A stretch of 64,000 nucleotides of DNA. Source: Alphaproteobacteria bacterium (lineage in GTDB: Bacteria; Pseudomonadota; Alphaproteobacteria; JACZXZ01). Below are positions 1 to 64,000 of the stretch, piece after piece. Each line of letters starts with the position of its first letter. The first letter of the stretch is position 1. The position numbers and the translations under genes were made by a program. The notes under the pieces were generated by a model. That model was not told where the DNA came from and searched no databases. It saw nothing but the letters and a program-made list of their open reading frames with translations. The DNA lies in NCBI GenBank assembly GCA_035294245.1, contig DATGLG010000012.1:123270-187269 (forward strand), in the 5' to 3' direction.

Positions 1-1511
1 CGGACGACGCCGCCCATATCGTCACCCAGCTCGAGCAGCGCAATATCCCCTACGAGCTCCACGATAACGGGAGCCAGATCTTCATCCCGGCGACCCAGGT
101 GCCGCAGATCCGCATGGCGCTGGCCGAGGCCGGCCTGCCGCGTGGCGGCGTGGTCGGCTACGAGATCTTCGACAAGCCCGAATCCCTCGGCACCTCCAAC
201 TTCGTGCGCGACATCAACCGCCTTCGCGCCCTCGAGGGCGAGCTGTCGCGCACCATCACCTCGATCGACGGCATCAAGACGGCGCGGGTGCATCTGGTGC
301 TGCCGCGCCGGGAGCTGTTCAGCCGCGAGCAGCAGGAGCCGAGCGCCTCGATCGCCCTTTCGCTCAGGGGGTCGACGCGGCTCACGCCGGGCCAGGTCTC
401 GGCGATCGAGCATCTGGTCGCCTCCGCGGTTCCCGGCCTGAGGACCTCGCGCATCTCGATCGTCGACGATCGCGGGACCCTGCTCGCCCGCGGCGCCGGC
501 GACGGCGATGATGCCGCCGCTGCGGCGGCCACGGCGGACGAGCGCCGCCGCGCCTTCGAGGACCAGCTCCGGCGCAAGATCATCGCGATCCTCGAGCCCA
601 TCGTCGGCGCCGATCACGTGCGCGCCGAGGTCACCGCCGATATGGACTTCGACCGCGTGTCCACCAGCTCGGAGGAATACGATCCCAACAGCCAGGTCGC
701 CCGCTCCACCCAGACGGTCACGGAGAACAACAACAGCAACGACAGCCAGGGCCAGCAGCCGGTCACGGTGCAGTCGAACATCCCCGGCACGCCCTCGCCG
801 AGCAACCAGCAGAACGAGCGCAGCAGCACCAATTCCGCGCGCAACGAGGAGACGACCAATTACGAGATCTCGAAGACGGTGAAGAGCCTCGTTCGCGAGG
901 GAGGCCAAATCCGCCGCCTCTCCGTCGCGGTCATGGTGGACGGCAGCTACCCCGTCGACGCCTCGGGCAAGCACGTCTACCAGCCCCGCACCAAGGCGGA
1001 GCTCGACCAGCTGACGTCTCTCGTCGATTCCGCGATCGGCTACGACCAGAAGCGCGGCGACCGCGTCGAGCTCATCAATATGCGCTTCGCCAATCCCGAC
1101 GACCTCGAGCAGCCGGCGCCGACGGGCCTGCTCTTCGGGCTGTTCTCGCCGAGCGAGCTCTACCGCATCGCCCAGGTGCTGGTGCTGGCCCTGGTCTCGG
1201 TCCTGCTGCTCCTCTTCGTCATCCGCCCGCTCCTCTCGCGGCTGCTGGAGGCGACCAAATCGATCGCCGCGACGCCGCTCGCCCAGCGCGCGCTCAGCGA
1301 CCAGAGTGGCGGCCCCGCGCCGGCCCTCGCGCCTCCAACGCCCGGCGCAGCACCGCAGCCGACCCCGGAAGAGCTCGAGTCGATGATCGATATCGGCCAG
1401 GTGGAGGGGCGCGTCCGCCAGTCCTCGATCAAGAAAGTGGGGCAGATCGTGGAGAAGCATCCCGAAGAGGCCATCGCCATCCTGAGAAGCTGGATGGTGC
1501 AGGAAAGCTAG
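1..1511 (+). CDS. fliF: Flagellar M-ring protein FliF (5' end cut by window edge)
   Basis: Frame 3 is open from nt 3 (DDAAHIVTQLEQRNIPYEL...) into track ORF 99..1511. It has the YscJ/FliF-type motif IDGIKTARVHLVLPRRELF, a Ser/Asn/Gln-rich middle, a C-terminal TM helix (VLVLALVSVLLLLFVI) and a cytoplasmic tail. It is followed directly by fliG. Confidence 0.9.
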   Translation, partial: DDAAHIVTQLEQRNIPYELHDNGSQIFIPATQVPQIRMALAEAGLPRGGVVGYEIFDKPESLGTSNFVRDINRLRALEGELSRTITSIDGIKTARVHLVLPRRELFSREQQEPSASIALSLRGSTRLTPGQVSAIEHLVASAVPGLRTSRISIVDDRGTLLARGAGDGDDAAAAAATADERRRAFEDQLRRKIIAILEPIVGADHVRAEVTADMDFDRVSTSSEEYDPNSQVARSTQTVTENNNSNDSQGQQPVTVQSNIPGTPSPSNQQNERSSTNSARNEETTNYEISKTVKSLVREGGQIRRLSVAVMVDGSYPVDASGKHVYQPRTKAELDQLTSLVDSAIGYDQKRGDRVELINMRFANPDDLEQPAPTGLLFGLFSPSELYRIAQVLVLALVSVLLLLFVIRPLLSRLLEATKSIAATPLAQRALSDQSGGPAPALAPPTPGAAPQPTPEELESMIDIGQVEGRVRQSSIKKVGQIVEKHPEEAIAILRSWMVQES

Positions 1512-1535
1512 GGCACGACGCAGGAGAACGCCGAC

Positions 1536-2564
1536 ATGCCCGCACCGACACGCGTCCGCGACGACTACAAGGCCTTGAGCGGCCCCGAGAAGGCCGCGGT
1601 GATGATGCTCGCCATGGGCGAGGACAACGCCGCTAAGCTCTTCGCCCTCATGGACGAGGAGGAGATCCGCGAGATCTCCACCTGCATGGCCAATCTCGGC
1701 ACCGTGAGCTCCAACGTCGTCGAGCGGCTCTTCGTCGAGTTCGCCGACATGATCTCGTCGACCGGCACCCTGATGGGCACTCTCGAAAGCACGGAGCGCC
1801 TTCTCATGAAGGTGCTCGATAAGGAGCGGGTCAGCTCGATCATGGAGGAGATCCGCGGCCCCGCCGGCCGCACCATGTGGGACAAGCTCGCCAACGTGAA
1901 CGAGATGGTGCTCGCCTCCTACCTGAAGAACGAGTATCCGCAGACGGTCGCGGTCATTCTCTCGAAAATCCGTCCCGAGCACGCCGCGCGCGTGCTCTCC
2001 AATCTGCCCGACAACTTCACCATGGAAGTCATCATGCGCATGCTGCGCATGGAGGCGGTGCAGAAGGATGTGCTCGACGACGTCGAGCGCACGCTCAGGA
2101 CCGAGTTCATGAGCAACCTCGCGCGCACCAACCGCCGCGATGCTCACGAGGTCATGGCGGAGATCTTCAACAACCTGGACCGCAACACCGAGAACCGCTT
2201 TCTCTCGGCCCTCGAGGAGCGCAACAAGGACGCCGCCGAGCGCATCCGCGCCCTCATGTTCACCTTCGAGGATCTCGGCGACCTCGATCCGGCCAGCGTG
2301 CAGACGCTGCTTCGCAACGTGGAGAAGGAGAAGCTCGCGCTGGCGCTCAAGGGCGCTTCCCAGGCGATGCGCGATCTCTTCCTCGGCAACATGTCGGAGC
2401 GCGCCGGGAAGCTCCTCAGGGAGGACATGGAAGCGATGGGGCCGGTGCGCCTCAGGGACGTGGACGAAGCGCAGCTCGCCATGGTCAACCTCGCCAAGGA
2501 GCTGGCGGCCAAGGGCGAGATCGTGATCTCGGACAACAAGGAGGACGACGAGCTCGTCTACTGA
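1536..2564 (+). CDS. fliG: Flagellar motor switch protein FliG
   Basis: 342 aa. N-terminus is [21 protein letters not shown], the middle has [11 protein letters not shown], and the C-terminal torque region has MFTFEDL...LALALKGAS. Length and position after fliF are typical. Confidence 0.95.
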
Positions 2565-2579
2565 CGGGAGCGGGAAACG

Positions 2580-3266
2580 ATGGCCGCCGTCACCAAATTC
2601 CTTTTCGATACCGCCTTCGACCGCCCCTCGGCGGCGGACGACGCCGCCTGCGATCCCCGCGACGCCGAGCGGCGGCGCATCGAGGGCGAGCTCGCGGCGG
2701 CGCGCGCCATGGCCCATGCCGACGGGCTCGAGGAGGGGCGCCGCGCCGGGCGCGCCGAGGCGCTGGCCGAGATCGAAGCCCAGGCGGCGCGCGCCCTCGA
2801 AGCCGCGGCGCAGGCGCTCACGGCGCTCGGCCGAAGCGAGGCGCAACGGGCGGAGGCAACGATCGCCGCAGGCCTCGAGCTCGCGGCGGCAGTCATGCGC
2901 AAGGCGCTCCCCGAGCTGGCGCGCCGCCACGGCCTCGCCGAAATCGAGGCGGTGGTCGCCGATTGCCTAACCCAGCTCACCGACGAGCCGCGCATCGTCA
3001 TTCGCGTGCGGGATTCGCTCCTGGATGCGTTGCAGCAGAAGGCGCAGGCCTTGGCGCGCAGCACCGGATTCGCCGGCCGCCTGGTGATGGTGGCCGACCC
3101 CGCCCTCGGCGACAGCGACTGCCGCGTCGAATGGGCGGACGGCGGCGTCGTGCGCAATCTCGCGCGCCTGACCGCCGAGCTCGACGAGGCCCTGGCCCGC
3201 GCCCTCGGCAAGTCCGAGCCGGAACCACCGGCGACGTCGCCCCCGGCCCCTTCCGGCCATCCCTAG
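2580..3266 (+). CDS. fliH: Flagellar assembly protein FliH (FlbE-like)
   Basis: 228 aa. It has an Ala/Glu/Arg-rich coiled-coil N-half and a conserved C-half (PRIVIRV...LGDSDCRVEWADGGV). It sits between fliG and fliN, where fliH is normally found. The assignment rests partly on position. Confidence 0.7.
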   Translation: MAAVTKFLFDTAFDRPSAADDAACDPRDAERRRIEGELAAARAMAHADGLEEGRRAGRAEALAEIEAQAARALEAAAQALTALGRSEAQRAEATIAAGLELAAAVMRKALPELARRHGLAEIEAVVADCLTQLTDEPRIVIRVRDSLLDALQQKAQALARSTGFAGRLVMVADPALGDSDCRVEWADGGVVRNLARLTAELDEALARALGKSEPEPPATSPPAPSGHP

Positions 3267-3275
3267 GAGAACGCC

Positions 3276-3620
3276 ATGTCCGAAGACAACCTCAATCTCA
3301 AGGAACTGGACGCCGCCGCGGCGCCGAAAGCGGAGGAGCAGGGCGGCGCCGACAACCGCCAGCCGCATACGGCGAAGGAGCTCGAAGCCGTCTACGACAT
3401 TCCCGTCCAGGTCTCGGCCGTCCTCGGCCGCTCGACGATGCAGGTCAGCCAACTCCTCAAGCTCGGGCGCGGCGCCGTGGTCGAGCTCGACCGCAAGGTC
3501 GGCGAGGCCATCGACATCTACGTCAACAACCGGCTGATCGCGCGCGGCGAGGTGGTGGTCGTCGACGAGCGCCTCGGGGTCACCATGACCGAGATCATCA
3601 AGATGGACCGCTCGGCCTGA
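3276..3620 (+). CDS. fliN: Flagellar motor switch protein FliN
   Basis: 114 aa with a SpoA/FliN C-terminal domain: IPVQVSAVLGRSTMQVSQLLKLGRGAVVELDRKVGEAIDIYVNNRLIARGEVVVVDERLGVTMTEI. Confidence 0.9.
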   Translation: MSEDNLNLKELDAAAAPKAEEQGGADNRQPHTAKELEAVYDIPVQVSAVLGRSTMQVSQLLKLGRGAVVELDRKVGEAIDIYVNNRLIARGEVVVVDERLGVTMTEIIKMDRSA

Positions 3621-3633
3621 GGATCGCGGCGTC

Positions 3634-4491
3634 ATGGCGAAAACCCTCCCGCATGTGCAGCGCTTTCCGGCCCGCCCGGTCCCGGCGGGCGGGATGCCGG
3701 CTGTCGCGCGGCGCCGCCTCGACCTCGGCAGTCTGGCCGGGCTCGTTCTCGGCTTCGGCCTGCTGGCTGCGGCGATCGCCACGGGGAGCTCGCTTGCGGC
3801 CTTCCTCAACCTGCCGGGCCTGCTGATCGTGCTCGGCGGCACGCTCTCCATCGTCACCATGTCCTTCTCGCTCGGCGAGACAATGCGAGCGCTGCGCCTC
3901 GTCCCGAGCGCCATCGCCCATGCGCAGCAGGATGCCGGAGATGCGGCCGCGCATATGCTGAGGCTCGCGCAGGTGGCGCGCCAGTCGAACCTGATCGGGC
4001 TCGAGAAGGAGCTTCGGCGGCTGCGCCCCGAGCCCTTCCTGCACAAGGCCATCACCATGGCCTGCGAGGGAGCGCCCGGCGACACCATCGAGGCCGTCAT
4101 GCGCCGCGAGCTCGATGCGACGCGGGCGCGGCTGATGCGCTCGGTCGCCGTGCTCCGCCGCGCCGCCGAGGTGGCACCCGCCATGGGCCTGATCGGCACG
4201 CTGATCGGGCTGGTGCAGATGCTCGGCCGGCTGCACGAGCCGAACGCCATCGGCCCGGCCATGGCGATCGCGCTTCTCGGAACGCTCTACGGCGCCGTGC
4301 TCGCCCACATGGTCTTCAATCCGCTGGCGACCAAGCTCGAGCGCAACTCGAACGAGGACTGCCTCGTCAAGACGATCTACGTCCTCGGCGCGGGCGCGAT
4401 CGGCCGCTACGAGCATCCCCGCCGCCTGGAGCGGACCCTCAATGCCTTGCTGCCGCCTTCCAAGCGCGTGCGGCATTTCGACGAAATCTGA
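3634..4491 (+). CDS. motA: Flagellar stator protein MotA (MotA/TolQ/ExbB proton-channel family)
   Basis: 285 aa with multiple TM helices and the channel signature APAMGLIGTLIGLVQML...ALLGTLYGAVLAH. No motB follows. The start is uncertain, with an alternative ATG at 3694. Confidence 0.85.
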   Translation: MAKTLPHVQRFPARPVPAGGMPAVARRRLDLGSLAGLVLGFGLLAAAIATGSSLAAFLNLPGLLIVLGGTLSIVTMSFSLGETMRALRLVPSAIAHAQQDAGDAAAHMLRLAQVARQSNLIGLEKELRRLRPEPFLHKAITMACEGAPGDTIEAVMRRELDATRARLMRSVAVLRRAAEVAPAMGLIGTLIGLVQMLGRLHEPNAIGPAMAIALLGTLYGAVLAHMVFNPLATKLERNSNEDCLVKTIYVLGAGAIGRYEHPRRLERTLNALLPPSKRVRHFDEI

Positions 4492-4508
4492 CGGGAATGG
4501 AGTAACCC

Positions 4509-5885
4509 ATGCGGCTTCTGATCATCGGCTCTCTCGACGGCTATATCGGCGCCGCCGGCAAGATCGCGCTCGCGCGGGGCGCGAAGGTCGCGCATGCGAA
4601 CGACGTCGAGATGGGGCTCGCCGCCATCCGCGCGGGGCAAGGCGCCGAGCTGGTGATGGTCGACGTGAAGCAGGACCTTCGCCGCTTCATCGACAATCTG
4701 CGGATGGAGCGCATCAACGTCCCGGTGGTGGCCTGCGGCATCGGCACCGACGCTGGCGCCGCCGTCGCGGCGATCAAGGCCGGCGCCAAGGAATACATCC
4801 CGCTGCCGCCGGACGAGGAGCTCATCGCCGCGGTGCTCGAAGCGGTCACCGAGGAGAGCCATGCCATCATCCATCGCGACCCCGCCACCGCCGCCGTCCT
4901 CGAGCTCGCCGACCGCATCGCCGATTCGGATGCGACCGTGCTGATTACCGGCGAGTCCGGCACGGGCAAGGAGCTGATGGCGCGCTACCTGCACCGCCGC
5001 AGCCGGCGTGCCAATCAGCGCTTCGTATCGGTGAATTGCGCGGCGATCCCCGAGAATCTCCTTGAATCCGAGCTGTTCGGCCACGAGAAGGGCGCCTTCA
5101 CCGGGGCCGTGGCGCGGCGCGTCGGCAAGTTCGAGGAAGCCAATGGCGGCACGCTCCTCCTCGACGAGATCAGCGAGATGGATCCGCGCCTCCAGGCCAA
5201 GCTGCTGCGCGCCATACAGGAGCGCGAGATCGATCGCGTCGGCGGCACGCAGCCGGTCAAGGTCGACATCCGGCTGATCGCGACGACGAACCGCGACCTG
5301 CTCCAGGAGGTGCGCAAGGGCGCCTTCCGCGAGGACCTCTATTACCGGCTGAACGTCGTCACCCTCAAGCTCCCGGCCCTGCGCGACCGGCCCCTCGACA
5401 TCGAGCCGATCGCCGAGCATTTCGTCCGCAAATACGCGGAAGCGAACGGCCTGCCCGTCCACCCCCTCTCTCGCGAGGCGCGCGAGCTTCTCTTCCGGCA
5501 CCGCTGGCCCGGCAACGTGCGCGAGCTCGAGAACACCATGCACCGTGCCGTGCTCTTCGCGAGAGGCGGGACGATCGGCGCCGAAGCCATCACGATCCTC
5601 GCCGAGCTTTCCACCGCCAAGGGCGCGCCGGGCGACTCTCCCCCTGCGAGCTCCTCGACGGCGAGCGCCACCGGGCCGGGCGTCTCGACCCTGGTGGGGC
5701 GCACCGTCGCGGATGTCGAGCGCGACCTCATCATCGAGACGCTCAGCCACTGCCTTGGCAATCGCACCCATGCCGCGAACATCCTCGGCATCTCGATCCG
5801 CACGCTGCGCAACAAGCTGAAGCAATATAGCGAGGAAGGTGTCGCCGTGCCGATGCCCGGCGAAGCCGATCGGGCGATCGCCTGA
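4509..5885 (+). CDS. flbD: Sigma-54-dependent flagellar response regulator FlbD
   Basis: 458 aa. The receiver-like N-domain closely resembles Caulobacter FlbD as I recall it (MRLL..G.L.G...VPVVACG...[22 protein letters not shown]). It has an AAA+ sigma-54 interaction domain ([23 protein letters not shown]) and a C-terminal Fis-type HTH ([17 protein letters not shown]). Confidence 0.9.
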
Positions 5886-5914
5886 GTCCCGGCGGCTCGC
5901 GAACCCAGCGCGTC

Positions 5915-8071
5915 ATGGCAGACACCGCCTCCACGGCCCCAGGCCCCGCCTCGCCCGCCGGCGCCGCTCAGCCCGGAAGCGGGACGGCGCTCGCAGCCGG
6001 GCTCGACCGCCTCGCCGGCCCCTTGCGCCAAGCGCTCGGCCAGACCGACATGGCGCTGGCGCTCGGCCTCGTCGCCATCCTCGTCGTCCTCATCCTACCG
6101 ATGCCCCGCTGGCTGCTGGACATCAGCCTCGCCATCTCGATCACCTTCTCGGTGCTGATCCTGATGACGTCGATCCTGATTAGTCGCCCCCTCGACTTCA
6201 GCTCGTTCCCGACCGTTCTCCTCATCGCCACTATGCTGCGATTGGCGCTCAACCTGGCGTCGACGCGCCTCATTCTCTCTCATGGGCACGAGGGCACGGA
6301 CGCCGCCGGCCACGTCATCCAGGCCTTCGGCAATTTCGTGATGGGCGGGAACTTCCTCATCGGCATCATCGTCTTCTCCATCCTGGTGATCGTGAACTTC
6401 GTGGTGATCACCAAGGGCTCGGGGCGCATCGCCGAGGTGTCGGCGCGCTTCAGCCTGGATTCGATGCCCGGCAAGCAGATGGCGATCGACGCCGATCTCT
6501 CGGCGGGCCTGATCGACGAGGCGGGCGCGCGCAAGCGGCGCAAGATGCTCGAGGACGAGAGCACCTTCTTCGGCTCGATGGACGGCGCCGCGAAATTCGT
6601 GCGCGGCGACGCGGTGGCCGGCCTCTTGATCACCTTCATCAACATCGTCGGCGGCATCATCATCGGCGTGGCGCAGAACGGGCTCAGCTTCGCCCAGGCG
6701 ACCCACACCTACACGCTGCTCACCGTCGGCGACGGCCTCGTCTCCCAGATCCCGGCGCTCATCGTCTCGACCGCGGCGGGCCTCATCGTCTCCAAGTCCG
6801 GCGCCGTGGGCTCGGCGGACAAGGAGCTCTTCGGCCAGCTCGGCGGCTACCCCAAGGCCCTCGGCATGAGCTCCTTCCTCACCGGCTGCCTGGCGCTCCT
6901 GCCCGGCGTGCCGATGGTGCCGTTCCTTCTCCTCGCGGGCACCACCGGTGGCGCCGCCTGGCTGCTCGTCCGCCGCCGCGCGGAGGAGGCGCAACGGAAG
7001 AGCAAGGAGGAGGCCGGCAAGGCGGCGAGTGCCGCCGAGGAGCCGATCTCGACGGCTCTCAAGCTCGATCACATCCGCATCGAGCTCGGCTACGGCCTCA
7101 TCCCGCTCATCAACAACGCGAGCGGCCATCGCCTCACCGATCAGATCAAGGCGCTCCGTCGCCAGCTCGCGAGCGAGATGGGTTTCGTCCTCCCGGCGGT
7201 GCGCATCCAGGACAACATGCAGCTCGGCGCCAACGGCTATGTCGTGCGGATCAAGGAGGTCGAGGTCGGGCGCGGCGAGCTCAAGCCGGGCATGCTCCTC
7301 GTCATGGACCCGCGCGGCGACAAGATCGCGCTGCCCGGCGACGAGACGACCGAGCCGACCTTCGGCCTGCCCGCCATGTGGGTGGCGGAAGGCTATCGCG
7401 AAGAGGCCATGTTCAAGGGCTATACGGTCGTCGATCCGCCGACGGTGCTGACGACCCACCTCACCGAGGCCGTGAAGAGCTATATGGCCGAGCTGCTCTC
7501 CTATGCCGAGACCCAGAAGCTCCTCGACGAGCTGGACAAGGAGCAGCACAAGCTCGTCTCCGACATCATCCCGAGCCAGATCAGCGTCGGCGCCGTGCAG
7601 CGCGTCCTGCAGAACCTGCTGCACGAGCGCGTCTCGATCCGTGACCTGCCGACCATTCTCGAAGGCATCGCCGAGGTCAGCGCCCATACCCGCAACGTCT
7701 CGGTGCTCACCGAGCATGTCCGCTCGCGCCTGGCGCGCCAGATCAGCGAGCAGGCGACCTCGGAGAATGGCTATATCCCGCTCGTCACCCTCTCGCCGGA
7801 ATGGGAGCAGAGCTTCGCCGAGGCCATCACCGGCCAGGGCGAGGAGCGCCAGCTCGCCATGGCGCCGAGCCGGCTCCAGCAGTTCATCGCCGGCGTTCGG
7901 CAGACCCTCGAGCGCTTCGCGATGCTCGGCGAGACGGCGGTCCTCCTGACGAGCCCGCCGATCCGCCCCTTCGTGCGATCGATCATGGATCGCGTGCGCC
8001 CCCTGACGATGGTCATGTCTCAGAACGAGATCCATCCGAAGGCGCGCATCAAGACCCTGGGCCAGGTCTAG
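5915..8071 (+). CDS. flhA: Flagellar type III export gate protein FlhA
   Basis: 718 aa of the FHIPEP family. The TM N-half has FPTVLLIATMLRLALNLASTRLIL and KGSGRIAEVSARFSLDSMPGKQMAIDADL. The cytoplasmic C-half has LSYAETQKLLDEL and VQRVLQNLLHERVSIRDL. Confidence 0.95.
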   Translation: MADTASTAPGPASPAGAAQPGSGTALAAGLDRLAGPLRQALGQTDMALALGLVAILVVLILPMPRWLLDISLAISITFSVLILMTSILISRPLDFSSFPTVLLIATMLRLALNLASTRLILSHGHEGTDAAGHVIQAFGNFVMGGNFLIGIIVFSILVIVNFVVITKGSGRIAEVSARFSLDSMPGKQMAIDADLSAGLIDEAGARKRRKMLEDESTFFGSMDGAAKFVRGDAVAGLLITFINIVGGIIIGVAQNGLSFAQATHTYTLLTVGDGLVSQIPALIVSTAAGLIVSKSGAVGSADKELFGQLGGYPKALGMSSFLTGCLALLPGVPMVPFLLLAGTTGGAAWLLVRRRAEEAQRKSKEEAGKAASAAEEPISTALKLDHIRIELGYGLIPLINNASGHRLTDQIKALRRQLASEMGFVLPAVRIQDNMQLGANGYVVRIKEVEVGRGELKPGMLLVMDPRGDKIALPGDETTEPTFGLPAMWVAEGYREEAMFKGYTVVDPPTVLTTHLTEAVKSYMAELLSYAETQKLLDELDKEQHKLVSDIIPSQISVGAVQRVLQNLLHERVSIRDLPTILEGIAEVSAHTRNVSVLTEHVRSRLARQISEQATSENGYIPLVTLSPEWEQSFAEAITGQGEERQLAMAPSRLQQFIAGVRQTLERFAMLGETAVLLTSPPIRPFVRSIMDRVRPLTMVMSQNEIHPKARIKTLGQV

Positions 8072-8087
8072 GAGGCGAAGGTCAGCC

Positions 8088-9110
8088 ATGCGCCTGCGCT
8101 CCTTCACCGCCCCGACCGTCGCCCAGGCGATGCGGCTGGTCCGCGCGGAGCTGGGTCCGGACGCCATCATCGTCTCGACCCAGGCGGAGGGCGGGGGTCC
8201 CGCCCGCGTCACCGCCGCCATCGAGCCCGCCGCACCTGCGGGCGACCCCGCCCCGGCGGGCATCGCCGCCGGCAAGGCGGCGACCGAGGGCTCCGCGGAG
8301 CAGGCCCTGCGCGCGATCCGCAACGGCTTCGAGTTCCATGGCGTCCCCGCCGTGCTGTCCCAGCGGCTCTGTGGGCTCGCCGGCGATGCCCTCGACGAGG
8401 GAAGCGCCAAGGGCGAGCCGCTCTGGGCCCTCGCCGCCTCGCTCGACCGGCGCTTCCGCTTCGCGCCGCTCGCCAATCCCGGGGACCGCGCCCGCGCCAT
8501 CGCGCTCATCGGCCCGCCGGGTGCGGGCAAGACGACGAGCGTCGCCAAGCTCGCCGCGCGCGCCGTGCTGGCGGGTCGGCGCCTCACGGTGATCAGCACC
8601 GACACGGTTCGCGCCGGCGGCGTCGAGCAGCTCGCGAGCGTAACCCGCATCCTCAAGCTCGAGGTTCAGGTGGCCGAGGACCCCGGCGCCCTCGCCGACG
8701 CCGTGCGCGCCGCCGCCGAGACGGGCGGCGTGCTGATCGATACGGCCGGCGCCAATCCTTATGACGAGGGCGAGATGCAGCGGCTCAAGACGCTCGTCAC
8801 CGCCGCCAAGATCGAGGGCGTTCTGGTGCTCCCCGCCGGGGGCGATCCCCTCGAGGCGGCCGAAGCCGCCGCCGCCTTCGCCGACGCCGGCGCCAGCCGC
8901 CTGCTCGTCGCCCGGCTCGATGCGGCGCGCCGCCTCGGAAGCGTGCTCACCGCCGTCGAAGCCGGCAAGCTCGCCTTCTCCGAGGTGGGCACGACCCCGC
9001 ATATCGCCGACGGCCTCAAGCCTCTCAACCCGATCTCCCTCGCCCGCCTTCTCCTCGGCGAGCTCATCAGCGACTCCCAGTCCCAGGAACCCCTCAAGGC
9101 CGTGTCATGA
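8088..9110 (+). CDS. flhF: Flagellar biosynthesis GTPase FlhF
   Basis: 340 aa with an SRP-type G domain (LIGPPGAGKTTSVAKLAA, LIDTAGANP). It has the usual position after flhA, and its stop overlaps the next start (ATGA at 9107-9110). Confidence 0.85.
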   Translation: MRLRSFTAPTVAQAMRLVRAELGPDAIIVSTQAEGGGPARVTAAIEPAAPAGDPAPAGIAAGKAATEGSAEQALRAIRNGFEFHGVPAVLSQRLCGLAGDALDEGSAKGEPLWALAASLDRRFRFAPLANPGDRARAIALIGPPGAGKTTSVAKLAARAVLAGRRLTVISTDTVRAGGVEQLASVTRILKLEVQVAEDPGALADAVRAAAETGGVLIDTAGANPYDEGEMQRLKTLVTAAKIEGVLVLPAGGDPLEAAEAAAAFADAGASRLLVARLDAARRLGSVLTAVEAGKLAFSEVGTTPHIADGLKPLNPISLARLLLGELISDSQSQEPLKAVS

Positions 9111-9901
9111 CCGCCGCAGCATCCCTCACGCGCCCCGCTATCCGGCCCCTCGCGGGCGGCCGCAACCTGGTCGCCATCGCCTCGGGCAAGGGCGGCGTGG
9201 GCAAGACCTGGTTCGCCATCACCCTCGCCCACGCCTTGGCGCGCGCTGGCGATCGCGTGCTCCTCTTCGACGGCGATCTCGGCCTCGCCAATGTCGACAT
9301 CCAGCTCGGCCTTACCCCGGAGCGCGACCTGGGCAGCGTGATCGCCGGTCGCGCGAGCCTCGCCGCCGCCGCCATTCCCGTCCCGGATGTCGGCTTTGAC
9401 GTCATCGCCGGCCAATCAGGCTCCACCTCCCTCGCCGCTTTGCCGCGGGAGCAGCTCCGCGCCCTCAGCGAAGACCTGGCGGCCCTCGGCGAGCGCTATG
9501 ACCGCGTCATTCTCGACCTCGGAGCCGGCATCGAGGAAACGGTCCGCACCCTCGCGACCCGGGCGCGGCTCTGCCTCGTCGTGACCACCGACGAGCCGAC
9601 GGCGCTCACCGACGCCTATGCCTTCATCAAGCTCATGACGCGGGACCACACCGCCGCCGACCTGCGCATCGTCGTCAACCAAGTGGCCTCGCCCGCCGCC
9701 GGCGAGCGGACCTATGCGACCTTGCGCAAGGCCTGCGAGGGCTTCCTCAAGCTTTCGCCGCCGCTCGCCGGCGTGGTGCGGCACGACCGCCGCGTCGGCG
9801 ACAGCATCCGCTTGCAGACCTCGCTGCTGACGCGTTTCCCGGGGAGCGAGGCCGCCGCGGATGTGGAGGCCGTGGCCCGCCGCCTGTTTTCCCCCGGCTA
9901 A
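9107..9901 (+). CDS. flhG: MinD/ParA-type flagellar number regulator FlhG (MotR/FleN-like)
   Basis: 264 aa with a deviant Walker A (IASGKGGVGKTWF) and a Walker B region (VILDLGAG). It is translationally coupled to flhF. Confidence 0.85.
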   Translation: MTAAASLTRPAIRPLAGGRNLVAIASGKGGVGKTWFAITLAHALARAGDRVLLFDGDLGLANVDIQLGLTPERDLGSVIAGRASLAAAAIPVPDVGFDVIAGQSGSTSLAALPREQLRALSEDLAALGERYDRVILDLGAGIEETVRTLATRARLCLVVTTDEPTALTDAYAFIKLMTRDHTAADLRIVVNQVASPAAGERTYATLRKACEGFLKLSPPLAGVVRHDRRVGDSIRLQTSLLTRFPGSEAAADVEAVARRLFSPG

Positions 9902-9921
9902 GTCCATAGAGGAGGCTGGCC

Positions 9922-11667
9922 GTGACCAATGTTGCCGCCGCGCCCCCGCCCACCACCCTGCTTGGAACGACGACCGGAACCCAGATCGTCGCCGTGCTCG
10001 ATGCCAATCCGGCCCTCGCCCATCTCGACCCGGGCGGCATCGTCGAGGGCGTGGTCGTCGGGCGCGATGCGCGCGGCCAGACCGTCATCGAGACCGCCTT
10101 CGGCCAGATCTCGTTCAGCTCGCGCCTCAATCTCGCGATCGGCAGCAAGGTGGTGCTGGAGATCCAGAGCACCGGCGCACGCCTCGCCGCCATCGTGCTC
10201 TCGGTCGACGGTCAACCCGTGGCGCTGCTCGCGCGCGCTTCGGCAGCACCTCTGCCTCCTTTGCCCGACTTGGCGAGTCCGCCGGGACGCGCCGCGGCAT
10301 CCCTATCGCCCTCGACGCCGTTAGAATCGGCGCCGGTCACCGAGGTCACGCTGTCCACGGGCGTCGTGGCGACGGCGACCCTGCTGCAGCCCGCCTCGCC
10401 TGCACGGGTGCCTTCTGTCAAAGCCGAGAGCGCCCCCGCCGCCGTCGCGAATTCGACCTCGCGGCCGCCATCCTCTGCGCCCGCCTCATCACCGTCCCGC
10501 CCGGCCGCGGCAATCTTCGCCGGTGGCGGGGCGCACCCGGCACTGCCGCCCGCCTTCACCGCAGCACCGCTTCCCGCCGGAAGCCGGTTCTCGGTGCGGA
10601 TCGCGGCCATCGAGCCGCCCGCCTCGCAGCCCGGCGATACGGCCGCGCCGCCGCCGCCCATGGCTGCGGGCCCGATCGCATTCCCCGCGATCGGGGAACG
10701 CGCAGACCCTCCGGGCGATCACCCGCCCGAGCCACAGCCTCCGGGCGCGTCTTTGCCCGCGGTCACCGGCGCTCGGACACCGCCTGCGTTACGCGGCAAC
10801 GCTGCCGCGCTGGAGGGCGTTGTGATCGGCCGCGACGGCAATGGCCAGACGGCGATTCAGACGCCACTCGGCATCGTCGAGCTGCCCCTTCCATCGGAGC
10901 CGCTGGCGGGCTCCCGGATCGTCCTCGAGCTGCTCGGCCCACCCCAGCTTCCGCAGCCCGCCCCCGAAAGCCGGGATGGGGGTGAGGTGATCGGCCTCAG
11001 TCGGGCCTGGCCGGCGCTCCGCGAAGCCGTAGCGGCGCTGGCGGATGGCGCCGCCGATCCGGCGCACCCGCCCTTCTCCGGCCTGCCTCGGCCCGGTGAC
11101 GGGCTTGCGCTCGGCATTCTGCGCTTCGCCGCCGCACTCGAAAACGGGGAGAGCGCGATCTGGCTCGACGATGCGACCGCGCGCCAGCTTGCCGCGCGCG
11201 ACAGCGGCGCCTTGGCGAGCCGTATCGCGGACGACTTTGCGCATCTCGCGGCACTCGCCTCGGAGGGCGGCAGCGGCGAGTGGCGCGCCTTCTTCATCCC
11301 CGTCTGGAGCGAAAGCCAGCTGTTCCAGCTCCGGCTCTTCCTGCGCCGCGAGCAGGCGCGGCCGGATGCCGGCGCGGCGAAGGCGGCCTCGACGGGTCGG
11401 CGCTTCATCATCGAGCTCGACCTCGACAGGCTCGGCGCCATGCAGCTCGACGCCTTCGTCAAGGGGCGGCGGCTGAGTCTTATTCTGCGCAGTCATCGAC
11501 CGCTCCCGCGCGCGCTGCGGGAGGAGCTTGCGGATATTTTCGCTAGCGCCAATGCGGCGGCCGGGCTCGACGGCACCCTCGGCTTCGAGGAAGGGCTGGC
11601 CCGCTTCCCGCTGGCGCCGATCGATTCGCTGCGCAGGCTCGGGGCGAGCGAGAGCGTCGTCGTCTAG
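9922..11667 (+). CDS. Pro/Ala-rich flagellar-cluster protein, possible hook-length-control (FliK-like) protein
   Basis: 581 aa with a GTG start preceded by GAGGAGG. The centre is long and Pro/Ala/Ser-rich. The C-terminal block (RRFIIELDLDRLGAMQLDAFVKGRRLSLILRSHRPLPRALREELADIF) resembles the Flg_hook/FliK C-terminal pattern. It is the last gene of the flhA-flhF-flhG string. The family call is tentative. Confidence 0.5.
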   Translation: MTNVAAAPPPTTLLGTTTGTQIVAVLDANPALAHLDPGGIVEGVVVGRDARGQTVIETAFGQISFSSRLNLAIGSKVVLEIQSTGARLAAIVLSVDGQPVALLARASAAPLPPLPDLASPPGRAAASLSPSTPLESAPVTEVTLSTGVVATATLLQPASPARVPSVKAESAPAAVANSTSRPPSSAPASSPSRPAAAIFAGGGAHPALPPAFTAAPLPAGSRFSVRIAAIEPPASQPGDTAAPPPPMAAGPIAFPAIGERADPPGDHPPEPQPPGASLPAVTGARTPPALRGNAAALEGVVIGRDGNGQTAIQTPLGIVELPLPSEPLAGSRIVLELLGPPQLPQPAPESRDGGEVIGLSRAWPALREAVAALADGAADPAHPPFSGLPRPGDGLALGILRFAAALENGESAIWLDDATARQLAARDSGALASRIADDFAHLAALASEGGSGEWRAFFIPVWSESQLFQLRLFLRREQARPDAGAAKAASTGRRFIIELDLDRLGAMQLDAFVKGRRLSLILRSHRPLPRALREELADIFASANAAAGLDGTLGFEEGLARFPLAPIDSLRRLGASESVVV

Positions 11668-12089
11668 GTCCCCTCGGCCTCCCGACGTCGATACATCGTC
11701 AATGCGATCTCGTCCTGGATCGCCTGATGGCGCCGCTCCGCCTCGCCGCGCAGCCGCTTGCGGTGGTTGTCGAGGGCGACGTCATAGCGCTTGAGCTCCT
11801 GATAGGCGGCCGCGACGGCTGCCGTGGCCTGGGCGATCAGCTCGTCCAGCTCGGCGAGCCGGGCGGCGAAGCCGGCGCGGCGCTCGAGAACGCGGCGTGC
11901 GTAGCGGGCATAGGCCCAGCCGCCCTCCAGGGAGCCGCGGGCGGCGCGCTGCTCCTCCAGGAGCTCGCGCTCCATGCGCTCTCGCTCCGCCTCGACGACG
12001 GCGCGCTGCGATTCCAGGGCCACGAGCTCCCGCCGCCGCTCGTCGAGCCGGGCGCGATGCAGCCGGATCAGGCTCCGAAGGGCTTTCAT
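11664..12089 (-). CDS. fliJ: Flagellar export chaperone FliJ
   Basis: 141 aa, almost entirely Arg/Glu/Ala/Leu coiled coil (MKALRSLIRLHRARLDERRRELVALE...). It lies directly downstream of fliI, as fliJ normally does. Confidence 0.7.
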   Translation of the reverse strand: MKALRSLIRLHRARLDERRRELVALESQRAVVEAERERMERELLEEQRAARGSLEGGWAYARYARRVLERRAGFAARLAELDELIAQATAAVAAAYQELKRYDVALDNHRKRLRGEAERRHQAIQDEIALTMYRRREAEGT

Positions 12090-12114
12090 CGCCGGCTAGC
12101 TATCGGGTCCCGCC

Positions 12115-13443
12115 TCACGGCGCTTCCATCCCCAGGATCTCGGCGAGCCGGCGATAGCCGCCAGCGAGATCGGCGCGCTCCTCCTTTTTCTGGGCGAGGA
12201 ACTGCTCGAGCGCCGGATAATACTGAATCGCCTCGTCGACCTTGGCGTCGCTCCCCTTGCGATAGGCCCCGAGGCGGATCATCTCGGCCATGTCCTCGTA
12301 GACGGCGATGAGCTGGCGCGCCCGATCGACGAGGGCGTTCTCTACGGCGCTGTTGCAGCCGGGCATGGTGCGCGAGATGCTGCGCAGGAGATTGACGGAG
12401 GGATAGCGGCCGCGCTCCGCGATCGCGCGCTCGAGCACGATATGGCCGTCGAGGATCGAGCGCACCGCGTCCGCCACGGGCTCGTTGTGATCGTCGCCCT
12501 CGACGAGCACGGTGAAGAGGCCGGTGATGCTGCCCTGTCCCGCCAGCCCCGGACCCGCCCGCTCCAGGAGGCGCGGCAGCTCGGTGAAGACCGTCGGGGT
12601 GAAGCCCTTGCTGGTGGGCGGTTCGCCGGCCGCAAGCCCCAGCTCGCGCTGGGCGGTGGCGAAGCGCGTCAGGCTGTCCATCAGGCACAGGACTTCGAGC
12701 CCGCTGTCGCGGAAATACTCGGCGACGGTCATGGTGAGATAGGCGGCCTGGCGCCGCATCAGCGCGGACTCATCCGAGGTCGCAACCACCACCACGCTGC
12801 GCTTGAGCCCTTCGGGGCCGAGATCGTCCTCGAGGAATTCCTGCACCTCGCGCCCGCGCTCGCCGATCAGGCCGATCACGGCGATGTCCGAGGCGGTGTA
12901 GCGCGCCAGCATCGAGAGCAGCACGGACTTGCCCACGCCCGAGCCGGCGAAGATGCCCATGCGCTGGCCCTTGCAGCAGGAGAGGAAGGTATTCAGGGCC
13001 CGCACGCCGAGGTCGAGCTTGCCGCCGACCCTCTGGCGCTGATGCGCCGGCGGCGGCGGATTGCGCAGGGCGTAGGCCGCGGTCCCGGATGGCAGCGGTC
13101 CCTTGCCGTCGATCGGCTCGCCGAGCGCATTGACCACGCGGCCGAGCCAGTGCCGCGACGGCCGCATCACCGGATCGGCGCTGACGATCTCCGCCTTGCA
13201 GCCGAGCCCGATCCCCTCGAGGGGGCCGAAGGGCATGAGCAGGGCCTGGCCCTGGCGAAAGCCAATCACCTCGCAAAGGACGCGGCGGCCGCCGCGACCC
13301 TCGATCTCGCAGCGGCTTCCGATCGAGAGGCGGCGCTCGACGCCGCCCAGCTCGACGAGCATGCCGAGGACCGCCGTGACGCGGCCGTAAAAGCGCTGCT
13401 CGGGCACTTGGCCGAGCTCGGCGAGAACCCTGTCCTTCAGCAA
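12115..13443 (-). CDS. fliI: Flagellum-specific ATPase FliI
   Basis: 442 aa of the FliI/YscN family. It has Walker A ([17 protein letters not shown]), Walker B ([12 protein letters not shown]) and the motif [14 protein letters not shown]. Confidence 0.95.
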
Positions 13444-13544
13444 GAGCGAGGCCTTGCGGGAAGCGGCGGCGGCCCGCTTCGGCCGCCCTTCCGCGACGGG
13501 GCGCGGTGACCTAAAATCATGCCGCGGATCATGCTCCGGGCCCG

Positions 13545-13619
13545 CTTAAGGCTTGGTAAATTGGTGCCAAGCGTTAAAGAGTTTGTTAACCTTTCTGAAG
13601 GATCATGCTTAAGGTTAAC
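13545..13619. promoter_or_regulatory. TTAA-dense divergent fliI/ctrA promoter region (candidate imperfect CtrA boxes)
   Basis: There are five TTAA tetramers in 75 bp. They are CTTAAG at 13545-13550 and 13608-13613, GTTAAC at 13585-13590 and 13614-13619, and TTAA at 13574-13577. Spacings are TTAA-N7-TAAA (13546-13560) and TTAA-N8-TTAA (13574-13589). There is no perfect TTAA-N7-TTAA. Confidence 0.4.
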
Positions 13620-13644
13620 ATCGCGGCGCGCGTGGGGGATAGCA

Positions 13645-14361
13645 ATGCGTGTTCTGCTCATCGAAGACGATTCATCGACCGCTCGCAGCATCGAATTGAT
13701 GCTCAAGTCGGAAGGCTATATTTGCGACACCACCGATCTCGGCGAGGACGGGCTCGAGATCGGCAAGCTCTATGATTACGACATCATCATTCTCGATCTG
13801 ATGCTCCCGGACATCGACGGCTATGAGGTGCTGCGCCGGCTGCGCGCCGCGCGGGTCGGCACGCCGATCCTCATCCTTTCCGGCCTGGCCGAGCTCGACA
13901 ACAAGCTCAAGGGACTCGGCTTCGGGGCCGACGACTATTTGACGAAGCCCTTCGACAAGCGCGAGCTGATCGCCCGTATCCAGGCGATCGTGCGCCGCTC
14001 CAAGGGCCATTCCGACTCGGTGATCAAGACCGGCCGCCTCGTCGTCAACTTGGACACCCGCACGGTCGAGGTGGACAACCAGCCGCTCCATCTCACCGGC
14101 AAGGAATACGGCATCCTCGAGCTGCTTTCGCTGCGGAAGGGAACGACGCTGACCAAGGAGATGTTCCTCAACCATCTCTATGGCGGCATGGACGAGCCGG
14201 AGCTCAAGATCATCGACGTCTTCGTCTGCAAGCTACGCAAGAAGCTTGCCGCCGCCACGGGCGGGGAGAACTACATCGAGACCGTGTGGGGGCGCGGCTA
14301 CGTGTTGCGCGATCCTCAGGCCGCGGAGCTCGAGAGCGAGCAGCGCGTCGCCGCACATTGA
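13645..14361 (+). CDS. ctrA: Cell-cycle/motility response regulator CtrA (OmpR family)
   Basis: Track ORF 13519..14361 trimmed to the ATG at 13645. [25 protein letters not shown]...[22 protein letters not shown]...[10 protein letters not shown]...[13 protein letters not shown]...[13 protein letters not shown] matches the highly conserved CtrA sequence. Confidence 0.95.
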
Positions 14362-14362
14362 A

Positions 14363-14398
14363 CCGGCGGAGCCGCGGCATCGGCTGCGGCTCCGTCGG
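14363..14398. terminator. Long GC hairpin between convergent ctrA and cheR (candidate bidirectional terminator)
   Basis: CCGGCGGAGCCGCGGC-ATCG-GCTGCGGCTCCGTCGG gives about 16 paired positions (two G-U) around a 4-nt loop. It starts 2 nt after the ctrA stop. There is no U-tract. Confidence 0.4.
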
Positions 14399-14446
14399 CG
14401 CTCCTTCCCTCGACATCGAGACGACAGATTCGCCGCGGCGCCCGCG

Positions 14447-15286
14447 TCAGACGGCGGCGCGCGCCTGCGCCGCCGCGGCGCTGACCGCATAGATCCCCCG
14501 CTCGGCGGGAAAAGGCTGGAAGCGGTCGGTGATGCCGAGCACCGTCTCGGCGCCGCCGAGATAGAGGAAGCCGTCATCGGGCATGACCTGACGGATGCGC
14601 TCGAGCACCCGGGCCTTGGTCTGCTGGTCGAAGTAAATAAGGACGTTGCGGCAGAAGACGACGTCGAAGCTGCCGAGGATGCGCGGGTCGTCGAGCAGGT
14701 TGAATTCCCGGAACTGCACCATCGCCCGGATCGCCGGGTCGATCTGCCAGCGCTCGCCGTCCTGCTTGAAGTACTTCACGAGGAGGCTGATCGGGAGACC
14801 GCGCTGCACCTCGAACTGCGAATAGATTCCGGCTTTCGCCTTGGCCAGGATGTCCCGCGAGATGTCCGTGGCGACGATCTCGTAGCGCCAGCCGCTCAGC
14901 TTGGCCGCGTGCTCGCGCAGCAGCATGGCGACGGAATAGGGCTCCTGCCCGCTCGAGGCGGCCGCGCTCCAGATGCGGAAGCTGCGGCTCGCCGCGCGCG
15001 TCTTGATCAGGTGCGGCAAGACCAGCGAGACGAATTGGTCGAAGGGCTTCTTGTCGCGAAAGAAGAACGACTCGTTCGTCGTCATCGCATCGACGACATC
15101 GCCGACGAGAGCCTCGCGCCCGCCCGCGCGCAAGGCGCCAACGAGCTCGTCGAGATCCTTGAGGCCGTGATTGCGCGCCACCGGGACCAGCCGGTTCTCG
15201 AGCAGGTAGCCCTTGTCCTCGCCGATGACGAGGCCCGAGCGCTCGCGCAGGAGGCGGCTGAGATATTGGAAATCGTCCGGCTTCAT
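14447..15286 (-). CDS. cheR: Chemotaxis methyltransferase CheR
   Basis: Track ORF 14447..15694 trimmed to the ATG at 15286. MKPDDFQYLSRLLRERSGL...TTNESFFFRD...FRIWSAAASSGQEPYS...VFCRNVLIYFD. The start overlaps the cheB stop (ATGA at 15283-15286). Confidence 0.95.
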   Translation of the reverse strand: MKPDDFQYLSRLLRERSGLVIGEDKGYLLENRLVPVARNHGLKDLDELVGALRAGGREALVGDVVDAMTTNESFFFRDKKPFDQFVSLVLPHLIKTRAASRSFRIWSAAASSGQEPYSVAMLLREHAAKLSGWRYEIVATDISRDILAKAKAGIYSQFEVQRGLPISLLVKYFKQDGERWQIDPAIRAMVQFREFNLLDDPRILGSFDVVFCRNVLIYFDQQTKARVLERIRQVMPDDGFLYLGGAETVLGITDRFQPFPAERGIYAVSAAAAQARAAV

Positions 15287-16437
15287 ATCCGCCCCTCGAG
15301 CACGAATTTCTGCACGAAGGCGGGAATCTCGCCGACCGGCAGAATGGCCGCGCAAATGCCGGCCTGGGCCGCCGCACCCGGCATGCCCCAGACCACGCTC
15401 GTCGCCTCGTCCTGGGCCACCACGGTCCCGCCGGAATCGGCAAGGGTGCGCGCGCCGCTCAGGCCGTCCTGCCCCATCCCCGTCAGGACGAGGACGAGGA
15501 CCTTGCCGCCGCAGGCTTCCGCCAGGCTGCGCAGCATCGGATCGGCGGCCGGCCGGCAGAAATTCTCGGGCGGCCCCTTGTCGAGCTTGGCGATGAGGCG
15601 TCCGCCCTTGTTCTCGCCGAGCAAATGGAAGTCGCCCGGCGCGATATAGATATGGCCGGGCAGGATTGGCTCGCCATCCGCCGCCTCGCGGCAAGGGCGC
15701 TTGCTCTGGCGGGCAAGATGCTCGGCGAGGATGGTGGTGAAGGTGGGCGGCATATGCTGGGTCACGACGATGGGGAGCGTCATGCGCGGATCGAGCCCGC
15801 CCAGCACGGTCATGAGCGCCTGGGGGCCGCCCGTCGAGCTGGCGATGGCCAGAAGCTCGGGACGCGCCGCACCCGGGCGCCTTAGCGGCATCGGACGGCG
15901 TGTCGGCGCCTGCGCCGGCCCCGGTGCCGTGGCCTCGCCGGGGCGCAGCGCGCGCGCCGAGACGCGGCCGGCGCCGCCGCGCCGGACGGCGCCGAGCCCC
16001 TTGACCTTGCCGAGCAGCTCGCGCTGGAAATCGGCGGCGCCGACCAGCTCGCGGGTGGCGGTCGGCTTGGCGAGATAGTCGGCAGCACCGGCGGCCAGCG
16101 CCTTGATGCTGATCTCCGCGTTCCGCTTGGTAAGCGTGGAGGCCATGATCACCTTGATCGTGGGATCCAGCTCGAGCAGCTTGCCGAGCGCGGTCATGCC
16201 GTCCATGACCGGCATCTCGATATCGAGGACCACGACCTCGATCTTGTTCCGCTGGGCGGCGTTCAGCGCCTGAAGGCCGTTTCCAACCGACGCCACCACC
16301 TCGATCTCGGGATCGGCCTCGAGAGCGCGCGTGATGAGCCCGCGGACCACGACGGAGTCGTCGACGATCATGACCCGGTAAGGCCCCGGCCGCTCCTCGG
16401 GCGCGGCGGCGCTCGCCTCGACGATCGCGGGGGCCAT
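15283..16437 (-). CDS. cheB: Chemotaxis methylesterase/response regulator CheB
   Basis: Track ORF 15283..16647 trimmed to the ATG at 16437. It has a REC domain (RVMIVDDSVVVR...VVVLDIEMPVMDG) and an esterase domain (AIASSTGGPQAL, VTQHMP, LTGMGQDG). The start shares 1 nt with the cheY stop. Confidence 0.95.
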   Translation of the reverse strand: MAPAIVEASAAAPEERPGPYRVMIVDDSVVVRGLITRALEADPEIEVVASVGNGLQALNAAQRNKIEVVVLDIEMPVMDGMTALGKLLELDPTIKVIMASTLTKRNAEISIKALAAGAADYLAKPTATRELVGAADFQRELLGKVKGLGAVRRGGAGRVSARALRPGEATAPGPAQAPTRRPMPLRRPGAARPELLAIASSTGGPQALMTVLGGLDPRMTLPIVVTQHMPPTFTTILAEHLARQSKRPCREAADGEPILPGHIYIAPGDFHLLGENKGGRLIAKLDKGPPENFCRPAADPMLRSLAEACGGKVLVLVLTGMGQDGLSGARTLADSGGTVVAQDEATSVVWGMPGAAAQAGICAAILPVGEIPAFVQKFVLEGRI

Positions 16438-16802
16438 CAGATCAATCCCACCTGCTCGAATTTCGCTTGAATGATCTCGCTGTCGAACGGCTTCATGATG
16501 TATTCGTCGGCGCCCGCCGCGAGCGCTTCCTGGATGTGGGTGAGATCGTTCTCGGTCGTGCAGAACACCACCACCGGCTGATCGCCGCCGCTCGTCCCCC
16601 GCAGCGTCTTGAGAAACTCGAGGCCGTTCATCACGGGCATGTTCCAATCGAGGAGGATGGCATCCGGCATGCGTTCGCGGCAGGCGTCCATCGCCATCTT
16701 GCCGTCGGCCGCTTCCGTGATCTCGAAATTCAGCCCTTCGAGAATGCGACGCGCGACCAGTCGGACGACCTTGGAATCATCGACGACAAGGCAGGTCTTC
16801 AT
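16437..16802 (-). CDS. cheY: Single-domain chemotaxis response regulator CheY
   Basis: 121 aa: MKTCLVVDDSKVVR...ILLDWNMPVMNGLEFL...GADEYIMKPF. Confidence 0.9.
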   Translation of the reverse strand: MKTCLVVDDSKVVRLVARRILEGLNFEITEAADGKMAMDACRERMPDAILLDWNMPVMNGLEFLKTLRGTSGGDQPVVVFCTTENDLTHIQEALAAGADEYIMKPFDSEIIQAKFEQVGLI

Positions 16803-16856
16803 GAACTCGCTCCGCAGCTTGCGGCCGTCATCAGAGACGCATGCTCATGCTCCGGG

Positions 16857-17366
16857 TCACGCCGCCTCGGCGCGCCGGAACTGGAGAAGGCGCTCGACAT
16901 CGAGCACGATCATGAGCTGGTCCTTGAGGCGGTAGATGCCGGCCGAAACCTCGCGCCAACGCACGCTCAAGGTCGCTGGATTGCGCTCGAAATCCTCGGG
17001 CGGCAGGCTCAAGACCTCGCCCACCTGGTCGATCACCAGGCTATAGAGCTCGCCGCCATACTCCACCACGACATTCATGCTCCCTGCCTCGGCCTCGCGC
17101 GGCGGGAGCCCCAGCCTGCGGCGGACATCGATGACGGTGACGATGCGGCCGCGCAGGTTGAGGGCGCCGGCGACCTCGGGCGGGGCCAGCGGAATGCGGG
17201 TGATGCGCTGGGGGCCCAGCACGTCCTGGACGGTAAGCACGGGAATCCCGAACAGCTGATCCGCGATGACGATTGTCACGAACTCGCTCTGGCCGCCCGC
17301 GGATGCGGCGCGCCCGGCTCCCGCCTCGCGCTTCTTTCTCGCCTGCTTCTTCGTCGTCTTGGTCAT
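16857..17366 (-). CDS. cheW: Chemotaxis coupling protein CheW
   Basis: Track ORF 16857..17750 trimmed to the ATG at 17366. It has a Lys-rich N-tail and then the CheW fold (FVTIVIADQLFGIPVLTVQDVL...ALNLRGRIVTVIDVRRRLG). The start overlaps the cheA stop (ATGA at 17363-17366). Confidence 0.9.
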   Translation of the reverse strand: MTKTTKKQARKKREAGAGRAASAGGQSEFVTIVIADQLFGIPVLTVQDVLGPQRITRIPLAPPEVAGALNLRGRIVTVIDVRRRLGLPPREAEAGSMNVVVEYGGELYSLVIDQVGEVLSLPPEDFERNPATLSVRWREVSAGIYRLKDQLMIVLDVERLLQFRRAEAA

Positions 17367-20356
17367 GCGGCCCTCGCATTTTGAGCGAGCGTTTCGGAAA
17401 TGGTGTGGAGCAGCGCGTCGCGATCGAACTTGGCGACATAATCGGTGAAGCCGACCTCGCGACCGCGGTCGAGGTCGCTCGGCGAGGTATGGGACGAGAG
17501 GGCCACGAGCGGCACGTCCTGCCACCGCGCCGAGCTCTTCACGGCCTCGGCAAACTCGAACCCGTCCATGCCGGGCATCTCGATGTCGCTGATGATGATG
17601 TCGAAGTTCTCGCCGGCCTCGTAGAGGTTCAAGGCGCGATCGGCGCTCTCCACCGAGGTGACGTCGTAGCCGGCGACCGAGAGCAGCGGGGTCAGAAGAT
17701 TGCGGAAGAAGGGGCTGTCGTCGACGAGCAGGATACGGCGGGATGGGCACTCGCCGTCGGTTTGCTCGATATTCTTGAACCAGTCGGCATAGGCTCTCGT
17801 CAGGTAATGGCCGGTGTCGATGATCTCGGTGGCCTGGCCACCCACGACGGCGCTGCCGAGGAGCCCCGGCCGGCTGCCGGTGAGCTCGACGTTGAGGCGG
17901 TCCTCGACGATGTCGACGATCTCATCGACGATCAAGCCCATGGAGCGGTGACGATCGGAGAAGACGATCACGGGCTGGCGGCCCTTCTCCCTGAGCGATT
18001 GCGATTCGCCGACGGCGATGAGCGGCATGAGCTGGCCGCGATACTGGACCACGGGCTGCCCGTCGGAGATCTCGACGGTGGTGACGTCGATCTCCTCGAG
18101 CCGTGCCACGAGCGAGAGGGGTACCGCCTTCGGCGTCTTGTCCCCGGCACGGAAGACGAGGAGCGCGATGCGATCGTTACGAACGCCCTCGCGCCGCTCG
18201 GCCTCGAGCATGTCCTCCTCCGTCGCGATGAGGTCGCTCGCGGCGCTGGCGATCCCGTTGGGGTCGAGGATCATGACGACGCTGCCGTCGCCGAGGATCG
18301 TGTTCCCGGAATAGATCTGGATGTCGCGCAAAATCGGGGCCACCGGCTTGACCACGATTTCCTCGGTATCGAACACCTTGTCGACGATGATGCCGAGGCT
18401 CGCGGCGCCGAGCTGCGCCACCACGATGAAGGCCTCCTGGTGGCTCTTGGCTGCCACCTCCTCCGGCGTCTCGAGCTGGAGCAGGCCGCCCAGCGAGACG
18501 AGCGGAAGCAGCCGGTTGCGCAGCCGCAGGACCGGCGCGCCGTTGATGAACTCGATCTTGTACTCGGATTTGGCCGAGGCGCGGACCAGTTCGCTCACGC
18601 TGATCTGCGGGATGGCGAAGCGCTCGCCGGCCGCTTCGACGATGAGCGCCGAGACGATCGCGAGCGTGAGCGGGATCTTGACCGTGAAGGTGGACCCCTT
18701 GCCCAAGGTCGACTTGATGTCGATGACGCCGCCGATCTTCTCGATGTTGGTCTTGACGACATCCATGCCGACGCCGCGGCCGGACACGCTCGTCACCTTG
18801 TCGGCGGTCGAGAAGCCGGGCCGGAAGATGAGCTGCATCACCTGCTGGTCCGACATGCCTTCGAGTTCGGCCTCGGTGTGCAGGCCGTTGGCGACGGCCT
18901 TGGCCTTGATCTTGTCGATGGCGAGCCCGCGACCGTCGTCCCCGATCGCGATGACGATGTGCCCGCCCTCGTGATAGGCCTCGAGGCGGATCGTGCCGGT
19001 CTCCGGCTTGCCCGATTTCTCGCGCTCCTTCGGCGTCTCCAGGCCGTGATCGGCCGAGTTGCGCACCATGTGGGTCAGCGGATCCTTGATGATCTCGAGG
19101 ACCTGGCGGTCGAGCTCGGTCTCGGCGCCGACCATGGTGAGGTCGATCTTCTTGCCGAGCTCCCGGCTGAGATCGCGCACGAGGCGCGGCAGCTTGGCCC
19201 AGGCGTTGCCGATGGGCTGCATGCGAGTGCGCATCACGCCCTCTTGGAGCTCGGAGGTGACGTGATTGAGGCGTTGCAGCGGCGCCGCGAAATCCGATTC
19301 CTTCTGCACCCGGAGGATCTGCAAGAGCTGATTGCGGGTGAGAACCAGTTCGCTGACCATCGTCATCAGGTTCTCGAGGAGGTCCACATTCACCCGGATG
19401 CTGTTGGCCGCGACGTTGGATTCGCCGCGGGCCTTCTCCGCGGGGCCGCCGGCGACCTCGGCCGCGGCAGCGCTCTTCTCCGCGGCGGGCGCCAGCGCGG
19501 CGGCGGTGTCCTCGCCCTCCGCATCCGAGCCGCCCGATTGCACGTCGGCGGCAACCAGCGTGAGAATGCGGCTCGCGACGCGCTGATGAACATCAAGCGT
19601 CTCGAGCGCCTCGCGGAGATGCTCGGCAACAACGTCGTGATTGCTCTCGCCAAGCCCGCGCGAGGCAAGGTGATGAAAGATGTTGCGGGGCTCATCGCCA
19701 CCTGTGGGGCCGCCGAGGAGGCGCGCCAGGTGGGCGCGCTCGCCGCCGCGCAGGCGATCGAGATCGGTATTCTTGAAGAAGTTCTTCAGGAACTCGTCCT
19801 TGGACATATGGTCGAAGAAGACCTCGACGACGGCGTCGAGCACGCCGAGGCCGCCCATCTGCTCGTAGAGCGTGCCGCCGGCCGGCATCGGCGCCTCCGC
19901 CGCAGGCGCCTCGACCGCCGGCGCAGGCTCGGACGCCGATGCCTCCTCGCCAGCCGGCGCGACGGCCGCCGCCACCGGCTTGCCCGAGGCAAACGCATTG
20001 AGGCGGCCGATCAGCGCCGAGTCATCGCCCTCGGGCTCCGCCTCGGTCGCCTCGAGAGCGCCGAGAAGGCCCTTGATGCAGTCGAGCGCCTCGAGAATGA
20101 GGCTGACCGCATCGGGCGTCACCAGGAGCTCGCCATCACGAAACTTGCCGAGGATGTTCTCGCCGGCATGCGCGACCGCCTCGAGCCGGGGCAGCCCGAG
20201 GAATCCGCAGGTGCCCTTGATCGTGTGCACGAGGCGAAAGATGTTGCCGAGGAGCTCGGGATCGTTCGGGTCCTGCTCGAGCTTCACCAGCTCACCGTCC
20301 AGGACTTCGAGGCTTTCCGCGGTTTCGGTGAGAAATTCCTTGAGGAGGTCGTCCAT
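17363..20356 (-). CDS. cheA: Hybrid chemotaxis histidine kinase CheA-REC with an inserted truncated-haemoglobin-like domain
   Basis: Track ORF 17363..20437 trimmed to the ATG at 20356 (MDDLLKEFLTE). Domain order is Hpt/P1 (HTIKGTCGFLG), Ala/Pro linker, globin-like segment (aa ~161-272), linker, P3 (SIRVNVDLLENLMTMVSEL), HATPase (DDGRGL, GRGVGMDVV, GKGSTF), CheW-like P5, then a C-terminal REC (RILLVDDSPFFR...IISDIEMPGMDG). Confidence 0.95.
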   Translation of the reverse strand: MDDLLKEFLTETAESLEVLDGELVKLEQDPNDPELLGNIFRLVHTIKGTCGFLGLPRLEAVAHAGENILGKFRDGELLVTPDAVSLILEALDCIKGLLGALEATEAEPEGDDSALIGRLNAFASGKPVAAAVAPAGEEASASEPAPAVEAPAAEAPMPAGGTLYEQMGGLGVLDAVVEVFFDHMSKDEFLKNFFKNTDLDRLRGGERAHLARLLGGPTGGDEPRNIFHHLASRGLGESNHDVVAEHLREALETLDVHQRVASRILTLVAADVQSGGSDAEGEDTAAALAPAAEKSAAAAEVAGGPAEKARGESNVAANSIRVNVDLLENLMTMVSELVLTRNQLLQILRVQKESDFAAPLQRLNHVTSELQEGVMRTRMQPIGNAWAKLPRLVRDLSRELGKKIDLTMVGAETELDRQVLEIIKDPLTHMVRNSADHGLETPKEREKSGKPETGTIRLEAYHEGGHIVIAIGDDGRGLAIDKIKAKAVANGLHTEAELEGMSDQQVMQLIFRPGFSTADKVTSVSGRGVGMDVVKTNIEKIGGVIDIKSTLGKGSTFTVKIPLTLAIVSALIVEAAGERFAIPQISVSELVRASAKSEYKIEFINGAPVLRLRNRLLPLVSLGGLLQLETPEEVAAKSHQEAFIVVAQLGAASLGIIVDKVFDTEEIVVKPVAPILRDIQIYSGNTILGDGSVVMILDPNGIASAASDLIATEEDMLEAERREGVRNDRIALLVFRAGDKTPKAVPLSLVARLEEIDVTTVEISDGQPVVQYRGQLMPLIAVGESQSLREKGRQPVIVFSDRHRSMGLIVDEIVDIVEDRLNVELTGSRPGLLGSAVVGGQATEIIDTGHYLTRAYADWFKNIEQTDGECPSRRILLVDDSPFFRNLLTPLLSVAGYDVTSVESADRALNLYEAGENFDIIISDIEMPGMDGFEFAEAVKSSARWQDVPLVALSSHTSPSDLDRGREVGFTDYVAKFDRDALLHTISETLAQNARAA

Positions 20357-20392
20357 TGTTCTTGTCCACTCGCACGCTGCGGGCCACCCCTT

Positions 20393-20413
20393 CCGGCGTC
20401 GCGGCGACGCCGG
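20393..20413. repeat. 21-nt perfect palindrome in the chpT-cheA spacer
   Basis: CCGGCGTCGC-G-GCGACGCCGG lies 37 nt upstream of the cheA ATG and 69 nt downstream of the chpT stop. It could be a hairpin in the RNA or a dimer-binding site. Confidence 0.5.
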
Positions 20414-20481
20414 CTGCAGGTTCACGCAGGCTGACAAAAACGGGTTAAGAAGTCGTGAAGTGAGAGGGCCTTGCCGCGCCC

Positions 20482-21135
20482 TCAGGAGCGGGCGGGAAGA
20501 GCGAGACGGAAGGCAATGGACTCAGCGGATTCCGCGATCGCGACGGACAGCTCGCCGCGCGCCGACAAGCGCCCCGTGAAATAGGCGTGGGCCGTGCGCG
20601 CCGTCAGCTCCTCGATGCGCGCCTCGCCGCGAAAGGCGCGCGACGCTTCATCGCCGAGACCCGCCTGTTCGCCGGCGGCTTTCACGATGATTTCCATCTG
20701 CTCCGCCCGCTGGACCGCCATCACCTCGACGCGTCCGCCGCGCGGCAACGCCTCGCTCGCCAGCACGATGAGATTGAGGAGCAGCTTCAGCCCATCGCGG
20801 CTGGGCCGCCATTCCGCCTCGCGCCCCTCGCGCGGCCATTCGAGCCGAAGGCGCGCGCCTTCGAGGACACCTTCGGCAAGGCCGCCGATCTCGGCAAGAG
20901 TCAGATTGGTATTCACGCCGGCGGCGAGGCCATAGGCGACCCGGTAGAATTGAAGCCGCCGCGCCGCGCTTCGCGCGCTCTGCGCGATCAGCGCCAGCGC
21001 CTCGCGATCGGGCTCGTCCTCGAACTCGGCGATCAGCTCGACGCCGTTGCTGACAGCACCCACCGGGTTGATCAGCTCGTGGCAGAGCCGCGAGCAGAGC
21101 AGCTCGGCGACCTTGAGATCGATCAAGACATCCAT
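20482..21135 (-). CDS. chpT: Histidine phosphotransferase ChpT (CckA-to-CtrA/CpdR relay)
   Basis: 217 aa. The N-terminal DHp-like helix carries the phospho-His motif LCSRLCHELINPVGAVSNGVELI. The C-terminal half is a degenerate HATPase-like domain. Length and motif match the ChpT family as I recall it. Confidence 0.8.
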   Translation of the reverse strand: MDVLIDLKVAELLCSRLCHELINPVGAVSNGVELIAEFEDEPDREALALIAQSARSAARRLQFYRVAYGLAAGVNTNLTLAEIGGLAEGVLEGARLRLEWPREGREAEWRPSRDGLKLLLNLIVLASEALPRGGRVEVMAVQRAEQMEIIVKAAGEQAGLGDEASRAFRGEARIEELTARTAHAYFTGRLSARGELSVAIAESAESIAFRLALPARS

Positions 21136-21290
21136 CGGCTCTCCCCTCGAGGCATCCCGGTCCCTGGCCGAAGGTCGACCGCTCAGGCCGCACCAACTCC
21201 GCGTCGTGACAGCCCTTTATAGGGCTATCGCCGATCTTGTAAACTGGGCGCGTCAATTCGCGGCGCACGACAATCGAGAGGAATCCGCGC

Positions 21291-21476
21291 CTGAGCCAGC
21301 GTCTTGCTCCCGGGACCTTCGTCCGCCATCCGCTCGAGCCCGAATGGGGCTTGGGACAGGTCCAGTCATCGATCGGCAACCGCATCACCGTGAATTTCGA
21401 GCATGCCGGCAAGCGCCTCATCAATGGCGACATCGTTGCGCTGGAGATCGTCGACGAACCTCGGCCTTCGCCCTGA
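21291..21476 (+). CDS. DUF3553-like small protein (about 61 aa) with putative CTG start
   Basis: It is not in the ORF track because the frame has no ATG, GTG or TTG. The frame open from 21243 to the TGA at 21474-21476 reads ...LSQRLAPGTFVRHPLEPEWGLGQVQSSIGNRITVNFEHAGKRLINGDIVALEIVDEPRPSP. This matches my recollection of the ~60-aa DUF3553 family (VRHP..P.WGLGQVQS...VTVNFE..GK). GAGAGGAA lies 8 nt upstream of the CTG at 21291. Confidence 0.5.
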   Translation: MSQRLAPGTFVRHPLEPEWGLGQVQSSIGNRITVNFEHAGKRLINGDIVALEIVDEPRPSP

Positions 21477-21508
21477 GGCGCAACCCCCTCGGCCACGGTA
21501 GCGGCGCC

Positions 21509-22831
21509 ATGCCCGAATCCCCCGCCCCACTCGATCACCGCGCCAGCGCGCCGCCGCCCCTCCCGGGTGTGGTGCTCTATGCGCCCGGAAGCTCGAAGAG
21601 CCAGGTCCTGCGCGCCTTTGCCGACGAGCTCAAGGCGCGGCGCTGGCGCGTCGGCGGCGTCATTCTGGACACTCTCTATGACGCGCAAGGCCAGAAGGTC
21701 GGCCTCGATCTCGTAAGCCTCGCCGATGAGCGGCGGATCCCCCTGGCGCGGCCCGAGACGGTGGGCATCGCCATGGGGCGCTGGATGCTCGATCCCACCG
21801 CCCTCGCCGCCGGCAAGCAGGCGATCCGCGCGGCGGTCGGAGCAGCCGAGCTCATCATCGTGGACAAGTTCGGCGCCCTCGAAGGACGCGGCGACGGCTT
21901 CAACGCCGCCCTCCGCCAGGCCCTCGCCGCCGCACCGGCGCTGCTGGTGGCCCTGCGGAGCGAGTTCCTCGATGCCTGGGACGCCGTAGCCGGCCGCCCG
22001 ACTGTGGCCCTGCGCCCGGATATCGGCGCCCTGTGGCGGTGGTGGGGTCCCTATCGCCTCTACGAGGAGCTGGCGCGAGGCGTCGACGACCTCCCCGTGC
22101 GCCGCGTCGTCATCGGCATGAACTGGACGCTGGTGGAGTCGCCGCATGGCTGCGGCCTTGCCCATACGCCGGCGCGGGACGCGCCGGGATGTCGGCCGCT
22201 TGGGGAGGCCGGCGGCCTCGCCGCGCGCAGCCTCAAATCCCTGGCCGCCCTCGCGACGGCGTGGAACCCCTTCGAGGCCGCGATCGGGCTGGCCGCGATC
22301 AACGCCCATTACAACCGGCCCGAGCTTGCCGGCGCGGGCGCGAACGGGCTCGATCTCTTTGCCGCCCTGCCGGGGCGCAAGCTCGTCATCGGCCGGTTTC
22401 CCGAGCTGAGCCGCCGCGTGCCCGATGCCTGGGTCATCGAGCGCGCGCCGGCTCAAGGCGAGCTGCCCGCCCACGCTGCCGATTGGGTCCTGCCATCGGC
22501 CGATGCCGTCGCCGTGACAGCCTCATCCCTCGGCAATCTCACCTTGCCCCGCCTGCTGGAGCTCGCGCGGGGCGCGAGGGTGGCTCTTATCGGCCCGGGC
22601 ACGCCGCTGACCCCCGCCCTTCATGCCTATGGCATCGACGTGCTGTCCGGCTTCGTCGTGACCGATCCCGAGCGCGCCGCCCGGGCGGTCGCCGAAGGCG
22701 GCGCCGTCAAGGCGCTGAAGACCTGCGGGCGGCTCGTGACCCTGGTGCGACACGAGGGCGCCGCGACGCCAGGGATGGTCGCCGGGCGTCCCGCCGGGAT
22801 CGCGCAAAGAGCGGCTAAGGAGTTCCAGTAG
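21509..22831 (+). CDS. Fusion protein: DUF2478 (THEP1-like NTPase-like) N-domain plus DUF4213/DUF364 (putative metal-chelating Rossmann-like) C-domain
   Basis: Track ORF 21047..22831 trimmed to the ATG at 21509, because the upstream part is not protein-like. The N-half has VVLYAPGSSKSQVL...VGGVI...LIIVDKFGALEGRGDGF...ALLVALR. The C-half has VVIGMNWTLVES..GCGLAHT, IGLAAINAHYN, KLVIGRFP and VALIGPGTPLTPALHAYGIDVLSGFVV. Confidence 0.75.
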   Translation: MPESPAPLDHRASAPPPLPGVVLYAPGSSKSQVLRAFADELKARRWRVGGVILDTLYDAQGQKVGLDLVSLADERRIPLARPETVGIAMGRWMLDPTALAAGKQAIRAAVGAAELIIVDKFGALEGRGDGFNAALRQALAAAPALLVALRSEFLDAWDAVAGRPTVALRPDIGALWRWWGPYRLYEELARGVDDLPVRRVVIGMNWTLVESPHGCGLAHTPARDAPGCRPLGEAGGLAARSLKSLAALATAWNPFEAAIGLAAINAHYNRPELAGAGANGLDLFAALPGRKLVIGRFPELSRRVPDAWVIERAPAQGELPAHAADWVLPSADAVAVTASSLGNLTLPRLLELARGARVALIGPGTPLTPALHAYGIDVLSGFVVTDPERAARAVAEGGAVKALKTCGRLVTLVRHEGAATPGMVAGRPAGIAQRAAKEFQ

Positions 22832-22850
22832 CGAAACAATTCGAAACAAT
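22832..22850. repeat. Tandem 10-bp-period direct repeat CGAAACAAT x2
   Basis: gCGAAACAATtCGAAACAATg lies immediately after the stop of the fusion gene and 104 nt upstream of the LpxD-like start. Confidence 0.6.
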
Positions 22851-22953
22851 GCGAGATGCCGCGATCCTCGCCTTTCGCGCGCGACCATGGTATGGATGCC
22901 CGCCTTCGCGCTTCCGCCGAGGTCCATACCCTGTCACGGTCCATTTTCGCCCC

Positions 22954-24033
22954 ATGAAGCTGAGCGAAATCGCCACCGCCCTCAACGCCCGACTGATTGG
23001 CGACGGCAATCTCGAAATTCGGCGCCCCGTCCACCCCGCAGAGGCCGAAACGGCCGCCGATCTGGCCCTTGCGATGGAGCCGGGTGCCTTGGCAATGCTC
23101 AAGGATTCGCGGGCGCGAGCCGCCGTGGTGCGCGAGGAGAGCAAGATTCCGGACGGCGCGCTGGCCGGCTATATCGTGGTCGGGCGCTCGCGCTACGCCA
23201 TGGCCCAGCTCCTGGCGCTCTTTCCTCGCCCGCCCCAGGCCGAGCCCGGCATTCATCCGAGCGCCGTCATCGCCAAGGACGCAACACTCGGTCGCGACGT
23301 CCGCATCGGCCCCTTCTGCTCGGTCGGCGCGCGGGCGCAAATCGGCGACGGCACCATCCTTCTTTCCCATGTGAGCATCGGGGCCGAGGCGCGGCTCGGC
23401 GCCGCGTGCCTGCTCCATCCGGGCGCGCGCATCGGCGAGCGGGTGATGATCGGCGACCGCGCCATCATCCACCACAACGCCAGCATTGGCGCCGACGGCT
23501 TCAGCTTCGTCACGCCGCAGCCGGGCAGCGTGGAGACGGCCAAGGCCAGCCATGCGGTCGAGGCGACGAATCAGGAGATCGTGCGGGTCAATTCCATCGG
23601 CACCGTCATTCTCGCCGAGGACGTCGAGGTGGGGGCCTGCACCTGCATCGACCGGGGCACGGTGAGCGCCACCCGCATTGGGCGCAACACCAAGATCGAC
23701 GATCAGGTGATGATCGGACATAACTGTGTCATTGGTGAGAATTGTATGCTATGCGGACAAGTCGGGATCGCCGGCAGCACGGTGATCGGCGACCGGGTCG
23801 TGCTTGGGGGTCAGGTGGGCGTTGGCGACCATCTCCAAATCGGCAGCGATTCGGTGATCGCCGCGGGCGCGCTGATCGGGACGAGCGTGCCGCCGCGCTC
23901 GCTTCTTGTCGGCAACCCGGCACTTCCGCCCCAGGAAGCCTATGAATTGTATCGCGGCTTGCGACAGCTCGGGCGCCTCGTCGCCGATGTCGCGGAGCTC
24001 AAGCGCCGCGGCGGCGGCAAATCAGGGAGCTGA
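22954..24033 (+). CDS. LpxD-like left-handed beta-helix N-acyltransferase (UDP-3-O-acylglucosamine N-acyltransferase family paralog)
   Basis: Track ORF trimmed to the ATG at 22954 (MKLSEIATALNARLIGDG). It has hexapeptide repeats throughout and a catalytic-His region (KIDDQVMIGHNCVIGENCMLCGQVGIAGS). It contains an insertion (GFSFVTPQPGSVETAKASHAVEATNQEIVRVNSIG) that I do not recall from canonical LpxD. Confidence 0.85.
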   Translation: MKLSEIATALNARLIGDGNLEIRRPVHPAEAETAADLALAMEPGALAMLKDSRARAAVVREESKIPDGALAGYIVVGRSRYAMAQLLALFPRPPQAEPGIHPSAVIAKDATLGRDVRIGPFCSVGARAQIGDGTILLSHVSIGAEARLGAACLLHPGARIGERVMIGDRAIIHHNASIGADGFSFVTPQPGSVETAKASHAVEATNQEIVRVNSIGTVILAEDVEVGACTCIDRGTVSATRIGRNTKIDDQVMIGHNCVIGENCMLCGQVGIAGSTVIGDRVVLGGQVGVGDHLQIGSDSVIAAGALIGTSVPPRSLLVGNPALPPQEAYELYRGLRQLGRLVADVAELKRRGGGKSGS

Positions 24034-24112
24034 TGCCGCCGAGCGACGACGCCGCGCCCCCATTCGGGGCCGGCGAGGTAAAGATGAGGAACGGCTAGCG
24101 AGGGGAATTTGC

Positions 24113-24394
24113 ATGGCGAATGTGGAGAACGACATTCTCGACATCATCGCGAAGCAGGCCAATATCGAGCGGGCCAAGCTTACGCGCGACGCGAATCTGG
24201 CGGATCTCAACATCCAGTCTCTCGACGTGGTGGAGATCGTCTTCGCGCTCGAGGAGAAGTTCGATATCACCGTGCCCTATAACGCCAATGATCCGAGCGG
24301 TGCTGCGGCCGGGGTCGCCTTCAAGACGATCGGCGACGTGGTCGCCGCCGTCGAGAAGCTCATCGCCGAGCGCGACGCCGCCAAGACCGCATGA
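24113..24394 (+). CDS. Dedicated acyl carrier protein (NodF/AcpXL-like)
   Basis: 93 aa after trimming to the ATG at 24113. The phosphopantetheine Ser context is NIQSLDVVEIVFALEEKF. The C-terminal KTIGDVVAAVEKLI resembles the NodF tail NIGDVVEAV. Confidence 0.85.
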   Translation: MANVENDILDIIAKQANIERAKLTRDANLADLNIQSLDVVEIVFALEEKFDITVPYNANDPSGAAAGVAFKTIGDVVAAVEKLIAERDAAKTA

Positions 24395-24433
24395 GCGCAA
24401 TGGCGCCCTTCGACCAGCCTTTAGACGAGCAGC

Positions 24434-25648
24434 ATGAATAGAGTGGTTGTGACCGGGCTCGGCGTGTTCTCCTCGCTGGGCAGGAACGCCGAGGGGTTCC
24501 AGGCGGCGCTTAAGAGCGGCCGCAGCGCGATCGCGCCCCTCACGATCATCCGGACCGAGGGACTCCTGGTCAAGATCGGCGCCGAAATCCCCGATTTCGA
24601 TCCTAACGCCCATTTCGACGACGCCAAGATGGCGCTGATGGACCGCTTCACCCAGCTCGCCATGATCGCGACGCGCGAGGCGGTCGCCGATAGCGGCTTG
24701 AGCTTCCGCGACGGCATCGGCATGCGCACCGCCGCCGTCGTCGGCTCCGGCGTGGGCGGCCAGAGCACCCTCGACGACAATTACTACAAGATCTACGCCC
24801 AGGGTCAGAAGCGGCTGCACCCCTTCACGATCCCGAAGCTGATGATCAACGCCCCCGTCAGCCACATCACCATGGAGCACGGCATTACCGGCCCGTCCTT
24901 CACGGTCGCGAGCGCCTGCTCCTCGGCCAATCACGCCATCGGCGTCGCCTATCACATGGTGCGAAGCGGCATGGTCGACGTCGCCGTGACCGGCGGCACC
25001 GAGGCAACGATTACCTATGGCACGATGAAGGGCTGGGAGGCGCTGCGGGTCATGGCGCCGGATACCTGCCGCCCCTTCTGCCGCGACCGCAAGGGCATGG
25101 TTCTCGGCGAGGGCGCGGCGATCATGGTGATCGAGAATCTCGACCACGCCAAGGCGCGCGGCGCCCGGATCCACGCCGAGATCGCCGGCTTCGGCATGAG
25201 CTCGGATGCCGGCGACATCGTGCTGCCCTCGGCGACGGGAGCCGCCCAGGCGATGCGCGCCTGCCTGGAGGACGGCCGCATCGATCCCGAGGCGGTCGGC
25301 TATATCAACGCCCATGGCACGGGGACGACCGCCAACGACGTCACCGAGACCAAGGCCATCCATCTCGCTTTCGGCGCCCACGCGAAGAGGCTGGCCGTCT
25401 CCTCGACGAAGTCGCTCCACGGCCACGCCTTGGGCGGCGCCGGCGCCATTGAGCTTGCCGCGACGATCGTTGCCCTGCGGGACGGCTTCATCCCGCCGAC
25501 GGCGAACTTCACCGAGGCCGACCCCCAATGCGATCTCGATTACGTGCCCAACGAGGCGCGCGCGGCCAAGGTCGACTATGCCATCTCCAACTCCTTTGCC
25601 TTCGGCGGCCATAACGCCGTCGTCGCGGTGCGGCGCTTTTCGGGCTAG
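24434..25648 (+). CDS. Beta-ketoacyl-ACP synthase, NodE-like subgroup of KAS I/II
   Basis: 404 aa. It has the Cys-His-His triad (ASACSSANHAIG, NAHGTGT, SLHGHALGGAG). The motif WEALRVMAPDTCRPFCRDRKGMVLGEGA matches the NodE hallmark (WEALRVLAPDTCRPF) rather than the FabF pattern. Confidence 0.9.
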   Translation: MNRVVVTGLGVFSSLGRNAEGFQAALKSGRSAIAPLTIIRTEGLLVKIGAEIPDFDPNAHFDDAKMALMDRFTQLAMIATREAVADSGLSFRDGIGMRTAAVVGSGVGGQSTLDDNYYKIYAQGQKRLHPFTIPKLMINAPVSHITMEHGITGPSFTVASACSSANHAIGVAYHMVRSGMVDVAVTGGTEATITYGTMKGWEALRVMAPDTCRPFCRDRKGMVLGEGAAIMVIENLDHAKARGARIHAEIAGFGMSSDAGDIVLPSATGAAQAMRACLEDGRIDPEAVGYINAHGTGTTANDVTETKAIHLAFGAHAKRLAVSSTKSLHGHALGGAGAIELAATIVALRDGFIPPTANFTEADPQCDLDYVPNEARAAKVDYAISNSFAFGGHNAVVAVRRFSG

Positions 25649-25679
25649 ACTCCCGACGGGGGAGGTCGCATCCCAGTGA

Positions 25680-28226
25680 TTGGGCTCCCTCCTCGGGCGG
25701 CGGAAGAGAGGTCGTCGGTTGCGGGAAAAGGAGCTCCGTCTCGCGCTGGTGTTCTTCGGCGGCGTCTCGCTTGCCGTCTATATGCACGGAATCAGCAAGG
25801 AGATCCTGAAGCTCGTCCGCGCCTCCGCAGCGCTGCACGGCATCGTCAATCGCACCGCGCGGAGCACGGCGTCGTTCTATGACAAGGTCGACCGCGACGA
25901 CCCGGAATACGACACCGAGGCCGTCTATTTCGACCTCTTGCGCGAGATCGGGCGCAAGATCGACCTGCGGGTGATCGTCGACATCGTGGCCGGAGCGTCG
26001 GCCGGCGGCATCAACGGCGTGATGCTGGCCCGCGCCATCGCCCACGACCTGCCCATGGGGAAGCTGCGGGACCTCTGGCTTCGGGAAGCAGATATCTCCG
26101 GTCTCCTCGCCCCGGATCGTCGGGCGAAGGCGTGGAGCAAGTGGTTTCTCCAGCCCTTTCTCTGGCTGGTCCTCCGCACCCGATTCTTCCGGGAGGTGCG
26201 GGATGCGGAGATGCGCAGCAACCTTTCTCTCTTCGTGCGCTCGCGTTGGTTCAGGCCGCCCCTCGACGGCCTGCGCATGGCTGCCCTCATGCTCGATGCG
26301 GTCCGCAGCATGGGAGAGCCGCGCACGCCGGCGTCGTCGCTGCTGCCGTCCGGCCATCAGCTCGAGCTTCTGGTGACCGTCACCGATTTCTTCGGCTATC
26401 AGCAGCTCATCCAGATCCATGACCCGCCCTTCATCCGCGAGCGCGAGCATCGGCATATCCTGCGCTTCAGCTATCGCCGCTGGCCCGGCGGCGAGATCGA
26501 GACCGATTTCGACCTCGCCGATTCGCCGGCACTCGCCTTCGCCGCACGCGCGACCTCGGCCTTCCCGGGCGCCTTTCCGCCGGCGCAGCTCTCCGAGATC
26601 GACCGCCTCCTCGCCGCGAGAGGAGTCGCGTGGCCCAACCGGGCGCGCTTCATCGCGCGAAATTTCCAGCGCTATCACCAGACCGGGATGGACCCGGAGG
26701 CGACCTCGTTCATCGACGGCAGCGTGCTCGCCAACAAGCCTTTCAACGAGGCGATCCGCTCGATCGGAACGCGTGCCGCCTATCGCCAGGTCGATCGCCG
26801 CCTCGTCTATGTGGAGCCGGACCCGGCCCGCCCTTCCCCACCGGCGAGCGGGCGCATCCCCGGCTTCTTCTCGACGCTCAAGGGCGCCTTGTCCGATATT
26901 CCCCGCAACGAGCCGATCGCCGACGAGCTCGGCTGGATCGACGACTTCAACGAGCGCGTGCGGCGCCGCAAGGCGATCATCGAGGCGGCGCGTCCGCAAA
27001 TCGCGCATCTCGTCGCCGACGTGATCGGCGAGGGCGGCGACGACAGCTTCACCATCGAGCAGATTCGCGTCTGGCGCGAGGCCGTCAACGTCCGGGTCGC
27101 CCAGGACGCCGGTTTCGCCTATGAAGGCTATGTCCGCCTCAAGCTCTCGACGGCGCGCGCCTTCGTCGCCCAGCTCACGAGCGAGCTCTGCAACGTGGCG
27201 GCGCGGTCGCCCGCCGCGCGAGCCATCGAGCAGATCATCGAGGCGTGGGCGCGCGCGAGCGGCATCATCTATGCGGCCGGCGACGTCCAGGCCTTGCGCC
27301 AGGAGGTCGCGCACGCCGAGTCCTCGCTGCCGCGATGGGTGAAGTTCCTGCTTGCCTTCGATGTGGACTACCGCAAGCGCCGCCTCGGCTTTCTCATTCA
27401 AGGGCAGAATCGCCTTTACGAGATGCTGGATGACGACGAGGCCAATCATCGGGTCGCCGCCGCCGTGGACCGCCTGAAGCGGGATTTCTACGACTGCCTC
27501 GAGAATTTGCGCCGGTGCGAGCAGGCCACATCCTTCAGCGCCGGAACGCGCGAAGCGGCGCGCGCGCTCTTTGCCGATCTATCGGCGATGGAGCATGCCA
27601 GGCACATGACCGCCGCGGCGCAAAGCTTCGCCGCGGCCCATCTGACCGAGATCGAAGCCCTCGTCCGACAGCTCGCCTTCGAGGTCAACCTCAACGCCGC
27701 GACGCATGACGTGGATGTGCTTCTCGCGAAGATGGATCCGGACGCGTGGAGCCGGGCGGCGCGGCGCGAGGTCCTCGTCAACTATCTCGGCTTTCCCTTC
27801 TGGGACGTCTTGACCTTCTCGGTGACGAGTTGGCGCGACGCGGGGGAATTCGACGAGATCCGCGTGGACCGCATCAGCCCGGAAGAGGCGCGGACGCTCC
27901 ACGACAAGGGGCTCGGCGAGCTCAAGGGCATCAGCCTCGATCATTTCGGCGCGCTCTTCTCCCGCGCCTACCGGGAGAACGACTATCTCCTGGGCAGACT
28001 GCAGGCGGCGGACCGGCTGATCGACATCGTCTGCGACGCGGCGGGAATCGATTGCAGCAGTGCCGGCATCGATCTCGCACGCGTCAAGGAGCGCATCTTC
28101 AAGATCATCCTCGACGCCGAGGAGCCTCATCTCGGGCAATGCAAGGCCCTGATTGCGGTCCTCCGGGAGAGGCTCATCTCCGGAGCCGGCGTCCAGGCCG
28201 CCGTCAATGGAGATGCGGCTTCTTAA
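25680..28226 (+). CDS. Large patatin-like phospholipase (patatin N-domain plus long helical C-region, DUF3376-type)
   Basis: 848 aa. It has the oxyanion loop LALVFFGGVSLAVYMHG, the nucleophile elbow AGASAGGING and the catalytic Asp SFIDGSVLANKPF. The track start is a TTG at 25680, and an alternative TTG lies at 25719. Confidence 0.85.
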   Translation: MGSLLGRRKRGRRLREKELRLALVFFGGVSLAVYMHGISKEILKLVRASAALHGIVNRTARSTASFYDKVDRDDPEYDTEAVYFDLLREIGRKIDLRVIVDIVAGASAGGINGVMLARAIAHDLPMGKLRDLWLREADISGLLAPDRRAKAWSKWFLQPFLWLVLRTRFFREVRDAEMRSNLSLFVRSRWFRPPLDGLRMAALMLDAVRSMGEPRTPASSLLPSGHQLELLVTVTDFFGYQQLIQIHDPPFIREREHRHILRFSYRRWPGGEIETDFDLADSPALAFAARATSAFPGAFPPAQLSEIDRLLAARGVAWPNRARFIARNFQRYHQTGMDPEATSFIDGSVLANKPFNEAIRSIGTRAAYRQVDRRLVYVEPDPARPSPPASGRIPGFFSTLKGALSDIPRNEPIADELGWIDDFNERVRRRKAIIEAARPQIAHLVADVIGEGGDDSFTIEQIRVWREAVNVRVAQDAGFAYEGYVRLKLSTARAFVAQLTSELCNVAARSPAARAIEQIIEAWARASGIIYAAGDVQALRQEVAHAESSLPRWVKFLLAFDVDYRKRRLGFLIQGQNRLYEMLDDDEANHRVAAAVDRLKRDFYDCLENLRRCEQATSFSAGTREAARALFADLSAMEHARHMTAAAQSFAAAHLTEIEALVRQLAFEVNLNAATHDVDVLLAKMDPDAWSRAARREVLVNYLGFPFWDVLTFSVTSWRDAGEFDEIRVDRISPEEARTLHDKGLGELKGISLDHFGALFSRAYRENDYLLGRLQAADRLIDIVCDAAGIDCSSAGIDLARVKERIFKIILDAEEPHLGQCKALIAVLRERLISGAGVQAAVNGDAAS

Positions 28227-29178
28227 GGAAGTCGTTGCGGTCCGCCGAGCGGATGCGGACCTCGAAGGTGTCGCCTTCCCGTGCCAGGGTGAGGGGAATA
28301 TCCGTCCCCGCGGGCCCAAGGGACCAAATCCGGCGAAAGAGACTGGCCAGGCCCTCGACAGGCTCGCCGGCCACCTCGACGACGCGGTCGCCGGCCTTGA
28401 CCTGCGCGCGCGAAGCGGGGCCGCCGCGCGCGAGATTGGCGACGACCAAGCCTTCTTGCGATTCCATCGTGTACATACCGAGCCAGGGCCGCGGCGGCAG
28501 ATCGGCGCGGCCATATTTGAGGAGCTTGTCGAGGATCGGCTCGAGGAGATCGATGGGAACGATCATGTTGCCTTGACCATCGGCCTCGCCCTCCCCTTCT
28601 TGAACGAGAAGCGAGCCGATCCCGAGGAGCTTGCCGTCCATGCCGATCAGTGCCGCACCGCCCCAATGGGGATGGGCAGGCGCCGTGAAGATCGCCTCGT
28701 CCAGCAGGTATTCCCAATATCCCGCGAATTCCCGCTTCGCGACGACTTGAGCCTTGACCGCATGCCGGCGGCCGCCATGCCCGGCGAAGATGACGGGGTC
28801 GCCCGGCGACAACCCGCGCGACGAGCCGCGGACGAGCGGCGGCACGTCGAGCTGTCCGAGCGCCTGCACAAGCCCAAAGCCTGTGGGCTGGTCGTAGCCG
28901 ACGACGTGCCCCGGCACGGCGGTGCCGGAATTGGTGGTGAGCCAGATGGCCTCGGCCTCGGTCACGAGATAGCCGATCGTCAGCACCAGTCCACCCGTGC
29001 CGATTACCACACCGTTTCCATCCCGTTCGGTGCCGAGCGTATCCGCGGTGAAGGCGTCCTCCGGCACCTCGGCGCGCAGGCCGACGACGGCGGAAAGGGC
29101 CTTCTTCAAGTCGAACGCAACGTCCTCGGATTTGGGCTGTACCGTCGCGGGGAATTCCCAATCCTGCTTTTTGGGCAT
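28204..29178 (-). CDS. HtrA/DegP-like trypsin-fold plus PDZ protein with apparently lost catalytic triad; no signal peptide
   Basis: Track ORF trimmed to the ATG at 29178 (MPKKQDWEF). It has a trypsin-2-like core and a C-terminal PDZ (LGMYTMESQEGLVVANLARGGPASRAQVKAGDRVVEVAG). The His, Asp and Ser positions read LTIGYLV, DQPTGFGLV and HPHWGGAAL. Confidence 0.8.
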   Translation of the reverse strand: MPKKQDWEFPATVQPKSEDVAFDLKKALSAVVGLRAEVPEDAFTADTLGTERDGNGVVIGTGGLVLTIGYLVTEAEAIWLTTNSGTAVPGHVVGYDQPTGFGLVQALGQLDVPPLVRGSSRGLSPGDPVIFAGHGGRRHAVKAQVVAKREFAGYWEYLLDEAIFTAPAHPHWGGAALIGMDGKLLGIGSLLVQEGEGEADGQGNMIVPIDLLEPILDKLLKYGRADLPPRPWLGMYTMESQEGLVVANLARGGPASRAQVKAGDRVVEVAGEPVEGLASLFRRIWSLGPAGTDIPLTLAREGDTFEVRIRSADRNDFLKKPHLH

Positions 29179-29301
29179 CGTGCGCCAGCTCCTGTCAGCC
29201 GCCCGGAGACTTCTAGCTACGACATAGGAGCAAAACCGGGGAAAATCCACGGCGCGCGATGACGCGGCGCAACATCACCCCGAGCGCCGCGGCGGCGAGA
29301 C

Positions 29302-30702
29302 TCAGGCCGTGGTCGAGCGCAGCCGCTCGGTCTCGGGCGAGATGCTGCCAATCCCGAGCGTGAAGGAGGCCATTGCGGCAATGAAGACGGGGATCGCGCC
29401 CGCCATGAAAAGGGTCGGGGTCGGCCAGTGGAAGGACAGCATCATGCCGCCCAGCACCGGCCCGATGATCGAGCCGACTCGCCCGATGCCGAGGGCCCAT
29501 CCCACCCCCGTCGCGCGGATATAGGTGGGATAGCACTGGGCGGTGAAGGCATTGGCGGCGATCTGCGCGCCGACCACGCAGAATCCGGCGCCGAAGACCG
29601 CGACCATGATCATCGCGATGGCGGAGCCGGCGGCGCCGATGGCCGCAACGAACAGCCCGGCACCGAAATACGTCAGCGCCAGCACTCTGGTCGCGCGGAA
29701 GCGGTCCATGACCCAGCCCAAGGTCAAGGTCCCGGCGATCCCACCGACCTGCAGCATCGCGGTGGCGATCACCGCAAGCTCCAAGGAGGCGCCGCTCCCG
29801 TGAATCACCGTCGGCAGCCAATTGGCGAGGAAATAGAGATCGAGGAGATTCATGAAGAACATGACCCAGAGCAACAGGGTCACGGCGGTCCGTCCCTCGC
29901 GGAAGAGATGGCGGACGGGCATGCCACCGGCAGCCTCCTCGACGACCGCAAAGCGCTGCCCCTCGGCGAAGACGAGTGTCGCGTTGATCCGCCGCAGCAG
30001 TGCCGCGATGCGCGTCGACTCGCTCCCCTTCAGCACGAGCAGGCGAATCGATTCGGGCAACGCCGCGATGAGAACGGGTGCGAAGGCGAGCGGCAGGATG
30101 CCGCCCGCATAGAAGACTGCCTGCCAGCCGAATTGCGGGATCAGCCGCGCGGCCAGCAGGCCGCCCAAGGCCGAGCCGAGGGAGAAGCCGCAGAACATCA
30201 CCATGATCATCGTCGCCCGGCTGCGCCTCGGGCCGTATTCGGAGGTGAGCGCGATGGCATTCGGCATCGCGCCCCCGAGCCCGAGCCCGGTCACGAAGCG
30301 GATCGCGAGCAGCGAGGAGAGGGAGTCGCAGAATGGCGTCACCAGCGAGCAGAGCCCGAAAAAGCCGAGGCAGAAGACGATCACCGCCTTGCGGCCGATC
30401 CGGTCGGCGAGCGGGCCGAACAGCAGCGCGCCGATCATCAGGCCGAACAGCCCCGCTGCGAAGACGGGCGCAAGCGATGGCGGCGGAATGCGCCACGCCT
30501 TAATGATGGCCGGGGCGACGTAGCCGATCGCCTGGGTATCGAAGCCGTCAAAGAAAATGACCGCGGCGCACAGCGCCGCGACCCTGATCTGAAAACCGCT
30601 CAGGCGCTGGCGGTCGATCAGCTCCGGCACATTGACGACGTCCGAGATGCTCACGGCGTCCTCCCCGAAGGCTTGCCGCCCGCCGGCTCGCCGCCGCGAC
30701 AT
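29302..30702 (-). CDS. MFS transporter, aromatic acid:H+ symporter (PcaK-like) type
   Basis: 466 aa with 12 predicted TM helices and MFS motifs (GPLADRIGRK, FDGFDTQAIGYVAP). The start is uncertain. Confidence 0.8.
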   Translation of the reverse strand: MSRRRAGGRQAFGEDAVSISDVVNVPELIDRQRLSGFQIRVAALCAAVIFFDGFDTQAIGYVAPAIIKAWRIPPPSLAPVFAAGLFGLMIGALLFGPLADRIGRKAVIVFCLGFFGLCSLVTPFCDSLSSLLAIRFVTGLGLGGAMPNAIALTSEYGPRRSRATMIMVMFCGFSLGSALGGLLAARLIPQFGWQAVFYAGGILPLAFAPVLIAALPESIRLLVLKGSESTRIAALLRRINATLVFAEGQRFAVVEEAAGGMPVRHLFREGRTAVTLLLWVMFFMNLLDLYFLANWLPTVIHGSGASLELAVIATAMLQVGGIAGTLTLGWVMDRFRATRVLALTYFGAGLFVAAIGAAGSAIAMIMVAVFGAGFCVVGAQIAANAFTAQCYPTYIRATGVGWALGIGRVGSIIGPVLGGMMLSFHWPTPTLFMAGAIPVFIAAMASFTLGIGSISPETERLRSTTA

Positions 30703-30907
30703 CCGGCTGGCTCACTGATTGCGCAAAGCCCCGATTATCGTTATGGCTCGCTGCACTCTAGGCAGTTCATCAGACGTCTGTCAATTATCGCGGCACTCGA
30801 GATGATCGCCCGACGACCCCAAGGCGAGCCGGGTCTGGTCAGGCTGGAGCAGATGTGGTGCATTACGCCCGCCGCGGATTTGATCGCGACGGCAGGGAGG
30901 AGAGAAA

Positions 30908-31918
30908 ATGGATTACCGATTGCTGGGCAAGAGCGGCCTCCGGGTCTCATCCCTCTGTCTCGGCACGATGATGTTCGGCGGCCCCACCGACGCCCCGACG
31001 AGCGAGCGCATCATCGCCAAGGCGCGCGATGCCGGAATCAATTTCCTCGATACCGCCGACCAATACGCGAGCGGCCGATCCGAGGAGATCGTCGGCCGCG
31101 CGATCAAGGGGAGCCGCGACCGCTGGATCGTCGCGACCAAGCTGGGCAATGCCATGGGCGACGACCCCAACGACCGCGGCCTCTCCCGCCGCTGGATGAA
31201 TACGGCCGTCGAGCAGAGCCTGCGCCGGCTCGGCGTCGACTGCCTCGACATCTATTACTTCCACCGCGAGGATCCCGATACGCCCCTCGAGACCTCCGTC
31301 GCCGCCATGGGCGATCTCATGCGCGCGGGCAAGGTCCGCTATTTCGGCCTCTCGAATTTCCGCGCCTGGCGCATTGCGGAGATTTGTCGGCTCTGCGACG
31401 CGATGGGCATCGACCGCCCGGTGGTGAGCCAGCCCTATTACAACGCGATGAATCGCATGCCGGAGGTGGAGCAGCTTCCCGTCTGCCGCCATTACGGCCT
31501 CGGCGTGGTGCCCTATAGCCCTCTCGCGCGGGGTGTACTCACCGGGAAGTACAGGCCCGACGAGGCGCCCTCCTCAGAGACGCGGGCCGGCCGCAACGAC
31601 AAGCGCATGATGGAAACGGAATGGCGGCGCGAATCCCTCGAGATCGCCCAGACGATCAAGGCCCATGCCGAGGCGCGCGGCATCACTGCGGGGCAATTTG
31701 CCGTCAATTGGGTCCTGAACAACGCGCTGGTCACCGCGGTCATCGCCGGGCCGCGCACGGAGGCGCAGCTCGACGACTACCTGGGAGCGCTCGCCTACCG
31801 CTTCACGGCCGAGGACGAGGCCCTGATCGATCGGCTCGTGGTCACGGGCCATGCCTCGACACCCGGCTACAACGACCCGAGCTATCCCATCGAAGGACGC
31901 ATCCCGCGGACGGCGTAG
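30908..31918 (+). CDS. Aldo/keto reductase
   Basis: 336 aa: MDYRLLGKSGLRVSSLCLGTMMFGG, INFLDTADQY, DIYYFHRED, GLSNF. Confidence 0.9.
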   Translation: MDYRLLGKSGLRVSSLCLGTMMFGGPTDAPTSERIIAKARDAGINFLDTADQYASGRSEEIVGRAIKGSRDRWIVATKLGNAMGDDPNDRGLSRRWMNTAVEQSLRRLGVDCLDIYYFHREDPDTPLETSVAAMGDLMRAGKVRYFGLSNFRAWRIAEICRLCDAMGIDRPVVSQPYYNAMNRMPEVEQLPVCRHYGLGVVPYSPLARGVLTGKYRPDEAPSSETRAGRNDKRMMETEWRRESLEIAQTIKAHAEARGITAGQFAVNWVLNNALVTAVIAGPRTEAQLDDYLGALAYRFTAEDEALIDRLVVTGHASTPGYNDPSYPIEGRIPRTA

Positions 31919-31933
31919 AACGCCAAGGCGAGA

Positions 31934-32986
31934 TCAGGCCGTCAGCACGGTGCGCCCCACGACCTTGCCGGCGCGTAGCTCCTCGAGCGCGGCGTTGGCG
32001 TGCTCCAGCGGACGCTCATGGATCGGGATCGGCGGAATGCGCTGCCGCCTCACGAGATCGAGCAGCTCCCTGAGCTCACTCAGGCTGCCGACATAGGAGC
32101 CTTGCAGGGTAAGTGCCCGCTGCGGCAGAAGAGGAAGCGGCAGGGTGATGTCGCCGCCGAAGAGGCCCACGAGGATATATTTTCCGCCCTTGGTCAGGCA
32201 GTCAATGCCGAGCCGCGCCGTCGCTTGCGAGCCCACGAGATCGATCACCGCCCAAACCTGCCCGCCGGCCGCCGCCTTGATCTGCTTGACGGCGTCGGGC
32301 GCAGCGCCGTCGATGGCGGCGGCAGCACCGGCCCGCAAGGCCGCGTCCCGCTTCGCCGGGTCGATGTCGACGGCGATGGCGCGATGGCCTCCCATGGCCT
32401 TGTGGAGGCCGAGACACATGAGCCCGAGCCCGCCCGCGCCGATGATCACCGTGGCCTCGCGCGCGAGCACGGGCCCGACCTTGCGCAAGGCGCTGTAGGT
32501 GGTGAGCCCCGAGCAGGCATAGGGTGCCGCGGCACTCGCCGGCATGTCCGCGACGTCGAGGAGATAGCGCGGATGGGGCACGACGATATGGTCGGCATAA
32601 CCCCCGGCGCGCTGGATGCCGAGGAAGCGCGGCGCGAGGCAATACTGCTCGACGCCGTCCGCGCAGACCCCGCAGTCGCCGCAGCCGATCCAGGGATAGA
32701 CGAGATAGCGCCCGCCGACCGTGACCCCCGAGGCCTCGGGGCCGAGGGCCAGCACCTCGCCGACGGTCTCGTGGCCGAGCGTGTGGGGCAGCTTCATGCC
32801 CCGCTCGGCCATCATGAGCTTCTTGCCGCCGCCCAGGTCGAAATAGCCTTCCCAGATATGGACGTCGCTGTGGCAGACCCCGGCGGCCCTCACCCGCAGC
32901 AGCACCTCCGCCCCGCTCGGCGCCGGGGTCGGGCGGTCGAAAAGCTGCAAGGGCGAGCCGAAGGCGGCGATGTCGTAGCTCCTCAT
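31934..32986 (-). CDS. Zinc-dependent alcohol dehydrogenase (MDR family)
   Basis: Trimmed to the ATG at 32986, which is preceded by GGAGGA. It has GVCHSDVHIWEG, GHETVGEV, the structural-Zn Cys cluster GCGDCGVCADG and the Rossmann motif IIGAGGLG. Confidence 0.9.
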   Translation of the reverse strand: MRSYDIAAFGSPLQLFDRPTPAPSGAEVLLRVRAAGVCHSDVHIWEGYFDLGGGKKLMMAERGMKLPHTLGHETVGEVLALGPEASGVTVGGRYLVYPWIGCGDCGVCADGVEQYCLAPRFLGIQRAGGYADHIVVPHPRYLLDVADMPASAAAPYACSGLTTYSALRKVGPVLAREATVIIGAGGLGLMCLGLHKAMGGHRAIAVDIDPAKRDAALRAGAAAAIDGAAPDAVKQIKAAAGGQVWAVIDLVGSQATARLGIDCLTKGGKYILVGLFGGDITLPLPLLPQRALTLQGSYVGSLSELRELLDLVRRQRIPPIPIHERPLEHANAALEELRAGKVVGRTVLTA

Positions 32987-33121
32987 GAATCCTCCCTTTC
33001 CTCCGCGCCGCGGAAACAGAATCCATGAAAGAGCTATGGACCCGCCCTTGTCCATAAGCTTTGTCGAGCGACCGCCATGTTCGGGCGGCCGCCCGATCGG
33101 TCCTGCCCGCGCGCGCCGCCC

Positions 33122-33559
33122 TTAGATGTCGGTGCGCTCCTCGGCAATCTCGCGCCGCTCCGCCATGTTGAAGCGATCCTCGTAGATCGGCCGCCCTGCG
33201 GTCGTGGGCCCCGGATATTGGACCGCCACCATCAGGCACCCCGTCTCGGTCACAAGCTCGTCCTCGTAATGGGGATCGGGATAGAACAGCATGGTCCCCG
33301 GCCCGTAATGCTTGCCGGCCATGCGGAACCCGCCCTCGATGATGTACCAGACCTGGGCGAAATCGTGCCGATGCAGCGGATGATGGGCGCCAGGCTCGAA
33401 GCGCAACAGCCCGGCATTGGGCTCTGTCGGCCGCTCCGGGCGCGGATGGAACAGCATCTTGCCCATCTCGCCGGGCCAGCGGATTTTCTCCCACTCCATC
33501 TCGTCGATATGCCGGGCGATCGCGGGCTCGTGCTTTGGCTTGCCGACACGCTTACTCAT
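33122..33559 (-). CDS. Cupin-domain protein
   Basis: Trimmed to the ATG at 33559, which is preceded by CAGGAGGA. It has a cupin metal motif (GAHHPLHRHDFAQVWYIIEG...MLFYP). Confidence 0.7.
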   Translation of the reverse strand: MSKRVGKPKHEPAIARHIDEMEWEKIRWPGEMGKMLFHPRPERPTEPNAGLLRFEPGAHHPLHRHDFAQVWYIIEGGFRMAGKHYGPGTMLFYPDPHYEDELVTETGCLMVAVQYPGPTTAGRPIYEDRFNMAERREIAEERTDI

Positions 33560-33627
33560 CTCGTCCTCCTGTTCATGCTCACAGCGTCCCTTGTGACATG
33601 AGATCAGAAGATTTGCTTTAAAGTCAA

Positions 33628-34305
33628 TTATTTTTGCCTTATATGCAAATTCCGCGATCGCGGCTTGCCCGCCCGCGCCTCCTTTCCCTTGAGCGGCGGG
33701 TGCCACCACCGCGGCGGCGCGGCATTGCCAGGCGCTGTCGTCACCACCATCAGCATGCGGGCCGGCTTGGTCCCGATATTGCGGCCCATATGCGGCTGTC
33801 GACAGTCGAAATGCAGGCAATCGCCCTCGTCCATGACGAAGCGATCCGCGCCGATCTGGAATTCGAGCCTGCCCGACAGCAGGAACAGCACCTCCTCGCC
33901 GTCATGGGCCACCAGCAGGATGCGCTGCGGCGCGCCCACGGGAAATTCGAGCTCGAAGGCTTCCAGCCGCTGATCGGCGAGGTCGTCACCCAGCTTCTCG
34001 TAGGTATATCCGGCGGCGGCGACCATCGGGCTCGTCAGGCGCGCCTGTCGCTTCACATGAACATAGCTTGGCGGTCGCCGCGCGCCGCCATCGTCGCGGA
34101 AGAGATCGTGAAGAGGAATCCCCAGCGCCTCGGCGATGCGAATGAGGCTGGCGATCGAGGTGGACGCCGCGCCGCGCTCCAGCCGGGAGAGAAACGGCGT
34201 CGACAAGCCCGTGGCCTGCGTCAGGACACGGAGCGTTAGCCCCTTTCCCCGCCGCGCCTCTCGAATTTGCTCGCCGATCCGGCGACTGATCTCCCACGCC
34301 TTCAT
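33628..34305 (-). CDS. XRE-family HTH plus cupin transcriptional regulator
   Basis: Trimmed to the ATG at 34305. It has an HTH (IREARRGKGLTLRVLTQATGLSTPFLSRLERG) and a C-terminal cupin (HDGEEVLFLLSGRLEF). Confidence 0.85.
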   Translation of the reverse strand: MKAWEISRRIGEQIREARRGKGLTLRVLTQATGLSTPFLSRLERGAASTSIASLIRIAEALGIPLHDLFRDDGGARRPPSYVHVKRQARLTSPMVAAAGYTYEKLGDDLADQRLEAFELEFPVGAPQRILLVAHDGEEVLFLLSGRLEFQIGADRFVMDEGDCLHFDCRQPHMGRNIGTKPARMLMVVTTAPGNAAPPRWWHPPLKGKEARAGKPRSRNLHIRQK

Positions 34306-34390
34306 CAAGGCACTCCCGCTCAAGGTGTTCCGCGTTGCACGTAAGGCAAAGTCTCGGCGGGCGCAAGCAGAACCGCGCGCAGCCGCATCC

Positions 34391-35002
34391 TCATTGCGCG
34401 AGAAGCAACCGTTCCGCTTCGGCGAGATCGTCAGGTCGATTGGTATTGAAGAAAGGATCGACGGGCGTGGCGGGAAAATCGGCCATCGCGACCTTATAGC
34501 GCGCCGTCCAGTCCTCGACCTTCCGGATGCCCTCGTCGAGGATCGCGCGGCGCAGCTCGTCATGGAGGCGGAGCGGCCAAAGCCCGAAGACGGGATGCCG
34601 GCGTCCGCCGCTTGCGGCACAGGCAAGATCGGCGCCGACAGCCTCGGCCTCCGCTCGCAGGCGGGCGACGAGATCGCCGGGGAGAAACGGCGCATCGCAG
34701 GCGAAGCTGGCCAGCCAGCGGCAGTCCGGCGCCGCTTCCTTCGCCCAGGCCATGCCGGTAAGCACGCCGGCAAGGGGACCGGCATAGCCCTCGACGACAT
34801 CGGCGCGGACCGGCAACCCGTAGTCCGCGAAGCGCGCCCCGTCGCCATTCGCGTTCAAGACGAGCGCGCCGACCTGGGGACGGACGCGTCGGATGATGCG
34901 CGCGAGGATGGTCTCGCCGCCCAACACACGCAGACACTTGTCGCCGCCGCCCATGCGGCGCGACAGCCCTCCCGCAAGGAGGATGCCGGCGATGTCGCTC
35001 AT
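34391..35002 (-). CDS. mobA: Molybdenum cofactor guanylyltransferase MobA
   Basis: 203 aa: GILLAGGLSRRMGGGDKCL, GPLAGVLTGM. Confidence 0.85.
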   Translation of the reverse strand: MSDIAGILLAGGLSRRMGGGDKCLRVLGGETILARIIRRVRPQVGALVLNANGDGARFADYGLPVRADVVEGYAGPLAGVLTGMAWAKEAAPDCRWLASFACDAPFLPGDLVARLRAEAEAVGADLACAASGGRRHPVFGLWPLRLHDELRRAILDEGIRKVEDWTARYKVAMADFPATPVDPFFNTNRPDDLAEAERLLLAQ

Positions 35003-35011
35003 CGGCGCCGC

Positions 35012-35941
35012 TCAGTCGTCATCGGGACGGCTCGCCTTGCGCTGGACATGCCCCGGCTCCTCGCCCACGGCGCGGGCATCGGCGTCATAGACGATCCGGT
35101 GCTCGCCGGCGAGAGCGAGGAAGCGCCGGCCCTTGGCGCGGCCGATCAGCGTGAGATCCGCCTTGCGCGCAAGCTCGACTCCCCAGGCGGTGAAGCCGGA
35201 GCGCGAGACGAGGATGGGAATGCGCATCTGCACGCATTTGATCACCATCTCGCTGGTGAGCCGCCCCGTCGTATAGAAGATCTTGCCCGCCGGCGAGACG
35301 CCGTTGAGGAACATATAGCCGGCGATCTTGTCGATCGCGTTGTGGCGGCCGACATCCTCCATGTAGACGAGGGGCCTATCCTCCTCGCAGAGGACGCAGC
35401 CATGGATGGCGCCCGCCTCGAGATAGAGGCTCGGCGAAGTGTTGATCTTCTTGGCAAGGGCGTAGAGCCAGGAGGTCTTGAGCACCGCATCCGGGGACAG
35501 CGCGACCTCGTCGAATTTCTCCATGAGATCGCCGAAGACGGTACCCTGGGCGCAGCCCGAGGTCCGGATCTTCTTTTTGAGCTTCTCCTCGTAGTCGGTT
35601 GCGCGCTTCGTGCGCACGACGACCAATTCGAGCTCGTCGTCGTGCTCGATCCCCGTGATCTCGTCGTCGGAGCGCAGCATGTTCTGGTTGAGGAGATAGC
35701 CGACCGCGAGATAATCGGGATGATCGCCGATCGTCATCATGGTGACGATCTCCTGGCCGTTGAGAAAGAGCGTCAGCGGCCGCTCAACCACGACCGCGGT
35801 CTCGACCCGTCGGCCTTCCTGATCGACGCCGGTGACGCGTCGCGTGAGTCGCGGATCAGCCGGATCGGGGCGCACGGCGAACTCGCCGAGCGGCGCCGCA
35901 TCGCGTTTCACGCGCTCCTTCGCCGATGCGCCGGCCATCAT
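35012..35941 (-). CDS. fdhD: Formate dehydrogenase accessory sulfurtransferase FdhD
   Basis: Trimmed to the ATG at 35941, which is preceded by GGAGGA. It has RPLTLFLNGQEIVTMMTIGDHPDYLAVGYLLNQ, SGCAQGTVF and EDVGRHNAIDKIAG. No formate dehydrogenase structural gene lies in the window. Confidence 0.9.
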   Translation of the reverse strand: MMAGASAKERVKRDAAPLGEFAVRPDPADPRLTRRVTGVDQEGRRVETAVVVERPLTLFLNGQEIVTMMTIGDHPDYLAVGYLLNQNMLRSDDEITGIEHDDELELVVVRTKRATDYEEKLKKKIRTSGCAQGTVFGDLMEKFDEVALSPDAVLKTSWLYALAKKINTSPSLYLEAGAIHGCVLCEEDRPLVYMEDVGRHNAIDKIAGYMFLNGVSPAGKIFYTTGRLTSEMVIKCVQMRIPILVSRSGFTAWGVELARKADLTLIGRAKGRRFLALAGEHRIVYDADARAVGEEPGHVQRKASRPDDD

Positions 35942-36002
35942 GTCCTCCACATCTTCGCCGCCAATATGAACCCCGCCCACGGATGAGACAAGTTGCGGGC
36001 GA

Positions 36003-37124
36003 TCACGCGTCGGACACGAGATGGATCGCCGCGGGATCGATCTCCGCGACGATCGGAATGCCCGGCCGCAGGCCGAGATCTCGAACGCTGCGGCTCATGA
36101 CGTAGGAGACGAGGGGAAAGCCGCAATCCTGCATCACCCGTGTGAGGGCCCCGATCCGCGTCAAGGCGACGATCGGGCCAGCCAGGCGATTGTCGGCTCC
36201 CGTGTCCCATCCGACATCCGCGGCGCTCGCATCGATGGGGCGGAGCCGAATGTCCTCGGCGCGAATGCAGAACGCGATGTTGCCGGCCTCTCGCGTCGGC
36301 GGGTCATCGCATTCGACGCACAGCGTTCTTCCCGCGATCTCGACGATACAGCGGCCGCGCTGGGGCTTCGCTACGATTCGCCCGCGAAGAATATTCTCCA
36401 TGCCGAGAAACTCGGCGACGAAGCGGTTCGCCGGCCTGCCGAACACCTCCGCCGGCGTGCCGACCTGCACGAGGCGTCCGTCGCGAATGACGGCGATTCG
36501 ATCGGCCAGCATCGCGGCGTCGCCTTGATCGTGGGAGACGAAGATGGCGGGAATCCCCGCTTCCCGCAGGAAACGGCCGAGCTCCTCGCGCAAGGTCTCG
36601 CTGGTACGCGCATCCAGCGCCGAAAACGGCTCGTCGAGGAGGAAGAGATCGGGATAGGCGACAAGGCTGCGGGCAAGGGCGACCCGCTGCTTCTCGCCGG
36701 GGCTAAGGTCCGCCGGCGTGCGATGGATCAGGCTGCCGAGCGCAAAGCGCTCGATCAGCGCCTGAACCTGATCGCTGGCTGAGGGAAACGGCGGCAGCCG
36801 CTCGGAATTCCGGCCGCGACGGCGGCCGAAGGCGATGTTCTCGGCGACGGTGAGATGGGGAAACAGGCCGAAGCTCTGGAAGATGAATCCGGTGTGCCGC
36901 TCCTCCGGAGGCAGTGTCGTGACATCCCGCCCGCGGATCAGAATCCGCCCGGCGGACGGCCGATGGAAACCGGCGATGGTCTCCAGGATCACGGACTTGC
37001 CGGCACCGTTCGGCCCCAGGATCACGAGGATTTCGCCGGGCGCCAAGGCGATATTTATATCGCGCAGGGCGAATGCCCCCAACGTCAACGAGACGTTCTC
37101 GATCGAGGTGACGGCGTCGCGCAT
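36003..37124 (-). CDS. ABC transporter ATPase with C-terminal TOBE-like domain (molybdate/tungstate WtpC/ModC-like)
   Basis: 373 aa with Walker A (GPNGAGKS), signature (LSPGEKQR) and Walker B (LFLLDEP). A C-terminal beta-rich tail is typical of Mop/TOBE. It belongs to an operon with the permease and the WtpA-like binding protein. Confidence 0.85.
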   Translation of the reverse strand: MRDAVTSIENVSLTLGAFALRDINIALAPGEILVILGPNGAGKSVILETIAGFHRPSAGRILIRGRDVTTLPPEERHTGFIFQSFGLFPHLTVAENIAFGRRRGRNSERLPPFPSASDQVQALIERFALGSLIHRTPADLSPGEKQRVALARSLVAYPDLFLLDEPFSALDARTSETLREELGRFLREAGIPAIFVSHDQGDAAMLADRIAVIRDGRLVQVGTPAEVFGRPANRFVAEFLGMENILRGRIVAKPQRGRCIVEIAGRTLCVECDDPPTREAGNIAFCIRAEDIRLRPIDASAADVGWDTGADNRLAGPIVALTRIGALTRVMQDCGFPLVSYVMSRSVRDLGLRPGIPIVAEIDPAAIHLVSDA

Positions 37125-37132
37125 TCAGGTGC

Positions 37133-38017
37133 CTACCGGCCGCCGCCCAGCGCATGGCCGCGGCCATAGGCGAGGTAGCGCAGCAGGATGAAGATCAGCA
37201 AGGAAACCGCGAGCAGCAACAGCGACATGCCCGTCGCATCCTCGATCCCGAAGCGGAGGAAGAGCTCGTAAATCTTCACGGGTGCCGTCATCGGGTAATA
37301 GACGAGGATGACGACGGCGCCGAATTCGCCGATGGCGCGCGCGAAGGTCAGCGTGATGCCCGTCATGATGCCGCGCCAGGCGAGCGGCAGCGTCACGCGC
37401 AAAAATACCGCCCATTGCCCATGGCCGAGCGTCCGCGCGACCTTCTCCAGGCGCGGATCGATGGCCTCGAAGCCGATCCGCGCCGCGTTCACCGTGTAGG
37501 GGACCGAGACGAAGAGCATCGCCACGACGATGCCCGCGAGGGTGCCCCAGAACTGGATGCCGACGCGTGAAGCCGGCCCGCCGACGAATCCTTGCCGGCC
37601 GAAGACGAAGAGGAGGGCGATTCCCGCGACGGTGTGAGGCACCGCCAGCGGCACGTCGACGATCGCTGAGATCAGGCGCTTGCCGCGAAACTCGCTGCGC
37701 GCCAGGAGGTAGGCGAGCGGCACCCCGAAAAACGCCGCGAGCAGGGCGGCGAGGACGGCGCCTTCAAGGCTCAGCCAGATCGCCCGGAGGACATCCATCG
37801 AGCCCGCCACGCGCAGCAGATCGCCGCGGGTCTGGTTGGCGGCGAGGGCGAGGAGCGGCAGCAGGATGAAGGCGAGCAGGATGCTCGCGAGGAACCAGCC
37901 GACGAGGACGAGGCCGCGCGACCATGCGGGCGAGCGCGGGCTCGAGGCTGCGACGGAGCGGGCGGTCGCCGGCGGCGCCTGGGCTTCAGGCTCGTGGCGG
38001 CTCACGACCCCGGCCAT
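37133..38017 (-). CDS. ABC transporter permease (CysTW/ModB-type; WtpB-like)
   Basis: Track ORF trimmed to the ATG at 38017. It has six TM segments and the EAA-type loop (EAIDPRLEKVARTLGHGQWAVFLRVTLP). It overlaps the upstream binding-protein gene by 16 nt. Confidence 0.85.
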   Translation of the reverse strand: MAGVVSRHEPEAQAPPATARSVAASSPRSPAWSRGLVLVGWFLASILLAFILLPLLALAANQTRGDLLRVAGSMDVLRAIWLSLEGAVLAALLAAFFGVPLAYLLARSEFRGKRLISAIVDVPLAVPHTVAGIALLFVFGRQGFVGGPASRVGIQFWGTLAGIVVAMLFVSVPYTVNAARIGFEAIDPRLEKVARTLGHGQWAVFLRVTLPLAWRGIMTGITLTFARAIGEFGAVVILVYYPMTAPVKIYELFLRFGIEDATGMSLLLLAVSLLIFILLRYLAYGRGHALGGGR

Positions 38018-38976
38018 GGCGTGACGAAGGGGCGAAGCGATGCCGGCATTCTGTCGGCCCCGACAGCATAAGCCGGGCTGAAGGCGCCGAACCCCGCTTG
38101 CTTGAGAATGGCCTGCCCTTCCGGCCCCAGCAGAAACGCGATATACCGCTCCGCCCAGGCCGCGTGCTCGGCATTGTCCGGTATGGTGAGCGCATAGACG
38201 ATCGGCTTTCCGGTAAGATCGCCATTCTTGGTATGCGCGACCCCCGTCGCATAGGCCGTGGCATCCCTCGGGTCGCTGAGATTGATCGCCGCCGGCAGAT
38301 CGAGAAATTTCAAATGATGTTGCAGGGCGTCCGAGCGGTAGATGGCGAGGTAGTCGATCTGGCCGACCTGGAGGGCCGCGATGAGCGAGGTCTCGGTATC
38401 GCGCATATTCGCCCGCGGCGCATTCGCCAGCACTTTCGTCGCCAGATCGGGAGCATGGTAATAGGCCGAGGCAAGGGCGAGCATCTGCACGGTCTGGTAG
38501 CCCGAGGGGTCCGTATCGGGATCGGAGCGCCCGATCTCGACGCCCGGCCGTGACAGGATTTGATACCAGTTGCTCGGCGTGATCTCCGCTGCGTATTTGC
38601 TCTTCTCGGTGTAGACGAAGGTGATCGCGTTGCGCGCAAAGCCGATATACCAATCGGCGCGCCCCTTCCCGCTCGGAGCGTCGAAGAGATATTTCGGGAT
38701 AACGTTGTAATCGGCGACGGCGAGGAGATCGGCTGGCCGGTGGAGCTCGGTGATCTGTTTCGCCATCTTCACGCTGCCGCCGAACTGGGGCTCGACAACA
38801 ACCTCCGGGTATTTCTGCCGAAACGCGTCATCCACGGCCTTGAAAGGCACCGCCAGGGTCCCTGCGGCGAAGATCGTGAACTTTGGAGACTCCGCCGCGC
38901 CTGCGGCATACGGCGCCACCGCGAAAGCGCCGATCACGGCGACGGCCGCAACGGAAAGCCTGACGACCCGCTTCAT
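38002..38976 (-). CDS. wtpA: Periplasmic molybdate/tungstate-binding protein, WtpA type
   Basis: Trimmed to the ATG at 38976, and it has a signal peptide. FAAGTLAVPF, GGSVKMAKQITEL..ADLLAVADY, ADWYIGFARN.ITFVYTEKSKYA.EI...NWYQIL.RPGV..G.SDPDTDPSGYQ and IDYLAIYRS.A.QHHLKF..LP track the archaeal WtpA sequence as I recall it, not ModA or TupA. Confidence 0.75.
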   Translation of the reverse strand: MKRVVRLSVAAVAVIGAFAVAPYAAGAAESPKFTIFAAGTLAVPFKAVDDAFRQKYPEVVVEPQFGGSVKMAKQITELHRPADLLAVADYNVIPKYLFDAPSGKGRADWYIGFARNAITFVYTEKSKYAAEITPSNWYQILSRPGVEIGRSDPDTDPSGYQTVQMLALASAYYHAPDLATKVLANAPRANMRDTETSLIAALQVGQIDYLAIYRSDALQHHLKFLDLPAAINLSDPRDATAYATGVAHTKNGDLTGKPIVYALTIPDNAEHAAWAERYIAFLLGPEGQAILKQAGFGAFSPAYAVGADRMPASLRPFVTPWPGS

Positions 38977-39096
38977 CGATCTCTCCCACCTGGTTTTTAG
39001 CTTGGTCGACTGCATTTTCTACTGCATCGGCGGAATTCCGTAAACATCGCCCAAAAACGCGCAAAAACACTCATCCTTGAGAAACAGTTCTGAATT

Positions 39097-39116
39097 CGTT
39101 GCAGTTTCCCGCAACG
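39097..39116. promoter_or_regulatory. Inverted repeat CGTTGC-N8-GCAACG upstream of the wtpA-like operon
   Basis: CGTTGCagtttcccGCAACG lies 121-140 nt upstream of the wtpA-like ATG and 26 nt downstream of the regulator stop. The loop contains TTTCCCG, which also occurs in the 40116-40137 palindrome. Confidence 0.35.
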
Positions 39117-39141
39117 TCAATGGCTTATCGGCTTCGACGGA

Positions 39142-40041
39142 TCAGGGGTCGTTATAGGTCACGGCGCCGAGGGTGCCGATGTCGTAGCCCTGCAATTCCA
39201 CCGCCCTGGTCCGGAACCGCTCGGTGCGGGCGAAGGCGAGCAGGCTCTGTATCGGCGGCTCGAAATAGTCGCGCCGCCGCATCACCAGGTCGAAGCGCTC
39301 GCGGGCAAGCGGTAGAAAATCGAGCCCGTATTGACGCGCTGCGGCACGGATCGCCGGCCCGGCATCCGCCCTGCCCTCGGCGACGAGAAGTGCCAGATCG
39401 CTTTCCGTAAGGGCCGGATGCTCGAGGCGAGCGAGGGCGTCATAGGCGATCCCGGCCTTCTCGAGAAGGTGCCGGAACAGGATCTGGCTTCCCGATTCCG
39501 GCTGGCGTTCTACGACCGTCACGGGCTTCTCGGCAAGGTCGCGGAGCCCCCGGATGCCGTGCGGGTTTCCCGCCGCGAGGACGAGGCCCTGCTCGCGCCA
39601 AGCCCATTCGAGCGCGACGAGGCCAAGCCGCGAATAGCTTGCCTTGAGGAGGGGCAGGTTGTAGGAGCCGCCCTCGCCGTCCAGAACGTGCATCCCACAG
39701 AGCTGCGCCTCTCCCGCCGCAAGACGCCTGAGGCCGTCGAGGCTGCCCCCCGCCATCCAAGCGAGGCCACATCCGGATTCGCGGATGGCCCATTCGAGCA
39801 GCGGATCGTGGCTTCCGGCGACGACCGGCGGCGAGGTGACACGTTCAGCCGCCATCGACCTTGCCCCCTCGGGCAGCTCTGTGCTTTGCGCCAGCCAGTT
39901 ATCGATGAGCTGCTTGGGAAAGAGATACTTTCCGGTGACCTTGGTGCAGGGAATGAGTCCGTCGCGGACGAGCTCGTAGACCTTGCGCTCCTTGATCCGC
40001 AGATACTCCGCGACCTCCTTGGTGCTCAGAAGCTCGGGCAC
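39142..40041 (-). CDS. TunR-like regulator: excisionase/MerR-type HTH plus periplasmic-binding-protein-like (oxyanion-binding) domain
   Basis: The HTH is ELLSTKEVAEYLRIKERKVYELVRDGLIPCTKV. The C-terminal PBP-like domain has VVAGSHDPLL and LVLAAGNPHGI. I prefer the GTG at 40041, which is preceded by GGGAGAAGG, over the track GTG start at 40110. It is adjacent to Mo/W transport and cofactor genes. Confidence 0.7.
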   Translation of the reverse strand: MPELLSTKEVAEYLRIKERKVYELVRDGLIPCTKVTGKYLFPKQLIDNWLAQSTELPEGARSMAAERVTSPPVVAGSHDPLLEWAIRESGCGLAWMAGGSLDGLRRLAAGEAQLCGMHVLDGEGGSYNLPLLKASYSRLGLVALEWAWREQGLVLAAGNPHGIRGLRDLAEKPVTVVERQPESGSQILFRHLLEKAGIAYDALARLEHPALTESDLALLVAEGRADAGPAIRAAARQYGLDFLPLARERFDLVMRRRDYFEPPIQSLLAFARTERFRTRAVELQGYDIGTLGAVTYNDP

Positions 40042-40115
40042 GGCCTTCTCCCTGCTGGTCTTTTCAGGCAAATATAGCGATATTTCTCGTTGCCGCCGCA
40101 ATCGCAGCACCTGAT

Positions 40116-40137
40116 TTTCCCGGATTTCACCGGGAAA
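40116..40137. promoter_or_regulatory. Perfect 8-bp inverted repeat TTTCCCGG-N6-CCGGGAAA in the regulator/moaA divergent spacer
   Basis: The palindrome is read directly from the sequence. A third related palindrome, TCCCGGGA, follows at 40153-40160. Confidence 0.5.
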
Positions 40138-40204
40138 GGCGTTTTGACACGATCCCGGGACGTGCTTAAATGAAAAGCGCCGAGCAGGCCTGTTTTTTCG
40201 AGAT

Positions 40205-41260
40205 ATGGTCGAGGACGAGGACCAGAGAATTCAGCCGATGCAGATAATGGCGACCACCGATGCGCCGCTGATCGACCCCTATCAGCGCCGGATCACCTAT
40301 CTGCGGGTGTCGGTCACCGACCGCTGCGATTTCCGCTGCGTCTATTGCATGGCGGAGGACATGACCTTCCTGCCGAAGGCGGAGATCCTGAGCCTCGAGG
40401 AGCTGGAGCGCATCTGCACGGCCTTCGTTCGCCTCGGCGTGCGGAAGCTGCGCCTGACCGGCGGCGAGCCGCTCGTCCGCCGCAACATCATGCATCTCAT
40501 CCGCGGCCTCGGCCGGCTGCGCAGCGAGGGGTCCCTCGACGAGCTGACCCTGACGACCAACGGCAGCCAGCTCGCCAAATATGCGGCGGAGCTGCGCGAT
40601 TGCGGCGTGCGCCGCGTCAATGTCTCCCTCGACACCCTCGATCCCCACAAGTTCGCGGCGATCACCCGCTGGGGCCGGCTCGACAAGGTGCAGGAGGGAA
40701 TCGCCGCCGCCAAAGCCGCCGGCCTCCATGTCAAGATCAACACGGTGGCGCTCAAGGGCGTCAACGACGACGAAGCGGAAAAGCTCGTGGCCTGGGCCGG
40801 GAGCGAGGGATTCGACATCACGTTCATCGAGGTCATGCCGATGGGCGAGATCGGCGGCGAAGTGCGGCTGGAGCAATATCTCCCGCTCTCGCTGCTTCGC
40901 GCCAAGCTCTCCCGTCGCTTCACCCTCGAGGACAGCGACTATCGCACCGGCGGCCCCGCGCGCTATTTCCAGTGCAAGGAGACGGGTGGACGCATCGGCT
41001 TCATCACGCCGATGACGCATAATTTCTGCGAATCCTGCAACCGCGTGCGGCTCACCTGCACGGGCACCCTCTATATGTGCCTGGGGCAGGAGGACGCCGC
41101 CGATCTGCGGGCGCCGCTCCGGCGTAGCGACGATGACCGGGAGCTCGTCGCCGCCATCCGCGAGGCGATCTCGCGCAAGCCCAAGGGCCACGACTTCGTG
41201 ATCGACCGGCGCCACGCCGCCGCCGCGGTCCCCCGCCATATGAGCGTCACCGGCGGCTGA
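40205..41260 (+). CDS. moaA: GTP 3',8-cyclase MoaA (radical SAM)
   Basis: It has [18 protein letters not shown] (the CxxxCxxC cluster), [11 protein letters not shown] and a C-terminal second cluster ([15 protein letters not shown]). The start is uncertain, with alternative ATGs at 40238 and 40247. Confidence 0.9.
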
Positions 41261-41263
41261 GCC

Positions 41264-41566
41264 TCAGCGCTCGTTCTGCCTCACGATGCAGGTGCCGTTT
41301 CCTCCCGGCTGAATCAGAATCTCGGGCCCGGGGTGCTGGGGGTCGCCGCTCCAGCGGCGTCCTTGCCACTGGCCGTCCTTCCAGATCGGCCGGGCGGCGA
41401 GATCCTCCGTCACGACGAGGTCCCGGTCCTGGAAGCATTTGATGGTGTAGGGCGGCTTCGGAAGCGCGATCGGCCCCGTCTGATCGCCGGGGCTCGCAGC
41501 CAGGGCCGCGCACAGGGGTACGACGCCCAGGGTGGCAAATCGGATCGCCCGTCCTATCACCCGCAT
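41264..41566 (-). CDS. Small exported hypothetical protein (two Cys)
   Basis: Track ORF 41264..41581 trimmed to the ATG at 41566. It has a signal-peptide-like N-terminus (MRVIGRAIRFATLGVVPLCAALAA). I recognise no family. Codon usage is consistent with coding sequence. Confidence 0.4.
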   Translation of the reverse strand: MRVIGRAIRFATLGVVPLCAALAASPGDQTGPIALPKPPYTIKCFQDRDLVVTEDLAARPIWKDGQWQGRRWSGDPQHPGPEILIQPGGNGTCIVRQNER

Positions 41567-41597
41567 GCCCGATGGCCCCATTTTCCTGCCCCTGCGC

Positions 41598-42101
41598 CTA
41601 TTTTATGACGATCTGATGCGCGAGGGTCTTGCCGTCGCTCCAGGTGATCTGGGTGAAGCCGAGCAGCTTGCATAGGTCGAAGAAGGTGAACACGTCCTCG
41701 ACGGCATGCTGCTGGAAGAAGGGCGTGAGCCTCGCCGTCGCCGTGAGGATGGCGAAGAGCGCGCGCGCCCGATAGAGCGTGTTGTAGCCGTCGTCGCTCA
41801 GCGAGACGATGATAAGCTTCTCGGCGCCGTCGCCCTTTGCGAAGATGGCATAGGTCGGCGGATAGGGGTTGTTCAGCATCTGCTGGGTCATGGCGGTAAC
41901 GAAGCCGAGCCGGCGATCGCGATCGGAATCGGGAAGGGTTACCGCCCGCGAATGATAGACCTCGTGGGTCTGGGGAGGCGGATAATAGTAGCCGACTTGG
42001 TTCTGATCCGACGCCTGCGCGGGCGCTCGGCCGAACGGCCCGACGACCATGACAAGGGCGAGAAGCGCGCTCAGGAAAGCGGCGCGGATGCTCTTCGACA
42101 T
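41598..42101 (-). CDS. Exported conserved hypothetical protein
   Basis: Trimmed to the ATG at 42101. It has a signal peptide (MSKSIRAAFLSALLALVMVVGPFGRAPAQA). The mature part is YYYPPPQ...LIIVSLSDDGYNTLYRARALF. No family is recognised. Confidence 0.55.
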   Translation of the reverse strand: MSKSIRAAFLSALLALVMVVGPFGRAPAQASDQNQVGYYYPPPQTHEVYHSRAVTLPDSDRDRRLGFVTAMTQQMLNNPYPPTYAIFAKGDGAEKLIIVSLSDDGYNTLYRARALFAILTATARLTPFFQQHAVEDVFTFFDLCKLLGFTQITWSDGKTLAHQIVIK

Positions 42102-42174
42102 GCGATCCCCCGTTAGCCTGCCCCGAGGCACGATGCCGATTGGCGCGAGGCTTGGCAAGCCTTCGATGCCGCGG

Positions 42175-42203
42175 CTGGCATGATCCAGCACCTGGGCTAT
42201 ACT
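42175..42203 (+). promoter_or_regulatory. Candidate sigma-70-type promoter for nadK (CTGGCA-N17-TATACT)
   Basis: The -35-like CTGGCA lies at 42175-42180 and the -10-like TATACT at 42198-42203, 26 nt before the nadK ATG. This is a pattern match only. Confidence 0.3.
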
Positions 42204-42228
42204 CGCGGCGCAACGAAGAGGAGCCGCG

Positions 42229-42999
42229 ATGGCCGCCAAGCCGAGCCTTGCCTTTCTATCCTCGGAATCCGAGAAGGCGCGGCTTGCGAGAGAGCGGCTC
42301 GTCGACCGCTATGGCTCGGTGCCCGTCGAAGATGCGGATGTCATCGTGCCGCTCGGCGGCGACGGGTTCATGCTGGAGACCCTCCATCGCTACAAAGCGC
42401 TGGCGAAGCCCATCTACGGCATGCAGCGGGGCTCGGTCGGCTTCCTGATGAACGAATACCAGGAAGACGATCTGCCGCTGCGCGTCGCCAAAGCGCAGAG
42501 CTACAAGCTTCATCCCTTGCGCATGCGCGCCAAGACCCTCTCCGGCGAGCAGACGGAGGGCCTCGCCATCAACGAAGTGGCGCTCCTCCGCGAAACCCGG
42601 CAGACTGCCAAGATCCGCATCCAGGTCGACGGCATTGTCCGTCTCGAGGAGCTCATCGGCGACGGCGTGATGGTGTCCACCCCCGCGGGAAGCACGGCCT
42701 ATAATCTCTCCGCCCATGGCCCCATCATCCCGCTCGGCGCCGGGGCCTTGGCGCTCACCCCGATCTGTCCCTTCCGGCCGCGCCGCTGGCGTGGAGCCGT
42801 ATTGCCCTATGCCGCCCGCGTCCTCTTTCAGATTCTCGAGCCGGAGAAACGGCCGGTCAGCGCCGTCGCCGATTTCACCGAGGTGCGCGACGTCGTCGAG
42901 GTCGAGGTGATCGAGGATCGCAGCGTCGGCTTGACACTCCTCTTCGATCCCGAGCACAACCTGGAGGAACGGATCCTCAAGGAGCAATTCACCCCCTGA
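42229..42999 (+). CDS. nadK: NAD+ kinase
   Basis: 256 aa: [36 protein letters not shown]. Confidence 0.9.
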
Positions 43000-43061
43000 G
43001 CGCGGACCCGCGGTCGACGCGCTCCGCCGCATCTGCAACCCCCGTAGCACCGGCTAAGGAC

Positions 43062-44234
43062 ATGACCAAGACATCGCCCCAGAGCCGAGAATGGATCGAG
43101 CGCCTCATCGCCTTCCCCACCGTGAGCCGGGATTCCAATCTCGATCTCATCCACTGCATTCGCGACTATCTCGCCGAGCTCGGCATCGATTCGCGGCTCG
43201 TCCACGACGAAAGCGGCCGGAAGGCCAATCTCTACGCGACCATCGGCCCTCAGGATCGCCCCGGGGTGATGCTCTCCGGCCATACGGACGTGGTGCCGGT
43301 CGACGGCCAGGACTGGACGAGCGATCCCTTCAAGGTCGTGGAGCGCGAGGGCAAGCTGTTCGGCCGCGGCACGAGCGACATGAAGAGCTTCATCGCGATC
43401 GTGCTCGCCGCGCTCCCGCGCTTTGCCGGACGCAAGCTCAAGACGCCGATCCATCTCGCCTTCTCCTATGACGAGGAGGTCGGCTGCCTCGGGGTGCGCC
43501 GCCTCATCGCCCAGTTCGACGCGATGCCGATACGCCCCGCCTTCTGCATCGTCGGCGAGCCGACGAGCATGCAGGTCGTGCGCGGGCACAAGGGCAAGCT
43601 GAGCTGCCGCTGCCATGTGCGCGGGCTCGAATCCCATTCGGCGCTCAACCATCTCGGCGTCAACGCGGTCGAGATCGCCGCCGAGATGATCGCATATTTG
43701 CGCCGCATGGGCCGCCGCATCCGCGCCGAAGGCCCGTTCGACGACGGCTTCGATCCGCCCTATACGACCGTTCATACGGGCGTCGTTCACGGCGGCACCC
43801 AGCTCAACATCGTTCCGCGGGACTGCCGTTTCGATTTCGAGTTCCGCCCGCTACCGTCGCATGATCCACGGCCGCTGCTCGCAGAGCTCAAGGCCTTCGC
43901 CGAGCGTGAGCTTCTTCCCGAGATGAAGGCGGTGACGGCGCAAGCGGATATCCGCTGGGAGCCCCTCTCCGAATTCTCTGCGCTCGACACCGACGAGGAC
44001 GCCGAGGTGACCCGCTTCGTCAAGTCGCTGACGGGAAGCAACAGCACGGGAAAGGTCGCCTTCGGCACGGAGGCCGGGCTCTTCTCCCAGGCGCATATCC
44101 CGACCGTGGTCTGCGGCCCCGGCTCGATCGAGCAGGCCCACAAGCCCGACGAATGGATCACCCTCGAGCAGATCGCGCGCTGCGAGGCCTTCATGGGCCG
44201 CCTGCTCGAGCGCGTCAGCCAGGACGGGATCTGA
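43062..44234 (+). CDS. M20-family deacetylase, acetylornithine deacetylase (ArgE)-like
   Basis: 390 aa: LSGHTDVVPVDGQDWTSDPF, GRGTSDMKSF, and the dimerisation-domain pattern. Confidence 0.8.
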   Translation: MTKTSPQSREWIERLIAFPTVSRDSNLDLIHCIRDYLAELGIDSRLVHDESGRKANLYATIGPQDRPGVMLSGHTDVVPVDGQDWTSDPFKVVEREGKLFGRGTSDMKSFIAIVLAALPRFAGRKLKTPIHLAFSYDEEVGCLGVRRLIAQFDAMPIRPAFCIVGEPTSMQVVRGHKGKLSCRCHVRGLESHSALNHLGVNAVEIAAEMIAYLRRMGRRIRAEGPFDDGFDPPYTTVHTGVVHGGTQLNIVPRDCRFDFEFRPLPSHDPRPLLAELKAFAERELLPEMKAVTAQADIRWEPLSEFSALDTDEDAEVTRFVKSLTGSNSTGKVAFGTEAGLFSQAHIPTVVCGPGSIEQAHKPDEWITLEQIARCEAFMGRLLERVSQDGI

Positions 44235-44238
44235 GACC

Positions 44239-45198
44239 GTGACGGACGACGAAGTCCTCCGCCCTCCCGACATCTCGCGCTGGCGCGACGGGAATACCGG
44301 CGTCGACTATGTCCATCGGCGCGGCGCGCGCGCGCCGGGACCGCATCTAATGATCACAGCGCTCATGCACGGCAACGAGTCCTGCGGCGCGGTCGCTCTC
44401 GACCGCCTCCTCGCGGAGGACGTCACGCCGCCGCGCGGCACCGTCACCCTGGCCTTCCTCAATATTGCCGCCTACGCCCATATCGACCCCGACAAGCCCG
44501 AGCGCGGGCGTTATGTCGACGAGGACATGAACCGGCTGTGGTCAGCGCCCCGCCTCGAGGGAACGGAAGCGAGCTCGGAGCTGGCCCGGGCCAGGGCGAT
44601 CCGGCCCTTCGTCGACCAGGCCGACCATCTCCTCGATCTCCATTCGATGACGGAGGGCGACACTCCGCTCCTCCTCTGCGGCATGACGGCCAAAGGCCGC
44701 AAGCTGGCGCGCCGGGTCGGCTATCCGGCAACCGTGGTCGCCGATCCGGGCCATGCCGGCGGCACGCGCCTGCGCGATTACGGCCCATTCGGCGTGGAGA
44801 GCAGCGAGAAATCCGCCCTCCTCGTGGAATGCGGCGCGCATTTCGCGGCGGCGAGCGCCGTCGTCGCGCTGGAGACCGTATGCCGCTTCCTCGCCGCCTT
44901 CGACATGCTGCCCCGTAATTTCGTAGGACGGCAGCAAAGCGATCGCTCCGCCGGGCCGCAGCGGTTGATCGAAGTCACCGACGTGATCACGATCACGACC
45001 GACGCTTTCGCGTTCACCTATCCGTGCCGGCCCCTCGAGGCCATTCCCCAGGCGGGAACCTTGCTCGCGCGCGACGGGGTCCGGGAAATCCGCACGCCTT
45101 ACGACAATTGCGTCCCGATCATGCCGGCCCGTCGTCTGACGCGAGGCCTTACCGCCGTCCGGCTCGGCCGTGTCGTGGAGTCGCCGGCAGCTTCGTGA
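44239..45198 (+). CDS. Succinylglutamate desuccinylase/aspartoacylase (AstE/AspA) family zinc hydrolase
   Basis: 319 aa with a GTG start. It has ALMHGNESCG and DLHSM. Confidence 0.7.
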   Translation: MTDDEVLRPPDISRWRDGNTGVDYVHRRGARAPGPHLMITALMHGNESCGAVALDRLLAEDVTPPRGTVTLAFLNIAAYAHIDPDKPERGRYVDEDMNRLWSAPRLEGTEASSELARARAIRPFVDQADHLLDLHSMTEGDTPLLLCGMTAKGRKLARRVGYPATVVADPGHAGGTRLRDYGPFGVESSEKSALLVECGAHFAAASAVVALETVCRFLAAFDMLPRNFVGRQQSDRSAGPQRLIEVTDVITITTDAFAFTYPCRPLEAIPQAGTLLARDGVREIRTPYDNCVPIMPARRLTRGLTAVRLGRVVESPAAS

Positions 45199-45204
45199 CG
45201 CAAC

Positions 45205-46002
45205 TTACACGCATTTGACGGTGAGCCCGCCATCGACAACCAGCTCGGTGCCGGTGATGTAGCGGGCTTCGTCGGAAGCCAGAAAGAGCGCGGCATAGGC
45301 GACGTCCCACGCGTCCCCCATGCGCCCCATCGGACATTGCGCATCCCGGCGCTCGACCATGGCATCGACGCTGTCGCCATAGGCCGCGACGAGGGAGGCA
45401 TGCACCATGGGCGTGTTCATGAGTCCCGGCAGGATGCTGTTGGCGCGGATACCCTTCCGCGCATATTGCAAGGCCACCACCCGCGTGAACTGGATCACCG
45501 CGGCCTTGGTCGCCGAATAGGAGACGTAGGGAACGCCGGTCCAGCGGATGCCGGCGATGGAGGCGATATTGACGATGGCGCCGCCACCCTGCCGCTCCAT
45601 GTGCGGCAGCGCGTACTTGCAAGCAAGAAACATGCTCTTGAGGTTGACGTCGGTCACGCGATCCCAGCTTGCCTCGCTCGTCTCGACGGGACCGCCGACC
45701 TCGACGATGCCGACATTGTTGTGCAGCACGTCGATGCGGCCGAAAGCTGAAATGCAGCGCGACACCAGCGCCTCGACCTGATCCGCGTGCGCCACGTCGC
45801 AGGCGGCGACCTCGCATATGCCGCCTTCGTCGGCGATGATGCGCTTCGTCTCCGTCGCCGCCTCGAGATTGATGTCGGCGGCGAGCACCTTGGCGCCCTC
45901 GCGCGCAAATAGAACGGCGGCGGCCTTGCCGTTGCCCCAGCCCGGTCCGATCGAGCCCGCGCCGATGACCAAGGCAACCTTTCCCTCGAGCCGTCTCCCC
46001 AT
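45205..46002 (-). CDS. Short-chain dehydrogenase/reductase
   Basis: Trimmed to the ATG at 46002, which is preceded by GGGGAGGGA. An alternative ATG at 46020 overlaps the upstream stop. It has GKVALVIGAGSIGPGWG, NNVG and YSATKAA. Confidence 0.9.
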   Translation of the reverse strand: MGRRLEGKVALVIGAGSIGPGWGNGKAAAVLFAREGAKVLAADINLEAATETKRIIADEGGICEVAACDVAHADQVEALVSRCISAFGRIDVLHNNVGIVEVGGPVETSEASWDRVTDVNLKSMFLACKYALPHMERQGGGAIVNIASIAGIRWTGVPYVSYSATKAAVIQFTRVVALQYARKGIRANSILPGLMNTPMVHASLVAAYGDSVDAMVERRDAQCPMGRMGDAWDVAYAALFLASDEARYITGTELVVDGGLTVKCV

Positions 46003-46016
46003 TTCCGTCCCTCCCC

Positions 46017-47555
46017 TCATGCGCTCTCGCGTTCCGTCAATATGCGCCTCAGCTCGGTCTTCAGCACCTTGCCGTAGTTGTTCTTCGGAAGGGCCTCGAC
46101 GAAGCAATAGGATTTCGGGCGCTTGAAGCGCGCAATGTTGTCGAGGCAGAGCCGGTCGAGCGTCGCGGCGTCAACGGCGGCACCTGTGCGGCACACAACG
46201 AAGGCGACAACCTCCTCGCCCCAATCCGCATGGGGACGACCGACCACGGCGACCTCGCTCACCGCGGCATGCGTGAGGAGCACCTCCTCGACCTCGCGGG
46301 GATAGATATTGGAGCCGCCGCTGATGATGAGGTCCTTGGAGCGGTCCTTGAGGGTGAGAAAGCCGTCTTCGTCGAGGGTGCCGACATCGCCCGTATGCAG
46401 CCAGCCGCCGCGGAGGGTCTCGGCCGTGACCTCTGGGTTGTTCCAATAGCCCTTCATCACCGCATCGCCCCGGGCCAGGACCTCGCCCACCTCTCCGGCC
46501 GGCAATGTGCGGTCGCTCTCGTCGGCGATGCGCACCGCCATGCCCGTGAACGGCGTTCCCGCCGAGCCGAGGCGATGCTCGTAGCGCGGATGCTCCCGCT
46601 CGCGATGCCGGGCCCGCGACAGGCAGGTGATGGTCATCGGGCTCTCGCCCTGGCCGTAGATCTGCACCAGCTTGCCGCCCAGCACGTCGAGCGCCTTCTT
46701 GAGATCAGCGACATACATCGGCCCGCCGCCATAGACGATGGTCTTGAGGTTCTGCAGCGCCGCCTCTCGGACCCGCGGATAATCGATCAGGCGGCGCACC
46801 ATGGTCGGCGCTTGGAACATGGTCACGCCGCGACAGCGGCCCAGCAAGTCGCAGATCTCGGCAGGATCGTAGCCGCCGCTCTCGGGCACGCTGTTGCATG
46901 CGCCCTTCGCGACATGGGGCATGATGTAGAGTCCGGAGCCGTGGGACATGGGTGCGGCGTGGATGATGCAGTCCTGCTCGCCGATCGCGTCGACATCTGC
47001 CAGATAGCAAAGCGTCTCCGCCGTGAGGTTGCGGTGGGTCAGCATGACGCCTTTGGGCCGGCCGGTCGTGCCGCTCGTGTAGAAGAGCCAGGCGACGTCC
47101 TCGGGCAGGCGCGAGGCCATGGCGATCGGCTCATTCTCGAGAAGACGCGCGTAGTCCCGGCTCGGCACTTCGACGAGATGCCGCATGGCCTCCGGTTGCG
47201 GCGCGACTCCGGCCAGCCCGGAGGCGAGATCGGCGCTGGCGAAACAAACGCGGCTGCCGCTGTTTTCGAGAATAAAGGCGATCTCGCGGGGGTGAAGCTT
47301 CGCATTTACCGGCACCGCCACGAGGCCGGCATGCCACACGGCATAGAGGATTTCGGGATACTCGGCGATATTCCGCATGACGAGAGCCACGCGGTCGCCG
47401 GGCTCGAGCCTGAAGCGGGTCAGCAGCCCTCCGGCGAGCCTGGCCACGCGCGCGCCGAGAGTGCGATAATCGAAGAGGGTCTTTTCGCCGATCGATACCG
47501 CCGGGTGAGTCGGGAAATGCCGCGCCGTATTGACCAGCATCTGTGCGATGTTCAT
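46017..47555 (-). CDS. AMP-dependent acyl-CoA synthetase/ligase
   Basis: Trimmed to the ATG at 47555, which is preceded by GGAGGA. It has [26 protein letters not shown] and the C-terminal KNNYGKV. Confidence 0.9.
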   Translation of the reverse strand: MNIAQMLVNTARHFPTHPAVSIGEKTLFDYRTLGARVARLAGGLLTRFRLEPGDRVALVMRNIAEYPEILYAVWHAGLVAVPVNAKLHPREIAFILENSGSRVCFASADLASGLAGVAPQPEAMRHLVEVPSRDYARLLENEPIAMASRLPEDVAWLFYTSGTTGRPKGVMLTHRNLTAETLCYLADVDAIGEQDCIIHAAPMSHGSGLYIMPHVAKGACNSVPESGGYDPAEICDLLGRCRGVTMFQAPTMVRRLIDYPRVREAALQNLKTIVYGGGPMYVADLKKALDVLGGKLVQIYGQGESPMTITCLSRARHREREHPRYEHRLGSAGTPFTGMAVRIADESDRTLPAGEVGEVLARGDAVMKGYWNNPEVTAETLRGGWLHTGDVGTLDEDGFLTLKDRSKDLIISGGSNIYPREVEEVLLTHAAVSEVAVVGRPHADWGEEVVAFVVCRTGAAVDAATLDRLCLDNIARFKRPKSYCFVEALPKNNYGKVLKTELRRILTERESA

Positions 47556-47664
47556 CCGTCCTCCGAGGCTGCCTCGACGCACCCCTCGGCCGTAGCGCGC
47601 ACCTCGCGCGGCGGCCCGCCCAGCACCATATCGAAGGGGCGGGAGGGGCGGCAATGATGGAGGA

Positions 47665-48381
47665 TTGCATATCATGAAAAGGCTCGCCGCCGCCGCGGCC
47701 GTGATCTTCATGGGCCTCTTTGCCTCGACCGCCCATGCCGATCTTGCGCGAGGACGCGCCGCATTCGAGCAAGGCAATTACACGCTGGCTTATCAGGAGC
47801 TCATCCCCGATGCGCAAACCGGCAATGGGGAGGCGGAATACCTGATTGGCGAAATGGCCGCGGACGGATTGGGCATGTCGCGAAGCTACGCGCTGGCCGC
47901 GCGCTGGTATGCCATGGCCGCGCGGGCAGGCTACGAGCCCGCGAATCTTACCCTCGGCCTCCTCTACCTGCATGGCGCCGGGGATGAGGACGATCCGACG
48001 GCCGTCGCCGCCGACCCGAGCAAGGCCGTCCCCTATATCCAGGCGGCCGCCCATAGCGGCGACAGGAATGCGGAATACCTCCTCGGGCAACTTTACTTCC
48101 AAGGGACCGGCGTGCCCCAGGACTTCGCGCGCGCCTACGAATACACGCTCAAGGCGGCGAATGCCGCCCTCCCCGAAGCGGAATACAATGCGGGGATCAT
48201 GGCGCTGAAAGGCGCCGGCACGACGGCGAATCCCGTCGAAGCGTATAAGTGGTTCGCCTTGGCGGCCGCCGCCCATTATCCCGGCGCTGAGCAAAACCGC
48301 CAGGCCGTGCTCGGGCAATTGTCGCCCGAGGATGCGGTCAAGGCCAAGGCCCTGGTCGACGCCTTTCGGCCGACGCCGTGA
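47665..48381 (+). CDS. Exported Sel1-repeat (TPR-like) protein
   Basis: It has a signal peptide (MKRLAAAAAVIFMGLFASTAHA) and repeated A..WY..AA..G...A...LG.LY..G units. Confidence 0.8.
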   Translation: MHIMKRLAAAAAVIFMGLFASTAHADLARGRAAFEQGNYTLAYQELIPDAQTGNGEAEYLIGEMAADGLGMSRSYALAARWYAMAARAGYEPANLTLGLLYLHGAGDEDDPTAVAADPSKAVPYIQAAAHSGDRNAEYLLGQLYFQGTGVPQDFARAYEYTLKAANAALPEAEYNAGIMALKGAGTTANPVEAYKWFALAAAAHYPGAEQNRQAVLGQLSPEDAVKAKALVDAFRPTP

Positions 48382-48498
48382 GCCCAGCCCGCCGGCCTCT
48401 CGATCGCGGGCTGACTCATCCTTCCCTTGCGGCTCACCAAGCCGCGTCGTTTACTAATGACAAAACGGCCCATAGGGCGAGAAACGCAGGGAGGTTCC

Positions 48499-50115
48499 AT
48501 GGAAGGCACGATGATGCGCTTCCCCTTGACGCTGCCGGCCATTCTGGAGCACGCCGGCAAGCTCCACGGGGAAGCCGAGATCGTTTCCCGCCTGCCCGAC
48601 AAATCGCTGCACCGATATCGCTTCGCCGATTTCTACCGGCGGGCGCGGCGTCTCGCCGGGGCGCTGCAGAAGGCGGGGCTCGCGCGCGGCGACCGCGTCG
48701 CGACCCTGATGTGGAATCATTACGCGCATGTCGAGGCCTATTTCGGCATCCCCGCCGCCGGCGGGGTCTTCCATACCCTCAATTTGCGCCTCTTCCCCGA
48801 CGACATCGCCTATATCGTGAACCACGCCGGCGACCGCTTCCTGATTGTCGACGATGTCCTCCTCCCGCTCTACGAGAAATTCCGCGACAAGGTGAAGTTC
48901 GAGCGCGTCTTCGTCGTGTCTTTGACCGGCAAGCCCGTCCCCGCAGACTACGAGGACTATGAAGCCCTGCTCCAGAGCGCCGCTGGCGAATTCGCGCCGC
49001 CCGCACTCGACGAATACGACGCCTGCGGCATGTGCTACACCTCCGGGACCACAGGCCGCCCCAAGGGGGTCGTCTACAGCCATCGCGCCCTGGTGCTGCA
49101 TTCCTTCTGCATCTGCTTGCCCGACTGCTTCGCCCTTTCGATGCGGCAGACGGTGATGCCAGTCGTCCCCATGTTCCATGTCAATGCCTGGGGACTCCCC
49201 TTCGCCTGCATCATGGCCGGGGCCAAGCTGGTGATGCCGGGGCCGCATCTCGATGCGCAGAATCTGGTCGAGCTCTTCTCGCAGGAGCAAGTGACCCTCT
49301 CAGCCGGCGTGCCGTCGCTGTGGTTCGGCGTGCTCGAGATCCTGCAGCGAGAGCGCGGCAAATATCGGCTGGCGCCCGGCATGCGCCTGCTCGTCGGCGG
49401 TTCCGCCTGCCCCGAATCGATGATTCGCGCTTTCGACGCGCTCGGGGTTCAGGTTCTGCATGCCTGGGGCATGACCGAGATGTCGCCGGTGGGCACTGGT
49501 GGCGTGCTGAAGCCGCGCCTCGATCAATGCGATGCCGATACGCGCTACGCCTATCGCGCCAAGCAGGGCCTGCCGCTGCCCTTCGTCGAGACGCGCGTCG
49601 TCAACGACGATGGCGTCGCCGCCTGGGATGGCGAGTCCGTGGGCGAGCTCCAAGTGCGCGGTCCCTGGGTCGCCGCCAGCTATTACAAGCCCGAGGATAA
49701 GGTCGCGAGCTGGACCGAGGATGGCTGGTTCCGCACCGGCGACGTGGCCAAGATCGACCCCGAAGGCTACGTCAAGCTCACCGACCGCACCAAGGACCTC
49801 ATCAAATCCGGCGGCGAATGGATCAGCTCCCAGGATCTCGAGAGCGCGCTGATGGGCCACCCCGCCGTGCTCGAAGCGGCGGTCATCGCGGTGCCGCACC
49901 CCAAATGGCAGGAGCGTCCCCTCGCCTGCGTTGTGCTGAGGAAGGGCTCCCACGCGACGGCCGAGGAGCTCAGATCCTATCTCGCCGACAAATTTGCGCG
50001 CTGGTGGCTGCCCGATGCCGTCGAGTTCCTCGACGAGATCCCGAAGACGTCGACCGGCAAGTTCCAGAAGCTCAAGCTCCGCGAGCGCTTCAAGGACTAC
50101 AAGCTGGCGAGTTGA
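48499..50115 (+). CDS. Long-chain/medium-chain fatty-acid--CoA ligase
   Basis: Trimmed to the ATG at 48499, which is preceded by GCAGGGAGG. It has [27 protein letters not shown] and [10 protein letters not shown]. Confidence 0.9.
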
Positions 50116-51135
50116 TCAGCTCCGCCAGCGCAGCGTGCGCTCCTTCACCGGGTTTTGGAAGGACCGTCCCTGCTCGTGCGCCGCGGCATATTCCTTCTTG
50201 AGGCGATAATACCATTTCGCCTGGGTATCGGCGTCGTCGATGAGCATGAGCGGCGGCTCATGCCTGAGCCCCGCCTGCTGCAATGCCACGATCCTGCGAT
50301 CTTGATCGAGAAAGGCGCGGGCGAAGGGCCGCAAGAAGGGCTTGAGAGGCAGGAGCCATGGCATGGTCCAATAAATTGCATGGCTCACCAAGGTCTCGGC
50401 CTCGCTGATCGGCGTTACCGCCGTCAAGCCGCAGAGAACGTGCCGCCCCGACCGGACATGCTCGATGCGGACACCCGGCAGCCGGAAGCTGATCTCGGTC
50501 GATATGTCGCCGCCCAGCAAGCGATAGGCGGCCGAGTTGCGGCTTGGGCGATGCCGGACCATGCGCCAGCCGAGCTCCGCAGGCTCGAATTTCCGCACCT
50601 TCTCGTGGATCGAGCGGCGTGAGCGCCACCACCAGGCGCGGTGGACGAACGGGCCGTGAGCGGGATCCATGAGCCCCACGACCGCATGATCGATGTTGCA
50701 GGGGAAGATCATGTCCTCGAAGAGTTGCGGGGGCCGCTCGCCGATCTCCGGCACCATCGGCACGTCGGGGAACGCGCCGTTCTCCCGGCCGAAATAGATC
50801 CAAAGGTTCCCTTGCGCCTCGCGGCAGGGATAACGCTTCACCTTGACGCGCGAGACGTCGATCCTGCTGCCGTCCGTAAGCGAGGGAATGGCGGTGCAGC
50901 GTCCTTCGGTATTGAAGCGCCACCCGTGATAGCAGCACTCGACCTCAGCGCCGTCGAACGTGCCGTCCGACAAGGGAATGCCGCGATGCGGACAGATGTC
51001 GCGAAGCGCGAAGGGCTTGCCGTCCCGCGCCCGCCCCACGAGGATCGGCTCGCCCAGAAGCGTAACCCCGATGGTGCGCCCCGGCTTGAGCCGGCTCCCG
51101 GGCATCGCGAAATACCACAGGCTTTCCAGGAACAT
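50116..51135 (-). CDS. Rieske [2Fe-2S] non-haem-iron oxygenase (PaO/VanA-like single-component alpha type)
   Basis: It has the Rieske motif CPHRGIPL...CCYHGWRF and the mononuclear iron motif NIDHAVVGLMDPAHGPFVH. Its stop abuts the stop of the convergent ligase gene (50115/50116). Confidence 0.85.
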   Translation of the reverse strand: MFLESLWYFAMPGSRLKPGRTIGVTLLGEPILVGRARDGKPFALRDICPHRGIPLSDGTFDGAEVECCYHGWRFNTEGRCTAIPSLTDGSRIDVSRVKVKRYPCREAQGNLWIYFGRENGAFPDVPMVPEIGERPPQLFEDMIFPCNIDHAVVGLMDPAHGPFVHRAWWWRSRRSIHEKVRKFEPAELGWRMVRHRPSRNSAAYRLLGGDISTEISFRLPGVRIEHVRSGRHVLCGLTAVTPISEAETLVSHAIYWTMPWLLPLKPFLRPFARAFLDQDRRIVALQQAGLRHEPPLMLIDDADTQAKWYYRLKKEYAAAHEQGRSFQNPVKERTLRWRS

Positions 51136-51222
51136 GGCCGAGAGCAGTAGCGGATCGGCCGAGCGCTTACAAGCGGGATCGAATGCGGCCCTTTGACACG
51201 TGGGCGCCGCCGGCCGAGCGGC

Positions 51223-52011
51223 TCAGTCGCGGTAGCCCGGGTCCTTCGCGTCGAGCAGACGGAGCAGCGCCGGCCAGGCCAGCTGCGCCGGCCGTTCCCG
51301 GGTCATTCCCGCGCGCGTCTGCTGCGCCACGACCTCCTGAACCTCTTTGGACGGCATTACGAGATCGCGCCCGCCCGCGAGCGCCGCGACCTGGATGGCG
51401 CAGGCGCGCTCGATCGTGAAGATGCGAAGGAACGCATCCTCCACAGTCGGCCCGCAGGCCAGTGTGCCATGATTGCGCAGGATCATCAGGTTCTTGTTGC
51501 CGAGATCGCGAACGAGCCGCTCTCGCTCGCCGAGATCGAGGGCAATCCCCTCGTAATCGTGATAGGCGAGCGACGCCAGCGCGACCATGGCCGTCTGGGA
51601 CAGCGGCAGCAGCCCATCCTTCTGCGCCGAGACGGCGGCGCCGTCGCGCGTGTGCAGATGGATGACGCAGGCGACGTCCGCGCGCGCCATATGAATGGCG
51701 CTGTGAATCGTGAAGCCGGCCGGATTGATGGCGTATTCCGAAGGCGTGACGATATTTCCGTCGAGATCGATCTTCACCAGCGATGAGGCAGTGATCTCAT
51801 GGAACATCATCCCGTAGGGGTTGATGAGGAAATGATGCGCGGGGCCCGGGACGCGCGCGGAGATATGGGTGAAGATCAGGTCGTCCCAGCCGTAATGGGC
51901 GACGAGCCGATAGCACGCGGCGAGATCGACGCGCACGCGCCATTCGTCGGGCGTGACTTGCTCTCGCATCGAGTTGCGGATTTCCCTGGCCACGGTGGTG
52001 CGCATATTCAT
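51223..52011 (-). CDS. Class II aldolase/adducin-domain protein
   Basis: Trimmed to the ATG at 52011. It has FTHISARVPG, FTIHSAIHMARADVACVIHLHT and LRNHG. Confidence 0.85.
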   Translation of the reverse strand: MNMRTTVAREIRNSMREQVTPDEWRVRVDLAACYRLVAHYGWDDLIFTHISARVPGPAHHFLINPYGMMFHEITASSLVKIDLDGNIVTPSEYAINPAGFTIHSAIHMARADVACVIHLHTRDGAAVSAQKDGLLPLSQTAMVALASLAYHDYEGIALDLGERERLVRDLGNKNLMILRNHGTLACGPTVEDAFLRIFTIERACAIQVAALAGGRDLVMPSKEVQEVVAQQTRAGMTRERPAQLAWPALLRLLDAKDPGYRD

Positions 52012-52055
52012 CGCGGCATTCTCCCGGTAGAACGTCTTGCTCAACCCTTGCCAGC

Positions 52056-53126
52056 TTAGCATGGCGGCGGAGGAACGCCATCCCGTGCGGGCGAGGATTC
52101 GTGCTGTCGATGTCGGGCCAATCGTCGCTCCACGGTGGCGACCACCGCCGCGAGCGGAATCGCCTCCATCGTCGTGCCGCCGAAATCCTGGGCACGCAGC
52201 ACCGTGAGGTCCCCGATCAGGGGCGCGAACTTGGCCGGGTCCGTCGGACCAAAGAGACTGATGAGCGGGCAATCGGCGGCGGCGAGCATATGAGCGGTGC
52301 CGCAGTCGTTCGACACGGCGAAGGCCAAATGCCGGCCGAGGGCGACGGTGAATATTGGAGACGCGGCAAGCGGGTCCGGCGCCTGCAGGGGAAAGCAAGC
52401 GTCGGGAACCTCCGAGCTCAACCGCGCAAGCCAAGGGCGCTCATCGGGGCCGAGGAGAAAAACCGGCCGCAACGCCAGCGCGCGGCAGCGCCGCGCCAAT
52501 TCGATATAGCGATCGAGCGGCCAGCATTTGTGCCGTCCGCCGGCGCCGGGGACAAGGCCGACGCAAGTCTCGCCCTCCGGCAGGGCGGCGCGGGCCGCCG
52601 CCTCGAAGGCCGCAGGCAGCTTGGACGCCGGCGTGAAGGTCAGCGGCGCGCCCGAGGCAGCGCGAATGAGATCGAGCATTTGGGCGATCATCGCCGGCGG
52701 CTTGCGATAGGGGCGCGCGGGCACGCGGTCGGAAAGCCGGAAATCCGCGGCACCGGAGACGAAAACCTCGTGGCGAATGCGCCGGAGCACGAGTGTCGTC
52801 GGCACGCGCCGCTGGGTGTCGATGACCAGATCGAAGCGGCGTCCAGCGAGGGGGCGATGGAGAAGCTCCGCCAATCGCAGGCCGATCCCGGCGTCCTCGA
52901 TGATCTCGTCGAGATAAGCGGCGACGAGCGGTCGGAGCGCCCCCGCATAAACCGTCTTGCCGATGCCGGCGAGCCAGGTGATGTGAGCCTGCGCCCAGGC
53001 GCCGCGCAAGGCGCGGAGGAACGGGATTTTCATGAACCCGTCCCCCATCAGCTCCAGCCCGGAATAGACGAGAATGGTCCTGGGCGCGAAAGGACTCTTC
53101 GGCGTCATCGCGGCGTCGCCTCGCAT
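52056..53126 (-). CDS. Glycosyltransferase family 9 (heptosyltransferase-like)
   Basis: It has VPGAGGRHKCWPLDRYIEL and VSNDCGTAHMLAAADCPLISLFGPTDP. The track start ATG at 53126 shares 1 nt with the stop of the upstream permease gene. An alternative ATG lies at 53108. Confidence 0.8.
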   Translation of the reverse strand: MRGDAAMTPKSPFAPRTILVYSGLELMGDGFMKIPFLRALRGAWAQAHITWLAGIGKTVYAGALRPLVAAYLDEIIEDAGIGLRLAELLHRPLAGRRFDLVIDTQRRVPTTLVLRRIRHEVFVSGAADFRLSDRVPARPYRKPPAMIAQMLDLIRAASGAPLTFTPASKLPAAFEAAARAALPEGETCVGLVPGAGGRHKCWPLDRYIELARRCRALALRPVFLLGPDERPWLARLSSEVPDACFPLQAPDPLAASPIFTVALGRHLAFAVSNDCGTAHMLAAADCPLISLFGPTDPAKFAPLIGDLTVLRAQDFGGTTMEAIPLAAVVATVERRLARHRQHESSPARDGVPPPPC

Positions 53127-53980
53127 CAGCGATTCTCGCGCGCGACGGCGCTTTCATGCCAGCGCCGCAGCACAAGATATTGCACCAACGTCAGCAGCAG
53201 GAATATGGCGACGCCGGCAACCGAGATGAGAAACAGCGCGGCAAACATGCGCGGAATGTTGAGCCGATAGCCGGACTCGAGGATGCGATAGGCAAGGCCC
53301 GATTCCGACCCGGCCGTGCCCGCGACGAACTCGGCGACCACCGCGCCGATGAGCGCTAAGCCGCCGCTGATCCGGAGCCCGGCAAGGAAATAGGGCATGG
53401 CATTGGGCAGGCGCAGCAGCCACAGCATCTGTCGCCGCGAGGCGCCGTAGAGCTGGAAGAGATCGAGAAGATTGTGATCGGCGCTGTTGAGCCCGAGGGT
53501 GGTGTTCGACACCACGGGGAAGAAGGCGACGATCCACGCGCAGATGAGAAGGGCCGCCTCCGTGTCCTTAACCCAGATGATGATGAGCGGCGCGATCGCG
53601 ACGATGGGCGTCACCTGGAGTATCACCGCATAGGGGAACAGGCTCAGCTCGATCAGCCGCGACTGGGCGAAGAAGATTGCAAGGCCCAGCCCGCCGAGTG
53701 CGGCGCAGATGAAGGCGAGGATCGTCGTCTGCATCGTCACCCAGAGAGAGCCCGAAAGCGTTCCCCAATCCTTGATCAGCGTGTCGAGGATGAGGAGCGG
53801 ACCAGGCAGGATGTAGGGGGGGATGCTCTCCAGCCGCACGAACGCCTCCCAAGCGGCGAGAAACAACAAGCCGAGCAGGAGCGGCGCGACGAGCCTCAGC
53901 AGGAACGAAGTCCGGGTGCCCTCCCGCGCCACAGGGATCGCGGCTTCCGCCAGCGAATTTTGCCGAACCGCCATCGTCAC
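53126..53980 (-). CDS. ABC transporter permease (NitT/TauT family)
   Basis: 284 aa with six TM segments. BPD_transp_1-type loop: YGASRRQMLWLLRLPNAMPYFLAGLRI. Confidence 0.9.
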   Translation of the reverse strand: MTMAVRQNSLAEAAIPVAREGTRTSFLLRLVAPLLLGLLFLAAWEAFVRLESIPPYILPGPLLILDTLIKDWGTLSGSLWVTMQTTILAFICAALGGLGLAIFFAQSRLIELSLFPYAVILQVTPIVAIAPLIIIWVKDTEAALLICAWIVAFFPVVSNTTLGLNSADHNLLDLFQLYGASRRQMLWLLRLPNAMPYFLAGLRISGGLALIGAVVAEFVAGTAGSESGLAYRILESGYRLNIPRMFAALFLISVAGVAIFLLLTLVQYLVLRRWHESAVARENR

Positions 53981-53985
53981 TCTCC

Positions 53986-54759
53986 TCAGGCGCCGCCCAC
54001 GCTGCGCGCAAGCGCCGCGCTCACCCTCCGGCAGAACTCCCCGTAGCGCGGCGTGAGGCGAAACGCCTCCTCGCGCGGATAAGGCTCATCGATGCGAATC
54101 TCCTCCGTCACGCGGCCGGGCCGCGCCGAAATCACCACGATGCGCTCGGAAAGATAAACGGATTCGTAGACGCTGTGGGTGACGAAAACGACCGTCAGGC
54201 GCTGCGACGACCACAGAGCGAGCAGGTCGCGGTTGAGCTTAAAGCGCGTCAATTCGTCGAGGGCGGCGAAGGGCTCGTCGAGCAAGAGGATTTCGGGGCG
54301 CGTGACGAGCGCGCGGGCGATGGAGGCGCGCATCTTCATGCCGCCCGAAAGCTCGCGCGGATAGGCGCGCTCGAAGCCTTCGAGCCCTACCAACGCGATG
54401 GCTTCGCCAATCCGCACGGCGGCGGCGCGTCGGGATTCCCCACGGAGCCGCAAGGGCAGATAGACATTGTCGAACACCGTGGCCCAGGGCATGAGCGTCG
54501 GCTCCTGAAAAACGAAGCCGATATTGCGACGAGCGGCGTGGCGGCTCTCGTCGCCCGTCCATTCGATGCGCCCACCTGTGGCGCTGCCAAGCCCGGCGAT
54601 CAGGCGAAGGATCGTGCTTTTCCCGCAGCCCGAAGGCCCGAGCAAAGTGAGAAATTCGCGCGCCTCGACGGCGAGGCTGATATCGCGCACCGCGACAACA
54701 CCGTTCGCATAGGTCTTCGCGACGTTGGTAAGCGTGACGATCGGCGCTTCCGCCGGCAT
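53986..54759 (-). CDS. ABC transporter ATP-binding protein (NitT/TauT family)
   Basis: 257 aa with GPSGCGKST, LSGGMKMR and LLLDEPF. Confidence 0.9.
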   Translation of the reverse strand: MPAEAPIVTLTNVAKTYANGVVAVRDISLAVEAREFLTLLGPSGCGKSTILRLIAGLGSATGGRIEWTGDESRHAARRNIGFVFQEPTLMPWATVFDNVYLPLRLRGESRRAAAVRIGEAIALVGLEGFERAYPRELSGGMKMRASIARALVTRPEILLLDEPFAALDELTRFKLNRDLLALWSSQRLTVVFVTHSVYESVYLSERIVVISARPGRVTEEIRIDEPYPREEAFRLTPRYGEFCRRVSAALARSVGGA

Positions 54760-54868
54760 GCCATACCTCGTTCGAACGACAGGCTTCCGAGAACCGACGC
54801 GCGAATGGGATAGATCGCTGGAAGACCGGCGGCAACTGCATCTGAGCGCAGATCGGGCCCGACGGCGC

Positions 54869-55939
54869 TTATTTCCCGGTCCTCATACCGAGCTTCTTGT
54901 TGACGAATCCGAAGTCGAACCCTTTCCGCCAATCCATGTCCTTCGGATAGATGCCGGCATCCGCCATGATCTTGAAGAAGGCGGCGATGCGCGCCGGATT
55001 GAGCGCGCCGATCCCGTCCTTGCGGGCATCGCCGGAATCGACGATCCCATATTGCTTCATCTTGGCGATGCCGTTCGCGATGAGATCGTCGGTCATCTCC
55101 GGGTTCTCTTTCTTGATGAGCGCATTGGCCGGGCTCGGATCGCCGTAGAGATAGCTGTACCAGCCCTCGATGGTGGCGTCGACGAAGCGCTGCACCAGAT
55201 CCGGGTTCTGCTTGATCAGCCTGGCCGAGGTGGTGACGAGATTGCCGTAGCTCGGCCAGCCGGCATCGGCGATGAGATGCACATCGACCTTGGCGCCGGC
55301 TTTCTCGAGAGTATAGGGCTCGCTCGTGACGTAGCCCTGCTGGATCGCGCTCTTGTCGGCGAGGAAGGGCGCCATCTGGAACGTATAGGGGCGGATCTGG
55401 CTGTCCTTGAGCCCGAACTTCGCCTTGAGGAAAAGCCACCATCCTTCACGGGTGTCGCTGGAGATGAGGATGGGCTTGCCTTTCATGTCGGCGAAGCCCT
55501 TGATGTGCGCCTCCGCATGGGAAATCAGAACCGCCGGGTCCTTCTGGAAGAAGGCCGCCACCGTTACCATCGGGATGTCGTGCGCGACGAAGTTGAGGGC
55601 GACGGAGGTGTTCGACGAGATCGCGAAATCGAGCACACCTGCGGCGAGGAGCTGGGGATGGTTCACCTGCGGGCCGCCCTGGCGAATCTCGACGTCGAGC
55701 CCGTGCTTCGCATAGAGGCCGGTCGCCTTGGCCTGGTAGTAGCCGCCGTATTCGGCCTCGGCTTTCCAGTCGATGCCGAAGCGGATCTTGTCGAGCGCCG
55801 ATGCGGGTCCGCTTGCGGCCATGGCGATGAGAAGCGTCACGGCCACCGTGACCGCGATCCGCGCCGCGGCTCCGCGCACCCGGCTCCTTGATGATTTCAG
55901 CAGCACGCAACCCCCTTTTTGTTTTGCGTGAAGCACCAA
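54869..55939 (-). CDS. Periplasmic substrate-binding protein (NMT1/THI5-like, NitT/TauT family)
   Basis: It has a signal peptide (RIAVTVAVTLLIAMAASGPASA) and KIRFGIDWKAEAEYGGYY. The start is uncertain (the track start is a GTG). Confidence 0.8.
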   Translation of the reverse strand: MVLHAKQKGGCVLLKSSRSRVRGAAARIAVTVAVTLLIAMAASGPASALDKIRFGIDWKAEAEYGGYYQAKATGLYAKHGLDVEIRQGGPQVNHPQLLAAGVLDFAISSNTSVALNFVAHDIPMVTVAAFFQKDPAVLISHAEAHIKGFADMKGKPILISSDTREGWWLFLKAKFGLKDSQIRPYTFQMAPFLADKSAIQQGYVTSEPYTLEKAGAKVDVHLIADAGWPSYGNLVTTSARLIKQNPDLVQRFVDATIEGWYSYLYGDPSPANALIKKENPEMTDDLIANGIAKMKQYGIVDSGDARKDGIGALNPARIAAFFKIMADAGIYPKDMDWRKGFDFGFVNKKLGMRTGK

Positions 55940-55954
55940 ATGCCGCCCATTGCT

Positions 55955-56752
55955 TCAGGCCCTGTCCTTGAGAACATCCAACGGCATCCGGCTTGCTTCC
56001 TCGAGAATGGCGCGAAAGCTCTGCGCCGCCTGCTCGATCAGCTCGCGGCCGCGCGCGGCGCTCGCCTGGGTGGCGTCGCCGCAGGCGCCGGCGGCGTTCA
56101 GGTCCTGGGTCAGCCAGCTGAAGGGCACGCGCCCATGCGCTTGCACATGCGCATAGTCCTTGGCCAGCCTGAGCGAGGCTGGCATGAAATTTCCGATTTT
56201 CTCCACGCGCACGAGATCGGGGCGCAAATGGAGCATCATCGAGGTCTCGATGGCGCCGCCATGGATGCCGTGCTTGATCTCGCTCTCCTCGAACATCCCG
56301 CTCGCGTCGACCAGCCGGTAGGCGTTGACTTGCACCACGAGCATCTTGTGCCGGATGCGCAATTGCCGCCCCACGATATCGAGGAGCTGCGGCTGCCCGC
56401 CATGGCTGTTGAAGAGAACGAGCTTCCGGAGCCCCGCTTTTGCAACCCCGTCGCCCACTTCGCTCCATAGCCGAATGACAGTCTCCGGCGAGAGGGAGAG
56501 CGTGCCGGCGAAGTCGCCGTGCTCGTCGCTGCGCCCGATGGGAAGCGCCGGCAGAACGGTGACGGGAAATGACGGCGGCAAAAGCTCCAGCGTGCGCTTC
56601 AGGATGCCGTCGTTGAGGATCGCGTCGACGGCGAGGGGAAGATGCGGGCCGTGCTGCTCGATCGCCGCGACCGGCAGCACGGCGACGACGCGCGCCGCGT
56701 CCAGCCCGGCGAAATCCTCGGTGGTCATGTCCTGCCAGAAACGTCGCAGCAT
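55955..56752 (-). CDS. Creatininase-family amidohydrolase
   Basis: 265 aa: VAVLPVAAIEQHGPHLPLAVD, LVLFNSHGGQ, GIHGGAIETS. Confidence 0.85.
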   Translation of the reverse strand: MLRRFWQDMTTEDFAGLDAARVVAVLPVAAIEQHGPHLPLAVDAILNDGILKRTLELLPPSFPVTVLPALPIGRSDEHGDFAGTLSLSPETVIRLWSEVGDGVAKAGLRKLVLFNSHGGQPQLLDIVGRQLRIRHKMLVVQVNAYRLVDASGMFEESEIKHGIHGGAIETSMMLHLRPDLVRVEKIGNFMPASLRLAKDYAHVQAHGRVPFSWLTQDLNAAGACGDATQASAARGRELIEQAAQSFRAILEEASRMPLDVLKDRA

Positions 56753-56766
56753 CGGCGTTTCCGTTC

Positions 56767-57141
56767 CTAATCGAAGCGCTCGACCTTGATCGGATCGCCG
56801 TCGCGGACGGCGGCGAGAATGCGAACGTCCTCCACCGCGCGACCCCAGATATTGGTGGGGGCGGCCAGGCGGATCTCGTCGCCGCGGGAGATCGGCGTGC
56901 GGCCGAAGCCGATCGCGATCGAATCGCCCTCGACCCAGAAGGCGAGCTCGCCGGGCTTGACGACGGCGCGGGCGTCCTTCTCGCGGCTGACCGATACCGG
57001 GGTCGAGAAATACACCTCCTCGCCCCAGCGCTGGGCGCGCGAGGCGAACGGCGCCTTGGCATAGATCGCCGCCGCGGTCGGCGTGTCGAGAAGCTCAGCC
57101 GTCACCGCGAACTTGCCGATCGTGAGCTTGAGCTTGCGCAC
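56767..57141 (-). CDS. Cyclophilin-like-fold protein (TM1367-like family)
   Basis: 124 aa: [18 protein letters not shown]...[10 protein letters not shown]...[23 protein letters not shown]...NIWGRA. This matches the pattern of the small cyclophilin-like family as I recall it. Confidence 0.6.
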
Positions 57142-57199
57142 CGTCTCCCTCCCTTTCGCTGGCGCGAAGTGTAGCTGTGCGCCAAGCAGGCCTCAACTA

Positions 57200-57224
57200 A
57201 TGGTGTTCGATGGTGTTCGATGGT
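57200..57224. repeat. Tandem 10-bp direct repeat ATGGTGTTCG x2.5
   Basis: aATGGTGTTCGATGGTGTTCGATGGTcaag lies in the divergent spacer. It is 59-83 nt upstream of the cyclophilin-like gene start and 164-188 nt upstream of the response-regulator start. Confidence 0.7.
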
Positions 57225-57387
57225 CAAGCGAAGGCTTTCCCTCGTGTTTTCGCGAGTCCGGGACAATTCCGTGCGGCCGCGGATGGCGCCATTCCGACTT
57301 TAAGATATTTGACCGGGCTCGGGGGAACACGCAAAATCCCAGTTAATATCATGTGCTGTCCGCAGCTTCATCGACGGGGGAAATGCG

Positions 57388-58065
57388 ATGCGGCTTCTCC
57401 TTGCAGAAGACAATCACCAGCTCGCCGACTTCCTCAAGGCCAGCCTTGGCGAGGCGGGCTTCGCCGTGGACATCGCGGAGACGGCCGCGGGCGCGCGGTC
57501 TGCGCTGTCGGGGAGCCATTACGACGTCCTGGTCGTCGACCTCGGCCTCCCCGACGCCGACGGCATCACCATCATCGAATCCCTGCGCGCGCGGGGTGAT
57601 GCGACGCCGGCGATGATCCTGACGGCGCGGGACGGGCTGCGGGACCGCGTCGACGGCCTCAATTCGGGAGCCGATGACTACCTCGCCAAGCCCTTCGCCA
57701 CCGAGGAGCTGGTGGCGCGGCTGCGGGCGCTGCTGCGGCGGCCGGGAAGCGCGCTCGGCCAGGAGCTCTCGGCGAGCAACCTGACGCTCGACACCCGGAC
57801 GGGCGAGGTGCAGGTCGACGGCACCTCGGTCTCGCTCTCCCGCCGCGAGATCGGGCTGCTCGAGCTTCTGCTGCGCCGCGCCGGCCGCGTCGTCCCCAAG
57901 CAGGCGATCGAGTCGAGCCTCTACGGCATGGACGAGGAGGTTGCCTCCAACACCGTGGAGGTCCTGGTCCATCGCCTGCGCAAGCGTCTCGCCCATCTGG
58001 GCGCCAAGGTCAATGTCGTCACCTTGCGCGGTATTGGATACGTGCTCACGGATCAGACGGATTGA
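57388..58065 (+). CDS. OmpR/PhoB-family response regulator
   Basis: 225 aa: MRLLLAEDNHQL, VLVVDLGLPDADG, GADDYLAKPF, and a winged-helix C-terminus (LRGIGYVL). Confidence 0.9.
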   Translation: MRLLLAEDNHQLADFLKASLGEAGFAVDIAETAAGARSALSGSHYDVLVVDLGLPDADGITIIESLRARGDATPAMILTARDGLRDRVDGLNSGADDYLAKPFATEELVARLRALLRRPGSALGQELSASNLTLDTRTGEVQVDGTSVSLSRREIGLLELLLRRAGRVVPKQAIESSLYGMDEEVASNTVEVLVHRLRKRLAHLGAKVNVVTLRGIGYVLTDQTD

Positions 58066-59528
58066 AGGCGCAGCACCCCTCGATCCTTCGCGTCCTCGGC
58101 TGGCGTCTCTCGCTGGTCAGCCTGCTCTTCGCCGCGCTCATCGTCGGCCTGCTCCAGTCGAAGCTCCAGACGGCCGCGCGCGGGCTCTTCCACCAGGCGC
58201 TCGTGGCCGAGGGGCGGAGTGTCTTGACGCGCCTGCGCGTGACGGACGGCAAGCTCAGCTTCCCCGAGCCCGACATCGCCGAGGAGATCGTCAATATCAT
58301 GCATTACCGGGTCTTCGACGGCACCGGGAAGCTGCTCTACGCCTCACCGAACCTGCTCGCCGACGTGCCCGGCCGCACGGAGCTGCCGGCCGCGCTCCTG
58401 ACCGCCGCGAGCGGCTATTCCGGCGACGTGAGGTTCTTCGCCCTCGACCCGCCTTTCTCCAAGGACCGCTTTATCGGGGTCAGCCTCAAGGCGACGGTGG
58501 GTGGCCGGCCCGCCGTCGTGGAAGTGTTCATGGATCTCGACCAGCGCGGCGTGCTGCTCGACGACCTCGTCCAGGAGTTCTTCCTGCATGTCGGCTGGCT
58601 GATCATTCCCTTCGTCGCCCTTCTGCTCCTCGTCAATCTCTTAACCATATGGATGGGGTTGCGGCCTTTGACCGAGGTGTCGCGAATGGCCTCGGAGATC
58701 GGCCCCGAGACCACCGGGCGGCGCCTTCCCGAGAAGGGGCAGCCGCGGGAGATCCTTCCCCTCATCCGCAGCGTCAACCGCGCACTCGAGCGCCTCGACA
58801 AGGGCTTCCAGGTGCAGCGGCAATTCACCGCCGATGCGGCCCATGAGCTGCGCACGCCCCTTGCCGTCCTGAGCGCCCATCTCGAGACCCTCGGCGAGGG
58901 CACGGCCGTGGCGGCACTCCGGCGCGAGGTCGCGGGGATGACCCGCCTCGTCGGGCAGCTCCTGCGCATCGCCCAGCTCGACGCCCTGGCGACGCCGCCG
59001 GCCGAGCAGGTCGACCTCCACGCCATCGCCGTCGACGCCGCCTCGGCGCTGGCGCCGCTTGCCCTCAAGCAGGGCAAGTCGATTGCGGTGAGCGGCGTCG
59101 AGCATCCTCTCTGGGTTCGTGGCGACATCGAGGCTCTCACCCAGGCCATCCGCAATCTCATCGAGAACGCCCTGATCCATACGCCGAGAGGGACGACGGT
59201 CGAGCTCGAGCTCGGCGAGGATCGCACCCTGCGCGTCTCCGACGCCGGGCCCGGCGTGCCGCCGGAAAACCGCGACAAGATCTTTCAACGCTTCTGGCGC
59301 GCCGATCGCCGCGAGGGAGGTGCCGGGCTGGGCCTCGCGATCGTGGCCAAGGTCGCCGAGACCCATGGCGGCAGCGTCCATGTGGAGGAGTCGCATTTCG
59401 GCGGCGCCTCCTTCGTCCTGACCCTGCCGGCGCCCGAAGAGGCGGCGGAATCCACCGCTGCGGAGGGCCATCGCGACACCCCGCGCCGGCCGGGGGCCAA
59501 GAACGGCACGAAGGAGAAGGCGGCCTGA
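58062..59528 (+). CDS. Sensor histidine kinase (2 TM, HAMP, HisKA, HATPase_c)
   Basis: It has the H-box FTADAAHELRTPL, the N-box IRNLIENAL, and the G-boxes DAGPGV and GGAGLGLAI. The TTG start overlaps the regulator stop. Confidence 0.9.
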   Translation: MKAQHPSILRVLGWRLSLVSLLFAALIVGLLQSKLQTAARGLFHQALVAEGRSVLTRLRVTDGKLSFPEPDIAEEIVNIMHYRVFDGTGKLLYASPNLLADVPGRTELPAALLTAASGYSGDVRFFALDPPFSKDRFIGVSLKATVGGRPAVVEVFMDLDQRGVLLDDLVQEFFLHVGWLIIPFVALLLLVNLLTIWMGLRPLTEVSRMASEIGPETTGRRLPEKGQPREILPLIRSVNRALERLDKGFQVQRQFTADAAHELRTPLAVLSAHLETLGEGTAVAALRREVAGMTRLVGQLLRIAQLDALATPPAEQVDLHAIAVDAASALAPLALKQGKSIAVSGVEHPLWVRGDIEALTQAIRNLIENALIHTPRGTTVELELGEDRTLRVSDAGPGVPPENRDKIFQRFWRADRREGGAGLGLAIVAKVAETHGGSVHVEESHFGGASFVLTLPAPEEAAESTAAEGHRDTPRRPGAKNGTKEKAA

Positions 59529-60649
59529 TGACGCCCCGCCCGCCGGCCGAGATCGGCATGCCCCTCGCGGATGTCGAGACGCCGGCCCTTCTCATCGACC
59601 TCGACGCTTTCGAGCGCAATCTGCGCAAGCTCGCCGAGCGGGCCCGCACCATGGGGGTGCGCCTGCGCCCCCATGCCAAGACCCATAAATCGGCGCCGGT
59701 GGCGCGTCGGCAGATGGCCTTGGGCGCGGTGGGGGTGTGTTGCCAGAAGGCGAGCGAGGCCGAGGCCCTGGTCCAGGGCGGGATCGGCGACGTCCTCGTC
59801 AGCAACGAGATCGTCGACCGGCGCAAGCTGGCCCGCCTCGCCGCCCTCGCGCGGGAGGCGAGGATCGGGCTCTGCGTCGATGACGAGGCGAATGTCGGCC
59901 TGCTCAGCGAGGCGGCGCAGAGCTTCGGCATCACCTTCGACGTGCTGGTCGAGATCAATGTCGGTGCCAATCGCTGCGGCGTCGAGCCCGGCGCGCCGGC
60001 CCTCGCCCTTGCCCAAAAGATCGCCCGCTCCCATGGCCTGCGCTTCCGCGGCCTTCAGGCCTATCACGGCTCGGCGCAGCACATCCGCGCCTTCGAGGCG
60101 CGGCGGGAGGCCATTGCCGGCGCCGTCGAGAAGGCGCAGGCCACCGCCGAGCTTCTGGCGCGCCACGGCCTGCCCTGCGAGGATGTGACGGGTGCTGGGA
60201 CCGGAAGCTATGCTTTCGAGGGGCGGAGCGGGGTCTATACCGAGCTCCAGGCCGGCTCCTATGCCTTCATGGATGCGGATTACGCGCGCAATCTCGACGA
60301 AGCCGGCCGGCCCGTGCAGGAGTTCGAGCACAGCCTCTTCGTCTATGCGACGGTGATGAGCAAGCCCGCCGCCGACCGCGCGGTCCTTGATGCCGGCCTC
60401 AAGGCCTTCAGCCTCGATTCCGGACTGCCGCGCCTCGCCGACCGGGCGGATGTCGAATATGTCGGCGCCGCCGACGAGCACGGAAAATTGCGATTATTGG
60501 AAACCAATCGGTCCCTTGCAATCGGCGACAAGCTGCGGCTGATCCCCGGCCATTGCGATCCGACGGTCAATCTGTATGACTGGTATGTCGGCTATCGCGA
60601 CGATCGGGTCGAAGCCCTGTGGCCGATTCATCGCGGCCCGGGCTATTGA
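59528..60649 (+). CDS. DSD1-family PLP enzyme (D-threonine aldolase / D-serine dehydratase-like, alanine-racemase-N fold)
   Basis: It has TPALLIDLDAFERNL, RPHAKTHKS (PLP Lys) and a C-terminal GDKLRLIPGHCDPTVNLYD. The ATG shares 1 nt with the kinase stop (TGATG). Confidence 0.85.
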   Translation: MTPRPPAEIGMPLADVETPALLIDLDAFERNLRKLAERARTMGVRLRPHAKTHKSAPVARRQMALGAVGVCCQKASEAEALVQGGIGDVLVSNEIVDRRKLARLAALAREARIGLCVDDEANVGLLSEAAQSFGITFDVLVEINVGANRCGVEPGAPALALAQKIARSHGLRFRGLQAYHGSAQHIRAFEARREAIAGAVEKAQATAELLARHGLPCEDVTGAGTGSYAFEGRSGVYTELQAGSYAFMDADYARNLDEAGRPVQEFEHSLFVYATVMSKPAADRAVLDAGLKAFSLDSGLPRLADRADVEYVGAADEHGKLRLLETNRSLAIGDKLRLIPGHCDPTVNLYDWYVGYRDDRVEALWPIHRGPGY

Positions 60650-61578
60650 GCGTTGCCGGCTGCGCGCGCAGCACCCGCGCCCGCATCGAAAAGCCGCCGA
60701 AGCTCCTCCCGGACCGCGCGTCCCGCCGCGAGGCCCCAGCAATTGACGATGGCGAGACGGAACCCGCCCGGCGGCATAGCATGGTGCTCGGGAGCGACGT
60801 CGTCCTCGAAGGTGATCTGAATCGAGGAGATCTCCGGATCGTCCAGATAACGCCGGACCGCGCGGCGATCGATGCGCCAGCGCACCTCATGCTCGCCGAA
60901 GAGGACGACGCTGAAGCCTTCCCGCCGCTCTCGCTCGGCGAAGCGCCAGCCCTCCCCGGCATAGAGCCCGACCACCGCGGCGAGCCACCCGGGGCCGTTG
61001 AGGTCGAGCCACTGCTCGGCCATCCGGAGGTGGCATTCGACGATGCGGCCGCCGATCGTCTCGAAATTGACGATGCCGCTGAACCCGGCCAGATGGCGCG
61101 CGACCCAGGCGCCGAGATAGTCCTCGAGCATCGGATCAGGATCGGCATGCACGGTCCAATAGTCGAACGTCCCGCCGGGTCGCGGCTCCCCCGTGGTATG
61201 GCGCCACCAGCGCGGGCGGCCGGCCACGAGGGCGACGTCCGTCGAGACGTGGCGGCCGGTGAAGAGGGGCATCCACAGATGCCCCGGCTGCAGCGCCGCG
61301 AGATAGTCGGCCTCGGTGGCGATGACCCCGCCGCCCGTCCCCATCCCGCGCATGTTGTAGATGGGCTTCGAGAATACGGGGTAGTGCCGGGGCATGGTGC
61401 CGTGGGGCCCGTGGGGAAGCCCCTGGGTCTCGCAGATGAGGAGCTTGTTGTAGACCCAGCGATGGGCGGGATAGAGCTCCCAGGCCGTCGCGTCGTCGAT
61501 GGGAATGACGATCCCGTCCGGAACCGCTTGTCCCTCGAAATACTGCCAACGCCAAGGATCGACGCCGAGAAAGGGCAT
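60643..61578 (-). CDS. Hypothetical protein, possible ATP-grasp-like fold
   Basis: Track ORF 60643..61842 trimmed to the ATG at 61578. It is 311 aa and Trp-rich. YPVFSKPIYNMRGMGTGGGVI resembles an ATP-grasp phosphate-binding loop. I cannot name a family. Confidence 0.55.
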   Translation of the reverse strand: MPFLGVDPWRWQYFEGQAVPDGIVIPIDDATAWELYPAHRWVYNKLLICETQGLPHGPHGTMPRHYPVFSKPIYNMRGMGTGGGVIATEADYLAALQPGHLWMPLFTGRHVSTDVALVAGRPRWWRHTTGEPRPGGTFDYWTVHADPDPMLEDYLGAWVARHLAGFSGIVNFETIGGRIVECHLRMAEQWLDLNGPGWLAAVVGLYAGEGWRFAERERREGFSVVLFGEHEVRWRIDRRAVRRYLDDPEISSIQITFEDDVAPEHHAMPPGGFRLAIVNCWGLAAGRAVREELRRLFDAGAGAARAAGNAQ

Positions 61579-61628
61579 GGGCCATCCTGCCAAATTGCTC
61601 GGGCGACGGAAAGGCGACGCCTGGGGCC

Positions 61629-62282
61629 TCAGCGCCGCAGGATGAACGCGGCGGGCGGGCGGCGCCGCTCCCAACCGTCGCGCTCGAGGCGGGGGACCGA
61701 GTCCTCCCCCTGGGGATAGCCGAGGCAGAGATAGGCGACGAAGATCCAGCCCGCGGGGACGGCCAGGATCTCGGCGATCCGTGCCGGCGCCAGGATGGAG
61801 ACCCAGCCGAGCCCCAGCCCCTCGGCGCGCGCCGCGAGCCACAGGGTGTGGATGGCGGTCACCGCCGAATAGGCGACCGTCTCCGGCATGGTCCGGCGCC
61901 CGAGGCCGTGGCCCTGGGCCGGTTCCGGATCGGCGAAGACGGCGAGATGGACCGGCGCCTCGTCGAGCCCTGCCAGCTTGAGGGTGGCGTAGAGCTTCGC
62001 CCGCTCCCCCTCATAGGAGGCGAGCGCATCGGCGTTGCAGCGGGCGAACTCGTCGCGGATGGCCGCCCGGCGCGCCTCATCCTCGACGATCACGAAGCGC
62101 CACGGCTGGCTCAGCCCGACCGATGGCGCGCGGCAGGCGAGCGCCAGGAGCCGCTCGAGCAGGCCCTCGGGGAGCGGCTCGGTGCGGAAGCGGCGCACAT
62201 CGCGCCGCCATTCGAGAAGTGCCGCGAAGCGGCGGCGGAACTCCTCGTCGAATTGCGGCGCATCCATCGTCGGCCCCACCAT
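61629..62282 (-). CDS. bluB: 5,6-dimethylbenzimidazole synthase BluB (nitroreductase fold)
   Basis: WRRDVRRF, APSVGLSQPWRFVIV, LWLAARAEGLGLGWVSI and YLCLGY match the BluB pattern. An alternative ATG lies at 62267. Confidence 0.75.
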   Translation of the reverse strand: MVGPTMDAPQFDEEFRRRFAALLEWRRDVRRFRTEPLPEGLLERLLALACRAPSVGLSQPWRFVIVEDEARRAAIRDEFARCNADALASYEGERAKLYATLKLAGLDEAPVHLAVFADPEPAQGHGLGRRTMPETVAYSAVTAIHTLWLAARAEGLGLGWVSILAPARIAEILAVPAGWIFVAYLCLGYPQGEDSVPRLERDGWERRRPPAAFILRR

Positions 62283-62296
62283 CCCCCGGAATCGAC

Positions 62297-62327
62297 GGCC
62301 GCGCGACGGAGGGCCCGCCGCGCGGCC
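62297..62327. terminator. GC hairpin in the 66-nt thiC-bluB spacer
   Basis: GGCCGCGCG-N13-CGCGCGGCC has a 9-bp stem. On the minus strand it follows the thiC stop. There is no U-tract. Confidence 0.3.
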
Positions 62328-62348
62328 GCGCTTGCCGCCTTGCTTGCC

Positions 62349-64000
<1,652 letters not shown>

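Follow-up and report, generated by a model that had tools for sequence, protein, structure and literature searches.

A truncated-haemoglobin-fold domain in the P1–P3 tether of a hybrid CheA–REC kinase

The cheA gene and its operon

The window, by which we mean the whole 64 kb stretch of DNA analysed, carries on its reverse strand a cheA-cheW-cheY-cheB-cheR operon with a chpT-like gene directly upstream of cheA (Table 1). The system has F5-like traits in that its REC fusion and its gene order match the Azospirillum Che1-like operon, which we take to be of class F5. REC fusions of CheA are typical of the F3, F5, ACF, and Tfp classes (PMC10782961). Outside the insert described below, the protein is 71–72% identical to the Azospirillum-type CheA–REC hybrid, which has the same gene order and a C-terminal REC. 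All four domains of the CheA core set, P1, P3, P4, and P5 (PMC10782961), are present here with scores above the Pfam cut-offs (Hpt, P3, HATPase_c, and CheW-like). As the first-pass annotation had noted, the kinase ends in a REC domain and the operon contains no MCP gene; a search of the whole 64 kb in all six frames found no MCP signalling-hairpin motif. A protein identical to this CheA (P0001) is recorded on at least 10 contigs, which rules out an assembly artefact.

In CheA of Escherichia coli, the site between P1 and P3 is occupied by P2. No match to P2 or a CheY-binding family was obtained in the present CheA with Pfam at E <= 0.01, and a globin fold fills that space. P2 is an auxiliary domain; more than 50% of CheAs lack it and are functional nonetheless (PMC10782961).

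Table 1. Coordinates of cheA, of the segments of its product, and of the neighbouring genes
Feature	Position in window	Strand	Evidence
cheA, 997 aa, hybrid CheA–REC kinase	17363..20356	-	ORF, start ATG MDDLLKEF
P1 / Hpt, aa 3–92, phospho-accepting His in HTIKGTCGFLG	20081..20350	-	Pfam PF01627, E 9.3e-16
Linker 1, aa 135–159, disordered, Ala/Pro/Glu-rich	19880..19954	-	pLDDT < 50 in full-length model
Truncated-haemoglobin (group I, 2-on-2) fold domain, aa 161–272	19541..19876	-	Pfam, phmmer, AF2, Foldseek
Codons Phe227-His228-His229 (Phe227, F8 or proximal-ligand column; His228/His229, histidines of FHHL)	19670..19678	-	Translation
Linker 2, aa 277–317, disordered, Ala-rich	19406..19528	-	pLDDT 27–46
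P3 dimerisation domain, aa 318–376	19229..19405	-	Pfam PF02895 (H-kinase_dim), E 1.6e-13
P4 ATP-binding kinase domain, aa 425–564	18665..19084	-	Pfam PF02518 (HATPase_c)
P5 / CheW-like receptor-coupling domain, aa 570–705	18242..18649	-	Pfam PF01584, E 2.8e-32
Second beta-rich CheW-like domain, aa 730–846	17819..18169	-	Second CheW stretch; strands pLDDT ~80–88
C-terminal receiver (REC), aa 875–986	17399..17734	-	Pfam PF00072 (Response_reg), E 1.7e-20
chpT-like histidine phosphotransferase gene, directly upstream of cheA	20482..21135	-	Pfam PF10090, E 2.8e-22
cheW	16857-17366	-	Pfam; also called in identical contig L045
cheY	16437-16802	-	Pfam; also called in identical contig L045
cheB	15283-16437	-	Pfam; also called in identical contig L045
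cheR	about 14447-15286	-	Pfam; also called in identical contig L045

A group I truncated-haemoglobin fold between P1 and P3

Translation of the reverse strand at positions 19541–19876 gives CheA residues 161–272 (GTLYEQMGG...AADV) as quoted in the first-pass annotation, which had proposed a globin-like domain there in place of P2. Pfam, phmmer, and AF2 with Foldseek agree with this proposal. The Bac_globin family (PF01152) matched residues 162–268, between Hpt (residues 3–92) and H-kinase_dim (residues 318–376), with an E-value of 7.5e-11 and a score of 42.7 bits, where the gathering cut-off is 21; the match spans profile positions 1–112 of 121. When the domain was compared with PDB sequences by phmmer, the top matches were exclusively group I truncated haemoglobins (trHbs), including those of Tetrahymena (3aq7, 1.6e-11) and Mycobacterium tuberculosis (HbN, here MtHbN, 4e-11), and its sequence identity to solved trHbs is about 30%. 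The AF2 model of residues 143–289 (pLDDT 81, pTM 0.70) has the expected 2-on-2 helix pattern, comprising helices A, B, C, and E, a one-turn helix F, and helices G and H. Foldseek against the PDB aligned it with group I trHbs with a probability of 1.0, target-normalised TM-scores of 0.77–0.85, and rmsd values of 2.1–2.4 Å; for the trHbs of M. tuberculosis (HbN), Tetrahymena, and Paramecium the TM-scores were 0.75–0.85. Both of the Gly-Gly hinges that had been pointed out, AB (G168-G169) and EF (G215-G216), are present together with Phe CD1 (F194), a position that is Phe or Leu across the clade of the window's protein.

In the full-length model the globin domain has pLDDT values of 84–94, and residues 135–159 and 277–327 fall below 50. 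The bracketing linkers are rich in Ala, Pro, and Glu, as annotated, with an A/P/E/G/S content of 79% in residues 118–160 and 76% in linker 2. Relative to the orthologues from Azospirillum, Arenibaculum, and Stellaceae the domain is an insertion; CheA of the Azospirillum type, the nearest orthologue without a globin, lacks P2 and has nothing but linker at this place, a long Ala/Pro tether with no folded domain, in contrast to the globin of about 110 residues in the window's protein. Residues 161–272 of CheA form a genuine, independently folding domain of the group I trHb fold, inserted in the disordered tether between P1 and P3.

Like the CheY-binding P2 domain, this domain is held by flexible linkers between P1 and P3, but the folds are unrelated, P2 being alpha/beta and the globin all-alpha. 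A divergent P2 fold was therefore rejected on the AF2 and Foldseek results, and the broader notion that the segment is no globin, and reflects chance similarity, such a divergent P2, or a chimeric assembly, deserves practically no weight. Its one point of support is the low identity to solved trHbs, against which stand a Pfam score twice the gathering threshold, PDB E-values of about 1e-11, the Foldseek probability with TM-scores reaching 0.85, and the recurrence of the architecture in more than 100 independent clusters, in addition to the identical copies on separate contigs. The profile, structure, and recurrence results refute it.

Haem site, spread, and selection

The group I trHbs, among them MtHbN, Tetrahymena trHb, Synechocystis GlbN, and Chlamydomonas THB1, belong to the same Pfam family and share the 2-on-2 fold, but they are free proteins of about 120 residues, whereas the CheA domain is internal to a 997-residue kinase. 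Common to both are the Gly-Gly hinges, Phe B9, Phe CD1, and the FG Arg (R233), and Leu E7 is as in HbN; all four of these residues are thus kept as in haem-binding trHbN. The remainder of the pocket differs. In the hmmalign register, B10 is Phe181, E7 is Leu202, E10 is Gly, E11 is Glu206, and both E14 and G5 are His. None of the usual Tyr B10, Gln E11, Phe E14, and Phe G5 is therefore kept, and the distal network of Tyr B10 with Gln at E7 or E11 is absent. The first-pass annotation had correctly read B10 as Phe and E11 as a residue other than Gln.

Its assignment of a proximal His at F8, within the motif FHHL, did not hold. Phe227 occupies the F8 column in a MAFFT alignment, in hhalign comparisons with two His-bearing subfamily profiles, and in an hmmalign alignment to a profile that correctly placed the F8 His of MtHbN, Synechocystis GlbN, and Paramecium Hb. 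Phe227 is invariant in all six members of the clade, and positions 228/229, which correspond to F9/F10 in this register, are variable: HH in the window's protein, RH in P0006, and RY, SF, RY, and GF in the other four. Pairwise phmmer aligns His228 with F8 of MtHbN (His81), and the spacing of canonical trHbN, in which F8 lies 12 residues after GGP, lands on His229. The spacing rule was dropped as decisive because hhalign and hmmalign locate a two-residue deletion in the pre-F loop, which is two residues shorter than in the canonical CheA-embedded relatives. No alignment register yields a His that is conserved among the closest relatives. Because His228 and His229 follow F8, the pre-F loop is shortened, and phmmer aligns His228 with the proximal ligand, a local register shift could still allow His ligation in the window's protein and in P0006. 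As the haem-binding His position is unconserved in this lineage, the window's copy may have lost haem sensing; we infer that its haem site has decayed and that the domain is most likely a haem-free, or at least a non-canonical, globin fold.

The globin domain is present in 102 of the 120 best CheA homologues. A scan of species-representative genomes with a 12-sequence alignment gave 37 complete loci encoding globin-bearing CheA, mostly in Dongiaceae, and a 38th that is cut by a contig end; the chpT-cheA synteny is constant across these loci, and the best identity to the window's domain is 42%. Among the carriers of the domain are Dongia mobilis, D. soli, D. deserti, and D. rigui, which are motile and in culture. 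Insertion of a globin in CheA is the rule among Dongiaceae-like Rhodospirillales. A metagenome scan for further members of the window's clade found only four distant loci, and the clade comprises six members plus the sister P0067. Matches from a profile search of a library of 1.84 billion representatives were dominated by multi-repeat trHb proteins. Chloroflexota/Limnocylindrales loci L039–L043 were considered as a wider spread and rejected, as they encode stand-alone group II trHbs and no CheA.

The F8 His is found in 63 of the 102 clusters (about 62%) and in 25 of the 37 species loci, and some members keep the full set of Tyr B10, Gln E7, Gln E11, and His F8. The proposal of a haem sensor is supported in part, and fits the majority of the family better than the window's clade, which has no conserved F8 His. 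Loss of the F8 His with retention of the domain is seen on at least six separate branches of the kinase-core tree, which was built by neighbour joining, rooted at the midpoint, and carries no support values. In P0067 helices B–G are absent and a remnant of helix H is left, with a core that is 82% identical to that of P0006. Four relatives have a second, fully canonical trHb that was independently inserted within P5. The CheA globins, a single set of orthologues in which some members have the His and others do not, appear to have been caught in mid-transition.

Within the clade, where the comparisons rest on six members plus P0067, dN/dS is 0.11–0.45 for the globin, 0.02–0.2 for the kinase domains, 0.02–0.13 for Hpt, and 0.3–1.4 for the linkers (0.3–1.3 for linker 1 and 0.33–1.36 for linker 2), values that are rough because dS is saturated. 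They indicate that the window's globin domain is still under purifying selection.

Interpretation and relation to known systems

On balance we think, with modest confidence, that the family probably originated in a haem input to the kinase and that the window's copy most likely is a degenerate or repurposed globin fold serving as an element of the tether. The first part of this reading, that the family probably started as a haem input to the kinase, is suggested by the residue patterns: an ancestral haem-binding O2, NO, or redox input is the most likely origin because the proximal His survives in about two-thirds of the members, and the full distal and proximal set in some, and a sensory origin is backed by the canonical trHb inside P5 of four relatives. 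The ancestral module would have been such an input placed on the P1 tether. Because the kinase is a dimer held by P3, two globin copies would lie on the P1 tethers, and we conjecture that these copies dock or pair in a ligand-dependent way, which could alter the reach of P1 to the ATP site of P4. Alongside this input the receptors would still exert their control through P5/CheW. The first-pass annotation had envisaged a signal fed straight into the kinase with the receptor bypassed. The module does lie in the P1–P3 tether, as that idea supposes, but P5/CheW, CheW, CheB, and CheR are intact, so that receptor control is retained and any globin input would be additional. In the window's lineage the haem site would have decayed while the fold stayed as a structured part of the P1 tether. 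The outcome would be either a pseudo-sensor or a module whose ligand or partner has changed.

It is rather unlikely that the window's domain is instead a working haem protein that feeds O2, NO, or redox state into CheA, its proximal ligand being His228 or His229 and its unusual distal pocket made up of Phe B10, Leu E7, and Glu E11. The strong trHbN homology and fold, the phmmer and GGP-spacing registers, the retained Phe B9, Phe CD1, Leu E7, and FG Arg, and the F8 His of most of the wider family would all fit such a protein. It is at odds with Phe227 at F8 in three profile or multiple alignments, with the lack of conservation of either His in the five closest homologues (RY, SF, RY, GF, and RH), with the polar or charged residues at E11, E14, and G5 where an apolar pocket is expected, and with the deletion of the domain in P0067. 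A repurposed non-haem sensor, whose cavity binds another ligand or a metal in the manner of the fatty-acid-binding RsbR-type and sporulation-kinase globins, would account for the purifying selection that persists although the F8 His has gone, and the clade-invariant His209 (E14), His246 (G11), and His257 (GH turn) are possible polar ligands. Globin sensor domains in which another residue replaces the missing proximal His, and which bind no haem, provide the precedent (PMC8717448; PMC7475203). This is nevertheless improbable: no tool points to any ligand, His246 is probably structural because it is conserved family-wide, the haem-type members included, and the known non-haem globins are 3-on-3 whereas the fold here is 2-on-2.

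Quite improbable, too, is a stand-in for P2, a module that would dock CheY, CheB, or a ChpT-like protein and speed phosphotransfer with or without haem. The position between flexible linkers is that of P2, Pfam detects neither P2 nor a CheY-binding family, lineages that lack the F8 His still carry the domain, and a chpT-like gene is always adjacent; against this, more than half of CheAs function without P2 (PMC10782961), and the Azospirillum-type orthologues and P0067 manage without a domain there. A wider proposal, which we regard as doubtful but possible, is that a sensor built into the kinase is met for the first time among CheA families in the Dongiaceae type, as a trHb in the tether and sometimes also in P5 that reads O2, NO, or redox state directly, on top of the receptors, and that this globin was repeatedly and independently converted to a haem-free module, of which the window's form would have a new ligand or partner.

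The degenerate or repurposed tether module that we favour has partial counterparts among known sensors. HemAT-type globin-coupled sensors, in which a 3-on-3 globin is N-terminal to an MCP signalling domain, likewise wire a globin to chemotaxis, but they belong to another globin lineage; that of CheA is a 2-on-2 globin of the T family, placed inside the kinase tether and not atop a receptor. Being internal and 2-on-2, the CheA domain does not have the make-up of the S-family globin-coupled sensors (an N-terminal 3-on-3 globin with a C-terminal transmitter). Unlike these sensors it is joined by disordered linkers only, with no coiled-coil or HAMP-like rigid connection, and unlike the HemAT type the window's copy probably lacks canonical haem ligation. 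For the His-bearing relatives alone, haem-based aerotaxis in the manner of globin-coupled sensors is a likely mode of action. A Bac_globin-PAS-MCP receptor has been predicted, in silico only, for Corallococcus coralloides and a small number of further bacteria (PMC6194562); there, too, a PF01152-type globin is fused to a chemotaxis protein, but to a receptor (MCPsignal) and not to CheA. RsbR, the sensors of Bacillus sporulation kinases, photoglobin, and the phycobiliproteins likewise keep a globin fold in signalling after loss of the proximal His. These are long-established 3-on-3 folds, whereas the CheA family is 2-on-2.

A globin inside CheA is apparently new to the literature. The first-pass annotation knew of no characterised example, and no description was found in full-text literature on CheA and globins, although a passing listing in Hade et al. 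(2017) or Vinogradov et al. (2013) is possible. A 2023 genome-wide survey of CheA architectures treats CheA as lacking an input domain, and globins are not mentioned in its text or in the supplementary files examined (PMC10782961). For the window's protein the results counsel caution, in that a Pfam globin label does not equal a haem sensor. Textbooks present CheA as the histidine kinase that has no input domain of its own, and a globin conserved in this kinase across a bacterial family, cultured motile species included, would allow oxygen or redox sensing at the level of the kinase to be tested directly. The mixture of His-bearing and His-less orthologues, together with one deletion of the domain, offers a rare view of the decay or repurposing of a haem sensor.

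Fold and setting of the domain

The peptide that the first-pass annotation had read as a truncated haemoglobin (trHb) is the exact translation of the tabulated segment between the Hpt (P1) and dimerisation (P3) domains of CheA. A Pfam scan places Bac_globin (PF01152) there at aa 162-268 (42.7 bits; cut-off 21) and gives no P2 or CheY-binding match in CheA. The top PDB matches by sequence search are group-I trHbs only (E ~1e-11). The AlphaFold model of aa 143-289 (pLDDT 81, pTM 0.70) has the expected 2-on-2 helix pattern, and Foldseek matches it to M. tuberculosis HbN and to the Tetrahymena and Paramecium trHbs at probability 1.0 (TM 0.77-0.85, rmsd 2.1-2.4 Å). The presence of a globin-fold domain in this CheA is real. 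In the full-length model it is the best-predicted region of the N-terminal half (pLDDT 84-94), and it is bracketed, as had been proposed, by Ala/Pro/Glu linkers (aa 135-159 and 277-327, pLDDT <50, 76-79% Ala/Pro/Glu/Gly/Ser). Because a confident fold lies between Ala/Pro-rich linkers of low pLDDT, the domain is an autonomous folded module on flexible tethers.

The operon order, from Pfam matches and the called genes of the identical contig, is chpT-like, cheA, cheW, cheY, cheB and cheR, and the operon adjoins flagellar genes (flbD-like, flhA, flhF, MinD/FleN-like, fliI) and a ctrA-like gene. The chpT-like gene is immediately upstream of cheA in every related locus examined (L001-L037, L050-L053), and the ctrA-like gene is downstream wherever the contig reaches (77-95% identity between loci, in most cases 83-90%), so that the che operon lies between cell-cycle/motility phosphorelay genes. 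Upstream of chpT and divergent from it, a gene at 21047-22828 (+) encodes an NTPase_1, DUF2478, DUF4213 and DUF364 ("putative heavy-metal chelation") fusion protein; it is found in the window and in all five loci examined from the clade of closest relatives (L045, which is the identical contig, L050-L053 and the contig of P0005), where a small DUF3553 gene is called beside it.

Coordinates of features in the window and, for the second trHb, in four homologous CheA proteins
Feature	Position	Strand	Basis or remark
cheA, 997 aa	17363-20356	-	ORF
trHb-fold domain, CheA aa 161-272	19541-19876	-	translation, Pfam, model
Second beta-rich CheW-like domain, CheA aa 730-846	17819-18169	-	second Pfam CheW stretch; pLDDT ~80-88; between P5 and REC
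ChpT-like histidine phosphotransferase gene	20482-21135	-	directly upstream of cheA
ctrA-like OmpR-family regulator gene	13519-14361	+	just past cheR, opposite strand
Sigma-54 activator, FlbD-like	4509-5882		flagellar cluster (window 4509-13443)
FlhA	5915-8068		flagellar cluster
FlhF-like SRP GTPase	8088-9107		flagellar cluster
MinD/FleN-like ATPase	9107-9898		flagellar cluster
FliI	12118-13443	-	flagellar cluster
Second trHb, P0102	aa 640-762		inside P5/CheW-like domain
Second trHb, P0094	aa 693-815		inside P5/CheW-like domain
Second trHb, P0027	aa 619-744		inside P5/CheW-like domain
Second trHb, P0035	aa 627-752		inside P5/CheW-like domain

The haem pocket of the window copy

The His of the FHHL motif had been taken for the proximal F8 ligand, an assignment that the alignments do not bear out. 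The F8 column falls on Phe227 in a MAFFT alignment of 102 CheA-embedded domains with three reference trHbs, in hhalign comparisons of the window clade with the canonical and Dongia-type subfamily profiles, and in an hmmalign alignment to a profile of His-bearing members, which puts the known F8 His of the three reference haemoglobins in the expected column. The window F-x-x-L-x-x-R-G-L matches the canonical H-x-x-L-x-x-R-G-L exactly in F-to-FG spacing, and the 2 residues by which the domain is shortened belong to the variable pre-F loop. All six clade members (the window CheA and its five closest relatives) have Phe227, and their next two positions are HH, RY, SF, RY, GF and RH; around F8, no His is conserved among these relatives in any register. 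A His reaches F8 only by pairwise phmmer alignment to MtHbN (H228) or by counting a fixed 12 residues from the GGP motif (H229). The distal pocket had been read correctly, with Tyr B10 replaced by Phe and E11 not Gln (it is Glu). In addition, Phe is replaced by His at E14 (clade-invariant) and at G5, E10 holds Gly, and CD1 varies between Phe and Leu within the clade. Although homologous to group-I trHbs, the domain has neither the proximal His nor the Tyr B10 that define them and is classed as a trHb-derived fold, not a haemoglobin.

A haem-sensor function of the window domain, as first proposed, is thus doubtful, and we somewhat favour a globin fold that has decayed or been repurposed and is kept in the P1 tether. 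Non-haem globin sensors in which the proximal His is replaced are an established precedent (PMC8717448). Within the clade, the globin has a pairwise dN/dS of 0.11-0.45, against 0.3-1.4 in the two linkers and 0.02-0.2 in P1, P3, P4 and P5 (approximate values, because dS is saturated), and the domain remains constrained rather than free to drift. A globin-less CheA, P0067 (882 aa, 6,097-bp JGI contig), is sister to clade member P0006 (82% kinase-core identity, versus 70-73% to other clade members). It lacks helices B-G and keeps a 13-residue remnant of the last helix at aa ~140-160 (IVAAKIATIANAD versus RVAARIAAIVSAD), a retention that indicates a secondary internal deletion.

Distribution and F8 state across the family

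The domain is present in 102 of the 120 best CheA homologues in a collection of 5.8 billion proteins, with carriers that include Dongia deserti, D. rigui, Hypericibacter and many Dongiaceae or Rhodospirillaceae MAGs. In the nearest globin-less relatives (Azospirillum, Arenibaculum, Stellaceae), 71-72% identical elsewhere, nothing but an Ala/Pro linker occupies the site; relative to these orthologues the domain is an insertion, and a common one. When one genome per species was scanned, a CheA-embedded copy was present in 38, including Dongia mobilis and D. soli, 37 with a complete CheA locus and one cut off by a contig end; the organism of the window, an uncultured soil-metagenome bacterium (JGI 3300005524), lies outside this species-representative set. 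Five Chloroflexota matches, considered as wider spread, were rejected as free-standing group-II trHbs. Four loci in MAGs labelled Binatia, Cybelea, Terriglobales and Terriglobia (L003, L009, L032, L035) have Dongiaceae-type chpT-cheA(globin) synteny and ~75-78% kinase-core identity and are probably mis-binned contigs. A profile search of a representative library was led by proteins with many tandem trHb repeats that are unrelated to CheA (P0121-P0160), among them P0121 (1882 aa) with up to 14 matched trHb stretches.

F8 is His in 63 of 102 homologue clusters and in 25 of the 37 complete species loci. Tyr B10, Gln E7, Gln E11 and His F8, the fully canonical set, occur together in a small subfamily (e.g. 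P0020, P0021, P0029, P0031). The largest subfamily, the Dongia type, combines Phe B10, Leu E7, Met E11 and Tyr E14 with His F8 (e.g. P0047 of Dongia deserti, L012, L022, L030), and its distal pocket is entirely apolar or Met-containing; speculatively, Met E11 could bind the haem as its sixth ligand, an arrangement better fitted to sensing redox state than gas. In other lineages F8 is Lys, Ser, Gln, Tyr, Asp or Gly, or is deleted. His-less forms occupy at least six separate branches of a neighbour-joining kinase-core tree (midpoint root, no support values), in which the Azospirillum group, without the globin, falls within the groups that have it. Four relatives carry, besides the tether copy, a second, fully canonical trHb (Tyr B10, His F8, Phe G5) in a surface loop of P5; the matching site in the window CheA (aa ~625-645, window ~18420-18480) has no insert. 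The homologue P0008 has two tandem copies in the P1-P3 tether, of which the first has no F8 His and the second is canonical. That canonical trHb modules were gained repeatedly argues for an importance, present or past, of haem-based sensing in this CheA lineage; that the F8 ligand was lost repeatedly while the fold stayed argues for an additional, haem-independent role of the fold.

Coupling to the kinase and relation to known systems

A rigid allosteric relay of the HemAT type is unlikely in the window CheA because, as modelled, ~25 and ~45 disordered linker residues isolate the module. A P3-held CheA dimer would bring two globin copies close together on the P1 tethers, and ligand-dependent globin pairing, or docking onto P1 or P4, could then alter the effective P1 concentration at the P4 active site. 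Another possibility is that the module acts like P2 and serves as a docking site for CheY, CheB or the neighbouring ChpT-like protein. The signal had been suggested to enter the kinase directly instead of through a receptor. The operon indeed has no MCP gene, and no MCP hairpin motif was found across the 64-kb window, but this absence does not mean that receptors are bypassed: with P5, the second CheW-like domain, CheW, CheB and CheR all intact, the kinase is still coupled to receptors.

The likeness to globin-coupled sensors is one of concept only, because globin lineage, position and coupling differ. One published in silico description is of a PF01152-PAS-MCP receptor (PMC6194562), and fusions of 2/2 haemoglobin domains with protein kinases or nitrate reductase appear in reviews (PMC7082302). 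A 2023 survey of CheA architectures states that CheA has no sensor domain and gives P2, REC and CheC/X as auxiliary domains; globins go unmentioned in its text and in the supplementary files examined (PMC10782961). In agreement with the first-pass annotation, no characterised example was found for CheA in the literature, though a passing mention in reviews is possible. The globin-in-CheA architecture appears undescribed and widespread. The wider CheA-globin family is more interesting than the window copy and is experimentally accessible in cultured Dongia species.
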